Source: a virus
Virus genome (UHGV): UHGV-0079566
Direction: 5' to 3' (one strand)
Length of the DNA: 34,746 nucleotides
Shown: positions 1 to 34,746 of the stretch, one piece after another
Numbering within the stretch: the first letter of the stretch is position 1
Layout of the letters: each line of letters starts with the position of its first letter
The notes under the pieces: generated by a model
The model's input: the letters and a program-made list of their open reading frames with translations, nothing else
The model's database searches: none
Told to the model about the DNA's origin: nothing
Position numbers and translations under genes: made by a program

Positions 1-8143: not shown

Positions 8144-9022
8144 GTGAGTATGCATCAAGTTGTCAGCTTTTCAGGTGGACGAACATCGGCTTATCTCGTT
8201 CATCTGATGGAAGCAAAGCGAAAAGCTGGCGCTAGCGTCCATTTCATTTTTATGGATACCGGCTGTGAACATCCTCTGACGTATCGCTTTATTCGTGAGG
8301 TTGTGAAGTTCTGGAACGTACCGCTAACGGTGTTGCAGGTCGATATAAATCCAGAACTTGGGCAGCCAAATGGTTATACGGAATGGGAACCAAAGGATAT
8401 TCAGACGCGAATGCCGGTGCTTAAACCGTTTATGGACATGGTTAAAAAGTACGGTACGCCATACATCGGCGGCGCGTTCTGTACTGACAGGCTAAAACTC
8501 ACCCCTTTCACGAAATATTGCGATGACCATTTTGGGCGAGGGAATTACATCACATGGCTGGGTATTCGTGCGGACGAACACCGCAGGCTGAAACCGAAAC
8601 CGGGCGTCCGGTATCTTGCAGAGCTGTCAGATTTTGATAAGTCGGATGTTATCCGGTGGTGGCGAAAACAACCTTTTGATTTGCAAATCCCGGAGCACCT
8701 AGGGAACTGTGTTTTTTGCATCAAAAAGTCAACGCAAAAGCTGGGGCTTGCATGTAAAGACGAACCTGGTCTGATGCGGGTTTTTAATGAACTGGTTACA
8801 GGTAAACACGTCCGGGATGGTCACCGAAAGACAAATAAAGACGTTATGTACCGTGGTCATCTGAGCCTTGACGGGATTGCCAGAATGTATGCCGACAGCG
8901 ACTACAGAAATTTGTATCAGGCGATGGTGCAAACCAGGCGATTCGATACCGGCTCGTGTTCAGAGTCATGTGAAATCTGGGGTGATCAATTGGAGTTGAA
9001 ATTCGAAGAGGTGGTGGCATGA
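8144..9022 (+). CDS. PAPS-reductase-like (PP-loop ATP pyrophosphatase superfamily) protein (292 aa)
   Basis: PP-loop-like SFSGGRTSAY near the N-terminus; C-terminal cysteine pair (CSESC). Confidence 0.7.
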   Translation: MSMHQVVSFSGGRTSAYLVHLMEAKRKAGASVHFIFMDTGCEHPLTYRFIREVVKFWNVPLTVLQVDINPELGQPNGYTEWEPKDIQTRMPVLKPFMDMVKKYGTPYIGGAFCTDRLKLTPFTKYCDDHFGRGNYITWLGIRADEHRRLKPKPGVRYLAELSDFDKSDVIRWWRKQPFDLQIPEHLGNCVFCIKKSTQKLGLACKDEPGLMRVFNELVTGKHVRDGHRKTNKDVMYRGHLSLDGIARMYADSDYRNLYQAMVQTRRFDTGSCSESCEIWGDQLELKFEEVVA

Positions 9023-9723
9023 CAACCAAAATTAACTATCAGGCACTACGTGAGATAGCAAAACAGGCAACACAGGGCGAATGGGTCGCGTTTATTTCGA
9101 CGGGTACAGGTACGTATGCTGTGCATACGCCCGGTGATAAACGATGTGAAGATGTTATCAAATGGACCGGCTTTGATGGGCTGAAAAACGCAGAGAACAA
9201 CGCTCGTTATGTTGCCGCATTCAACCCAAAGGTTGCACTGGAGCTACTTGGTGAAATTAAGCGCCTGGAGGACACAAATATTGATGCTATGTGCCGAATA
9301 GCACCGCTTGAGACTAAGCTCGCGGCGCTGGTGGCAGAGAACGCCGGGCTGAAACACGCAATGGCCGTAACTCTTGAGCATGTGTCGGTCACGGATGCAG
9401 GGCAGGCCGGAGTTGCTGCAATGATTATCAACGATGCCCTGCACCACAGCGAAACTCCAGCTACCGATGCTTTTCTGGCTGAAATTCGTGCGGAAGCACG
9501 CAACGAGGGGATTAACTATACCGCCAGCCGTCTTGCTGCTGCGTTCAATCACGGATTTATCAATAAGTCTTTGCGTGAAGTTTTCGACGTTACACGCATG
9601 ATTTTGTCAGCGAAAGAAGAGTTGGCTAATGAAGCGCATCCGATTGATGGCCTGTCTGGTGAATATGCGGAGAAATCCCTTGAAGAATGGGCGGAACAGA
9701 TTCGCAAAGGAAGCAGCCAGTGA
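9019..9723 (+). CDS. Ead/Ea22-like prophage protein (234 aa)
   Basis: N-terminus INYQALREIAKQATQGEW is typical of Ea22-like proteins; ATGA overlap with the upstream gene. Confidence 0.65.
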   Translation: MTTKINYQALREIAKQATQGEWVAFISTGTGTYAVHTPGDKRCEDVIKWTGFDGLKNAENNARYVAAFNPKVALELLGEIKRLEDTNIDAMCRIAPLETKLAALVAENAGLKHAMAVTLEHVSVTDAGQAGVAAMIINDALHHSETPATDAFLAEIRAEARNEGINYTASRLAAAFNHGFINKSLREVFDVTRMILSAKEELANEAHPIDGLSGEYAEKSLEEWAEQIRKGSSQ

Positions 9724-10010
9724 ATATCGACACGACAATAACGATCGATACGCTCCTAAATACCGGTCTGGCACTTCTCGGTTGGCTTTACATCATGTCC
9801 CGCACATGGCGATGGCTGGGTTCCATTTTCCTAAAACAGTGGAAAAAACGGCGCAAACAGGAACTACGCCAGAAGGCATTAGAAGCGTTCTATGACGCAT
9901 TTGAGCTTAGCCGCATTGAACCAGGTACAACAGCCAGGATAGCGACAAAAGGCGACCTGATGATAGTGATGTTCCGACAGGAGAGAGCAGAGAAAGGGGA
10001 ATCAGCATGA
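9720..10010 (+). CDS. Small membrane protein (about 96 aa from GTG) with one hydrophobic helix (LLNTGLALLGWLYIM)
   Basis: In frame with ORF 9687-10010; AAGGAAG Shine-Dalgarno upstream of GTG 9720, which overlaps the upstream stop. Confidence 0.4.
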   Translation: MNIDTTITIDTLLNTGLALLGWLYIMSRTWRWLGSIFLKQWKKRRKQELRQKALEAFYDAFELSRIEPGTTARIATKGDLMIVMFRQERAEKGESA

Positions 10011-10741
10011 AATTTTCCAAATTTTCTGAGTTGGTGAATCGTATTTTGTCCAACAACCACAGCCATCGTCGCGATATGGATGTAACAATCGTTGTTCATT
10101 CGCCTGGCAGCATTGGTTCAACACCTTCAGTTGAGGTTCAGTCAATTCACGCTGGTTTTGATTGGGATTCCGGGAAAGTGCTTATTTTCCCATCACAGCC
10201 ACTGACCACGCTAACACCAGAACAGATTACTGATATCACTGATAGTGTGCGCAAAGGTCAGTCTTGGCACGCATATCAGGAATACAAGAAGCATCAAGAG
10301 CAGTTGGAAAAATTGTCGATTGAACTGGATGCCGCAAAACAGCGCATTGCAGAGCTGGAGGGTAATCGCACGGCGCTGGCAGTGGAGAATGAGCTGGCTC
10401 GTAAGGCAGTTCAGGCATTCTGCGATGTTGTTGGCGACAACACCGAGGTTATCGCTGAGGTGGTTGGGCGAGATGGCGTTCTGGTTATTTTGGAGGCCAT
10501 GAAGGCAACAGGAAATATGCCAGCCACCGATGCTTTCCTGGCTGAAGTGCGGGCGCAGGGCGTGGATGCTGCTATAGAAGCTGCAAAAAATCTGGTGGCC
10601 CAAGAATATGAGTATAAGGATTTCAAAGCGGCGCAGAGTGATTGCTGTATGCACCCTGGTTCAGACCTGGTAGGGAAGGTTGAAATGACTGAGTGGTTAG
10701 TTGACTTTGCTGCCCAGCTTCGCAAAGGAGGCAAACAGTGA
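10007..10741 (+). CDS. Ea22-like paralog (244 aa) sharing the C-terminal ATDAFLAE(V/I)RA segment with 9019-9723
   Basis: ORF track; ATGA overlap; central coiled-coil. Confidence 0.6.
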   Translation: MKFSKFSELVNRILSNNHSHRRDMDVTIVVHSPGSIGSTPSVEVQSIHAGFDWDSGKVLIFPSQPLTTLTPEQITDITDSVRKGQSWHAYQEYKKHQEQLEKLSIELDAAKQRIAELEGNRTALAVENELARKAVQAFCDVVGDNTEVIAEVVGRDGVLVILEAMKATGNMPATDAFLAEVRAQGVDAAIEAAKNLVAQEYEYKDFKAAQSDCCMHPGSDLVGKVEMTEWLVDFAAQLRKGGKQ

Positions 10742-11232
10742 GCAAGATTGACTATCAGGCACTGCGTGAGGCGGCAGAGAAGGCTACGAAAGGTAAGTGG
10801 GCTGTTGAATTCGACGATGAGATTTACTCCACTGACGGCATAAACCATGAGCAAATAGCTATGGTGTTCAGTGAAAACGAATCTCGTGATGCTGAATTCA
10901 TCGCCGCAGCCAATCCGGCTACCGTCTTGGCGCTTCTGGATGAACGGGAAAGAAACCTGCAATACATCAAAAGCCGCGATCAGGAGAACGAGGATATTGC
11001 GCTAACGGTAGGGAAGCTGCGCGTTGAGCTTGAAGCAGAAAAACAGCGGGCAAAAGTTCTATTTATGGAAAATGCTCGGCTTAAGTCAGGCATAGCCGGT
11101 CTGATACACCTCGGTATTCGATATGCAGATGTTGAGGTCATGAAAATTGCTGGAGATGCCCAGCTTTCTACCCCATGCACTGACAGCATCATAAACAGCA
11201 TTGCAACAGGCATTCGCATCAAAGGAGAGTGA
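10738..11232 (+). CDS. Ea22-like paralog (164 aa) sharing the N-terminal module (IDYQALREAAEKATKGKW); ends with TGIRIKGE
   Basis: ORF track; AGGAGG Shine-Dalgarno; GTG start overlapping the upstream stop. Confidence 0.6.
   Translation: MSKIDYQALREAAEKATKGKWAVEFDDEIYSTDGINHEQIAMVFSENESRDAEFIAAANPATVLALLDERERNLQYIKSRDQENEDIALTVGKLRVELEAEKQRAKVLFMENARLKSGIAGLIHLGIRYADVEVMKIAGDAQLSTPCTDSIINSIATGIRIKGE
11209..11232 (+). repeat. Copy 1 of a 24-bp direct repeat ggcattcgcatcaaaggagagtga (encodes the ...GIRIKGE* C-terminus and the next gene's Shine-Dalgarno)
   Basis: Exact repeat read at 11209-11232 and 11703-11726. Confidence 0.9.
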
Positions 11233-11234
11233 GA

Positions 11235-11726
11235 ATGCAAATTTCACCGGTTACTCTTCGTGTTGCGAAGGCGTTTATATCCAGACATCACCGACACAAT
11301 AAACCCCCGGTGGGGCATAAATTCAGCATTGGTCTGAGAAATGATGCCGGAGAATTGATAGGTGTGGCGACAGCCGGTAGACCTGTTGCACGACATTTGG
11401 ACGATGGATTAACGCTTGAAGTAAATCGCACATGTACCACAGGAGAACGCAACGCTAACAGCGCGCTTTATGGTGCTGTCTGGCGGGCAGCAAAGGCTAT
11501 GGGTTATCAACGTTGTATTACGTACACCCAGGCAGATGAATCAGGAGCATCTCTCCGCGCAGCTGGTTTTGTTCGTGTGAAAGAGCTTCCTCCAAGAAAA
11601 AGCTGGGCGGAATCAAGCGTCGCCCTGCGGAGTAAACGCGATCCGGTCGGAAACGGTGGTGTTCCTCGTGTGCTCTGGGAAATCAGGAGAATGAGTACCA
11701 CTGGCATTCGCATCAAAGGAGAGTGA
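11235..11726 (+). CDS. Hypothetical protein (163 aa); also ends in ...TGIRIKGE
   Basis: ORF track frame 11229-11726; ATG 11235 preceded by AAGGAGAG. Confidence 0.55.
   Translation: MQISPVTLRVAKAFISRHHRHNKPPVGHKFSIGLRNDAGELIGVATAGRPVARHLDDGLTLEVNRTCTTGERNANSALYGAVWRAAKAMGYQRCITYTQADESGASLRAAGFVRVKELPPRKSWAESSVALRSKRDPVGNGGVPRVLWEIRRMSTTGIRIKGE
11703..11726 (+). repeat. Copy 2 of the 24-bp direct repeat ggcattcgcatcaaaggagagtga
   Basis: Exact match to 11209-11232. Confidence 0.9.
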
Positions 11727-11727
11727 T

Positions 11728-11991
11728 ATGGCAACTTTGACAAAAAAAGAACAAGCATGGTTGAGCGAATTACAGGACGTTCTTGATCGCTGTCCATCAC
11801 CGAAAAAAATTGGTTTTTACACCATTGGCGATAAAAGCATTTACCTGTATGACCTGCGCCGCATGGATGAAATCATGGAGGCTCTTGATAATCGTTCGTC
11901 GATGGATTGGTGTGTTGCTGTTCATGATATGAATGCAGGGTTTGATGAAAAGATTTTGTTCCCCTCATCAGTTGAAAGCACTGCGGGTTAA
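11728..11991 (+). CDS. Hypothetical protein (87 aa)
   Basis: ORF track; ATG 2 nt after the upstream stop, using the Shine-Dalgarno inside the repeat. Confidence 0.5.
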   Translation: MATLTKKEQAWLSELQDVLDRCPSPKKIGFYTIGDKSIYLYDLRRMDEIMEALDNRSSMDWCVAVHDMNAGFDEKILFPSSVESTAG

Positions 11992-12001
11992 GGAGTAACA
12001 C

Positions 12002-12877
12002 ATGACCACTATTACCAAAGAACGTATTGAATTGTTCATTAAAAATCCGCTTGAAAACGGGCTTACCCGTGGTGAACAAATGGAACTGGCACGGATTGCG
12101 CTGGCATCGCTGGAAGCAGATCCAGTTAAACGAGTTAACTCAGATCAGATGCGCCGAGTCTGCTTAGAAGCTAATCGCCATTTAGATAAATATGACGCGA
12201 TGGCGAAAGAGGTAAATAAGTTGCTTGGACGCATCGCCCCGCCAGCGCCGGTAGTGCCGGAAGAAGCAACTCCGGAAAACGTAGAAATGCTCTCTGGCTA
12301 TGTTTCCACGTACAAATTAACCGATAGCGAGCGCGATATTGCTGCCGAAATATGGAACGCCTGCCGCACCGCCATGCTTCAGTCCGGAAACTTTCGGGAA
12401 AGCAAGAATTCGTCAACCAATAATTTTCGGGAAATCGCGGAAACGTCAACCAACTATCCGGTAATTCCTAGTGAGGTGTTGTCCGCAATCTTGAAGGTTG
12501 CCAAGATTCGTGCCGATTTCGATGATTTTGACGGTGACAGGCGAGGTATCGGTGATTGTCTGGATGAGGCTGAGCAAGAGCTTATCGTTACCATTAACAA
12601 ATATGCCAGTCAGTTGGCAGCAGAACCTATAGCGCCTAATGACGTTCGAGAGCAGACAGCCATTCCGCAAGTTCCGGTAACTCCGGATGGTTGGATAAGC
12701 TGTAGTGAGCGAATGCCCGCTCAAGATGATTGGATTTTAATTTATTCAAAGCACGGCGAGTATATGGCAGGACAGGTACAAGAGGAATACGTGGAGTTGA
12801 GCGACGGCACTTTATCGTGGTTAGGGAACGCCTTGTTCTGGATGCCTCTACCAGAACCGCCTCAGGAGGCAAAATGA
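12002..12877 (+). CDS. Hypothetical protein (291 aa) with a C-terminal DUF551-like segment (W...MP...W...W.PLPEPP)
   Basis: ORF track; C-terminal GWISCSERMPAQDDWILIY...LFWMPLPEPP resembles DUF551. Confidence 0.6.
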   Translation: MTTITKERIELFIKNPLENGLTRGEQMELARIALASLEADPVKRVNSDQMRRVCLEANRHLDKYDAMAKEVNKLLGRIAPPAPVVPEEATPENVEMLSGYVSTYKLTDSERDIAAEIWNACRTAMLQSGNFRESKNSSTNNFREIAETSTNYPVIPSEVLSAILKVAKIRADFDDFDGDRRGIGDCLDEAEQELIVTINKYASQLAAEPIAPNDVREQTAIPQVPVTPDGWISCSERMPAQDDWILIYSKHGEYMAGQVQEEYVELSDGTLSWLGNALFWMPLPEPPQEAK

Positions 12878-13134
12878 TGGATGTCAAAGAGAAGATTTTG
12901 CAGGTGATGCGTTCCCGGGCTGCCCTGCAAGATAAAGCTCTCGGCGGGGAATATCCATTCAGGATGGCAACCTGGAATCTGCGGTTGGCAATGGAGAAGG
13001 AATTTCCTGATGAAGAATGGCGTTCGGCAGATTTGCGCAAAATTCTTATGGAGATGGCTAAAGACGGAACAGTATCCAAAGATACCCATGCCAGCCGGAT
13101 TGGTCAGGCGGTATGGAGACTGGAGGTGAGATAA
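12874..13134 (+). CDS. Hypothetical protein (86 aa)
   Basis: AGGAGG Shine-Dalgarno; ATGA overlap with the upstream stop; in frame with ORF 12730-13134. Confidence 0.5.
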   Translation: MMDVKEKILQVMRSRAALQDKALGGEYPFRMATWNLRLAMEKEFPDEEWRSADLRKILMEMAKDGTVSKDTHASRIGQAVWRLEVR

Positions 13135-13241
13135 TGAGCTGGCCTGAAGCATTCGCAACGGTAGGAATTGTGATGGCGGCAGCACTGGGTTTGTATTCAA
13201 TTTGTCGCTGGTGGCAGGCTTGTTTCGGTTCTATTTGGTGA
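13134..13241 (+). CDS. Small hydrophobic peptide (35 aa, MSWPEAFATVGIVMAAALGLYSICRWWQACFGSIW)
   Basis: GGAGGTGAG Shine-Dalgarno; TAATG stop/start overlap; hand-translated. Confidence 0.35.
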   Translation: MSWPEAFATVGIVMAAALGLYSICRWWQACFGSIW

Positions 13242-13416
13242 CTACCGAGATGACTTCTTCCAACCAGAAGAAGTTGATGTGGTGCGAGAGGCATTAAACG
13301 AGTTAAGTGTTGATAACGATGATGCTCATGCGGAAATCATCCAAAAAATGGAACTGCTAACTCACTAAATTATCAATTATGGTGCTATCACCTACGACAC
13401 CGAGAGAAAATTTATA

Positions 13417-13539
13417 ATGTCAAAAGTAAATGTTTTGATTTTTTCAGCAATTGTTGGCTTTGGTTTTACTGCCGGAGTGCAGATTTATATTACGTGGGAA
13501 AAAATCATCAACTACGCATGGAGTTGTTTTATTAAGTGA
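13417..13539 (+). CDS. Small hydrophobic peptide (40 aa, MSKVNVLIFSAIVGFGFTAGVQIYITWEKIINYAWSCFIK)
   Basis: Hand-translated ORF in an AT-rich segment; purine-rich stretch upstream. Confidence 0.35.
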   Translation: MSKVNVLIFSAIVGFGFTAGVQIYITWEKIINYAWSCFIK

Positions 13540-13546
13540 GGTAGGT

Positions 13547-13840
13547 ATGTGGAGAGGTAATAGTCATGGCAAAAGCCAGATGATACTTACCGAATATCAG
13601 TTTGACCATAAAACCAATAAATCACGTTCAGTATATTTGCTTCGGCACAATAGCCGCGTAAGGAATACCGTGCTGGAGCAAAATCTGACTGTTGAAATGG
13701 ATAATTACGGGGGCTTCAAGCCAACAATTTCGCTTGATGATTTTCCTCGTGGTTTAAGCGAAAGAGAAGCAATGCTGAAATTAGCAGAATGGCTACAAAG
13801 ATTAAGCATTGCTATTGAAGATAACTGGTCTGAACCTTAA
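13547..13840 (+). CDS. Hypothetical protein (about 97 aa from ATG 13547)
   Basis: In frame with ORF 13451-13840; AGGTAGGT Shine-Dalgarno directly upstream. Confidence 0.45.
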   Translation: MWRGNSHGKSQMILTEYQFDHKTNKSRSVYLLRHNSRVRNTVLEQNLTVEMDNYGGFKPTISLDDFPRGLSEREAMLKLAEWLQRLSIAIEDNWSEP

Positions 13841-13846
13841 ATTTAT

Positions 13847-14221
13847 ATGATGACACTAAAACATTTTCTTGACCGCCCATTATGGGCGGCAGCCGCAGGC
13901 TATGACTTTAATTATATGGATTGCATGTCTTATACCGCCAATGCATACGACCATTCCTTCAGTCTGCTGTTTAATTCTTTAAGAATATTGCCGCAAACAG
14001 AAGTTGGAGAGCTTCATTTATGGCTATTGGGCTTTATCGCGGCTGGAGTTGGTATTGCTGTATGGCCTTTTATTTTCTGGTTGGTGGCTGTTGTAGTGTG
14101 GTTTAAGTGCAAGACGTACCGGAAAAAGTATTTCTTAGGTGATGGAATGACTGATATTGCCAAAATGAACATTGAAAAATGGACTAAGGAATGTGAAAAG
14201 AAATGGCGCAAAAAGAAATGA
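13847..14221 (+). CDS. Hypothetical membrane protein (124 aa; two adjacent hydrophobic helices, Lys-rich C-terminus)
   Basis: ORF track; hydrophobic stretch LWLLGFIAAGVGIAVWPFIFWLVAVVVWF. Confidence 0.5.
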   Translation: MMTLKHFLDRPLWAAAAGYDFNYMDCMSYTANAYDHSFSLLFNSLRILPQTEVGELHLWLLGFIAAGVGIAVWPFIFWLVAVVVWFKCKTYRKKYFLGDGMTDIAKMNIEKWTKECEKKWRKKK

Positions 14222-14853
14222 CCAGAATCACTGAAGAGCGCATATCAGAGATTATTTCCCGTATCGAAATGTATGGTCACGGTGCTGGATATACGGCAGA
14301 TGAAGTATTGGAAATAGCCCAGCAGATGCTGGCCTTGAGACAAAAAGAGCAACATGAAAGTAATACGTGTAGATTGAATTTTGAGCATTGGCTGGAACAG
14401 CAACGCGGGAAAATCGATGTGGACTGTGGTTGTGTGTCCACTGAAACATTCATGCACTGGCTGCGGGTAGCTTACGAGGCTGGCAACTATCCGGATATTC
14501 CGGATAGTTCGGTGCCAGCACCAGGAAAGGGCGTCACCGGTGAACGTATCCGAATTAAGCCGCATGTTTATCGCGAACTGGTTAACCGTCTCCACGATAC
14601 AGCGATCAAGTGTGCTGGCACCCAGCAATTACGAGAAAGAATTAGCCGTGTTTTGGGCGACGTTATTACACCAGATCATCATAAACAAGCCGAGAAAAGT
14701 GGCCTGGAAAGGTGTCGCCTTGAGGCGGCATTAAACATTAAGCCGGGGCATACGCTTGGCATTATTGATGCACTATTGGTTCATAAGATGGCCAGGGCTT
14801 TATTGCCGCTGGTGGCTGAAAAGCATGAGGTGGACCATGCCAACGAAAGCTGA
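14203..14853 (+). CDS. Hypothetical protein (216 aa; start could instead be ATG 14218)
   Basis: ORF track; protein-like composition. Confidence 0.55.
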   Translation: MAQKEMTRITEERISEIISRIEMYGHGAGYTADEVLEIAQQMLALRQKEQHESNTCRLNFEHWLEQQRGKIDVDCGCVSTETFMHWLRVAYEAGNYPDIPDSSVPAPGKGVTGERIRIKPHVYRELVNRLHDTAIKCAGTQQLRERISRVLGDVITPDHHKQAEKSGLERCRLEAALNIKPGHTLGIIDALLVHKMARALLPLVAEKHEVDHANES

Positions 14854-15121
14854 ATTACAGGTGCGCGTAGATGAGCTTGAAAAAGAGAACGCGAGCCTCA
14901 AAAAAATGCTGTCGCGGGCGGAAAGGGAATTATCAGGCAAATTATTGCCAGAAGAACTGCCACCAGCAGATATACCTGATCGAGTGTCCTGGTGGATGAA
15001 GTATTTCCGTGCACCGTGGGAGGCGTTTTGGTGCTACGACCATCGCAGATGGTGTGATGAACTTGATAGCAATTTTCCCTACTTTGCGGAAGGGAACACC
15101 TGCCCTCAATGCAGGGGATAG
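14837..15121 (+). CDS. Hypothetical protein (about 94 aa) with N-terminal coiled-coil and C-terminal Cys/His/Trp-rich tail (CPQC)
   Basis: In frame with ORF 14756-15121; GAGGTGGA Shine-Dalgarno upstream of ATG 14837. Confidence 0.45.
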   Translation: MPTKAELQVRVDELEKENASLKKMLSRAERELSGKLLPEELPPADIPDRVSWWMKYFRAPWEAFWCYDHRRWCDELDSNFPYFAEGNTCPQCRG

Positions 15122-15456
15122 CATTTGACGAAATCGATCACCCTATCCTGAACTTCAGAAAGAAGGTCTTTTTCACGCGCCAGGACGTCAGGATATTGAC
15201 GTTCTGGCCTTACCAGATGCCGGAGCTTCCCATTAAGCAGAATGGCCTCAGAAAACACTTTTACGCTGTGCTTTATCCCCTCTGTTTCACTTTTCAGCGT
15301 AAAAATAAAGCGCAATTGCTTATTAGCCTGATTCGGATTCAATACACGAATTTGCAGTTCGTCTATGCTGTTTCGCAATGGGATTGATGCCACCACACTG
15401 GTGCAGTCTCTGATTGTCTGAATTGAACGGCTAACATTGAGAACGTTATTGTGCAT
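15106..15456 (-). CDS. Hypothetical protein (116 aa) on the opposite strand, convergent with the upstream operon
   Basis: ORF track; protein-like sequence whereas the overlapping plus-strand ORF looks like noise; no convincing Shine-Dalgarno at the annotated ATG. Confidence 0.4.
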   Translation of the reverse strand: MHNNVLNVSRSIQTIRDCTSVVASIPLRNSIDELQIRVLNPNQANKQLRFIFTLKSETEGIKHSVKVFSEAILLNGKLRHLVRPERQYPDVLAREKDLLSEVQDRVIDFVKCYPLH

Positions 15457-15488
15457 GTGCCTGATCCACTAACTCCTGGAGGTTTCTT

Positions 15489-15740
15489 GTGTCAGATCGA
15501 AATATAGCAGCTAAAAGCCAGGAAGAGCGAGACAAGGTGAACGTAGACCTTGCCGCCAGCGGCGTTGCTTACAAAGAACGGCTGAATATACCTGTGATTG
15601 CAGAGCAGGTGGCCCGTGAGCAACCGGAAAACCTGCGCGCCTATTTCATGGAACGGCTACGGCACTACCGGCAGTTAAGCCTCCAGTTGCCAAAAGGGAG
15701 CGATCCGGTGTATCAGAACGAGGATGCACCAAAAAAATAA
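15489..15740 (+). CDS. Hypothetical protein (83 aa), GTG start
   Basis: GGAGG Shine-Dalgarno 6 nt upstream of GTG 15489. Confidence 0.5.
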
Positions 15741-15825
15741 CGGCAAGATGGGGGAGAAATGTGATTAGCCCCCAGCGTGGCGCGCCTACAAACCCCGCTT
15801 TCACAAACTATGCCTTTTCAATGTA

Positions 15826-15845
15826 TACTGTATGAATAAACAGTA
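15826..15845 (+). promoter_or_regulatory. LexA (SOS) box TACTGTATGAATAAACAGTA upstream of humD
   Basis: Perfect CTGT-N8-ACAG read in sequence, 20-40 nt upstream of the humD ATG. Confidence 0.75.
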
Positions 15846-15863
15846 TCATTGAGGTAAAACGCT

Positions 15864-16253
15864 ATGGGCTTCCCTTCTCCTGCGGCGGATTATGTTGAAA
15901 GCCGAATTTCTCTTGATCAGCAGATAATTAGACATCCTTCAGCGACCTACTTCATGCGGGCAGCTGATAGCCATCACCGTGAGGGAATATTGCAGGGAGC
16001 TTTGCTGGTGGTTGATTCCTCGCTTACTCCGGTTGATGGTTCTCTGCTTGTGTGCGCTATGGAGGGTGAATATCGCATAAAGAGATACAGGAAGTATCCG
16101 CGCCAGCACCTGGAGGACTTAAGCACCGGGAAGAAAGAGGCGTTACCAGTAGATGACGATGGATACACGGGCAGTAATGCTGTTTTTGGTGTGATCACTC
16201 ATGTCATCAATGATGCCCGAAGTGGGGAATTTGATGATTGTCCGGTTATTTAA
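15864..16253 (+). CDS. humD: HumD, UmuD-like SOS mutagenesis protein homologue (129 aa)
   Basis: Protein recognised as UmuD-like, placed directly upstream of phd-doc as in P1, with a LexA box and a GAGGT Shine-Dalgarno. Confidence 0.8.
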   Translation: MGFPSPAADYVESRISLDQQIIRHPSATYFMRAADSHHREGILQGALLVVDSSLTPVDGSLLVCAMEGEYRIKRYRKYPRQHLEDLSTGKKEALPVDDDGYTGSNAVFGVITHVINDARSGEFDDCPVI

Positions 16254-16288
16254 GCTGCAAAGTGCTGGTGCTTTATGCCTGTGAAGTT

Positions 16289-16318
16289 TATAATTGTGTA
16301 CACATAACGAGTACACGA
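16289..16318 (+). promoter_or_regulatory. phd-doc promoter/operator region: -10 TATAAT followed by palindrome TGTGTACACA and a GTACAC half-site
   Basis: Read in sequence immediately upstream of phd; Phd autorepression via palindromic sites is established for P1. Confidence 0.5.
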
Positions 16319-16325
16319 GGTGTTT

Positions 16326-16547
16326 ATGCAATCCATTAACTTCCGTACCGCGCGTGGCAACCTTTCTGAAGTGCTCAACAATGTTGAAGCCGGGGAAGAG
16401 GTTGAAATCACCCGCAGAGGCCGTGAGCCAGCAGTAATTGTCAGCAAGGCTACTTTCGAAGCCTACAAAAAAGCGGCGCTGGATGCTGAATTTGCATCCC
16501 TGTTTGACACCCTGGACTCCACCAACAAGGAACTGGTTAACCGATAA
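16326..16547 (+). CDS. phd: Phd antitoxin (73 aa)
   Basis: Protein [19 protein letters not shown]... recognised as P1 Phd; TAATG overlap with doc. Confidence 0.92.
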
Positions 16548-16927
16548 TGAGACATATATCACCGGAAGAACTTGTTGCGCTTCATGATGCGAATATAAGC
16601 CGCTACGGCGGCCTGCCGGGAATGTCTGATCCGGGTAGGGCAGAGGCCATTATCGGGAGAGTTCAGGCCAGAGTTGCCTACGAAGAGATCACCGACCTTT
16701 TCGAAGTCTCCGCCACCTACCTGGTGGCTACAGCGAGAGGGCATATATTCAATGATGCCAATAAGCGTACCGCGCTAAACAGTGCGCTGCTATTTCTACG
16801 CCGTAACGGGGTGCAGGTATTTGATTCACCTGAACTGGCAGACCTTACCGTAGGCGCTGCGACCGGAGAGATATCTGTATCTTCTGTCGCCGACACGTTA
16901 CGTAGATTGTATGGTTCCGCAGAGTAG
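16547..16927 (+). CDS. doc: Doc toxin, Fic-fold kinase (126 aa)
   Basis: Fic-type motif [10 protein letters not shown]; position and size match P1 Doc. Confidence 0.92.
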
Positions 16928-17111
16928 ATTAATGGCACGTAAATACAACAAATTGTCCCGTGAAGCGTTAAAGATGCTTCTTGATGGCGTGAGTCGCCGC
17001 GAGGTAAAGCAATACCTGGTTGGTAAGCAAATTGGTGCCAGGACCGCTATTGCTGTGTTATGCCGTCAGGAAATGGTTGTGCTTAAACAGAGAATGCCGG
17101 GCAGCAGATAA
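16911..17111 (+). CDS. Small protein downstream of doc (pdcA-like position); start may be ATG 16932
   Basis: ORF track; gene order doc-pdcA-pdcB-lpa recalled from P1. Confidence 0.4.
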
Positions 17112-17138
17112 AGCCCAATCAGTGATGAAAGGTGTGAT

Positions 17139-18182
17139 GTGAAAGCCGTAATTACTCCCTTTGTACAAAAAGAGCTTGGCGTCGCCACATTCAAAGTGGA
17201 TCAGGAAGTCAGAAAGCTGGTGGAGGCTGGCCGTAAATTTATTATGGAGCCGGTGCCGCGTGAGTTAATCGAGCACATGGACGACGGCCTCGTTGTTTCC
17301 GAGCAGACTATGGCAACAAATGAGGCGTTGCAGCCGTTTTTTAACAGCGATGAACTGTTTCGCCGTATTGGTGGAATTGACGCGCTGGTGGCGTGGTTGC
17401 GTAGGAAAGAGGGTCAATGCCAGGCCGCAGATCGTAGTTGGTGTGACAACCATATTGTCCACGCTGAACGAGACAATAGCGCGGTGTTGTTGTGCTGGCA
17501 TCACGATAACCATTACCGGATGCGTGGTTTTAATGAGCTGAAAGAAACGCTGCATAATAATCGCGTTAACTGGATACTGGATGTCGCCCGTCAGGAAATG
17601 GGGCTTTCAGATGGCCATGATTTAAGTATTCAGGAACTGTGCTGGTGGGCTTTCATGCGCAACATGATGCACCTGATGCCGGAAGAAGTTTGCCGTATAT
17701 CAATAAATAAGATGAAAGCCGCAACGCAGGATAGCGGACCTCTGAAAGAGGCGGATATTCGCCCGTATGACGATCGCGCTACAGCATATGTTCAGATGAT
17801 GGAAGAACGCGCCGCGCCGATGCGTGCAAAAGTATGCCCTGTGGATGTTGACTCCGACCCTGGCATGGCGCATTTCAAAATACCAAAACTTCAATCGCTA
17901 AAATTGCCCGAGTACATGGATTTTGTGGCTTCCCGTCCATGCTGTGGCTGTGGAGCTGCGGGAGCTGGCGCTCACATTACGCCTTATATCGTTCGTCATA
18001 GTCGATTATGCGCGCATGACATTTATGCTATTCCTCTGTGCCAGTCATGCCAGCGTGATATTGAGCGTGACCGCGATAATTGGGAGAAGACGCACGGTAG
18101 GCTGGCGATGCATCAACGATTGTTCTTTGATTACGCGCTTGGAGTCGGCGCTATCACAAGTCATTCGTCGAGCGTTAGATAA
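17139..18182 (+). CDS. Hypothetical protein (347 aa) in the pdcB-like position; C-terminal Cys-rich region (CCGC...C..C...C..C)
   Basis: ORF track; GTG start with AAAGGTG Shine-Dalgarno. Confidence 0.5.
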
Positions 18183-18183
18183 A

Positions 18184-18200
18184 ATTGCTCTAATGTATTG
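18184..18200 (+). promoter_or_regulatory. C1-operator-like site ATTGCTCTAATGTATTG upstream of lpa
   Basis: Read directly; P1 lpa is known to be C1-controlled. Confidence 0.55.
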
Positions 18201-18270
18201 CTATTTCTTTAATCGAGGGTATTATATTCGACGTTGATTAGTTGACATGGGCTAATCAGTAGGTGACAGG

Positions 18271-18723
18271 ATGTTACTTAACTGGCAGGGACGCCACTTC
18301 ATGGAAATAAATCACTCACGAATAACATCGTACGAGATTGCGGATTACATGATCCGCACTAAATCTCTTCTATCAGCGAAAGAACTCGCAGCAATTCTTG
18401 AAAAGGAATACCCGCATCTGGATGTCGATAAGCGCGATGTTTATCTGCGCTTAAAGGCTATCGCTGTGTCTAAGTATTCGTCTGTTTTGATTGATGACAG
18501 TACACGCCCACGTAGATTTCAGATCCACTCTCTGAATCCTGAATTCTTTCGCCGCAGCCGCGCTCCGCGCCGGTTTGATGAAAAACTCCAGAACGAACTC
18601 TATATGACGCAGGACGAAAAGGAACGCCGGGAGCACCAGCCTTGGGTGATGGCGCGTCAACTTTTCAATAAGGTGGTCCGTCAGCACCGTCATTACGGTA
18701 ATGCCACATCCGCACGTATCTGA
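18271..18723 (+). CDS. lpa: Lpa-like late promoter activator (150 aa)
   Basis: Position between pdcB and pacA with an upstream C1 operator, as in P1; AGGTGA Shine-Dalgarno. Confidence 0.65.
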   Translation: MLLNWQGRHFMEINHSRITSYEIADYMIRTKSLLSAKELAAILEKEYPHLDVDKRDVYLRLKAIAVSKYSSVLIDDSTRPRRFQIHSLNPEFFRRSRAPRRFDEKLQNELYMTQDEKERREHQPWVMARQLFNKVVRQHRHYGNATSARI

Positions 18724-18809
18724 TTGATTGCTTGCCCGTTCCGGGCCTTTTGACATGTGACTTTCGTTACCCTCGCGTCAAAAAGAGTTTTATACGAAAG
18801 GAAGCATAA

Positions 18810-20003
18810 GTGACCTGGGACGATCACAAGAAGAATTTTGCTCGCCTGGCGCGAGATGGTGGTTACACCATCGCACAGTATGCCGCCGAGTTTAATCTTA
18901 ACCCTAATACCGCACGTCGTTATCTCCGTGCCTTCAAAGAAGACACCAGGACAGCGGACAGCCGCAAGCCAAATAAGCCAGTCAGGAAGCCTCTAAAAAG
19001 CATGATCATTGATCACGCTAATGATCAACGTGCAGGTGATCACATTGTGGCTGAAATGGCTGAAAAACAAAGAGTTAATGCTGTTGTCAGTGCCGCAGTC
19101 GAGAACGCTAAGCGCCAAAATAAGCGCATAAATGATCGTTCTGATGATCATGACGTGATCACCCGCGCCCACCGTACCTTACGTGATCGCCTGGAACGCG
19201 ACACCCTGGATGATGATGGTGAACGCTTTGAATTCGAAGCTGGCGATTACCTGATAGATAACGTTGAAGCGCGGAAGGCCGCGCGCGCTATGTTGCGTCG
19301 GTCCGGGGCCGATGTTCTGGAAACCACTCTTCTGGAAAAGTCTCTTTCTCATCTCCTTATGCTGGAGAACGCCAGGGATACGTGTATTCGTCTGGTGCAG
19401 GAAATGCGCGATCAGCAAAAAGACGATGATGAAGGTACTCCGCCTGAATACCGTATCGCGAGCATGCTAAACAGCTGTTCCGCGCAGATAAGCAGCCTGA
19501 TCAACACCATTTACAGCATCCGGAATAACTATCGAAAAGAAAGCCGGGAGGCGGAAAAGCACGCTTTGTCTATGGGGCAAGCTGGCATTGTTAAGCTGGC
19601 ATACGAACGAAAGCGTGAAAATAACTGGTCAGTGCTGGAAGCAGCTGAATTCATCGAGGCGCATGGCGGGAAAGTGCCGCCCCTGATGCTGGAGCAAATC
19701 AAAGCCGATCTGCGTGCTCCGAAGACCAATACCGATGATGAGGAAAGGCAAACAGCCGTCGGTGGCCCTTCTCTTGAAGATCTGGACAAAGTTGCGCGAG
19801 AACGGGCCGCCAACCGCCGCGCCGATGCCGCATTGTGGATTGAGCAGCGTAGGGAAGAAATCGCCGATATCGTTGATACAGGCGGTTATGGAGATGTTGA
19901 TACTGAAGGTGTATCAAACGAACCATGGCTGGAACAAGACCTGGACGAAGACGAGGAGGAAGACGAAGAAGTTACCCGCAAGCTATACGGGGATGATGAT
20001 TAA
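18810..20003 (+). CDS. pacA: PacA, terminase small/recognition subunit (397 aa)
   Basis: Size and N-terminus [18 protein letters not shown]... match P1 PacA; contains the pac site; GTG start. Confidence 0.85.
19003..19161 (+). other. pac packaging site: seven TGATCA/G hexamers in two clusters (4 at 19003-19042, 3 at 19133-19161), each containing a Dam GATC
   Basis: Hexamers read directly inside pacA; the 4+3 architecture matches the P1 pac site. Confidence 0.8.
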
Positions 20004-21487
20004 TGGCCAGAAGTTGCGTAACGGATCCACGTTGGCGCGAGCTGGTGGCGCTATATCGTTATGACTGGATTGCGGCCGCTGATGTTTTGTTCGGCAAAAC
20101 ACCTACCTGGCAGCAGGATCTGATTATTGAGTCTGTGCAGGAACAGGGTAGCAAGACATCTGTTTCGTCTGGCCACGGTACCGGGAAATCAGACATGACT
20201 TCTATCATGATCATGTTGTTCATAATCATGTATCCCGGTGCCCGAGCCATTATCGTTGCGAACAAAATTCAGCAGGTAATGACCGGTATATTCAAGTACA
20301 TCAAGATAAACTGGGCTACTGCCACCAGCCGTTTTCCATGGCTTGCTGATTATTTTGTTCTGACAGAAACCGCTTTCTATGAGGTTACTGGTAAAGGTGT
20401 ATGGACTGTAGTACCGAAGGGCTTTCGTCTGGGAAGTGAAGAAGCTCTCGCCGGTGAACACGCAGATCATCTTCTGTATATTATCGATGAAGCCTCCGGT
20501 GTCAGTGATAGAGCTTTCGGTATCATCACCGGTGCTCTTACCGGACAGGATAACCGCATCTTATTGCTGTCACAGCCTACACGCCCAAGCGGCTATTTCT
20601 ACGATACACACCATAAACTGGCCAAGCGTCCTGGTAACCCTGATGGCGTTTATACGGCGATCACGCTTAACAGTGAGGAATCACCGCTGGTAACGCCAGC
20701 ATTTATCAAAATGAAGCTGGCGGAGTACGGCGGGCGCGATAACCCTATGTACATGATTAAGGTACGCGGCCTATTCCCTAAATCACAGGATGGCTTCCTT
20801 CTTGGACGTGATGAGGTTGAACGTGCAACGCGGCGGAAAGTCAAGATTGCCAAAGGATGGGGCTGGCTTGCATGTGTGGACGTTGCTGGTGGTACGGGAA
20901 GGGATAAGTCCGTTATCAATATCATGATGGTGTCCGGCCAGCGAAACAAACGCCGTGTAATCAACTATCGAATGCTGGAATACACAGACGTTACAGAAAC
21001 GCAGCTTGCCGCCAAAATTTTCGCAGAATGTAATCCTGAGCGATTCCCAAATATCACCATAGCGATAGACGGCGATGGCCTGGGTAAAGCAACAGCGGAT
21101 CTGATGTACGAGTATTATGGTATTACCGTACAGCGTATACGCTGGGGTAAAAAGATGCATAGCCGTGAAGATAAGAGCCTGTACTTTGATAAACGTGCTT
21201 ATGCCAATGTTCAAGCCGCAGAGGCCGTAAAATCTGGTCGTATGAGACTGGATAAGGGTAATGAAACTATTGAGGAAGCGTCGAAAATCCCTGTAGGGAT
21301 TAACTCCGCAGGTCAATGGAAGGTGATGAGTAAGGAGGATATGAAGAAAAAACTCAACCTGCACTCACCAGACCATTGGGATACATATTGTTTCGCTATG
21401 CTGGCGGATTATGTTCCCCAGGATGAAGTGCTTAGCGTCGAAGACGAAGCGCAGGTTGATGAAGCTCTGGCATGGCTTAATGAATAA
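20003..21487 (+). CDS. pacB: PacB, terminase large subunit (494 aa)
   Basis: Size and position; TAATG overlap with pacA. Confidence 0.85.
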
Positions 21488-21511
21488 CTCATTGACCATG
21501 CCGGATGGAAA

Positions 21512-22363
21512 CTATTGCGCGCTTTCGGGGTTGTCGTTTACTGGCTGCCCTTTCTTAGTTTTACGGCTGCGCGTAACTGATGCGGCTGATTTGACCTTTT
21601 TCTCTTCGCGAGTGATGGCAATTTGTTTTTTTACATTTTCAATATCTGCCAGGCGATATATTTTTGCCTGCGGCCAGCGGTCGCAGATGATCGGTTCTAT
21701 AGAGTCATAAAGGCTAAATTTTGCTTTCTCGAATTCACCGTTGATGATAATTCCATCACGGAGAGTTTCATCGCAGATAAACACACCACATAGCGGCACA
21801 TGGTAACTAACTGATTTACCATCATTGTAGTTAGGGCTACTAGAAATGTAATGGACGCGCAGCATTGTTTCGCTAAAGCCGTGTACGCGCATACGGAATT
21901 TTTCATCCTCCGGGTACTGCTTCATTAGCTCTTTTGTTGCTTCCAGGTTCTCTATGTATTTCGCACTGTGCTCATTGATCCCTGCGCTTTTCTGGATGCG
22001 AATGTCCTTATCAATCAGATGAATAATGCGGCCAGCGGTCATGTTGACGCTGTTCACAGCTTCTGTCTGATAAGTCGTAACCTTACGCACACCGCGAAGG
22101 ATGTTAGGCACTGGATATAAAATAGTCTTTGGGATATTGAGGTCTGGGTACTGTTCCAGTTCCCGCGCCATTAAAGTCCATTTATCAATTTCAGCCTGAA
22201 TGCTGTCAGTTTCTTTGAACGGCAGAACGACAACCGGGCGTACAGGACGACCGTCGCTGGCGGCATCAACGTGTTGGGCGCGTGCAACAGCTTTTTTTAG
22301 AAAGAGATCCCTGAAGCTGACGAACTCCTGGTACAGTTGTTCGCCGTAGACATAATTTATCAT
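21512..22363 (-). CDS. c1: C1 repressor of lysis (283 aa)
   Basis: 283-aa protein MINYVYGEQLYQEF... recognised as P1 C1; AGGAGG Shine-Dalgarno; convergent with pacB. Confidence 0.9.
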   Translation of the reverse strand: MINYVYGEQLYQEFVSFRDLFLKKAVARAQHVDAASDGRPVRPVVVLPFKETDSIQAEIDKWTLMARELEQYPDLNIPKTILYPVPNILRGVRKVTTYQTEAVNSVNMTAGRIIHLIDKDIRIQKSAGINEHSAKYIENLEATKELMKQYPEDEKFRMRVHGFSETMLRVHYISSSPNYNDGKSVSYHVPLCGVFICDETLRDGIIINGEFEKAKFSLYDSIEPIICDRWPQAKIYRLADIENVKKQIAITREEKKVKSAASVTRSRKTKKGQPVNDNPESAQ

Positions 22364-22386
22364 TGATCCTCCTCCAGAATTGACAT

Positions 22387-22427
22387 GGCCAACAACTCAC
22401 AGCGGATTACACTGGGAGTTGTTGGCC
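22387..22427. repeat. Inverted repeat (11-bp arms ggccaacaact / agttgttggcc, 19-nt loop) in the coi-c1 intergenic leader
   Basis: Read in sequence; no U-run after it on the minus strand. Confidence 0.6.
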
Positions 22428-22457
22428 ACCATTATAGAAGGATCCAACGAAAATAAT

Positions 22458-22474
22458 AGATTTATTAGTGCATT
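22458..22474 (-). promoter_or_regulatory. C1-operator-like site (14/17) overlapping the 3' end of coi, upstream of c1
   Basis: Plus-strand agatttattagtgcatt. Confidence 0.5.
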
Positions 22475-22683
22475 TATTGTGAGTCTGGCTGGTTAGTGGC
22501 CATGAGATATTCGATTGTGTCAGTGAGATCATCCAGGTCGTCTTGGGTGATGCGGTACTCCTGATTGGATATCTTTGAGTAGTGTTCAGCAATGGCGCGG
22601 GCAGCGTCGGTTTCGGCGGGGTCTACAGATAAAGCGTTAGAGCAATGTCTAACGTCGTCGATGGTTGGTGGAATGAAAGCCAT
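22474..22683 (-). CDS. coi: Coi, C1 inactivator (69 aa)
   Basis: 69-aa protein directly upstream of c1 on the same strand, as in P1. Confidence 0.8.
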   Translation of the reverse strand: MAFIPPTIDDVRHCSNALSVDPAETDAARAIAEHYSKISNQEYRITQDDLDDLTDTIEYLMATNQPDSQ

Positions 22684-22921
22684 AATTATGCCTCACTGTA
22701 TTGACAACACAGAGCCTGAAGCTCTGACCTACTGTTTCACCCATGATCCATGCTGGGGTAATCTAACAACATTGCGCTGTGTGTAAGATGAGCAATGCAT
22801 AGCTGTAATGCCGTTGTATAAGGTTTCCCTGTTTGCTCATTTCCTTCTGAGCCGCTCTACAACGCTGAAGACACATTAAATAGTGAATCCAAAGTCGTAT
22901 TACGAAACGGCGGCAAAACTA

Positions 22922-22938
22922 TAATTTATTAGAGCAAT
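22922..22938 (-). promoter_or_regulatory. C1 operator (complement ATTGCTCTAATAAATTA, 16/17) in the leftward promoter region for the coi-c1 operon
   Basis: Read directly. Confidence 0.7.
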
Positions 22939-23004
22939 TGTCAAACAACTATGAAAAACAATCCAGTTTTTGGCTGGTGGAGTGGGATTTTTCTCTCAAA
23001 ATTT

Positions 23005-23021
23005 ATTGCTCTAATAATTCT
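23005..23021 (+). promoter_or_regulatory. C1-operator-like site ATTGCTCTAATAATTCT followed by ttgattttta (same cassette as 7367-7393)
   Basis: Read directly, about 45 bp before loxP. Confidence 0.65.
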
Positions 23022-23064
23022 TGATTTTTATGCGCAACTGGACGTAAACTCCTCTTCGGACCTA

Positions 23065-23098
23065 ATAACTTCGTATAGCATACATTATACGAAGTTAT
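23065..23098 (+). other. loxP: loxP recombination site (ATAACTTCGTATA-GCATACAT-TATACGAAGTTAT)
   Basis: Exact canonical 34-bp loxP read in sequence, about 420 bp upstream of cre. Confidence 0.97.
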
Positions 23099-23168
23099 CT
23101 TAAGGGTTATTGAACATGATCAATTTACCTGTAAATCCATACAGTTCAATACCTTATCAGGTCAAATA

Positions 23169-23192
23169 GTGATCACTTGATCATTTGATCAA
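23169..23192 (+). promoter_or_regulatory. Cluster of three Dam sites (tgatcacttgatcatttgatca) between loxP and cre; candidate methylation-sensitive cre promoter region
   Basis: GATC at 23171, 23179 and 23187 read directly; Dam control of cre promoters is reported for P1. Confidence 0.55.
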
Positions 23193-23287
23193 GGTTGCGC
23201 TACGTAAAATCTGCGAAATGTTGGCGGTGTTAGTCCTACAGATTTCGCGTAGCGCACTTAGCACCACCAATCAATCAGAGGTGAAAA

Positions 23288-23509
23288 ATGGGATATTCAG
23301 CTGCTAAAGTGTCCACTCATCTTGAGCTTGAGAAAAACCGTGGTTACTGGCGGGCAAAAGGGTTTGAGCGTGATAGTTACCAACTGTCATTATCTCGCGG
23401 TGAAGAGAAAATAGAACGCACGCGCGGTCGCTGGCGTTTCTATGACGAGAACCATAAACAGGTAAAGGCAGAGCCGATCCTGTACACTTTACTTAAAACC
23501 ATTATCTGA
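23288..23509 (+). CDS. Small basic hypothetical protein (73 aa) between loxP and cre
   Basis: ORF track; strong GAGGTGA Shine-Dalgarno 5 nt upstream of the ATG; its stop lies 8 nt before the cre ATG. Confidence 0.4.
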   Translation: MGYSAAKVSTHLELEKNRGYWRAKGFERDSYQLSLSRGEEKIERTRGRWRFYDENHKQVKAEPILYTLLKTII

Positions 23510-23516
23510 GTGTTAA

Positions 23517-24548
23517 ATGTCCAATTTACTGACCGTACACCAAAATTTGCCTGCATTACCGGTCGATGCAACGAGTGATGAGGTTCGCAAGAATCTGATG
23601 GACATGTTCAGGGATCGCCAGGCGTTTTCTGAGCATACCTGGAAAATGCTTCTGTCCGTTTGCCGGTCGTGGGCGACATGGTGCAAGTTGAATAACCGGA
23701 AGTGGTTTCCCGCAGAACCTGAAGATGTTCGCGATTATCTTCTATATCTTCAGGCGCGCGGTCTGGCAGTGAAAACTATCCAGCAACATTTGGGCCAGCT
23801 AAATATGCTTCATCGTCGGTCCGGTCTGCCACGACCAAGTGACAGCAATGCTGTTTCACTGGTCATGCGACGGATCCGAAAAGAAAACGTTGATGCCGGT
23901 GAGCGTGCAAAACAGGCGCTGGCGTTCGAACGCACTGATTTCGACCAGGTTCGTTCACTCATGGAAAATAGCGATCGCTGCCAGGATATACGTAATCTGG
24001 CATTTCTGGGGATTGCTTATAACACCCTGTTACGTATAGCCGAAATTTCCAGGATCAGGGTTAAAGATATCTCACGTACTGACGGTGGGAGAATGTTAAT
24101 CCATATTGGCAGAACGAAAACGCTGGTTAGCACCGCTGGTGTAGAGAAGGCACTTAGCCTGGGGGTAACTAAACTGGTTGAGCGATGGATTTCTGTCTCT
24201 GGTGTAGCTGATGATCCGAATAACTACCTGTTTTGCCGCGTCAGAAAAAATGGTGTTGCCGCGCCATCATCCACCAGCCAGCTATCAACTCGCGCCCTGG
24301 AAGGGATTTTTGAAGCAACTCACCGATTGATTTACGGGGCAAAAGATGACTCTGGTCAGCGATACCTGGCCTGGTCTGGACACAGTGCCCGTGTCGGAGC
24401 CGCGCGAGATATGGCCCGCGCCGGAGTTTCAATACCGGAGATCATGCAAGCTGGTGGCTGGACCAACGTAAATATTGTCATGAACTATATCCGTAACCTG
24501 GATAGTGAAACGGGGGCAATGGTGCGCCTGCTGGAAGATGGCGATTAG
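23517..24548 (+). CDS. cre: Cre tyrosine recombinase (343 aa)
   Basis: Protein MSNLLTVHQNLPALPVDATSDEVRKNLMDMF... recognised as Cre, with loxP upstream. Confidence 0.97.
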   Translation: MSNLLTVHQNLPALPVDATSDEVRKNLMDMFRDRQAFSEHTWKMLLSVCRSWATWCKLNNRKWFPAEPEDVRDYLLYLQARGLAVKTIQQHLGQLNMLHRRSGLPRPSDSNAVSLVMRRIRKENVDAGERAKQALAFERTDFDQVRSLMENSDRCQDIRNLAFLGIAYNTLLRIAEISRIRVKDISRTDGGRMLIHIGRTKTLVSTAGVEKALSLGVTKLVERWISVSGVADDPNNYLFCRVRKNGVAAPSSTSQLSTRALEGIFEATHRLIYGAKDDSGQRYLAWSGHSARVGAARDMARAGVSIPEIMQAGGWTNVNIVMNYIRNLDSETGAMVRLLEDGD

Positions 24549-24565
24549 CCGTTCATTTGCGCTTG

Positions 24566-24582
24566 ATTGCTCTAATTATTTG
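24566..24582 (+). promoter_or_regulatory. C1-operator-like site ATTGCTCTAATTATTTG just downstream of cre
   Basis: Read directly. Confidence 0.6.
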
Positions 24583-24598
24583 ATATTTATGGTGACAC

Positions 24599-24910
24599 AT
24601 GCGGAAGGATTTCAAAATAGACGGAAAATATGTGGTGCTGTCTGTAAGCTCTCAAATTCAGTCACCATCTGTCATTGTCACCGTAAAGTTGAGCGATAGG
24701 ATGCCTGATATCGACTCGATATCTGTTGCGTTCCCCGTTAAAAGCATGCGGAGTGCTGAACATTTTGTGATGAATGCAACGGAGGAGGAAGCGCGGCGCG
24801 GGCTTACTAGAGTGATGGGGGAATTTGGCGAACTCCTGGGTAAGGTAAACAATGCCCTTTCAATCAGTTCAGCAAGGTCCAAAGCGTTAACAGCTTCCAT
24901 GATGAAATAA
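24599..24910 (+). CDS. Hypothetical protein (103 aa) in the cra (cre-associated) position
   Basis: ORF track; GGTGA Shine-Dalgarno; identity with P1 cra not verifiable from memory. Confidence 0.4.
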   Translation: MRKDFKIDGKYVVLSVSSQIQSPSVIVTVKLSDRMPDIDSISVAFPVKSMRSAEHFVMNATEEEARRGLTRVMGEFGELLGKVNNALSISSARSKALTASMMK

Positions 24911-24936
24911 AAAAAAGCCTGGCAAGGAGCCAGGCT
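24909..24936 (-). terminator. Hairpin (8-bp stem agcctggc / gccaggct, loop aagga) with an 8-nt U-run only on the minus strand
   Basis: Plus strand reads A8 + stem; the minus strand reads stem + T8. Confidence 0.5.
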
Positions 24937-25042
24937 GCACAAAAGAGCGGGTTTGTATTCCGCATCCAATCAATCAAGAAGGAGTATAGCACACAGGTAC
25001 TGAAGTGAAAAAATGTGATTCGCGATAAACAAAATATCTACC

Positions 25043-25072
25043 ATTGCTCTAATTGATTGCTATAATTTAGCC
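25043..25072 (+). promoter_or_regulatory. Tandem C1-operator-like sites (ATTGCTCTAATTGATTG and ATTGCTATAATTTAGCC), the second containing a -10 TATAAT; candidate ref promoter/operator
   Basis: Read directly; C1/Bof control of ref is established for P1. Confidence 0.6.
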
Positions 25073-25126
25073 GCAGTTTTTGTCAACTACGAAGACGTTG
25101 CCATTACTTCACTCCTTGACATCATT

Positions 25127-25152
25127 GGCGGCCATTAGGCCGCCTTTTTTTT
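25127..25152 (+). terminator. Terminator-like hairpin in the ref leader (7-bp GC stem ggcggcc / ggccgcc, loop atta, T8) ending 5 nt before the ref ATG
   Basis: Perfect inverted repeat plus tttttttt read directly. Confidence 0.65.
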
Positions 25153-25157
25153 GCCAT

Positions 25158-25718
25158 ATGAAAACAATCGAACAAAAACTTGAACAGCGCCGCGAGTGGC
25201 AGAAGGCAGCCAGAGAACGAGCGATCGCTCGGCAACGGGAAAAGTTGGCTGACCCCGCCTGGCGAGAATCGCAATATCAGAAAATGCGGGATTCTATCGA
25301 CCGCCGTATCGCTAAACAGAAAGAGCGCCCACCAGCCAGCAAAACGCGGAAAAGTGCGGTAAAAATAAAATCTCGTGGCTTGAAGGGGCGAACACCGACG
25401 GCGGAGGAACGGACCATCGCCAATGCTCTTGGCACTCTCCCCTGCATTGCCTGCTACATGCATGGAGTAATATCTGAAGAGGTGTCTCTGCACCATATCT
25501 CCGGTCGTACCGCGCCGGGTTGTCACAAAAAGCAATTGCCCCTTTGTAGATGGCACCACCAGCATGCTGCACCGGCTGAAGTAAGAGCAAAATACCCCTG
25601 GCTGGTCCCTGTTCATGCCGATGGTGTGGTTGGAGGCAAGAAAGAATTCACCTTGCTGAACAAGTCAGAGATGGAGTTACTGGCTGACGCCTATGAGATG
25701 GCAAACATCATGCACTAA
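25158..25718 (+). CDS. ref: Ref, RecA-dependent HNH-family nuclease (186 aa)
   Basis: Protein MKTIEQKLEQRREWQKAARERA... with C-terminal Cys/His HNH-like region; 186 aa as for P1 Ref. Confidence 0.85.
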   Translation: MKTIEQKLEQRREWQKAARERAIARQREKLADPAWRESQYQKMRDSIDRRIAKQKERPPASKTRKSAVKIKSRGLKGRTPTAEERTIANALGTLPCIACYMHGVISEEVSLHHISGRTAPGCHKKQLPLCRWHHQHAAPAEVRAKYPWLVPVHADGVVGGKKEFTLLNKSEMELLADAYEMANIMH

Positions 25719-25907
25719 TAAATATATTATTTTTAATGATAAATGATTGACAACTGACAAGTGACTTCAGTCAGAATCATCACATGCCCGGTACGGATGG
25801 ATCCCTTTTCAAATATTCCATGGACGGCACAGTCTGAGTACCGGGCGCTACCTTCAGTTGTATTGCTAAGCCGCCGCTGGTGGCTTTTCTTTTTTGTAGG
25901 GGGCGCT

Positions 25908-26549
25908 ATGGATAAGAAAATATGCGTTGTTTCGATGAGCGTCGGCAAACCGGCGTCAATGACTGCGGCATGGATCAATAACGAGCTGATAATGGCTGAG
26001 CGGACCAGCTACCCTGAACGCCGCCGCGATATGGAACTCCAGCTGCTGCGCGAATTGCGAGAAAAAGAGGAAAAGGGTTTTATCGTGCTGGTGGAAGAGG
26101 AAAACAGCTTTATTACTGGTCGAGTTGGCCAGCGTGTAAGGTTGCGCGATCCCTTCATGAACGGCAGGCCGGTACTAATTGAGGCAATGCAGATTTATAA
26201 GGAGCTGGAACGCCAGAAAGCAATCAAGTTACCGCGCAAGGAATCCGGCAAATACATCCTCCACCAAAGCATCTTCGATTCCGAACACGACAAAAAAGGC
26301 GATGAATTTTTCAACATCAACTGGAGCGAAATAACGACAGAGCATGTTCTGACGTTACTATGTTGCTTTGCGACGGAATACAACAACGTTGCCAGCGCAG
26401 ACTACATCAGGGCAATGGCTGGAGAAGTTGAGGCACGCCAGGAACCATCGTTACTAAGCCCTCTGATTAACATAATTCGCGGAACCCAAACGCTGGCACA
26501 AAAACAGGTGCCTAAGGGAGTATTAACAGGAAAAGGAAATTATCTATAA
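25908..26549 (+). CDS. Hypothetical protein in the mat position (213 aa from ATG 25908; ORF is open from GTG 25761)
   Basis: ORF track frame; AGGGGG Shine-Dalgarno before ATG 25908; gene order cre-cra-ref-mat recalled from P1. Confidence 0.5.
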   Translation: MDKKICVVSMSVGKPASMTAAWINNELIMAERTSYPERRRDMELQLLRELREKEEKGFIVLVEEENSFITGRVGQRVRLRDPFMNGRPVLIEAMQIYKELERQKAIKLPRKESGKYILHQSIFDSEHDKKGDEFFNINWSEITTEHVLTLLCCFATEYNNVASADYIRAMAGEVEARQEPSLLSPLINIIRGTQTLAQKQVPKGVLTGKGNYL

Positions 26550-26605
26550 ACGTCAATGCATTAGGGTATACTTCTCCGTAGAACTATAAGTAAATGGAGT
26601 AAGTA

Positions 26606-27910
26606 ATGAGCGAGTATATAGAAATTGCCTATGCAGCAGCTACACATAGGCTGTGCTTTCTTACAGGCACTGGATTTTCAAAGGCTGTTTCTGATGATAA
26701 AGCCCCAAGTTGGCAATCTTTATTGGAGCAACTGTGCGGTTTATTGAAGGATGGTGACTCACTCAAAGAGGAATTATTTCCTGATGGAAAAGCAAAAGAC
26801 CTTAGCCTTGAAGAGGCTGCTCAGGTTATTGCACTAAAATTTATACTTTCGGGGAAAAATATTTACCAGGAGATTGAGAAAATCATAGCCTCAATCGAAC
26901 TTGATCCATCAATTGAATATATTCAAGACTTTTTCAAAGAAAACACATTTAAAGTAATTACGACAAATTATGACAAGTTAGCAGAAAAACTGGCTGGAGA
27001 GAATCGAACGTGTACAATCACCCCCGGCCTGCCAATTCCAAAATATAATTGTGAGGTTAAAGTCTACCATGTTCACGGCTCTATAGACTCCCCATCAGAT
27101 ATGGTTGTTACTAGCGAGGATTATTTCAGATTTATAAATGGTAATTCTTACTTTTCAAATAAACTAAGCACAGTTCTACATGAAAACACTATTGTTATCC
27201 TTGGCTATTCTCTAAGTGACGCGAACCTCAAGGCGATTATAAATGAATATAAGGTATTTTCACGGGACAACGTAATGTCCTCCAATATTTTCCTTATTTC
27301 CCGAGGGAAACTATTGCAACCTATTAAAGATTACTATTTTTCCTGCTTTGGGATTAGGGTTATAGATAAAACAGAGGTGTCTGATTTCTTTAGAAAACTT
27401 AACAAGAAAATTCCAGAAGCAAAAAAAATAAAAGACAAATTGAGGCACTCAATCAAATCGGTAATAAAAAACGGAAGAGAGTATAAAATAGAGTTCTTGA
27501 AGTTAGAGGATTCTTTTTATCATATCATTTCCTCCATTTCATCATCTGGATATAGCTGGAATGATGAAAAGGTATTAAATGTTTTTTGTGATATAATAGA
27601 TAAAAAAATAGATCTTACTAAAGAGTCTGGCGCATGGGAGCAGTATGAACACCTGGCAAAATGGCTTATTTATTTCGGTAGTTTATTTGAAGTAAAAGGA
27701 ACCAACTTTGAGAAAAAATACATACATGCGGTTGAACACTCAATGACTTATATGAATAAACCTTACGAAACAGGCTACTCATGGCGAGCATATCTAGCCT
27801 GGAAAACAAAATGGCCTTCACTCACAGCATCTAACCGCTCTCTTATTAAGAGTAAGATGGAAGAAATCCCGCTACAACAGATTCACGATATTATATCTAA
27901 GTTTATATAG
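26606..27910 (+). CDS. SIR2-like (ThsA/DSR-type sirtuin, NAD-binding) domain protein with an uncharacterised alpha-helical C-terminal half (434 aa); AT-rich foreign gene
   Basis: Motifs in order: CFLTGTGFSKA (glycine loop), ITTNYDKL (catalytic Asn), VYHVHGS (catalytic His), IVILGYSLSDANL. GGAG Shine-Dalgarno upstream. Markedly lower G+C than flanks by eye. Confidence 0.8.
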   Translation: MSEYIEIAYAAATHRLCFLTGTGFSKAVSDDKAPSWQSLLEQLCGLLKDGDSLKEELFPDGKAKDLSLEEAAQVIALKFILSGKNIYQEIEKIIASIELDPSIEYIQDFFKENTFKVITTNYDKLAEKLAGENRTCTITPGLPIPKYNCEVKVYHVHGSIDSPSDMVVTSEDYFRFINGNSYFSNKLSTVLHENTIVILGYSLSDANLKAIINEYKVFSRDNVMSSNIFLISRGKLLQPIKDYYFSCFGIRVIDKTEVSDFFRKLNKKIPEAKKIKDKLRHSIKSVIKNGREYKIEFLKLEDSFYHIISSISSSGYSWNDEKVLNVFCDIIDKKIDLTKESGAWEQYEHLAKWLIYFGSLFEVKGTNFEKKYIHAVEHSMTYMNKPYETGYSWRAYLAWKTKWPSLTASNRSLIKSKMEEIPLQQIHDIISKFI

Positions 27911-27918
27911 TATATTTA

Positions 27919-27947
27919 TCTCCGGCCTAATCTCCCTAGGCCGGAGA
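27919..27947. terminator. Hairpin (10-bp stem tctccggcct / aggccggaga, 9-nt loop) between the convergent SIR2-like gene and lxc
   Basis: Read directly; weak T/A tracts on both sides. Confidence 0.5.
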
Positions 27948-27951
27948 GTTC

Positions 27952-28200
27952 TTAATCAGCATTCAGGAGCAATGCGTTATCTATGATGATCTGCTCCCAT
28001 TCCTCGAATGCCCGATCGCGGACGCCCTGGGGAACGCTGTTAGTTTTGAAATCGACGACCGTCCGCCATTTTCCGTCCGGACGGTACATGCGCAGAGCTT
28101 TACTTCCCCCTTCCCTGCGCACCTCAACGTTATGCTTGTCAGCAAACTCTTGTAATGCTCGTAGCGTCCCATGCTTTACTGTGTAGTATCGCTTTTTCAA
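27952..28200 (-). CDS. lxc: Lxc/Bof-like C1 corepressor (82 codons, TTG start)
   Basis: 82-codon ORF with a TTG start overlapping the upstream stop (TTGA); I recall P1 bof/lxc as an 82-codon TTG-initiated gene in this neighbourhood. Confidence 0.55.
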   Translation of the reverse strand: MKKRYYTVKHGTLRALQEFADKHNVEVRREGGSKALRMYRPDGKWRTVVDFKTNSVPQGVRDRAFEEWEQIIIDNALLLNAD

Positions 28201-28637
28201 GTTTTCTCTCCAGCCTGTGCTAAGGCTTCAACTTCCAAATCGTAAGACTCAAACTCATAGTCCTGGTCGTCAACCTCTTCAGGCACTGGCAGTAAATGCC
28301 AGGCTGAGTATATCTGACCATTATCAAAACGCTCCTGGCTGTAGAGCGTCGCGGCTATGAGTGTCAGCGCCGGGCGGTCATAACGGTAAATTTTGCGAAC
28401 GTCACGGTCAACGAGACGACCGAAATTACCATAACCGCGCTCCAGTAATAATTTTTTAATTTCCGGCCAGTATGGGCCATAGCTGCGGTACAGGCGGGGA
28501 TTTTTCAGTAATCGCCCGCGTAGCCCTGACAGGAAGAAATCAACGTATTCGTCTTCTGTCTTTCCTAACAACGCTGTACGCAGTACCGCCTCAAGATATG
28601 TTTTATTCGGTTTTATTGTATCAGATAGTGTGGCCAT
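28197..28637 (-). CDS. Hypothetical protein (146 aa) immediately upstream of lxc (possibly ulx-like)
   Basis: ORF track; translationally coupled to lxc. Confidence 0.5.
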   Translation of the reverse strand: MATLSDTIKPNKTYLEAVLRTALLGKTEDEYVDFFLSGLRGRLLKNPRLYRSYGPYWPEIKKLLLERGYGNFGRLVDRDVRKIYRYDRPALTLIAATLYSQERFDNGQIYSAWHLLPVPEEVDDQDYEFESYDLEVEALAQAGEKT

Positions 28638-28670
28638 ATTATGCGACGCCCGGCGAACCGGGCGCTCCTG

Positions 28671-29612
28671 TTATGCGTATTGTTGGATGACGGCCAGAAC
28701 GTCCGCCACGTTGTGTTTTGTCTCGATAATCCACCAGTTACCCGGGAAATCGCTGTTCTTCGCCTTCGCTGGCAGCCAGCGAGCGCCGAATTTCGCCTTG
28801 ATTGCGTCTTTTGCACGGAAAAGAACTCCTTTCATGCCTGAGGCTTCCTGAAGCCCAAATACCTCGCCAGCGGCGAATTTTGGTGCGTACATCATCTTCA
28901 GGTCGGCGGTGGATACGCGATAATTCAGACCAAGAGACTGAGCTATGCTGGTGGCATCACCCTGTATTGATGATAACTCTTCTTGTTTCTCGTTTCTGGC
29001 GGCAATTTCTTCCTCCGTGATGTTGCCAAGGGCCAGGTTTATCCGATCAGCGTCGGCCTGTTTCTCTTCATCGGTGCGCCCGGCAAGAACCGTGTTAATT
29101 CTCTGCAATATCTCCACATGATTCTTGCGCATGCTGAGCAATTCCGGCGTAACCTCGTTAAGATCCACCAGCCCAAGGATGGCAAGGTCGGAAAACATTG
29201 ATACCAGGTTGTAGGTCATGCGATAGCTGAGTTGGCCATAGGCTGATGGCAACTGCACCGAATCCATTTTATAGGCATCCATAAATTTAGAGCCGTCGTT
29301 TACGACATCCGCAATTGCAGGTGTGATTTTCCCTGTGGTGGCGGCCTCCCTGATTGCTGTTACCCACGATTGAGTCAGCGCGGCGACTGCATGATTCAGA
29401 TTGGCTTCCCGTTCTGCTGCGATGCGCGCGCTTGCTGCGTCCATTGCCTGCTTGATCTCGTCTTTATTGCTGTAAATGCCAATGGTGCCAAACTGTGCTG
29501 TGGTGATCTCATAATCTGACGCCCGGAACTCATTGGTACCGAAAATGGCATTGGTGACTTCAAGTTCAGAATCCCCGTTACGAGTAGACCCCTGGCTTGT
29601 TTTTTCCGGCAT
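28671..29612 (-). CDS. Hypothetical protein (313 aa) between darB and lxc
   Basis: ORF track; protein-like composition; same strand as darB. Confidence 0.55.
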   Translation of the reverse strand: MPEKTSQGSTRNGDSELEVTNAIFGTNEFRASDYEITTAQFGTIGIYSNKDEIKQAMDAASARIAAEREANLNHAVAALTQSWVTAIREAATTGKITPAIADVVNDGSKFMDAYKMDSVQLPSAYGQLSYRMTYNLVSMFSDLAILGLVDLNEVTPELLSMRKNHVEILQRINTVLAGRTDEEKQADADRINLALGNITEEEIAARNEKQEELSSIQGDATSIAQSLGLNYRVSTADLKMMYAPKFAAGEVFGLQEASGMKGVLFRAKDAIKAKFGARWLPAKAKNSDFPGNWWIIETKHNVADVLAVIQQYA

Positions 29613-29777
29613 TCTGGCGATCGCATCCGCTATTTTCTCCTAAATTGCTTCAGGGGATAGCGTATCTCCGTATGACGCGATTACATCGCCATAATTGGAG
29701 CCAAACAATTCAACCAGGAATGTTTCTGCCGAACGGATCTGGCGGTTATTCCCTTCCGACATCATACCAAGCACCCA

Positions 29778-32700
29778 TTATGCAATTGACGACTTCAGCG
29801 CGCCGTCACGGCGATCCGGGTAAACCGCATGCTTCAGTGGGTCCGTATAGGTGCCAACAAAATCAATGCTATAGCCTGACTCTGTAGTCTGAACGCCGTA
29901 TGAGTCAGTGATTTTGATCATGCCGCGCTGCTGGAAACGGTAGAAATCGTCACAGGAAATGATGTCGTTAATCCCGGCGATGGAGACGCCACCACTGATT
30001 TTCTGCATAACAGCATCTTCATCGGGAGTTACATCCACCTGTTTATCCAGCGTCTTCACATCCCAGTTACCCGATTTGGTGCCTTTGAAGGTAAAGATGA
30101 TCTCCACGTCTGCGCGCTGGCTGTCGAAGTCCAGCGACTTAATGCGAACGATATCACCGGCACAATCGTAGTATTGGCCTACACGCCATGAGCGATCGCC
30201 GATAACAAGGAACTCATTCGCATGGTTAACCAGATCAGGATCAACATCCAGAATGCCTTTATTTATTGCATCCTCCACCAGCGGGCGCAGGCGTTTGATA
30301 TCCGTCGCGGCCTTCTGAGTACGGTTCAATAATTTCTCATAGCGGGAGATGGCCTGAGAGATATTAGCCTTGCGCTGAATGGCGCTTTTCAACGACGCGC
30401 GATACTGTGCTAACAACGTACGGTCTGTGTGATGGACGCTACCCCAGCGGGCTTTCCAGTCTGCGTTATCAGCTGCTTTGGCCATTACCGCCTGTTTGAA
30501 TTTAGCTACCTCGGCGGTGGTCTTTTCAAGTTCCGCTTTGTTTCGCTCTAATTCAGCGGTAAGTACCTCCACATCCTCGCCAGCTGCGTGCTGCGCCTTG
30601 ATGTAGTTCTGAAGGTCGATAGTAGCCTGTTCTTTCTGGCGAGCGCGTTGCGCGGCTTTCGCCTTATCCATTTGAACCTGCATCATTGCCAGACGTTCGC
30701 CATCATCCTTAGCGGTATACATCTGCATTTCGATCATATCGTTGGCGTCGGCGTTCTCCATTTCTGACTTATCTGAACGGAGGATATCGGAGATCCAGCC
30801 TGCTTTACGCTTCAGCGTCTTCAGTCGGTATTCATCGAAAGAACCCTTGCCGCAGTAGTAATGAACGCGAACGCTTGCACGGTTGGAGCCAACTCGGGCA
30901 CCGCGACCGTTACGCTGTGCGATACTGGCTGGTGTCCATGGCAACGTCAGATGATGGATGTCAGTCGTTCCTCGATGCAGGTTGATACCCACCTCTGCCT
31001 TTTTGTTGCAGATGATGATCGGAGTCCGGCCCTCCTGGAAGTCTGCTGCAATCTTTTCCAGACCGCCCAACGACATTTCATTTTGCTGCGCGATATAGGC
31101 GTCATACAGAGCCATTTGCTCGTTGTATTTCGCTATCTGTGCATCTGTTGGTTCATCCGGTAACTCTTTCGGCGGTTTAACCGCTTTCAGTTTCTTACCG
31201 GTTTTACCTGCCTCGGCAACCGTCTGAGCATTCAGGATCCCCACCTTTGAAGGTTCAAGGTTAAGAGCATTGCAGATAATGCGCTTGAGCTTCTGGTGCT
31301 GCGTTTTTTCGTCCGTGAAGATGATTTGCTTACCTTCCGGGAAAAACTCCTTCAGCGTGGCGATCAGCTTCGCGTATTTGGGTGTAACGGGGTGAGTTAC
31401 GGTCTGTTCGTCAATGCCAAACCTGGCCAGGCGCTTATTCACTTCCTGCTCGAACGCTTCCGGAACCTGCAACTGAATAAACTCGCCCTTATCTATCAGG
31501 GAGTATTGCGATTGCTGCGTGATTGAATCATCACTGTCGTCGTCTTCGCTGGTGGCTTGTTTAGGCAAACTGTCCGCCAGCTGCTGCACCGCATCGGCGT
31601 ACTCCGGCAGGAAACGATAGGTGATCCGGCGATAGTACAGGTCCATGTCAGTACATACGCGGTCCATATCCCTGATTATTGAGAAGATCGGACGGGCTTT
31701 CTCGTGCTCAATCACGCCGTCTTCATTGGCCGAGGTCGTTACGCCATTGTTGGCTTTGGCCGCCGCTTCCGCCTGCTGACGCAATTCTTCATACGCCGCC
31801 AGTTGTTCTTCAGTAAGAGGTGCATCCTGCTGGTGTTCGTCCAGTTCCGGGATCTCCACGGTATCCTTAACGTCTTCCGCCGTTTTAAGCGTTGTCCAGC
31901 GATGGAATATGCCGCGCAGCGCATCAAGGTTTTCAAAGCCCACCAGCGCCATTTTTTCTTCAACTTCACCGCTGATTTTCTGTACCGTTTCCAGCCTGGT
32001 CTTGCCGAAGAATTTAACGAAGTCATCAGGACCGTAGATCCCCATCTTCTGCCAGTATTCCTTCGGCAGAACATGAGAAAGCATGTTGTATGCATCGATC
32101 GGGGTGTTAACGACTGGCGTTGCAGTCAGGAGAACCGGTCCACGCCCACCATTCTTTTTCATCAGGTACGCGTTTTTGATTGCCATATCTCGCGCCGATT
32201 GCGCCACCGCGCTGGTGGGCAGATAGGCCAGCTGTGACGCTTCGCGACCATTTTTATAGCTATTGCGGTAGTTGTGGCCTTCGTCAGCAATCACGCTGTC
32301 GAAGCCCATATCCTCAAAGTACGGATACTTCTCTGCTTTTTCGGTACCGGTATCTGAATACTCCGACAATACCCGGCGACGCGCCGCCTCTTTGCGGTGG
32401 GAGTCGGAGTCCATTGCGCTGGCTACGCGCCCGGCGGCAACGAAGTCATAAAGCATGTCTTGTGCATGCTCATCTACGGTGTCATCACGTAGCGGAATGC
32501 GGGCGTATTGTTCTTTGGTAAACACGACTGCACGGTAATTTGAGTGCGGGATCGCGTTCATCCGCGCCGTGATAGTGGCTTCATCTGCCAGCTTAAGAGC
32601 ATCGCGCATAACTGGAGTGCCATCAGTACCAAGAACAGGTTTACCGTTCTCATTGAGCACCGGCACCTGGCGAATCTGATCGCCATCCATCAGCACATCA

Positions 32701-34746
32701 AGACCGACGAACAAGTAGTTACTGAATGCCTCTTCACTCAGGAATTCTTTTGCTTCGTAATACCAATTTTCCAGCACTGATTTAGGCACTACATACGCAG
32801 TACGGGTGGAGCGACCGTTCTCATAGTTGAACGCCTCAAGCGCCAGCGCGGTCGTGGTTTTACCCAGCCCGGTGCCGAAGCCCAGGATGCCGCGCCCATC
32901 TTCGGACAGTCGGCGCACCTCGCTATTCTGGTAATCAAATGGCTGGCGCTTACCGCTTAATCCCTTCAACCCAAGCGGATCGCCAGAGTGTTCATACGGG
33001 ATATTGCTATTGAACACATCGTTGTATTTGGCAACCAGCTCATCGTAGCGATCGTGCGTCTTGATCCACTTATTGAACTGGTCCTCAAGCAGTGCCATCT
33101 GCTCGCGGTAGCCGTTCGCCGTCGCGCTATCTTTGCCACCGATACGCGCACCATTGAGATACTTTTCCAGCTGTGCCGGGAACCCGGTCGCGTTTTCACC
33201 TGATTTACGGTCCCACTCGTAGCGAATCTCACCTGTTTCTTTATCCTTGCGCTGGACGACACCGTATCGGTGCCCGACGAACAGACCATCACCACCGTGA
33301 TAGGTGTCAGAAACCATTTCGTCGCCTTCCAGCTGCACTGACTGCACATAGCGCAGATCCGGATAGCCGTTTTCCTGCAAAAATTCCAGAATGACGGAAC
33401 GGTCGAACCAACGGCTATTGAGCTTAAACCGGATATTCTCTGCTGGCGTCTTGATGCGCTTCTCTTCGATAGCTGCCAGCTGATTAAGGACGTTGTTCTT
33501 TACTGGACCGTCGGGGAGTGTGGCGAGGAATTCCTGTTTTGGAGCCACTATCTCGTTAATGTCGCCGCTGGTGGCGCGGGCGAACGGAACAATCCCGCCA
33601 TACGGTGAAACCGCAATACCAGGGGTGCTGGCCAATAAATTAAGCAACTCTTCATCACTGGCTGGCAGTTCGCCGGTAAACGCAAGGCGGAAATCATCGA
33701 GCTGGATTGGATCGCGGGTGAGATCGCTATAGAGATAACGCAGGGTGTCCTGATAGCTGGTGGAGTCATAACTTGCGCTGGAATCATGCGTAACCAGCTT
33801 CCCTGTCAGCTCGTCAGAAATAGTGCCATCCAGCTTAATTGCACCACGGAAAGCAAACCAGGCGCGCGCACCGCTCCCCGACAATTTCGCTATCGGACCG
33901 CGACCGGGGGTACCAAAACGGGCAATCTCTGCCTGCAAACGGGATACCAGAGAAAGGCGCTGCTGTTCGATTTGTTCAGCACTATGCCCGGCGGCCTTCA
34001 TGTCCTGATATTCAATTAACATCCGGCCAATCATCGCCCCGCGATACAAGCGTTCACGGTATTTTTCAGGCTGGCTGTTAATCCAGTCCACCAGCTGCAC
34101 CATATCGTCGCTGATTGATGTGGTGTACTTATCGCGGACATTTGCCATCTGGGTAAATGTCATGCCGAGACGGCCTTCTGTTGTAGTCAGGTTACGCTGA
34201 AGAGCCTCCCAGCTATCCGCGCCATAACTGGCAGCATCGATCTTAAGTTCCTTCCCGGCATCAGCTTCAATCCAGCGACCACCAGCATATTTTTGCCATA
34301 CGCCATTAATCAGGCGCATTTCCCCTTCACCAACAACGTCTGCGGTCGGTGACGGTTCAGCCATATCGAGCAAAGACCAGTCGATACGGCTTTCGAAACG
34401 ATGAATCAGCTTCGCTTTAAGAGCCTGGTTATCAATCTGACCGTCGGCACGAACCTCAATACGCCCCTGGAAGCCCTTTTCCTGGGTGCCATGAACAAAC
34501 CGGCGGCCGTCCTTTTCAAACCACTTGCCAGAAATAAACGTTGGCCAAAGCACATTTGCCGATTCGAGAGTGCTTTCATCCACCAGGGGGATTTTCTCAG
34601 CCATCTCTGCCGGATGTTTGCGCATCAGCACCACATCAACAACTGTACTGGTCCCGTTTGCGTCAAAAGTACCGGTAGGCAAGCGGTGGGCACCAAGAAA
34701 TTCAGCTTTCCGTGATAGGCGCAGGCGTAACCGCTTCATGTTTGAA
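29778..34746 (-). CDS. darB: DarB-like antirestriction protein, partial (C-terminal 1653 codons in window; N-terminus beyond the window end); contains a DExH superfamily-2 helicase core
   Basis: Helicase motifs LGFGTGLGKTT (Walker A), VIADEGHNYRN (DEGH), LLTATPVVN, QRNGRGARVG (motif VI). Frame is open past 34746; giant size and the lxc neighbourhood are consistent with P1 darB. Confidence 0.75.
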   Translation of the reverse strand, partial: SNMKRLRLRLSRKAEFLGAHRLPTGTFDANGTSTVVDVVLMRKHPAEMAEKIPLVDESTLESANVLWPTFISGKWFEKDGRRFVHGTQEKGFQGRIEVRADGQIDNQALKAKLIHRFESRIDWSLLDMAEPSPTADVVGEGEMRLINGVWQKYAGGRWIEADAGKELKIDAASYGADSWEALQRNLTTTEGRLGMTFTQMANVRDKYTTSISDDMVQLVDWINSQPEKYRERLYRGAMIGRMLIEYQDMKAAGHSAEQIEQQRLSLVSRLQAEIARFGTPGRGPIAKLSGSGARAWFAFRGAIKLDGTISDELTGKLVTHDSSASYDSTSYQDTLRYLYSDLTRDPIQLDDFRLAFTGELPASDEELLNLLASTPGIAVSPYGGIVPFARATSGDINEIVAPKQEFLATLPDGPVKNNVLNQLAAIEEKRIKTPAENIRFKLNSRWFDRSVILEFLQENGYPDLRYVQSVQLEGDEMVSDTYHGGDGLFVGHRYGVVQRKDKETGEIRYEWDRKSGENATGFPAQLEKYLNGARIGGKDSATANGYREQMALLEDQFNKWIKTHDRYDELVAKYNDVFNSNIPYEHSGDPLGLKGLSGKRQPFDYQNSEVRRLSEDGRGILGFGTGLGKTTTALALEAFNYENGRSTRTAYVVPKSVLENWYYEAKEFLSEEAFSNYLFVGLDVLMDGDQIRQVPVLNENGKPVLGTDGTPVMRDALKLADEATITARMNAIPHSNYRAVVFTKEQYARIPLRDDTVDEHAQDMLYDFVAAGRVASAMDSDSHRKEAARRRVLSEYSDTGTEKAEKYPYFEDMGFDSVIADEGHNYRNSYKNGREASQLAYLPTSAVAQSARDMAIKNAYLMKKNGGRGPVLLTATPVVNTPIDAYNMLSHVLPKEYWQKMGIYGPDDFVKFFGKTRLETVQKISGEVEEKMALVGFENLDALRGIFHRWTTLKTAEDVKDTVEIPELDEHQQDAPLTEEQLAAYEELRQQAEAAAKANNGVTTSANEDGVIEHEKARPIFSIIRDMDRVCTDMDLYYRRITYRFLPEYADAVQQLADSLPKQATSEDDDSDDSITQQSQYSLIDKGEFIQLQVPEAFEQEVNKRLARFGIDEQTVTHPVTPKYAKLIATLKEFFPEGKQIIFTDEKTQHQKLKRIICNALNLEPSKVGILNAQTVAEAGKTGKKLKAVKPPKELPDEPTDAQIAKYNEQMALYDAYIAQQNEMSLGGLEKIAADFQEGRTPIIICNKKAEVGINLHRGTTDIHHLTLPWTPASIAQRNGRGARVGSNRASVRVHYYCGKGSFDEYRLKTLKRKAGWISDILRSDKSEMENADANDMIEMQMYTAKDDGERLAMMQVQMDKAKAAQRARQKEQATIDLQNYIKAQHAAGEDVEVLTAELERNKAELEKTTAEVAKFKQAVMAKAADNADWKARWGSVHHTDRTLLAQYRASLKSAIQRKANISQAISRYEKLLNRTQKAATDIKRLRPLVEDAINKGILDVDPDLVNHANEFLVIGDRSWRVGQYYDCAGDIVRIKSLDFDSQRADVEIIFTFKGTKSGNWDVKTLDKQVDVTPDEDAVMQKISGGVSIAGINDIISCDDFYRFQQRGMIKITDSYGVQTTESGYSIDFVGTYTDPLKHAVYPDRRDGALKSSIA

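Follow-up and report, generated by a model that had tools for sequence, protein, structure and literature searches.

A 24-bp direct repeat around an XF1762 cassette of a P1-like phage-plasmid as a probable boundary sequence for module exchange

The 24-mer GGCATTCGCATCAAAGGAGAGTGA occurs twice, in exact form and on the + strand, in the 34,746-nt viral genome UHGV-0079566 (this whole stretch is referred to as the window), at 11209–11232 and at 11703–11726, and it is probable that this linker is a boundary sequence at which short-homology recombination joins gene modules within a translation-coupling junction. This reading draws on the conservation of the element among phages, on the many combinations of genes between which it is found, on breakpoints that fall at the element, on the filled, empty and native-end states of a single cassette, and on a protein tail that is foreign to the family carrying it.

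Both copies were recovered in a search of the whole window, in which 0 would be expected, and no third copy was found there even with up to 3 mismatches tolerated; likewise, none of 100 dinucleotide-preserving shuffles contained the 24-mer. Copy 1 forms the final 7 codons and the TGA of ORF 10738–11232 (...SIATGIRIKGE), and the identical copy 2 forms the final 7 codons and the TGA of ORF 11235–11726 (...MSTTGIRIKGE). Each copy contains a predicted Shine-Dalgarno sequence, AAGGAG, located at 11222–11227 in copy 1, 7 nt ahead of the ATG at 11235, and at 11716–11721 in copy 2, 6 nt ahead of the ATG at 11728. The gap from stop to start is 2 nt at the first junction and 1 nt at the second. Both junctions consequently have the layout of translationally coupled genes, i.e. 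a predicted Shine-Dalgarno sequence inside the upstream coding end and a stop codon adjoining a start codon, and the AAGGAG would serve the downstream gene as its ribosome-binding site. These observations agree in every particular with the initial annotation, which had reported the exact repeat, its coding of GIRIKGE plus stop, and its provision of a ribosome-binding site for the next gene. A repeat search lengthened the similarity to 42 nt at 86%, with a weak portion outside the 24-mer; the extra 18 bases, with 10 of 15 matches at two gene starts, are possibly due to chance and were not taken as part of the element.

The two genes ending in the linker belong to different families. The left module is an Ead/Ea22-like gene (10738–11232, + strand, 164 aa), the product of which matches Pfam PF13935 (Ead_Ea22) over aa 2–133 with 115.1 bits against a cut-off of 27 (E=4.7e-33), leaving the tail outside the domain; elsewhere, the 3' half of this gene adjoins 9 different downstream genes. 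The second is an XF1762-family gene (11235–11726, + strand, 163 aa from the ATG), the product of which matches NCBIfam NF045478 (XF1762_fam) over aa 3–136 with 204.7 bits against a cut-off of 50 (E=5e-61), again with the tail outside the model. Its similarity to the Pfam Mom family (PF25680) is weak, at 22.4 bits and under the cut-off. A BLASTP comparison of the two proteins found only 8 common residues, TGIRIKGE, in keeping with the earlier statement that they are otherwise unrelated. The right module is a hypothetical gene of 87 aa (11728–11991, + strand), for which no family match was found in Pfam or NCBIfam. The XF1762 gene together with one linker copy makes up a cassette unit of 494 bp (11233–11726, + strand), present or absent relative to an empty site described below, and the spacing of the linker copies around XF1762 was constant at 494 bp in all 33 loci having both copies. 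The upstream copy was exactly GGCATTCGC in just 4 of 37 XF1762 cassettes, and perfect identity of the two copies, as in the window, is thus the less common state.

The segment 5000–20000 of the window aligns at 97–98% to P1, P7, RCS47, SJ46 and E. coli plasmids of ~95 kb, and the window is, judging by this alignment, a P1-like phage-plasmid with a Punavirus backbone in the order pmgS, pap, ..., hot, humD, phd/doc, pdcB, lpa, pacA. The pmgT–upfO segment of P1 is largely replaced, from ~7.65 kb to ~15.5 kb, by small + strand genes of kinds typical of the lambda exo–xis and P22 ea regions, including a PAPS-reductase-like gene, three Ea22-like genes, DUF4752, XF1762 and DUF551. A promoter/terminator scan found no + strand promoter-like site near either junction. 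Only two + strand promoter-like matches were found in 7000–15500, at 7339 and 12498, and promoter-like sites in this interval were fewer than in shuffles; the accessory genes are presumably transcribed from a C1-controlled promoter at ~7.37 kb. The ATTGCTCTAATAA repeats, considered as P1 late-promoter boxes, proved by position to be C1 operators. No base-composition step was seen at the cassette.

Further copies of the element are abundant. When viral and genome contigs were scanned for exact matches, the 24-mer turned up in at least 120 of the former and 38 of the latter, and it was found also in prophages and plasmids; many of these database matches are redundant and include lambda contamination. 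Thus 28 of the 38 genome contigs are 99–100% identical to phage lambda inside assemblies of unrelated bacteria, and the matches in Streptomyces, Streptococcus and other unrelated taxa were set aside as lambda contamination rather than true distribution. In lambda itself the 24-mer is the 3' end of ea22, as confirmed by BLAST to J02459. In HK620 the exact 24-mer, preceded by CGCGCCGCT, lies at the 3' end of hkaG, at the hkaG/hkaF boundary, and the hkaH/hkaG boundary of the same phage corresponds to the other boundary of the window, CTTCGCAAAGGAGGCA..CAGTGA. The carriers of the 24-mer comprise lambda, HK620, the Salmonella phage VSe13 (Lederbergvirus), Stx phages, P1-like plasmids and E. coli prophages, i.e. 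related phages able to meet in one host. The initial annotation had named uniqueness of the repeat to its two positions as a refuting result and had called for a search of related phages; the search gave the opposite of uniqueness.

The genes on either side of the element are combined freely. Occurrences with up to 3 mismatches (243, mostly retrieved by exact match to the 24-mer and therefore biased towards identity) were compared over 150 nt on either side, giving 150 unique contexts. These fall into 15 upstream and 22 downstream classes, of which 70 combinations were seen, with 2–9 downstream partners for 11 upstream classes and 2–9 upstream partners for 14 downstream classes. In pairs of contexts unlike on both sides (n=5,632), the exactly identical island had a median length of 28 nt (quartiles 26–30, range 24–46). 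When the downstream class was the same and the upstream class different, homology ended 12 nt or less from the element in 332 of 363 pairs (91%); when the upstream class was shared and the downstream one not, it stopped within 13 nt in 362 of 379 (96%). The element is accordingly a short conserved sequence at a gene boundary that has unrelated flanks in different phages, with mosaic joints at its position. A start codon follows 1 nt past the TGA in 142 of 193 occurrences. Upstream proteins with the tail range from XF1762 and mosaic Ea22-like proteins to an HNH endonuclease, further proteins of other types (one of 102 aa, one of 187 aa) and a protein with the N-terminus of the window ORF 10007–10741; the variant tail NIGIKGE is found on a DUF551-type protein. 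Downstream of the element, at least 25 kinds of protein are encoded.

Breakpoints at the two copies are also apparent from BLAST searches with the interval 10738–11991, parts of which were found in 352 phage, 551 plasmid and 2,805 E. coli records. No record covering 80% of the interval was found among the phages, the plasmids or the 5,426 complete E. coli genomes searched. Alignments to phages, plasmids and 2,610 E. coli genomes start at query position 474 or end at 495–497 at copy 1, and start at 978–987 or end at 993–1008 at copy 2. The closest plasmid, CP148519, is collinear with the window up to exactly 11232, and its homology resumes from 11988, which is the stop/Shine-Dalgarno overlap of the 87-aa gene (TAAGGAG). 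The copies therefore coincide with synteny breakpoints, a point that the initial annotation had put forward for checking.

The XF1762 cassette was found in several states, the first of them evident from a four-way alignment of the window, VSe13, pB2C_96 and FREC5. The Salmonella phage VSe13 has the end of the Ea22-like gene of the window followed by the 87-aa gene with a single linker in between, and represents an exact 494-bp empty site. Only on the left side of copy 1, where the variant AACATTGGCATCAAAGGAGAGTGA is found, does plasmid pB2C_96 depart from the window, and E. coli FREC5 matches the window without a difference to the end of copy 2 and continues immediately afterwards into unrelated sequence. 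A native end is seen in the Klebsiella prophage L304, the XF1762 gene of which ends in ...EIRRMK and a stop codon that overlaps, within an ATGA, the start codon of a DUF551 gene; at the nucleotide level, similarity to the window continues through GAAATCAGGAGAATGA and then stops. In a second Klebsiella prophage, L306, XF1762 lies between two copies of a diverged linker, GCCGCTGGCATCAAGGTGGAGG, 485 bp apart. These copies, CGT(GC/AG)CGCCGCTGGCATCAAGGTGGAGG, agree over 28 nt at 93% identity with 22 nt exact, and by this comparison L306 is an independent replicate of the cassette architecture with a different linker variant. As for the earlier suggestion that the repeat is a linker mediating module exchange by short-homology recombination, the conservation, the combinations, the breakpoints and the empty site speak for the linker, while short-homology recombination itself is what we infer from these patterns.

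The conservation of the element could in principle reflect translation only, as a conserved coupling junction on which illegitimate joints, arising anywhere, are retained by selection. Conservation rises from ~9 nt before the 24-mer (consensus CGCGCCGCT) up to the following ATG, and is highest in the Shine-Dalgarno/stop/start core, so that AAGGAG, TGA and ATG constitute the most invariant part of the profile. Anchoring the search on the first 20 nt of the 87-aa gene gave an unbiased sample of 128 viral-contig occurrences. Linkers of the GIRIKGE type preceded the gene in ~60 of these, including the variants GGT.., GAC.. and ..TTGGC.., and a different boundary, ..TAAGGAAAACTGAT, did so in 62; the variant AAC.. 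was likewise seen in anchored samples. This alternative boundary, ...CCGTATAAGGAAAACTGAT, keeps just the geometry of Shine-Dalgarno sequence, stop and start (AAGGA-A--TGAT ATG), from which it follows that the 3' half of the linker is constrained by translation. The right breakpoint of the neighbouring exchange, 11988, is similarly a stop/Shine-Dalgarno overlap. From these comparisons, selection on translation accounts for part of the conservation of the linker. However, the 5' half GGCATTCGCATC, often preceded by CGCGCCGCT, is not needed for a Shine-Dalgarno sequence, and it is identical, wobble positions included, across contexts that are otherwise unalike. Its conservation goes, by the same comparisons, beyond the needs of translation. 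Illegitimate joints would moreover not regenerate time and again an island of 24–46 nt between unrelated flanks in 70 combinations, and the foreign 8-aa tail on XF1762, the HNH endonuclease and others is the expected product of a crossover within a common stretch. A coupling junction without homologous exchange is thus unlikely as the full explanation. The polymorphisms within the linker, at positions 1–2 (GG/GA/AA) and 6 (C/G), were seen in every combination, which is consistent with crossovers inside the linker; recurrent mutation could also yield them.

A second alternative is that GIRIKGE is a functional C-terminal peptide under selection, e.g. a docking or turnover tag, with the DNA identity being secondary. 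The tail is indeed carried by at least 8 unrelated protein bodies, and all Ea22 proteins studied by Dydecka et al. 2020 end in K/R-G-E, termed '+GE', the significance of which those authors called unknown (PMC7093339). XF1762 proteins of other genera, among the homologues listed, also have tails of similar flavour (AAGIKVEVK, AAGIQVIEGEDGE, TTAGIKLQIEGE). Against this stands the near fixation of the wobble positions, which selection at the peptide level would not require: in a degenerate scan preserving the peptide, 105 of the 120 copies listed were exact and 14 had one synonymous change. The C-terminal ends of XF1762 homologues, inspected in 120 of 5,662, also argue against a tag. Most of these 120 proteins are 150–154 aa long and end in ...RVLWEIRR followed by 0–2 residues, relatives of 83–86% identity included among those without such a tail, and MSTTGIRIKGE occurs among them in no form other than that of E. 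coli phages. The Pfam and NCBIfam domains stop well ahead of the tail, and the 87-aa gene also follows upstream genes ending in ...PYKEN and a stop codon. Selection for a C-terminal tag is hence very unlikely as the primary cause, and on the protein comparisons the GIRIKGE tail of XF1762 is linker-derived and foreign to the family. The same origin would explain the '+GE' end of Ea22 proteins as translated ribosome-binding site and linker. The end ...IKGE is common to lambda Ea22 and the Ea22-like protein of the window, and the codons AAA GGA GAG for K-G-E are the predicted Shine-Dalgarno sequence of the next gene and part of the linker; whereas PMC7093339 treats '+GE' as a protein motif, it is described here as a DNA-level linker that also ends proteins other than Ea22. 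An NMR study of Ea22 contained nothing usable on the last residues of the protein.

The constant 494-bp unit between direct repeats, together with the existence of filled and empty sites, might also recall an integron- or transposon-like cassette, with the repeat as a target-site duplication or as the site of a dedicated site-specific recombinase. However, the same sequence borders more than 20 different genes and is present as a single copy at most loci, and the unit encodes XF1762 only and no recombinase. An identical 24-bp duplication at every site is unlike target-site duplications, and the flanks were the same or nearly so in 33 of 33 loci, as opposed to what a transposon would leave. Terminal inverted repeats are absent from the cassette, the only pairs found being short, internal and attributable to chance. 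Inspected neighbourhoods, from P1-like plasmids to lambda-like and P22-like prophages, contained no recombinase consistently near the element. Segments of 71 nt over each copy were no different from shuffles in predicted RNA structure (z = -1.0 and -0.05), and no Rfam match at E<=1 was found in 9000–13500. A mobile-element origin of the repeat is therefore most improbable. A coincidental match, or a local duplication restricted to this genome, as the presence of just two copies within the window might suggest, has next to no plausibility given the 0 of 100 shuffles, the hundreds of copies elsewhere and the unrelatedness of the two genes.

Exchange at a boundary sequence, the preferred reading, could operate as follows. 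The 24-mer would be one copy-type of a short boundary sequence common to the accessory-gene regions of enterobacterial temperate phages, namely the lambda exo–xis and P22 ea regions and, here, the variable pmgT–upfO segment of a P1-like phage-plasmid. Its ~24–33 bp hold the last 8–11 upstream codons ((RAA)GIRIKGE), a strong predicted Shine-Dalgarno sequence, AAGGAG, a stop and an abutting start. As the stretch is identical in otherwise unrelated segments, homologous recombination could connect left and right modules in any pairing, with about 24–46 bp of identity available for the crossover. Candidate enzymes for such crossovers inside the element would be the RecA protein of the host and phage-encoded annealing recombinases (Red-beta/Erf/RecT type). 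The recombined joint would be in frame and the translation of the downstream gene preserved. In the window, the XF1762 gene lies between the ea22-like and the 87-aa genes with a linker at each junction; one linker per cassette junction accounts for the direct repeat, and GIRIKGE on XF1762 would be a by-product of the joint. The two copies should in turn make the 494-bp cassette deletable via repeat recombination or slippage, and precise loss is predicted.

The evidence is comparative throughout, and a length of 24–33 bp comes close to the shortest at which RecA-dependent exchange is efficient. The minimal efficient segment for RecA was reportedly placed at ~23–27 bp by Shen and Huang in 1986.

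It is a long-standing, unsettled question whether phage mosaicism arises via homologous exchange at linkers or via illegitimate recombination with subsequent selection, and the element offers an unusually clean natural test case for it: an island of 24–33 bp, 70 combinations and three phage lineages, with one cassette of which filled, empty and 'native-end' states are known. The presence of the element in lambda and HK620 makes it easy to manipulate. More tentatively, and on balance we are doubtful of it, the GIRIKGE linker and its genus-specific variants (GCCGCTGGCATCAAGGTGGAGG in Klebsiella) may be a maintained 'adaptor', kept uniform through selection for exchangeability. If so, the linker would be an in-frame, translation-competent joint and not merely the result of translational constraint and gene conversion, and P1-like, P22-like and lambda-like lineages would trade accessory or anti-defence cassettes in an integron-like manner without a dedicated recombinase. 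For annotation, the findings carry a warning, in that the 8 C-terminal residues would, in several small phage proteins of unrelated families, be junction-derived and not family-specific. The accepted picture of phage evolution is left unchanged, and a specialist would not be surprised; what is gained is a convenient system for testing the linker model.

Elements of this kind are already proposed and documented for lambdoid phages. PMC3029335 and PMC2327257 attribute the proposal of short conserved boundary sequences as sites of homologous exchange to the modular theory of Susskind & Botstein 1978 and to the work on phage HK620 by Clark, Inwood, Cloutier & Dhillon (Clark et al. 2001). The likeness lies in a short sequence, at a gene boundary, that is common to phages with unrelated flanks, and HK620 itself carries the exact 24-mer. 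Newly described here are the occurrence in a P1-like setting, the pair of exact copies that encloses an XF1762 (Mom-like) cassette, the number of contexts and the variant in Klebsiella. In contrast to the lambdoid cases, the element is present in a P1-like phage-plasmid as an exact direct repeat on both sides of one cassette, and it lies inside coding sequence, so that proteins unrelated to one another receive from it a tail of 8 residues.

Mosaicism driven by Rad52-like recombinases (Martinsohn et al. 2008, PMC2327257; De Paepe et al. 2014, PMC3945230) provides a plausible enzymology for such short islands. Red is efficient at recombining short or diverged homology (PMC2327257), phage annealing recombinases in general cope well with such substrates (PMC2327257, PMC3945230), and several of the linker loci encode nearby Bet/Exo, an Erf-type recombinase or anti-RecBCD functions. 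Those studies, however, concern diverged homology extending over hundreds of bases ('shoulders'), whereas the linker offers ~28 nt of exact identity and no shoulders. The comparison with integron cassettes (attC x attI) extends to arrays of small promoterless genes, to the exchange of units at a short recurrent site and to expression from an upstream promoter. Conversely, the element has neither an attC-like imperfect palindrome nor a dedicated integrase: no inverted repeat was found at the cassette ends and no integrase was associated with the element in the P1-like context. The exchange site here consists of coding sequence and a predicted ribosome-binding site, and the resemblance to integrons is one of outcome only.

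The 24-mer is not the only recurrent gene boundary in this part of the genome. A second boundary sequence, CTTCGCAAAGGAGGCA..CAGTGA (10718-10741, junction at 10741), encodes ...QLRKGGKQ*, overlaps a GTG start and has GCAAGATTGACTATCAG directly after it; a looser relative lies at 9700-9723. A nearly identical copy was found between hkaH and hkaG of phage HK620, where the 3' end of hkaH falls at position 3507 of the HK620 locus. Since ATTCGCA..AAAGGA..GTGA is common to the 24-mer and the CTTCGCAAAGGAGGCA..CAGTGA boundary, the comparison of the two sequences suggests that both descend from the 3' end of ea22. The tandem Ea22-type genes of the window are themselves mosaics. A repeat search showed 73% identity between the 59-nt segments 9027-9085 and 10743-10801, each the N-terminal end of an Ea22-like gene (KI(N/D)YQALRE...), and the proteins of 9019-9723 and 10007-10741 have an internal ATDAFLAE(I/V)RA in common.

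Further boundaries bearing a Shine-Dalgarno sequence recur in the same region as the 24-mer. In 62 of 128 viral contigs (L209 included) the boundary ...CCGTATAAGGAAAACTGAT is present upstream of the 87-aa gene, and the stop/Shine-Dalgarno overlap TTAAGGAGTAACACATG (window 11988-12004) precedes DUF551 genes; it is at this overlap that homology of plasmid CP148519 to the window resumes. Among the downstream-class sequences, many genes that follow the 24-mer have the start ATGACCAC(T)AT(A/T)ACC (MTTIT) in common.

The matches to the 24-mer include lambda contamination in public assemblies, which accounts for 28 of the 38 genome contigs that carry it. These 28 are 99-100% identical to phage lambda, and the assemblies that contain them are from Streptomyces, Streptococcus, Shewanella, Pseudomonas, Bacillus and others. 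A length of ~48.4-48.5 kb is found for several of the contigs, and coverage near 1x for several.

The XF1762 family, to which the window gene 11235-11726 belongs, comprises 5,662 homologues at E<=1e-5. Its match to Pfam Mom (PF25680) is weak and sub-threshold, and a precomputed match to the same Pfam entry is present in many of the homologues among the matches listed. A possible role for the gene is DNA modification or anti-restriction, with a product of acyltransferase fold. In a prophage locus of K. pneumoniae CP152810 (L306), a diverged linker variant is found in two copies around an XF1762 cassette (2466-2493 and 2951-2978; 28 nt at 93%, spacing 485 bp). KwaA/KwaB of the Kiwa defence system (3296-4881, opposite strand) adjoin this cassette.

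The repeat search also returned an intergenic motif, ATTGCTCTAATAA(A/T)T, at 5225-5245, 7358-7392, 18184-18204, 22996-23030, 24566-24586 and 25043-25063. A reading as late-promoter boxes was rejected, as alignment to annotated P1 (AF234173) places the first three sites at the C1-repressor operators Op86a, Op88 (OpmgT) and Op94 (Olpa), respectively; these are already known elements.

Relative to P1, lambdoid exo-xis/ea-type accessory genes take the place of most of pmgT-pmgV-upfM-upfO at ~7650-15500, including a PAPS-reductase-like gene, three Ea22-like genes, DUF4752, XF1762, DUF551 and others. The P1 homology that remains inside the block is limited to short patches (7886-7971 and 14472-14818), and related P1-like plasmids carry other assortments of accessory genes in this region, which looks like a hypervariable accessory region common to unrelated phage types.

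Follow-up and report, generated by a model that had tools for sequence, protein, structure and literature searches.

Probable exchangeable early accessory cassettes, one broken by a deletion, between pap and hot of a P1-like phage-plasmid

What is the role of a short AT-rich segment carrying small, partly hydrophobic open reading frames (ORFs) inside a P1-like phage-plasmid, and does it form a single functional island? The segment belongs to UHGV virus genome UHGV-0079566, of which one stretch of 34,746 nucleotides was analysed as a whole (here, the window). A sequence-only reading had described an AT-rich islet at about 13.25-14.2 kb, coding for a 40-aa hydrophobic peptide, a 97-aa soluble protein and a 124-aa protein with two hydrophobic helices and a poly-Lys tail, with a 35-aa hydrophobic peptide just upstream, and had suggested that superinfection-exclusion, holin-like or toxin components were encoded there. 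The four ORFs (13134-13241, 13417-13539, 13547-13840 and 13847-14221, all on the plus strand) are present as listed.

Location and base composition

The element is a P1-like phage-plasmid of the SJ46/RCS47 and IncY types: its DNA is matched best by SJ46 and RCS47 and by hundreds of plasmids of E. coli and Salmonella that are non-mobilizable, and NZ_CP030183, which is typed IncY, matches at full coverage. The segment is placed between pap and hot, where P1 has its pmgT-upfO genes. This interval is a hypervariable region of P1-like phage-plasmids, described as 'variable region 8' (PMC9603915) and also named 'RD-5' (PMC6906374), and CRISPRi scores pap, pmgT-V and upfN-O of P1 as nonessential (PMC10695390). 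Sequence comparison found the islet to be absent from P1, P7 and D6, with none of its four ORFs in P1; when 5426 genomes were scanned, it was present in 309 complete E. coli genomes as against 652 carrying the lpa-pacA core segment (about 47%). Thus, the islet is accessory, and it is not a core component conserved in all P1-like genomes. Parts of the segment are exchanged with lambdoid and N15-like phages. The element already carries phd-doc further downstream.

The G+C content of positions 13250-14221 is 38.8%, compared with a mean of 48.1% for the window; among all windows of the same size (972 bp; mean 0.481, SD 0.035) only 2.7% are as low, and the sole stretch of lower G+C lies at 26.1-28.4 kb. 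A SIR2-domain gene is found in another AT-rich segment of the same window. Third codon positions follow the same trend, with GC3 values of 0.34, 0.36 and 0.42 for the 40-aa ORF, the 97-aa gene and the 124-aa gene, respectively, and of 0.47-0.53 for the flanking genes. The composition shift proposed from the letters alone is thus confirmed by calculation, with the right edge displaced to about 14400, inside the N-terminal part of the following gene. An amino-acid bias typical of membrane proteins was rejected as the source of the AT-richness, because GC3 is low, the gene of the soluble 97-aa protein is equally AT-rich and the phiKO2 homologue of this gene has a normal G+C content (0.50, compared with 0.40 here). 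Filling of the pap-hot slot with early genes of lambdoid and N15 type would explain the anomaly.

The AT-rich segment very probably consists of two adjacent and independently exchangeable accessory cassettes, forming a mosaic rather than one functional island. The best explanation overall, which we regard as reasonably probable, is that two swappable early accessory cassettes occupy the pap-hot interval of this phage-plasmid, one of them broken by a deletion. The first, cassette A, would be composed of a 27-aa hydrophobic ORF, the gene of a 77-aa acidic protein and a 40-codon hydrophobic ORF; the second, cassette B, would be formed by the gene of the 97-aa soluble protein followed by that of the 124-aa membrane protein. 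Across 80 IMG/VR loci the 77-aa gene is almost always accompanied by the 40-codon ORF, the exceptions being three loci that have this ORF but no full-length copy of the gene; in many relatives an ASCH gene can replace both. The 27-aa ORF follows an eaa or a DUF551 gene, while pTB423 carries the 97-aa gene without the 124-aa gene. Natural absence and replacement imply that the cassettes are dispensable.

The two probable cassettes

Comparison with NZ_CP030183 revealed that the window has lost 85 bp between two GCTGGTGG octamers, one copy of this Chi sequence being retained at the junction (13207..13214, plus strand). The deletion joins the 27-aa ORF (MSWPEAFATVGIVMAAALGLYSICRWW, then stop) to eight out-of-frame codons and truncates the 77-aa gene. 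As a consequence, the 35-aa hydrophobic peptide of the sequence-only reading has no native gene: alignment to a related locus (L001) resolves the ORF at 13134..13241 (plus strand) into the native 27-aa ORF and the eight added codons, and the 27-aa form is found in 46 of the 47 fetched loci that carry the ORF, the remaining one being this window. The 27-aa ORF has GGAGGTG upstream of its ATG, and its start codon shares bases with the upstream stop codon (TAATG or ATGA); it was assigned to no family of PHROG or Pfam.

The second victim of the deletion is a pseudogene at 13203..13368 (plus strand), recognized by profile match and alignment as the gene of the 77-aa acidic protein (phrog_3876, WP_000517421). 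Just the last 29 codons are still in frame (13279-13368), corresponding to positions 49-77 of the 77 in phrog_3876 (E 6e-15). The gene is intact in all 58 fetched loci with a full-length copy, the 85-bp deletion occurs in none of the fetched loci, and in relatives the intact gene shows a pN/pS of 0.02, indicating strong purifying selection. Judged by its sequence, the 77-aa gene is dead in this window; the deletion between the two Chi octamers has inactivated it and lengthened the first ORF to 35 codons, so damaging cassette A.

The third member of cassette A, the 40-codon ORF at 13417..13539 (plus strand), is a candidate gene with one predicted membrane helix, matching phrog_5525 over its full length (E 1e-24). 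The hydrophobic 40-aa ORF of the sequence-only reading is present, whereas its coding status is not supported by a pN/pS of 0.47 (P=0.19). It is quite conceivable, if somewhat less probable than the converse, that this ORF is no gene at all, that 13369-13546 is a noncoding spacer and that the functional genes of the segment in this window are limited to those of the 97-aa and 124-aa proteins. Besides the non-significant pN/pS, polymorphic sites are evenly spread over the codon positions (4/6/6), the Shine-Dalgarno sequence is weak and distant, no relative below 88% identity was found among 5.8 billion clusters, 4.6% of shuffles of the 178-nt spacer give a 40-codon ORF and PGAP leaves it unannotated. 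However, the ORF is intact, with ATG and stop, in 59 of 62 loci, its changes are conservative (A/V, T/S) and retain the hydrophobic helix, and it is called by some phage annotators, as reflected by phrog_5525. There is a possibility that the 27-aa and 40-aa ORFs encode true phage micro-membrane proteins.

Cassette B opens with the gene of the 97-aa protein (13547..13840, plus strand), which belongs to the phiKO2 Gp43, N15 gp44-45 and mEp235 gp51 family and matches phrog_1258 over its full length (E 1e-49). It has GAGGT 6 nt ahead of the ATG and is under purifying selection (pN/pS 0.23, P=5e-4). The product was rightly described as soluble: it has no hydrophobic segment, its highest 19-residue Kyte-Doolittle mean being 0.21, and it is modelled as a four-strand sheet with a C-terminal helix (pLDDT 79). 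Identity over the full length is 67% with phiKO2 Gp43 and 55% with N15 gp44-45, which share its length and early-operon setting and are likewise uncharacterised; the phiKO2 gene differs in following a Dam methylase gene and in its normal G+C content. In mEp235 and SPN9CC the related gene lies between ninF and HNH/rusA genes.

The 124-aa protein (13847..14221, plus strand) is a predicted membrane-anchored protein that matches phrog_2638 over its full length (E 3e-63); this family is small, since 1.84 billion proteins include only 38 of its representatives at 50% identity. The gene is under purifying selection (pN/pS 0.27, P=2e-5). A conserved N-terminal domain (KHFxDxPxWAAAAGYDFNxxDC) is followed by a 31-aa hydrophobic block with a central W-P and by a Lys-rich C-terminal helix. 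The sequence-only reading had assigned to this protein two adjacent helices and a poly-Lys tail; the latter is present, as the chain ends in KKWRKKK with 14 Lys/Arg in the last 38 residues, while the former are not supported at the level of the family. Residues 56-86 form one uninterrupted block of 31 uncharged residues with no dip in hydropathy, and AlphaFold predicts a single helix at 55-97, although with low confidence (pLDDT 63.6). In 32 members of the family the block spans 20-34 residues (median 27) and has a Pro near its centre, and the mean net charge of the flanking sequence is -1.9 towards the N-terminus and +3.9 towards the C-terminus. Sequence and model suggest that one kinked membrane helix fits the protein better than two; a tight or re-entrant hairpin could also account for the block of 31-34 aa in the close subfamily. 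The predicted topology leans slightly towards a single-pass protein with its N-terminus outside, in which case export of the 55-aa N-terminal domain without a signal peptide seems plausible from the sequence. Sequence-profile searches of the PDB with the 97-aa and 124-aa families gave no match.

A locus search with a 12-sequence alignment of the 124-aa family returned mostly near-identical P1-like loci from the viral collection and six loci from the genome collection. In N15-like phages (L004, L005, L099) the relatives are located after Q, RdgC and exonuclease genes and before Dam; a lambdoid relative follows O and P (L007), and another is near xis and int (L090). Two further relatives are in nin-like regions (L092, L093), according to our own reading of un-annotated ORFs as NinG-like, NinB-like, phosphatase, RusA-like and Q-like. 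The gene adjoins or overlaps the genes on either side in all eight other phage contexts. Altogether, relatives of both cassette B proteins are found in nin, exo-xis-like and N15-type early operons, and never beside lysis or immunity genes.

The arrangement of the two genes could be taken to indicate an obligate two-component system, made of a soluble sensor or adaptor and a membrane effector: the 124-aa gene starts 6 nt after the 97-aa gene and lacks its own Shine-Dalgarno sequence, and 267 of 313 E. coli records contain both genes. However, the 124-aa gene stands alone in N15-like and lambdoid contexts, the 97-aa gene stands alone in phiKO2, N15, mEp235, SPN9CC and pTB423, and Proteus phages that have both carry them kilobases apart, making an obligate partnership improbable. 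In the preferred explanation of two accessory cassettes, the 97-aa protein would act separately, as a small binding protein operating through its highly conserved C-terminal helix.

Operon setting and timing of expression

The islet is part of a predicted one-directional, gene-dense early accessory operon of about 7.6 kb (7562..15121, plus strand), defined from the ORF map and gene families. The operon is headed by a C1 repressor operator (7367..7383, plus strand), having one mismatch to ATTGCTCTAATAAATTT and equivalent to P1 Op88/OpmgT with its PpmgT promoters; indeed, positions 7340-7570 match at 99% identity the stretch of P1 in which OpmgT, P1pmgT and P2pmgT are annotated. The operon includes a PAPS-reductase-like gene, three Ead/Ea22-like genes, DUF4752, a Mom-like fragment, DUF551, eaa, the islet and PmgT/U-like genes. 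On its left the islet is flanked by an 86-aa eaa-type gene (12874..13134, plus strand; phrog_2814), of normal G+C content and common to Stx phages. On the right, a 216-aa gene (14203..14853, plus strand) shares its first 19 nt with the end of the 124-aa gene; it lies in the AT-rich tract with its N-terminal part, up to about 14400, and its C-terminal part is PmgT/PmgU-like and common to P1. Both cassettes would thus be internal to an operon controlled from the Op88/PpmgT-like region.

An operator scan found no further C1 operator within 7384-18183. In a consensus scan of the operon promoter-like sites were no commoner than in shuffled sequence, and none was found in the islet or ahead of it, though a weak promoter could escape such a scan. 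There is no convincing plus-strand terminator, only weak terminator-like sites being found. A late, Lpa-dependent promoter for the islet was considered and rejected, since no Lpa late-promoter box with a -10 occurs near it. On the basis of these consensus scans and by analogy with P1, the islet is probably not expressed in the lysogen but transcribed early once the element has been induced or has infected a cell, even if a weak internal promoter could yield some lysogen expression. The genes lie in the middle of an operon, behind a C1 operator, and no promoter-like site serves them separately; this speaks against lysogen expression, and in turn against classical prophage exclusion, which requires it.

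Probable accessory role and its alternatives

Exclusion, lysis and toxicity, the functions put forward by the sequence-only reading, found no backing in family searches or in gene context, which is that of an early operon with no lysis neighbours. At family thresholds, no Pfam or NCBIfam match was obtained for the islet proteins or for 32 members of the 124-aa family. Significant PHROG matches were limited to families of unknown function, none of them holin, exclusion or toxin, and all 32 members matched phrog_2638 only, save for two single-member matches elsewhere. No PADLOC defence model was matched by the islet proteins or by these 32 members. A literature search by protein accessions and PHROG ids found no papers, and a preprint on a screen of phage accessory genes (10.1101/2023.04.06.535777) contains no P1-like or N15 entries that match the islet genes.

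Superinfection exclusion or defence expressed from the prophage, like that of P22 SieA, HK97 gp15 and P1 Sim, would agree with the prediction of membrane proteins in a segment that is AT-rich and patchy in its distribution, and with the temperate nature of the element, which in the SIR2-domain gene has defence-type cargo elsewhere in the window. Against this reading, the genes matched no exclusion family and no PADLOC model, they are located mid-operon downstream of the C1 operator and lack individual promoter-like sites and, in the eight other contexts, early lytic genes adjoin or overlap the 124-aa gene so closely that a separate promoter would have no space; we therefore consider prophage-expressed exclusion unlikely, while an exclusion-type activity may be exerted during lytic growth. 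A role of the 124-aa protein or of the small hydrophobic ORFs as holin, antiholin or lysis timer appears very unlikely: small size, a hydrophobic helix (56-86) and a charged C-terminus are shared with holins but are not specific to them, no holin family was matched in Pfam, PHROGs or NCBIfam, and the islet genes belong to an early operon, with no endolysin or spanin gene beside them and no late promoter box upstream. Moreover, mEp235 and SPN9CC have a separate annotated lysis cassette downstream of Q, and L093 has separate holin- and lysozyme-like ORFs, by our own reading of the translations. Least probable of all is a small membrane toxin of a type I toxin-antitoxin or addiction system, encoded by the 40-aa or the 27/35-aa ORF: the short single-helix hydrophobic ORFs, the AT-rich DNA, the plasmid prophage and one weak opposite-strand promoter-like site (13608-13580), pointing across the 40-codon ORF, could be read in this way, but this site, the only one on that strand, is at chance level (6 promoter-like sites found, 8.2 expected), no toxin family was matched, no antitoxin partner was found beside the islet ORFs, Rfam detected no antisense or antitoxin RNA in 12800-14500 at gathering thresholds or even at E<=1, phd-doc is already available downstream, and the cassette is dispensable, the ASCH gene taking its place in many relatives.

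The 97-aa and 124-aa genes are most likely, from sequence and context, dispensable accessory genes acting early in lytic growth. Their products probably belong to a common stock of small and dispensable delayed-early functions, carried by temperate phages of Enterobacterales in operons of the nin, exo-xis-like and N15 Q-dependent kinds. The 124-aa protein would reside in the inner membrane through a single kinked helix, with the acidic N-terminal domain facing outward and the Lys-rich tail in the cytoplasm, and it may act on the host envelope during lytic growth, contributing to host takeover, blocking the entry of competitors or countering a membrane-based defence; such an envelope-directed role is proposed only tentatively. 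More speculative still, and improbable at present, is the idea that phrog_2638 represents an unrecognised class of early single-pass inner-membrane effectors of temperate Enterobacterales phages, whose probably periplasmic N-terminal domain targets an envelope process; if true, candidate targets would include the DNA-entry route of competing phages, the division machinery and a membrane-acting abortive-infection effector. T4 Imm and Sp and SPO1 gp56 are small inner-membrane proteins that are made early in lytic growth and act on the envelope. The 124-aa protein resembles them in concept only, Pfam and PHROG scans having found no sequence or profile similarity to these types.

Clinical and farm isolates of E. 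coli and Salmonella commonly harbour P1-like phage-plasmids, which carry resistance genes and whose variable regions are the sites where new cargo enters. The finding that the pap-hot slot holds lambdoid and N15-type early genes, under likely C1 control, is an ordinary one and would not surprise a phage genomicist; it corrects one artefactual "gene" and narrows the small membrane proteins to probable early lytic accessory factors, as opposed to holins, toxins or exclusion proteins made in the lysogen. Screens of host takeover and counter-defence could take in the 124-aa and 97-aa families at little cost.

A close parallel is offered by the nin and exo-xis/ea genes of lambdoid and P22-like phages (ninA-ninZ, ea22, eaa, DUF551), which, like those of the islet, are small, packed, often overlapping and expressed early under repressor control, as well as mosaic, polymorphic in presence or absence and mostly without known function. 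The operon that contains the islet itself holds Ead/Ea22, eaa and DUF551 genes. However, the lambdoid genes are under N/Q antitermination, whereas those of the islet would be under a P1-type C1 repressor, and the 97-aa and 124-aa families match none of the named nin genes. The P1 genes pmgT-pmgU-pmgV-upfM/N/O share with the islet the slot, the operator, the promoter and the downstream PmgT/U-like C-terminal sequence; they differ in that the islet content is of lambdoid/N15 type and 9-10 points lower in G+C.

The slot and the composition of the islet

The AT-rich islet at 13250–14221, together with the ORF just upstream of it, has an ordinary explanation: it is a mosaic of early accessory cassettes, one of them freshly inactivated, in a slot already documented as hypervariable. 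The analysis provides corrections and context and no new kind of system; its modest upside is an uncharacterised family of 124-aa membrane proteins. Database matches identify the window as a P1-like phage-plasmid, the region being 95–99% identical to Salmonella phage SJ46, Escherichia phage RCS47, vB_EcoM-813R1 and several hundred non-mobilizable E. coli and Salmonella plasmids, among which NZ_CP030183, typed IncY, is a full-coverage match; P1, P7 and D6 match the far right end alone (the PmgT/U-like part). In annotated relatives the islet position has pap (3′-phosphatase) on one side and hot/humD/phd-doc on the other, and the same slot in P1 holds pmgT-pmgU-pmgV-upfM/N/O. This slot has been described as “region 8” among eight variable regions of P1-like elements (PMC9603915) and as the hypervariable “RD-5, between pap and lxr” (PMC6906374), and its P1 genes were nonessential in a CRISPRi screen (PMC10695390).

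The four ORFs named in the sequence-only reading are all present at the coordinates given there, and the finding that would have refuted that reading, a place in the core of all P1-like genomes, was not made. The islet is accessory: it was found in 309 of 5426 complete E. coli genomes (plasmid-borne in 314 of 318 places) and the lpa-pacA core segment in 652, so that about 47% of P1-like elements have some part of it. A sliding profile displays a G+C trough of 0.36–0.41 from about 13.2 to 14.4 kb, with flanks at 0.47–0.53; the AT-rich shift that the sequence-only reading placed at about 13.25 to 14.2 kb was confirmed by calculation, since 13250–14221 has a G+C content of 0.388, whereas all 972-bp windows in the 34,746-bp sequence average 0.481 (SD 0.035), and just 2.7% of them are as low. 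This is not a mere by-product of hydrophobic residue content, because GC3 is shifted as well (0.34, 0.36 and 0.42 in the 40-, 97- and 124-codon ORFs; 0.47–0.53 in neighbour genes). Since G+C is ordinary (0.50) in the homologue of the 97-aa gene from phiKO2, and homologues of the 124-aa gene are 2–9 points lower than their own loci, the pronounced AT-richness of the P1-like copies looks like the mark of a donor lineage. The sole region of the window below the islet in G+C lies at 26.1–28.4 kb (26134–28400; 0.335 in 972-bp windows), where an ORF at 26606–27910 (+) has a 434-aa product containing a SIR2_2 domain (PF13289, E 1.6e-23) and is probably a gene for anti-phage defence aboard the phage-plasmid.

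A disrupted gene and two small ORFs

Aligned with plasmid NZ_CP030183, the window proves to have lost 85 bp between two GCTGGTGG octamers in direct orientation. In the intact arrangement, a 77-aa gene (WP_000517421, phrog_3876) comes after a hydrophobic ORF of 27 aa (MSWPEAFATVGIVMAAALGLYSICRWW*); the deletion joins the latter to eight out-of-frame codons, so the 35-aa hydrophobic peptide previously proposed at 13134–13241 does exist as an ORF, but is a chimera. Of the 77-aa gene, intact at 4521–4754 of the relative locus L001 and present as a remnant at 13203–13368 of the window, only the C-terminal 29 codons are readable (13279–13368, phrog_3876 positions 49–77). The gene is intact, and the deletion absent, at each of the 58 fetched loci that carry it in full length; plasmid pMB5646_3, 100% identical to the window over 13380–14225, also has it intact, and its pN/pS of 0.02 in relatives indicates very strong purifying selection; on these comparisons, the left part of the islet is a fresh pseudogene. 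The 34.7 kb contain 35 copies of the GCTGGTGG (Chi) octamer, where shuffles lead one to expect 0.8, and one copy is at the deletion junction (13207–13214); P1 is known to be dense in Chi sites. The 77-aa protein is very acidic (18 Asp/Glu versus 6 Lys/Arg), a composition that makes it a candidate DNA-mimic or anti-restriction-type protein.

The native 27-aa ORF may well be translated: it has a GGAGGTG Shine-Dalgarno sequence 5′ of its start, which overlaps the preceding stop (TAATG or ATGA) whichever of two genes lies upstream, and its presence is independent of the other islet ORFs. The case for coding is weak for the 40-codon ORF (13417–13539), which would encode one hydrophobic helix and has a PHROG of its own, phrog_5525. 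Its pN/pS of 0.47 is not significant (P=0.19), its polymorphic sites are spread 4/6/6 over the three codon positions, neither a good Shine-Dalgarno sequence nor relatives at less than 88% identity were found, PGAP leaves it unannotated, and shuffling the 178-nt spacer produces a closed 40-codon ORF in 4.6% of cases. Across 80 IMG/VR loci and several plasmids, this ORF and the 77-aa gene co-occur nearly always, the ORF being found without a full-length 77-aa gene in three loci; an ASCH gene can stand in place of both, for example in RCS47.

The 97-aa and 124-aa genes

These two genes are mostly found together in the same loci and plasmids, and both are present in 267 of 313 E. coli records; in pTB423, the 97-aa gene is followed by a different small ORF. 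The 97-aa gene starts exactly at 13547 (13547–13840) and encodes a soluble protein for which AlphaFold (pLDDT 79) predicts four antiparallel strands plus a long helix at the C-terminus, the latter being its most conserved stretch (DFPxGLSxREaMLKLAdWLhRLxxAIEDNW). Its relatives form 128 clusters, in prophages of Klebsiella, Citrobacter, Salmonella, Erwinia and others, and include phiKO2 Gp43 and N15 gp44/45; in mEp235 (gp51) and the P22-like SPN9CC the gene lies between ninF and the HNH/rusA genes, that is, in the nin region. In the P1-like population both genes are under purifying selection (pN/pS 0.23, P=5e-4, for the 97-aa gene; 0.27, P=2e-5, for the 124-aa gene).

The 124-aa protein (13847–14221) comprises a conserved N-terminal part (KHFxDxPxWAAAAGYDFNxxDC), one continuous block of uncharged residues at 56–86, whose central Trp-Pro is invariant in close relatives, and a Lys-rich C-terminal helix (ECEKKWRKKK). 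It had been read as two adjacent hydrophobic helices with a poly-Lys tail: the Lys-rich C-terminus stands, but the block is unbroken, and across 32 family members it spans 20–34 residues (median 27, with a central Pro in all), so that two membrane helices are impossible for members whose block of 20–22 residues is too short. Three features favour one kinked transmembrane helix and a cytoplasmic C-terminus: this length, the charge asymmetry around the block (mean net charge −1.9 N-terminal and +3.9 C-terminal to it) and the low-confidence AlphaFold model (pLDDT 63.6), which has one helix over 55–97. A tight or re-entrant hairpin is possible in the close subfamily with blocks of 31–34 residues.

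The 124-aa family is small: it forms 16 clusters at 90% identity, a set of 1.84 billion proteins contains 38 representatives of it at 50% identity, and contigs sampled at one genome per species yielded only six loci (Escherichia, Pseudocitrobacter (two), Xenorhabdus (two), Dryocola). Divergent members lie, in N15-like phages (L004, L005 and Yersinia phage P840), 3′ of Q, RdgC and an exonuclease and 5′ of Dam; elsewhere they lie downstream of O and P, replication genes of lambdoid type (L007), adjacent to an exonuclease, xis and int (L090), or, where we read un-annotated ORFs as nin regions, upstream of NinG and Q or with a NinI-like phosphatase as neighbour (L092, L093). In all of these contexts the gene abuts or overlaps its neighbours, and the 97-aa gene never adjoins it. 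These comparisons show both genes to be real and conserved, accessory, mobile among three architectural types of temperate phage, and always placed in early operons.

The ECEKKWR-coding 3′ end of the 124-aa gene overlaps the start of the downstream gene in four contexts (14203–14221 in the window, 2991–3021 in L007, 5357–5375 in L090 and L091). There the downstream product has an N-terminus of the TITKE type, as is usual for Ead/Ea22 and DUF551 proteins: MTRITEE in the window and MTTITKE or MTTPITKE in L007 and L090, with L091 a less clear case. The overlap may represent a recombination joint between modules. One database homologue (P0006) is frameshifted inside the hydrophobic block, with the frame restored afterwards, which is a sequencing error or a decaying copy. 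Proteus phages VB_PmiS-Isfahan, 2207-N35, RS10pmA and PM-CJR encode distant relatives of both proteins (31–38% identity; hits H119–H123 and H160–H164), kilobases apart in the same phages, some being annotated, apparently wrongly, as “ribonucleotide reductase large subunit” or “portal protein”.

Early operon position and possible roles

A C1 operator with one mismatch is located at 7367–7383, immediately 3′ of pap, and the operator scan found no further such site between it and 18184; the segment 7340–7570 is 99% identical to that annotated in P1 as OpmgT (Op88) with promoters P1pmgT and P2pmgT. From 7562 to 15121 the + strand is packed with ORFs that abut or overlap, the other genes being of the “ea” type of lambdoid phages (PAPS-reductase-like, three Ead/Ea22-like, DUF4752, a Mom-like fragment, DUF551, eaa). 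Consensus scans of this region gave promoter-like sites no commoner than in shuffled sequence and only weak + strand terminator-like sites upstream of about 14.7–15.0 kb; no Lpa late-promoter box with a −10 was found near the islet by a scan that recovers the known LPpac box at 18755. The islet would be transcribed as an interior part of a C1-repressed early operon. In the operon leader, close 3′ of the operator, 7466–7552 (+) holds a 28-aa hydrophobic ORF (MNTAFKIIMAAIYFWLFSITFGGIVAHG), nearly identical in P1 (one base changed near the 3′ end), where no CDS is annotated from pap to pmgT. A 10-bp G+C-rich hairpin directly past the PpmgT promoters (7416–7438) is kept in P1; taken on the − strand, with its T-run, it looks like a strong intrinsic terminator, and on the + strand it would fall at the 5′ end of the operon transcript.

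The islet proteins had no significant match to Pfam or NCBIfam at each family's own threshold or to solved structures, and none at all to PADLOC models; their four PHROG families have no assigned function and fold searches were uninformative. The islet genes would be silent in the lysogen and expressed early once C1 is inactivated; the 124-aa protein may then insert in the inner membrane and act on the host envelope during lytic growth, for takeover, for blocking competing entry or for countering membrane-based defence, while the 97-aa protein would act on its own as a small binding protein via its conserved helix. We regard the envelope-directed role as tentative and rather doubtful, and hold the architectural and regulatory description with much more confidence. 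The classes first suggested for these small proteins fit less well. Exclusion genes expressed from the prophage are disfavoured by the operator-controlled position, for which the scans gave no promoter of its own, and by the lack of a family match; a holin, by the early-operon position, the absence of lysis-gene neighbours and the separate lysis cassettes of phages with relatives. A type I toxin is likewise disfavoured, as no antisense RNA family or antitoxin was found and the cassette is freely replaced.

Elsewhere in the same early operon, the PAPS-reductase-like gene (8144–9022, +; phrog_424/33262) and the Mom-like DNA-modification fragment (11229–11726, +), which matches only positions 20–159 of a 245-position profile, hint at partly decayed DNA-modification or anti-restriction cargo.

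Follow-up and report, generated by a model that had tools for sequence, protein, structure and literature searches.

A conserved terminator-like hairpin in the leader of the ref nuclease gene of P1-family phage-plasmids

The window examined here is the whole 34,746-nucleotide stretch of virus genome UHGV-0079566, a P1-family (Punavirus) element that is phiW39/SJ46-like. Positions 24900–25300 share 100% identity with phage phiW39 and Salmonella phage SJ46 and 97% identity with P1, and this region is present in 694 plasmid records. Locally, cre (23517–24548) is followed by c8 (24599–24910) and then ref (25158–25718), and the genes cre, c8, ref, and mat are found in the same order in the window and in P1. 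P1 features were placed by mapping the curated P1 record (AF234172, L001) onto the window. The features in and around the ref leader are listed below with the evidence used to assign them.

25023–25029, plus strand: H-NS motif CGATAAA (Ronayne et al. 2016, PMC4713147, section 8; sequence)
25043–25059, plus strand: C1 operator Oref, ATTGCTCTAATTGATTG, matching the 17-bp consensus at 14 of 17 positions (P1 annotation, L001 1044–1060)
25056–25072, plus strand: overlapping weak operator-like repeat ATTGCTATAATTTAGCC, 11 of 17 positions, containing the −10 (consensus match)
25058–25066, plus strand: extended −10 of P2ref, TGCTATAAT (P1 annotation, L001 1062–1067; sequence)
25073–25126, plus strand: ref leader 5' of the hairpin (leader alignment, tallies, and Salmonella/Klebsiella-type homology)
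25097–25103, plus strand: GUUGCCA, candidate weak antiterminator strand (constrained and nascent folds)
25098–25125, plus strand: predicted second promoter P1ref (P1 annotation, L001 1099–1126; promoter scan, 9 of 12 with TG)
25127–25144, plus strand: predicted terminator hairpin GGCGGCC-ATTA-GGCCGCC (terminator scan, folding, covariation, and shuffles)
25145–25152, plus strand: T8 tract (U8 in RNA), directly 3' of the stem (sequence)
25153–25157, plus strand: spacer GCCAT, without a Shine-Dalgarno sequence (GACCAT or ACCTT in variants)
25158–25718, plus strand: ref, encoding a RecA-dependent HNH nuclease of 186 amino acids (ORF list, PF16786 homologs, and P1 annotation)

Rightward transcription toward ref can be traced to two annotated promoters. 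The −10 hexamer of P2ref, TATAAT (25061–25066), has TG in front of it and is thus an extended −10, and the promoter is annotated in P1 as C1-controlled; from the spacing, its transcription start is predicted at approximately 25072–25074. Section 8 of Ronayne et al. (2016, PMC4713147) reports CGATAAA as an H-NS binding motif for ref's 5' regulatory region. The reading made from the sequence alone (hereafter, the sequence-only reading) had placed the hairpin downstream of tandem C1 operators, which is overstated. One good site is present, consistent with the single 'monovalent' C1 operator, Oref, of the curated P1 record, and its core, ATTGCTCTAAT, is invariant save in L003 and L050, two loci in which the operator carries a deletion or has been rearranged. 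The second site is the weak overlapping repeat, which is not annotated as an operator in P1, has a core that varies among relatives (ATTG[C/T/A]T), and is absent from Salmonella-type leaders. The sequence-only reading had also missed P1ref, the second predicted promoter annotated in the P1 record, which consists of a −35 element TTGCCA (25098–25103) and a TG-extended −10 element CATCAT (25120–25125) abutting the stem. Because this −10 ends two bases before the stem, transcripts from P1ref would have their 5' ends within the 5' arm and would be unable to fold into the hairpin, a potential bypass that depends on a predicted promoter. P1ref is not evident in Salmonella-type leaders. A further operator-like site, ATTGCTCTAATTATTTG, matches the C1 consensus at 14 of 17 positions and lies just upstream of c8 (24566–24582). 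The equivalent P1 sequence, ATTGCTATAATTATTTG, reads as an extended −10 (TGCTATAAT) and not as an operator, and one base may switch this site between promoter-like and operator-like forms among P1 relatives.

The leader upstream of the hairpin contains three conserved blocks, GTCAACTACGAAGAC (25082–25096), GCCATTAC (25100–25107), and CTCCTTGAC (25112–25120). In the same stretch, two −35-consensus hexamers spaced 30 bp apart, TGTCAA (25081–25086) and TTGACA (25116–25121), are perfect inverted copies of each other, and a 6-bp helix is possible between them at the RNA level. Salmonella-type leaders retain the homologous blocks, CTGTCA and TGAC, the 3' one of which overlaps the terminator stem. 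The leader segment CACTCCTT (25110–25117) resembles the 3' end of 16S rRNA (CACCUCCUU), and CTCC[CT]T is conserved in both the P1 and the Salmonella/Klebsiella leader families, although ref has no Shine-Dalgarno sequence to be masked. A hairpin in the 5' part of the leader (25073–25101) was present in the minimum free energy fold and was rejected, as the changes that E. albertii-type leaders carry in its 5' half have no compensating partners.

The ref start itself has essentially no Shine-Dalgarno sequence. The best anti-Shine-Dalgarno pairing within the 20 nt upstream of the ATG is −1.5 kcal/mol, compared with a median of −4.7 kcal/mol for the 23 long ORFs in the window, which bears out the earlier statement that ref lacks a Shine-Dalgarno sequence. 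The first codons of the gene are A-rich. An N-terminally extended Ref beginning at an in-frame TTG at 25080 was considered as well and was rejected, since close relatives do not keep the frame, which is interrupted by differences in T-tract length (T7–T10) and by GCCAT/GACCAT and GTTGCC/GTGCC indels.

Immediately upstream of this start lies the hairpin. The perfect 7-bp GC stem, 4-nt loop, and run of eight U's described from the letters alone were recovered by inspection of the sequence, by a terminator scan, and by folding. The 5' arm GGCGGCC (25127–25133), the loop ATTA (25134–25137), and the 3' arm GGCCGCC (25138–25144) make a stem in which 7 of 7 pairs are GC, and the T8 tract is followed by the five bases of the spacer and then the ATG (25158–25160), the distance originally given. 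Folded alone, the hairpin has a free energy of −16.2 kcal/mol (z = −3.99), and 0 of 200 shuffles were equally stable; when the full leader was folded, its pairing probability was 0.99. Hairpins were categorized as top quality if they had at least 7 perfect pairs, at least 6 of them GC, and at least 7 T within the next 8 bases. This search of both strands of the 34.7 kb window resulted in two such hairpins, compared with 0.001 expected per dinucleotide shuffle: the one in the ref leader and one on the minus strand at 24935–24917. The ref hairpin has the features expected of an intrinsic terminator, namely a GC stem within about 5–14 bp, a loop within 3–8 nt, and an uninterrupted U-tract straight after the stem, and it lies approximately 60 nt downstream of the annotated P2ref −10, with cre-c8 upstream on the same strand. 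The terminator scan returned no other plus-strand terminator-like site between cre and 25127, making this the first plus-strand terminator downstream of cre and c8, a point that the sequence-only reading had not raised. No terminator is annotated at this position in the curated P1 genome record, and no transcript-end data for RNA 3' ends at the U-tract were found in the accessible literature. By its structure, the hairpin with its U8 tract qualifies as a genuine Rho-independent terminator, which would be expected to stop transcription in vivo.

The minus-strand hairpin, AGCCTGGC-TCCTT-GCCAGGCT followed by T8 (24936–24916), lies 190 bp from the ref hairpin and points in the opposite direction; it is close to c8, with its T-run on the minus strand. 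A promoter-like site on that strand (TTTTCA-17-TATACT with TG, 25011–24983) would yield a predicted RNA of about 68 nt (24976 to 24909) containing two hairpins (−23.2 kcal/mol, z −3.1). In one relative (L287) the stems of this RNA are retained and the loops differ, and nothing is annotated in P1 on the minus strand of 24909–25011. This region could give rise to a small divergent transcript or act as a backstop to leftward transcription into c8 and cre.

Conservation of the ref hairpin was then considered across elements that carry ref. A comparison with the P1 ref leader had been proposed as a check, and the hairpin, T8 tract, spacer, and ATG are all identical in P1 (AF234172). An intact stem is present in 46 of the 49 P1-type leaders; two of the other three are C-to-T variants in which G·U pairs remain, and the third has an A·C mismatch and comes from a ref-less plasmid from which the operator and −10 are also missing. 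The loop occurs as ATTA, ATCA, GAAA, or TAAA. The T-tract of ref-carrying elements ranges from T7 to T9 among the 49 P1-type leaders, with T10 also found in a wider tally, and is T6 in ref-less relatives. Beyond the P1 type, ref homologs at 61–68% identity show the same layout with different stem sequences, giving three lineages.

P1 type (window and L001): GGCGGCC-ATTA-GGCCGCC, T8
Klebsiella/Salmonella type (L246, L252–L255, and L336): GACGGTC-TTCG/TACG-GACCGTC, T7–8
Pantoea alvi type (L332, L333, and L339): GCCGCC-TCCG-GGCGGC, T7

All three lineages have a leader of 45–60 nt, a GC stem of 6–7 bp, a 4-nt loop, and a T7–8 tract, and in all three the hairpin lies downstream of a ATTGCTCTAAT-type C1 operator overlapping a −10, with a weak or absent ref Shine-Dalgarno sequence. 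A pair count over 16 distinct sequences found 98.2% of the cells paired and both sides changed in 3 of the 7 pairs; 0 of 500 shuffles reached this score, and sliding the partner caused the pairing to collapse. These counts point to structure rather than sequence being under selection, within few independent lineages. Measured from the conserved CTCCYTGAC block, the P1 hairpin is about 6 nt farther away than the Salmonella-type hairpin, and given this offset and the small number of independent events, the stems may have been exchanged as units and not compensated base by base. A C1-type operator and a leader terminator are both missing from more distant ref genes (L247, L249, L251, L334, and L340–L342), which restricts this architecture to C1-controlled lineages. 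The comparative support provided by one layout in three diverged lineages with paired changes, all read from sequence, is the new contribution of this analysis.

The hairpin is also found where ref is missing. In ref-less plasmids of E. albertii and some of E. coli (L002, L003, and L005, and also L062 and L076 from IMG/VR), similarity to the window breaks off precisely where the T6 behind the hairpin ends; a convergent icd-ant (antirepressor) operon takes the place of ref, and its ant stop codon lies 5 nt from the stem.

L002, 2001–3482: icd-ant replacement region
L003, 2001–3411: icd-ant replacement region
L005, 2001–3462: icd-ant replacement region

The cassette of promoter, leader, and terminator persists in these plasmids, with the operator and −10 mostly intact. 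An end of homology right after the T-tract is expected for a terminator at a module boundary, and the hairpin appears to behave as such a boundary, as terminators often do. In the icd-ant plasmids, the two convergent units would both have the hairpin at their 3' ends. A different remnant is seen in pPK8277-98kb (L004 2001–2104), where the C1 operator and promoter are retained with the initial ~35 nt of leader; the hairpin and ref are both missing, and the sequence diverges into unrelated cargo encoding an ester cyclase and a helix-turn-helix (HTH) regulator on the opposite strand. This type accounts for approximately 8% of evenly sampled plasmid matches, and because such remnants persist without function, the retention of leader parts is limited as evidence. 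In a single case (L003, NZ_CP058750.1, ~2040–2130), a mismatched stem GGCGACC accompanies a 13-bp deletion of the operator and −10 and the absence of ref, which would fit decay of the hairpin after loss of the promoter.

We consider the probable explanation of these observations to be that the production of a toxic nuclease is limited by a leaky intrinsic terminator acting alongside C1, H-NS, and a start poorly suited to translation. The terminator would serve as a leaky and probably constitutive attenuator and insulator in the ref leader, and every rightward transcript would have to cross it 5 nt before the ref start codon. The transcripts that arrive would come from P2ref, located ~55 nt upstream and repressed by C1 and H-NS, and from read-through of the constitutively expressed cre-c8 genes; since no other plus-strand terminator-like site lies from cre up to the hairpin, the leader hairpin would gate both. 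The majority would stop as a noncoding RNA of ~80 nt, and the minority that read through would be poorly translated, owing to the lack of a Shine-Dalgarno sequence at the start, where there is only a U-rich tract. In P1-type elements, the weak P1ref would initiate within the 5' arm and so escape termination. Combined with C1 repression, the net effect would be low Ref in lysogens and moderate, delayed Ref after induction.

Published observations on P1 are consistent with such an arrangement. Inactivation of C1 raises ref mRNA 73-fold, yet to a lower level and later than ssb, dmt, and kilA, and the ref mRNA peak falls later than that of other C1-controlled genes. H-NS is reported to bind upstream of ref as well. 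A 73-fold induction requires substantial read-through, so the terminator would be either leaky or overridden. Ref damages the host, sensitizes lysogens to ciprofloxacin, and lowers lysogenization 40-fold, the last of which provides a reason to limit Ref. If the explanation is correct, changing the U8 tract to UUCAUCAU would raise expression of a ref reporter several-fold. The suggestion in the sequence-only reading that attenuation is superimposed on C1 repression is, on comparative grounds, the best supported reading; no particular regulated or switching mechanism is supported.

In that regulated form, an 'attenuator-antiterminator' system, an alternative leader helix or a phage or host factor would disable the terminator, and ref would be expressed late after induction. 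The late ref mRNA peak agrees with this, as does the title of Windle et al. (1988, PMID 3170487). The leader can also form candidate alternative helices: in the nascent transcript GUUGCCA (25097–25103) can pair with UGGCGGC (25126–25132) before the 3' arm is made (ddG −7.7 kcal/mol), and in Salmonella-type leaders a conserved ACUGUCA can pair with UGACGGU, which overlaps the 5' arm (ddG −5.6 to −7.8 kcal/mol). These helices, however, fall short of the terminator by 4–8 kcal/mol, and individually none reaches significance, as they are matched by 3–17% of shuffled upstream sequences (12% for the GUUGCCA helix). They are lost in natural variants (L006, L287, L062, and L246, the first three of which lack the GUUGCCA helix), and the core helix UGUCA:UGAC never covaries and is broken in E. 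albertii-type leaders by an uncompensated C-to-A change. A sensor was sought in the form of a leader peptide, an aptamer, or a protein-binding site, and the leaders contained no conserved ORF; the Rfam scan returned no riboswitch or leader family above its gathering threshold. A leader peptide was rejected in P1-type leaders, which contain no ATG or GTG, and an MNPP* mini-ORF overlapping the stem is present only in L254, L255, and L336 and is absent from L246, L252, and L253. P1 is not known to have an N- or Q-like factor. We regard regulated antitermination, which the sequence by itself does not support, as unlikely.

The hairpin (−31 to −14) and U8 tract (−13 to −6) could alternatively be a translational element, in which they would form a ribosome loading site, such as a U-tract bound by protein S1 that substitutes for the Shine-Dalgarno sequence, and would not stop transcription. 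The weak or absent Shine-Dalgarno sequences in relatives, the A-rich first codons, and the position of the U-tract, which in P1-type elements is always directly upstream of the start, would all suit this role. It is difficult to reconcile with the Pantoea alvi-type leaders, where ~100 nt separate the hairpin and T7 from the annotated start, and with the ref-less relatives, which retain the hairpin and T6 with no gene downstream. A GC stem followed by U7–8 is moreover a specific signature of intrinsic termination. We therefore hold a translational role to be improbable.

A similarly small likelihood is assigned to the leader being a gene in its own right, with the C1-controlled promoter, conserved leader, and terminator producing a trans-acting small RNA (sRNA) of ~80 nt (25073 to ~25151). 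Relief of C1 repression would make this RNA abundant, its target would belong to the host or the phage, and ref would be a read-through passenger. The layout is typical of an sRNA gene, with a dedicated promoter followed by a conserved stretch without structure and a GC hairpin that ends in a U8 tail, and the predicted RNA from P2ref to T8 falls within the 50–300 nt size range of sRNAs. Sub-threshold Rfam matches to Hfq-type sRNA models span 25067–25159. An sRNA would also explain the conservation of the leader blocks between P1-type and Salmonella-type elements and the survival of the cassette without ref, where it adjoins the convergent icd-ant operon. The best Rfam scores are, however, 17–24 bits against gathering thresholds of 41–50 and mainly reflect the terminator. 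A search of 100 kb of the SJ46 genome for a target was made with a seed test, as RNAduplex comparison of the whole leader with that genome gave long, loop-ridden, uninformative duplexes; the best non-self complementarity was 12 nt, a length equaled or exceeded in 34% of shuffled leaders, and no phage target was found in it. The PK8277-type plasmids, with a promoter and ~35 nt of leader without the hairpin, indicate that remnants can persist without function, and the accessible P1 RNA-seq papers mention no such RNA, with those on P1vir containing nothing on the ref leader.

A chance palindrome or recombination scar without function, which the position of the hairpin at a mosaic junction in ref-less relatives might suggest, is effectively refuted by the pair-count and shuffle tests, given an expected frequency of 0.001 per window and a structure maintained over three stem sequences with only loops varying within families.

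A leaky leader terminator of the kind favored here has parallels in several known systems. The lambda pR'-tR' unit (6S RNA) likewise has a promoter followed closely by a strong terminator, so that a short RNA is the default product and the downstream genes need read-through. In lambda, antitermination is provided by the Q protein and a qut site, whereas no such factor or site is known or was detected here; the ref promoter, unlike pR', is repressor-controlled and has one gene downstream. The trp and pyrBI attenuators and riboswitch platforms resemble ref in that a terminator separates the promoter from the start codon and that an upstream helix incompatible with this terminator may form. In contrast to those classical attenuators, the ref leader has no conserved peptide and no detected ligand- or protein-binding domain, and its alternative helix is weak and unconserved. 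Small RNAs derived from 5' untranslated regions, such as SreA and SreB of Listeria, are likewise leaders cut short by termination that match an sRNA in size, carry a U-tail, and have conserved sequence before the terminator, whereas the ref leader RNA is predicted and its complementarity to the phage genome is not beyond chance. Within the same phage family, the c4 antisense RNA of the P1 and P7 immI region acts on icd-ant transcription, and there RNA-level control and premature termination after a C1-controlled promoter limit a dangerous gene. The c4 RNA acts through base-pairing and Rho-dependent polarity; the stop before ref differs in being an intrinsic terminator with no antisense partner found.

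The nearest precedent is at ref itself. The title of Windle, Laufer & Hays (J Bacteriol 170:4881, 1988; PMID 3170487) proposes control of ref by a promoter-operator and an attenuator-antiterminator. The gene and locus are the same, and the hairpin, T8 tract, and spacer of P1 are base-for-base identical to those of the window. M23246, the GenBank fragment that came out of this study, has its end at P1 position 2063, which corresponds to window position 25144, the last base of the stem. From the title, the end of this fragment, and the fact that the hairpin is the sole terminator-like structure between the promoter and the ATG, we infer that the 'attenuator' of 1988 is this hairpin. As attenuator control of ref had already been published, the hairpin is a confirmation and not a discovery; the principle was proposed in 1988, and the value of the present analysis lies in that confirmation and in the comparative support added to it.

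The tightness with which Ref is gated affects the fitness of P1 lysogens and phage-antibiotic synergy, and this gating is relevant to users of P1-derived vectors or of Ref as a programmable nuclease. The terminator is conserved among P1-like phage-plasmids from Escherichia, Salmonella, Klebsiella, and Pantoea, which points to selection for termination-based gating in the biology of ref.

What the first reader, a model, noticed from the sequence alone, without database searches (positions are those of the whole stretch)
25719..29765. The mat-lxc interval lacks the res/mod genes expected from P1 and holds different cargo
The gene order cre, cra-like, ref, mat, [cargo], lxc, ..., darB matches the P1 backbone as I recall it, but there is no type III res/mod pair in the window. 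The interval is bounded by a strong -35 TTGACA upstream of mat and a convergent hairpin at 27919-27947, and it contains the single AT-rich SIR2-like gene. This is the architecture of a cargo-exchange hotspot. Two backbone genes (146 aa, 313 aa) plus a possible 41-aa ORF (29640-29765) between lxc and darB remain functionally unassigned.
Basis: partly seen in the sequence, partly recalled or inferred. Interest (0 to 1): 0.55.

Follow-up and report, generated by a model that had tools for sequence, protein, structure and literature searches.

The report
Known P1 cargo hotspot holding SIR2
In this P1-like phage-plasmid, the slot between genes mat and lxc holds one SIR2-type, probably NAD-degrading anti-phage gene instead of phage P1's restriction enzyme genes. 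The slot is an already published swap site and the same gene sits there in over a hundred public plasmids, so the finding is correct but ordinary.

Summary
The core observation is right. The window is a P1-like phage-plasmid. Window 23082-26543 aligns to P1 1-3462 and 27952-34746 to P1 9750-16544. P1's res-mod::IS5 block (3469-9749) is replaced by 1,402 bp carrying one 434-aa SIR2_2 gene (35.5% GC against about 50% in the flanks). A perfect 11-bp hairpin follows the gene. No res/mod exists anywhere in the window.

This is not new. The interval is the published P1 hotspot "RD-1", with the same breakpoints and the same mat/lxc flanks. The SIR2 cargo occurs at this slot in about 65 PLSDB plasmids, and a 59%-identical second allele occurs in others. 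Other elements carry RelA/SpoT, YaaC, DUF2971, EAL or type III R-M there, or nothing (39 bp).

Flank identity decays towards the cargo and there are no repeats, which points to exchange by homologous recombination. SIR2 and res-mod can also be stacked in one element.

The "unassigned" ORFs are known genes. The 146-aa ORF is Ulx (Dar antirestriction). The 313-aa and about 41-aa ORFs are fragments of darB, cut by two in-frame stop codons.

The SIR2 protein has intact NADase motifs, a DSR2/ThsA-like fold and a short HEAT-like C-terminal domain, with no partner gene. It is most likely a single-protein abortive-infection NADase, but this is untested.

The parts
23065..23098 (+). loxP site. It anchors the P1 coordinate system; P1 position 1 is window 23082.
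   Evidence: Exact 34-nt loxP match, 0 expected by chance. P1 annotation. Alignment.
25747..25752 (+). TTGACA, the -35 of Pmat. This is backbone, not a hotspot boundary.
   Evidence: Sequence. Corresponds to P1 2666-2671, annotated as the Pmat -35, next to the C1 operator Omat and the late promoter LPmat.
25797..26549 (+). mat (maturation control), the left homology arm. Its last 50-200 nt are allele-specific and linked to the cargo.
   Evidence: Collinear with P1 mat 2716-3468. PHROG 1837. Identity to other elements falls from 96-100% to 38-93% in the last 50-150 nt.
26550..26605 (+). 56-nt leader of the SIR2 gene, with GGAG at 26596-26599. It is shared by the two diverged SIR2 alleles of P1-like plasmids.
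   Evidence: 98% identical between the SIR2a and SIR2b plasmids, although the CDS is only 40-76% identical. Absent upstream of chromosomal homologues. No consensus sigma-70 promoter was found here.
26606..27910 (+). Cargo: 434-aa SIR2_2 (SIRim-type) protein. It has an N-terminal NADase-type SIR2 domain (about residues 1-255) and a C-terminal HEAT-like alpha-solenoid (about 256-434).
27919..27947 (.). Perfect 11-bp GC-rich hairpin between the convergent SIR2 and lxc stops. It is a probable transcription stop or RNA end, and it belongs to the cargo module.
   Evidence: Homology to P1 resumes only at 27952. Other cargo alleles carry their own, different hairpin at the same place.
27952..28200 (-). 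lxc (modulator of C1), the start of the right homology arm.
   Evidence: Collinear with P1 lxc 9750-9998. PHROG 2160. Identity to other elements is 86-96% in its first 100-150 nt and then 98-100%.
28197..28637 (-). ulx (146 aa), a Dar antirestriction component.
   Evidence: Collinear with P1 ulx 9995-10435. PHROG 1629 'Ulx-like anti-restriction' at 4.4e-66. Role taken from PMC12810830.
28671..34746 (-). darB, running off the window end and interrupted by two in-frame stop codons.
   Evidence: Ungapped alignment to P1 darB, with 27 aa differences in 2,023 codons plus two stops. The 313-aa ORF matches the C-terminus of DarB PHROG 1685.
29640..29642 (-). TAG stop in darB (CAG in P1; Gln1933 in P1 numbering).
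   Evidence: Not found in 654 E. coli or 640 PLSDB records. Present in two gut-metagenome contigs.
29778..29780 (-). TAA stop in darB (AAA in P1; Lys1887 in P1 numbering).
   Evidence: Present in metagenome contig L020 but absent from L019, which differs from the window by this one base.

Best explanation
The interval is the known recombination hotspot RD-1 of P1-like phage-plasmids. It is a slot between two convergent, conserved backbone units: mat on the left and the lxc-ulx-darB operon on the right. Accessory modules, mostly defence-type, are swapped in this slot.

In this element the slot holds one self-contained module: a 56-nt leader, a 434-aa SIR2 gene and a terminator-like hairpin.

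**How the cargo is exchanged (inferred).** Exchange is by homologous recombination between co-resident P1-like elements, with mat and lxc/ulx/darB as homology arms. It is not site-specific insertion.

**What the cargo does (inferred).** The protein is a single-protein abortive-infection effector of the defence-type (SIRim) SIR2 class. Its HEAT-like C-terminal domain would recognise a component of an infecting phage. That would release the N-terminal SIR2 domain to hydrolyse NAD+, which stops the infected cell and protects the P1-carrying population, as the much larger DSR2 does.

**Shown versus inferred.** Shown here: the homology breakpoints, the cargo repertoire, the motif conservation, the fold similarity and the lack of a partner gene. 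Inferred: NADase activity, the trigger, the anti-phage phenotype and the time of expression.
For: **Hotspot**
- The breakpoints coincide with P1 3462/3469 and 9749/9750. These are the published RD-1 limits.
- At least eight different fillings, including an empty 39-bp site, lie between the same flanks.

**Recombination**
- Identity to other elements is 96-100% across mat and falls only in its last 50-200 nt. It is 86-96% in the first 100-150 nt of lxc and 98-100% beyond.
- No direct or inverted repeats flank the cargo.
- No junction motif is shared between alleles.
- One element carries a 101-bp duplicated lxc 3' fragment between SIR2 and res-mod. This is a footprint of recombination joining two cargo modules.

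**Defence reading**
- Pfam SIR2_2 hit.
- GTGFS, the N121/D123 xxNxD motif and H157 are invariant in 44 homologues of 52-60% identity.
- There is no Cys tetrad; the Cys residues are at 17, 44, 136, 149, 247 and 328 only. This is the SIRim signature described in 10.1101/2024.09.18.613514.
- The best solved-structure matches are the anti-phage NADases DSR2 (TM 0.70 on the SIR2 domain), ThsA and KomC.
- The C-terminal domain is a HEAT-like solenoid.
- No partner gene is conserved across the E. coli, Pseudoalteromonas, Paracidovorax, Halomonas and Pantoea contexts. Those contexts are a prophage end next to an integrase, a defence-island-like cluster, or a site next to a dGTPase-like HD gene.
- Neighbouring fillings of the same slot are P1's type III R-M and PADLOC candidates PDC-S33 and PDC-S31.
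- Two alleles of 59% identity occupy the same slot.
Against: - No experiment exists on this family. PHROG 7567 is 'unknown function', and I found no paper linking SIR2 to P1-like elements.
- PADLOC and NCBIfam models match only the SIR2 domain, far below family cut-offs: Dsr2 30.6 bits against 1400.
- No consensus sigma-70 promoter lies between mat and SIR2. The gene may therefore be read from Pmat/LPmat, which in P1 are C1-repressed and late. A gene silent in the lysogen would fit a classical prophage defence role poorly.
- Homologous recombination is inferred from sequence patterns only.
Confidence: 0.72

Rival explanations
1. The SIR2 gene is a lytic-phase phage function rather than a lysogen defence. 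It would be co-transcribed with mat after C1 repression is lifted or from the late promoter. It would then act during P1 development, for example by excluding co-infecting phages late, manipulating host NAD metabolism, or countering an NAD-dependent host process.
For: The gene is co-directional with mat and starts 56 nt after its stop. No consensus promoter was detected in between. In P1, mat is driven by a C1-controlled promoter and a late promoter. The 56-nt leader is specific to the P1 context and conserved across two diverged alleles.
Against: Homologues sit alone in chromosomal islands and at prophage ends with unrelated upstream sequences, so the protein is not tied to P1 development. 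Other fillings of the slot are classical lysogen-expressed defence (res-mod) or lie on the opposite strand. Weak promoter-like hexamers (TTAACA-16-TATAAA at 26523-26550) exist by eye.
Confidence: 0.15
2. The cargo is a site-specifically inserted mobile cassette (transposon, integron-like cassette or integrase-driven island) with defined ends.
For: The breaks are sharp at the lxc stop codon in several alleles. Cre/loxP and Ref lie about 3 kb upstream.
Against: There are no target-site duplications, terminal inverted repeats or shared junction motifs. The interval holds no recombinase. The left break is graded inside mat, not sharp. The empty site shows no scar related to the SIR2 module.
Confidence: 0.05
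3. The protein is a genuine sirtuin-type protein deacylase, as RefSeq names it, that regulates host or phage proteins. Alternatively it is a plasmid-addiction toxin that takes over the post-segregational role of res-mod.
For: RefSeq calls it 'SIR2 family NAD-dependent protein deacylase'. res-mod is regarded as contributing to P1 plasmid stability (PMC6906374).
Against: There is no Zn-binding Cys tetrad, which sirtuin deacylases need and SIRim NADases lack. The Pfam match is to SIR2_2, not to the sirtuin family. The nearest structures are all NADase defence effectors. No antitoxin-like partner is present.
Confidence: 0.05

Closest known systems
P1 hotspot RD-1, also called 'variable region 1' (res-mod), of P1-like phage-plasmids (Venturini et al. 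2019, PMC6906374; PMC9603915; PMC10865808 Fig. 5)
   Same: Same locus, same flanking genes (mat, lxc) and same limits (P1 3,469-9,749). The cargo has low GC and differs between elements.
   Different: None of the three papers read here mentions a SIR2 cargo. PMC9603915 has zero occurrences of the term, and literature searches for SIR2 with P1-like elements found nothing relevant. This window adds one more filling, one that is common in databases.
DSR2 (defence-associated sirtuin 2, Bacillus subtilis)
   Same: Single-polypeptide SIR2 NADase followed by a helical-repeat domain. It is the best structural match of the SIR2 domain (TM 0.70, about 20% identity). The catalytic Asn and His align.
   Different: DSR2 is about 1,000 aa with a long C-terminal sensor, against 434 aa here with about 180 helical residues. 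The score is 30.6 bits against the NCBIfam Dsr2 cut-off of 1,400. The trigger, oligomeric state and activity are unknown here.
ThsA of Thoeris
   Same: Closest solved sequence relative of the SIR2 domain (7uxt at 3e-9; PADLOC ThsA at 7e-18).
   Different: There is no SLOG or Macro ligand-binding domain and no ThsB/TIR partner. The C-terminus is an alpha-solenoid.
relAP1 (RelA/SpoT-domain cargo of P1-like elements)
   Same: Occupies the same mat-lxc slot on the same strand and ends in a hairpin before the lxc stop.
   Different: The protein family is unrelated (PADLOC PDC-S33). It has a published phenotype, the cost of blaTEM-116. The SIR2 cargo has none.
Defence hotspots of P2-like prophages and P4-like satellites (Rousset et al. 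2022; recalled from my own knowledge, not read here)
   Same: A fixed slot between conserved phage genes holds diverse, low-GC, single- or few-gene defence systems that are exchanged between related elements.
   Different: The element family differs. The comparison rests on memory and was not tested here.

Membership tests
P1 RD-1 (res-mod) hotspot | Lies between mat and lxc, with homology to P1 breaking at about P1 3469 and 9749 | tested here: met
   The alignment breaks at P1 3462 and 9750. The published limits are 3,469-9,749.
P1 RD-1 (res-mod) hotspot | Content differs between otherwise collinear P1-like elements | tested here: met
   Eight fillings, including an empty site, in the loci fetched. 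Spread listing of 821 PLSDB matches.
P1 RD-1 (res-mod) hotspot | Cargo of lower G+C than the backbone | tested here: met
   35.5% against 48-52%.
Defence-type SIR2 (Pfam SIR2_2 / SIRim subfamily) | Profile match above the curated cut-off | tested here: met
   PF13289 at 83.8 bits against a cut-off of 24.5.
Defence-type SIR2 (Pfam SIR2_2 / SIRim subfamily) | GxG and xxNxD motifs and the catalytic His are present; the Zn-binding Cys tetrad is absent | tested here: met
   G21-T-G23, T119-T-N-Y-D123 and H157 are invariant. No CxxC pairs. Criteria taken.
Defence-type SIR2 (Pfam SIR2_2 / SIRim subfamily) | NAD+ hydrolysis and phage protection | not testable with these tools
   Needs enzymology and plaque assays.
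DSR2 | Full-length match to the equivalog model; about 1,000-aa architecture | tested here: not met
   NF041819 at 30.6 bits against 1,400, covering residues 117-212 only. PADLOC Dsr2 matches positions 121-240 of 1222 only. Length is 434 aa.
Thoeris (ThsA/ThsB) | SLOG or Macro C-terminal domain in ThsA and an adjacent TIR protein ThsB | tested here: not met
   The C-terminus is all-alpha and HEAT-like. SIR2 is the only gene in the interval. No partner is conserved in other genomes.
SIR2-HerA, Lamassu (LmuA-SIR2/LmuB) and pAgo-SIR2 | Adjacent HerA ATPase, SMC-like LmuB or short pAgo partner | tested here: not met
   No such ORF lies between mat and lxc. LmuA matches positions 21-221 of 433 only. 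A DUF87 gene in the Halomonas island is two genes away and not conserved elsewhere.
PADLOC candidate PDC-S25 | Match over most of the 517-aa profile | tested here: not met
   Only profile positions 127-283 (the SIR2 core) match.
Type III restriction-modification (EcoP1I-like res/mod) | Res and Mod genes present | tested here: not met
   blastn of P1 3469-9749 and tblastn of Res and Mod against the whole window gave no hit.
P1 Dar antirestriction operon (ulx, darB) | Intact ulx and intact 2,255-codon darB | tested here: not met
   ulx is intact. darB carries TAA at codon 1887 and TAG at codon 1933. Its 5' end lies outside the window.

The most novel reading that the evidence does not exclude
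The 434-aa SIR2 plus short HEAT-like protein (PHROG 7567) may be a previously untested, minimal single-protein DSR2-like immune sensor-effector. The family has at least 665 clusters across Proteobacteria. P1-like phage-plasmids would spread it through a standard expression socket: a 56-nt leader shared by two alleles of 59% identity. On this reading RD-1 is a compact defence-gene hotspot. Its other uncharacterised fillings (YaaC plus a 169-aa gene, EAL, DUF2971, the split RelA/SpoT pair) would be candidate new systems.
Probability: 0.45. Interest if true: 0.45.

Novelty: already known. Interest (0 to 1): 0.22.

Why it matters
The practical gain is in annotation and triage.
- The locus can be labelled 'RD-1 hotspot, SIR2 cargo'.
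- Three 'unknown' ORFs can be relabelled as ulx and as fragments of a decaying darB.

P1-like phage-plasmids are common in clinical and livestock E. coli. What they carry in RD-1 therefore bears on phage therapy and on competition between mobile elements.

If the SIR2 protein proves to be an autonomous NADase sensor, it would be one of the smallest of its kind and easy to study. That would be an incremental addition to a well-populated class, not a new principle.

Tried and rejected
- **Repeats at the junctions.** I looked for direct or inverted repeats, target duplications and shared junction motifs. Only short chance matches and the hairpin turned up.
- **Rfam.** A scan of 25000-30000 gave no hits.
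- **Deposited phage genomes.** DNA and protein searches for the cargo found no phage record with this family. Only short SIR2-core hits appeared in Streptococcus and Mycolicibacterium phages.
- **Named defence systems.** The SIR2 protein could not be assigned to one. PADLOC and NCBIfam match the SIR2 core only.
- **Literature.** Searches for SIR2 with P1-like elements or phage-plasmids, and for accession WP_000006034, found nothing relevant. The iLund4u hotspot preprint does not mention P1 or SIR2.
- **Sequencing error in darB.** I considered that the two darB stops might be errors. I rejected this because an identical contig and a one-stop intermediate exist in independent metagenome assemblies.
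- **Statistics on the stops.** I considered that two nonsense changes among 16 panel-private substitutions might be significant. It is not: a rough binomial estimate, done by hand, gives about 0.2.
- **Promoter for SIR2.** The consensus scan found none in the leader. By eye there are only weak candidates.

Full report
**What the window is.** The region around the finding is a P1-like phage-plasmid. Megablast of window 22000-34746 finds P1, P7, RCS47, SJ46 and other Punavirus records at 97-98% identity, always in two pieces. Against the P1 reference, window 23082-26543 aligns to P1 1-3462. Window 27952-34746 aligns to P1 9750-16544 without a single gap. An exact loxP site lies at 23065-23098. 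Using the P1 annotation, the genes are:
- cra 23288-23509
- cre 23517-24548
- c8 24599-24910
- ref (ending at 25718)
- mat 25797-26549
- then, on the minus strand, lxc 27952-28200, ulx 28197-28637 and darB from 28671 to beyond the window end.

**Checking the observation.**
- P1 3469-9749 holds res, mod::IS5 and their promoters. It has no counterpart in the window. blastn of that block, and tblastn of Res and Mod, against all 34,746 bases give nothing.
- In its place are 1,402 bp (26550-27951) with one ORF, 26606-27910 (+), 434 aa, matching Pfam SIR2_2 at 1.6e-23.
- Its G+C is 35.5% against 48-52% for the flanking genes.
- The TTGACA at 25747-25752 is real and is the annotated -35 of Pmat.
- The hairpin at 27919-27947 is a perfect 11-bp stem (dG -20.8 kcal/mol, z -4.7).

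The observation therefore stands. The variable segment is much narrower than the coordinates given, and its left edge is the 3' end of mat, not the mat promoter.

**The hotspot is already published.**
- Venturini et al. (PMC6906374) list 'RD-1', P1 3,469-9,749 res-mod(IS5), as one of five hot spots. In three P1-like plasmids res-mod is replaced there by ORFs unique to each element, and the hot spots are associated with low-GC loci.
- PMC9603915 lists res-mod as highly variable region 1 among 54 P1-like phage-plasmids.

**The repertoire I fetched agrees with the literature.**

| Element | Filling of the mat-lxc slot |
|---|---|
| pD72C | empty site, 39 bp between mat and lxc |
| vB_EcoM-673R5 | RelA/SpoT pair |
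| pE16EC0930-2 | YaaC plus a 169-aa gene |
| pSCKLB684-mcr | DUF2971 |
| pHH194M-140K | EAL |
| P1, P7 | type III R-M |
| pYJ4-b | second SIR2 allele, 59% identical, same slot |

**The SIR2 filling is common.**
- 124 PLSDB plasmids have a match, 65 of them full-length, mostly at 98-99.9% identity.
- 133 of 5,426 complete E. coli genomes have a match, 69 of them full-length.
- RefSeq annotates it as 'SIR2 family protein'.
- No record in the GenBank phage collection carries it, at either DNA or protein level.

**How the cargo moves.** I aligned 900 nt on each side of the slot in ten elements with different fillings.
- Identity to the window is 96-100% through most of mat and drops only in its last 50-200 nt.
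- On the other side, identity is 86-96% in the first 100-150 nt of lxc and 98-100% beyond.
- The cargo is not flanked by direct or inverted repeats.
- The sequences just inside the junctions are unrelated between alleles. The one common feature is that each module ends with its own GC-rich hairpin just before the lxc stop codon.

This pattern is what homologous recombination in the conserved arms predicts: linked polymorphism decaying with distance, and no att or transposon ends. The step is inferred, not shown.

One element, pO26_98E11_1, has the order mat, SIR2, hairpin, a 101-bp copy of the lxc 3' end, res, mod, lxc. SIR2 and res-mod are therefore not strict alternatives. Modules can be stacked, and the duplicated lxc fragment is a footprint of the joining event.

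**The 'unassigned' ORFs.**
- The 146-aa ORF is Ulx: P1 gp010, and PHROG 1629 'Ulx-like anti-restriction' at 4e-66. Ulx is one of six Dar proteins that protect incoming P1 DNA from type I restriction (PMC12810830 citing Piya et al. 2017).
- The 313-aa ORF and the short ORF at 29640-29774 are not genes of their own. Translating 28671-34739 in one frame gives P1 DarB with 27 substitutions and two internal stops. These are TAA at 29778-29780 (AAA in P1; codon 1887 by my count from the P1 coordinates) and TAG at 29640-29642 (CAG in P1; codon 1933).
- The 313-aa ORF matches positions 1956-2278 of 2278 of the DarB PHROG.
- Neither stop occurs in 654 E. coli or 640 PLSDB records that carry this segment.
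- The stops are real. One gut-metagenome contig is 100% identical to the window over 6,067 nt. Another, from a different study, differs by a single base over 6,942 nt and has only the TAG. darB is therefore decaying stepwise in this lineage.

**What the SIR2 protein is.**
- It belongs to a large, full-length-conserved family: 665 clusters found, mostly 431-437 aa and 52-61% identical, in Vibrio, Halomonas, Pseudoalteromonas, Pantoea, Klebsiella, Pseudomonas, Delftia, Paracidovorax and others.
- In 44 members the NAD-binding G21-T-G-F-S25, the T119-T-N-Y-D123 motif and H155/H157-G-S are invariant. So is a set of C-terminal Trp residues (W344, W353, W393, W399, W403).
- The protein has no Zn-binding Cys tetrad. 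With the GxG and xxNxD motifs, this is the signature of the immune 'SIRim' NADase branch rather than of deacylating sirtuins (10.1101/2024.09.18.613514).
- By sequence, the closest solved proteins are ThsA and DSR2, then KomC.
- The AlphaFold model (pLDDT 84.8) matches the DSR2 SIR2 domain best (TM 0.70, about 20% identity), followed by ThsA and KomC.
- No partner gene is conserved. In E. coli chromosomes a 56%-identical homologue is the last gene of a prophage, next to the integrase. In Halomonas it lies among HNH, DUF4145, HSDR_N, DUF87, FRG and STAND genes. In Pantoea it lies next to a dGTPase-like HD gene. In Paracidovorax it sits in a variable island.
- It is not a member of DSR2, Thoeris, SIR2-HerA, Lamassu or PDC-S25. 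Only the SIR2 core matches those models, and the defining partners or domains are absent.

**Most likely mechanism, and its weak point.** I commit to this model: a single-protein abortive-infection NADase, in effect a miniature DSR2. The helical domain senses a phage component and frees the SIR2 domain to deplete NAD+. This protects the population that carries the phage-plasmid against competing phages. The motifs, fold, stand-alone genomic contexts and the defence-type neighbours in the same slot (P1's R-M; PADLOC candidates PDC-S33 and PDC-S31) support the model. Nothing here shows activity.

The weak point is expression. No consensus sigma-70 promoter lies between mat and the gene. By eye there are only weak hexamers, TTAACA-16-TATAAA at 26523-26550. 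The gene could therefore be read from Pmat/LPmat, which in P1 are C1-repressed and late. The 56-nt leader is 98% identical between the two SIR2 alleles, although their coding sequences are only 40-76% identical, and it is absent from chromosomal homologues. It thus looks like a P1-specific expression socket whose regulation is unknown.

**Verdict.** The particular cargo is already present and annotated in more than a hundred public plasmids. The secondary claims about unassigned genes are wrong. What remains open is the biology of this SIR2 family and of the other RD-1 fillings.

Noticed in passing
window 29640-29642 and 29778-29780 (darB, minus strand); loci L019 and L020: darB carries two private in-frame stops, TAG at codon 1933 and TAA at codon 1887. 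A gut-metagenome contig (ENA ERZ27229390) is identical to the window. Another (ERZ909728/ERR688561) differs by one base and has only the TAG. The antirestriction gene is therefore being lost stepwise in this lineage.
   Followed up: yes
L005 (NZ_AP027182.1, pO26_98E11_1) 11076-18515: The SIR2 module and type III res-mod are stacked in one RD-1 interval, separated by a 101-bp duplicate of the lxc 3' end. The same element lacks most of ulx and all of darB downstream of lxc.
   Followed up: partly
window 26550-26605; L013 4547-4602: The 56-nt leader upstream of SIR2 is 98% identical between two SIR2 alleles whose proteins are only 59% identical. It is absent upstream of chromosomal homologues. 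It may be a P1-specific expression socket.
   Followed up: partly
Right junction of RD-1 in L002, L004, L006 and L013, and window 27919-27947: Every cargo allele ends with a GC-rich hairpin just before the lxc stop. The empty site, the RelA/SpoT allele and the YaaC allele share a GCCCGG...CCGGGC core. The two SIR2 alleles have different hairpins.
   Followed up: partly
L002 5130-6229 (vB_EcoM-673R5 RD-1 cargo): The RelA/SpoT cargo is annotated as two ORFs of 182 and 180 aa. They match the N- and C-terminal halves of one PADLOC candidate profile (PDC-S33, 349 positions). This is either a split gene or a frameshift in that record.
   Followed up: no
window 1-22000: Only 72-78% of this stretch is covered by the best P1-like phage records, in 6-12 pieces. 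The window therefore contains further variable regions that I did not examine, probably other published hotspots.
   Followed up: no
window 23063-23098 (query positions 1064-1099): Lactococcus phage Q33 records and a Pseudobutyrivibrio plasmid give 100% matches of 34-36 nt here. The stretch is loxP, so those records probably carry a loxP scar or vector remnant rather than true homology.
   Followed up: partly
L017 (Halomonas daqingensis) 3100-17311: The Halomonas SIR2 homologue lies in a cluster of HNH, DUF4145, HSDR_N, DUF87 (HerA-like), FRG and STAND (AAA_16-TPR) genes. This looks like a defence island.
   Followed up: no
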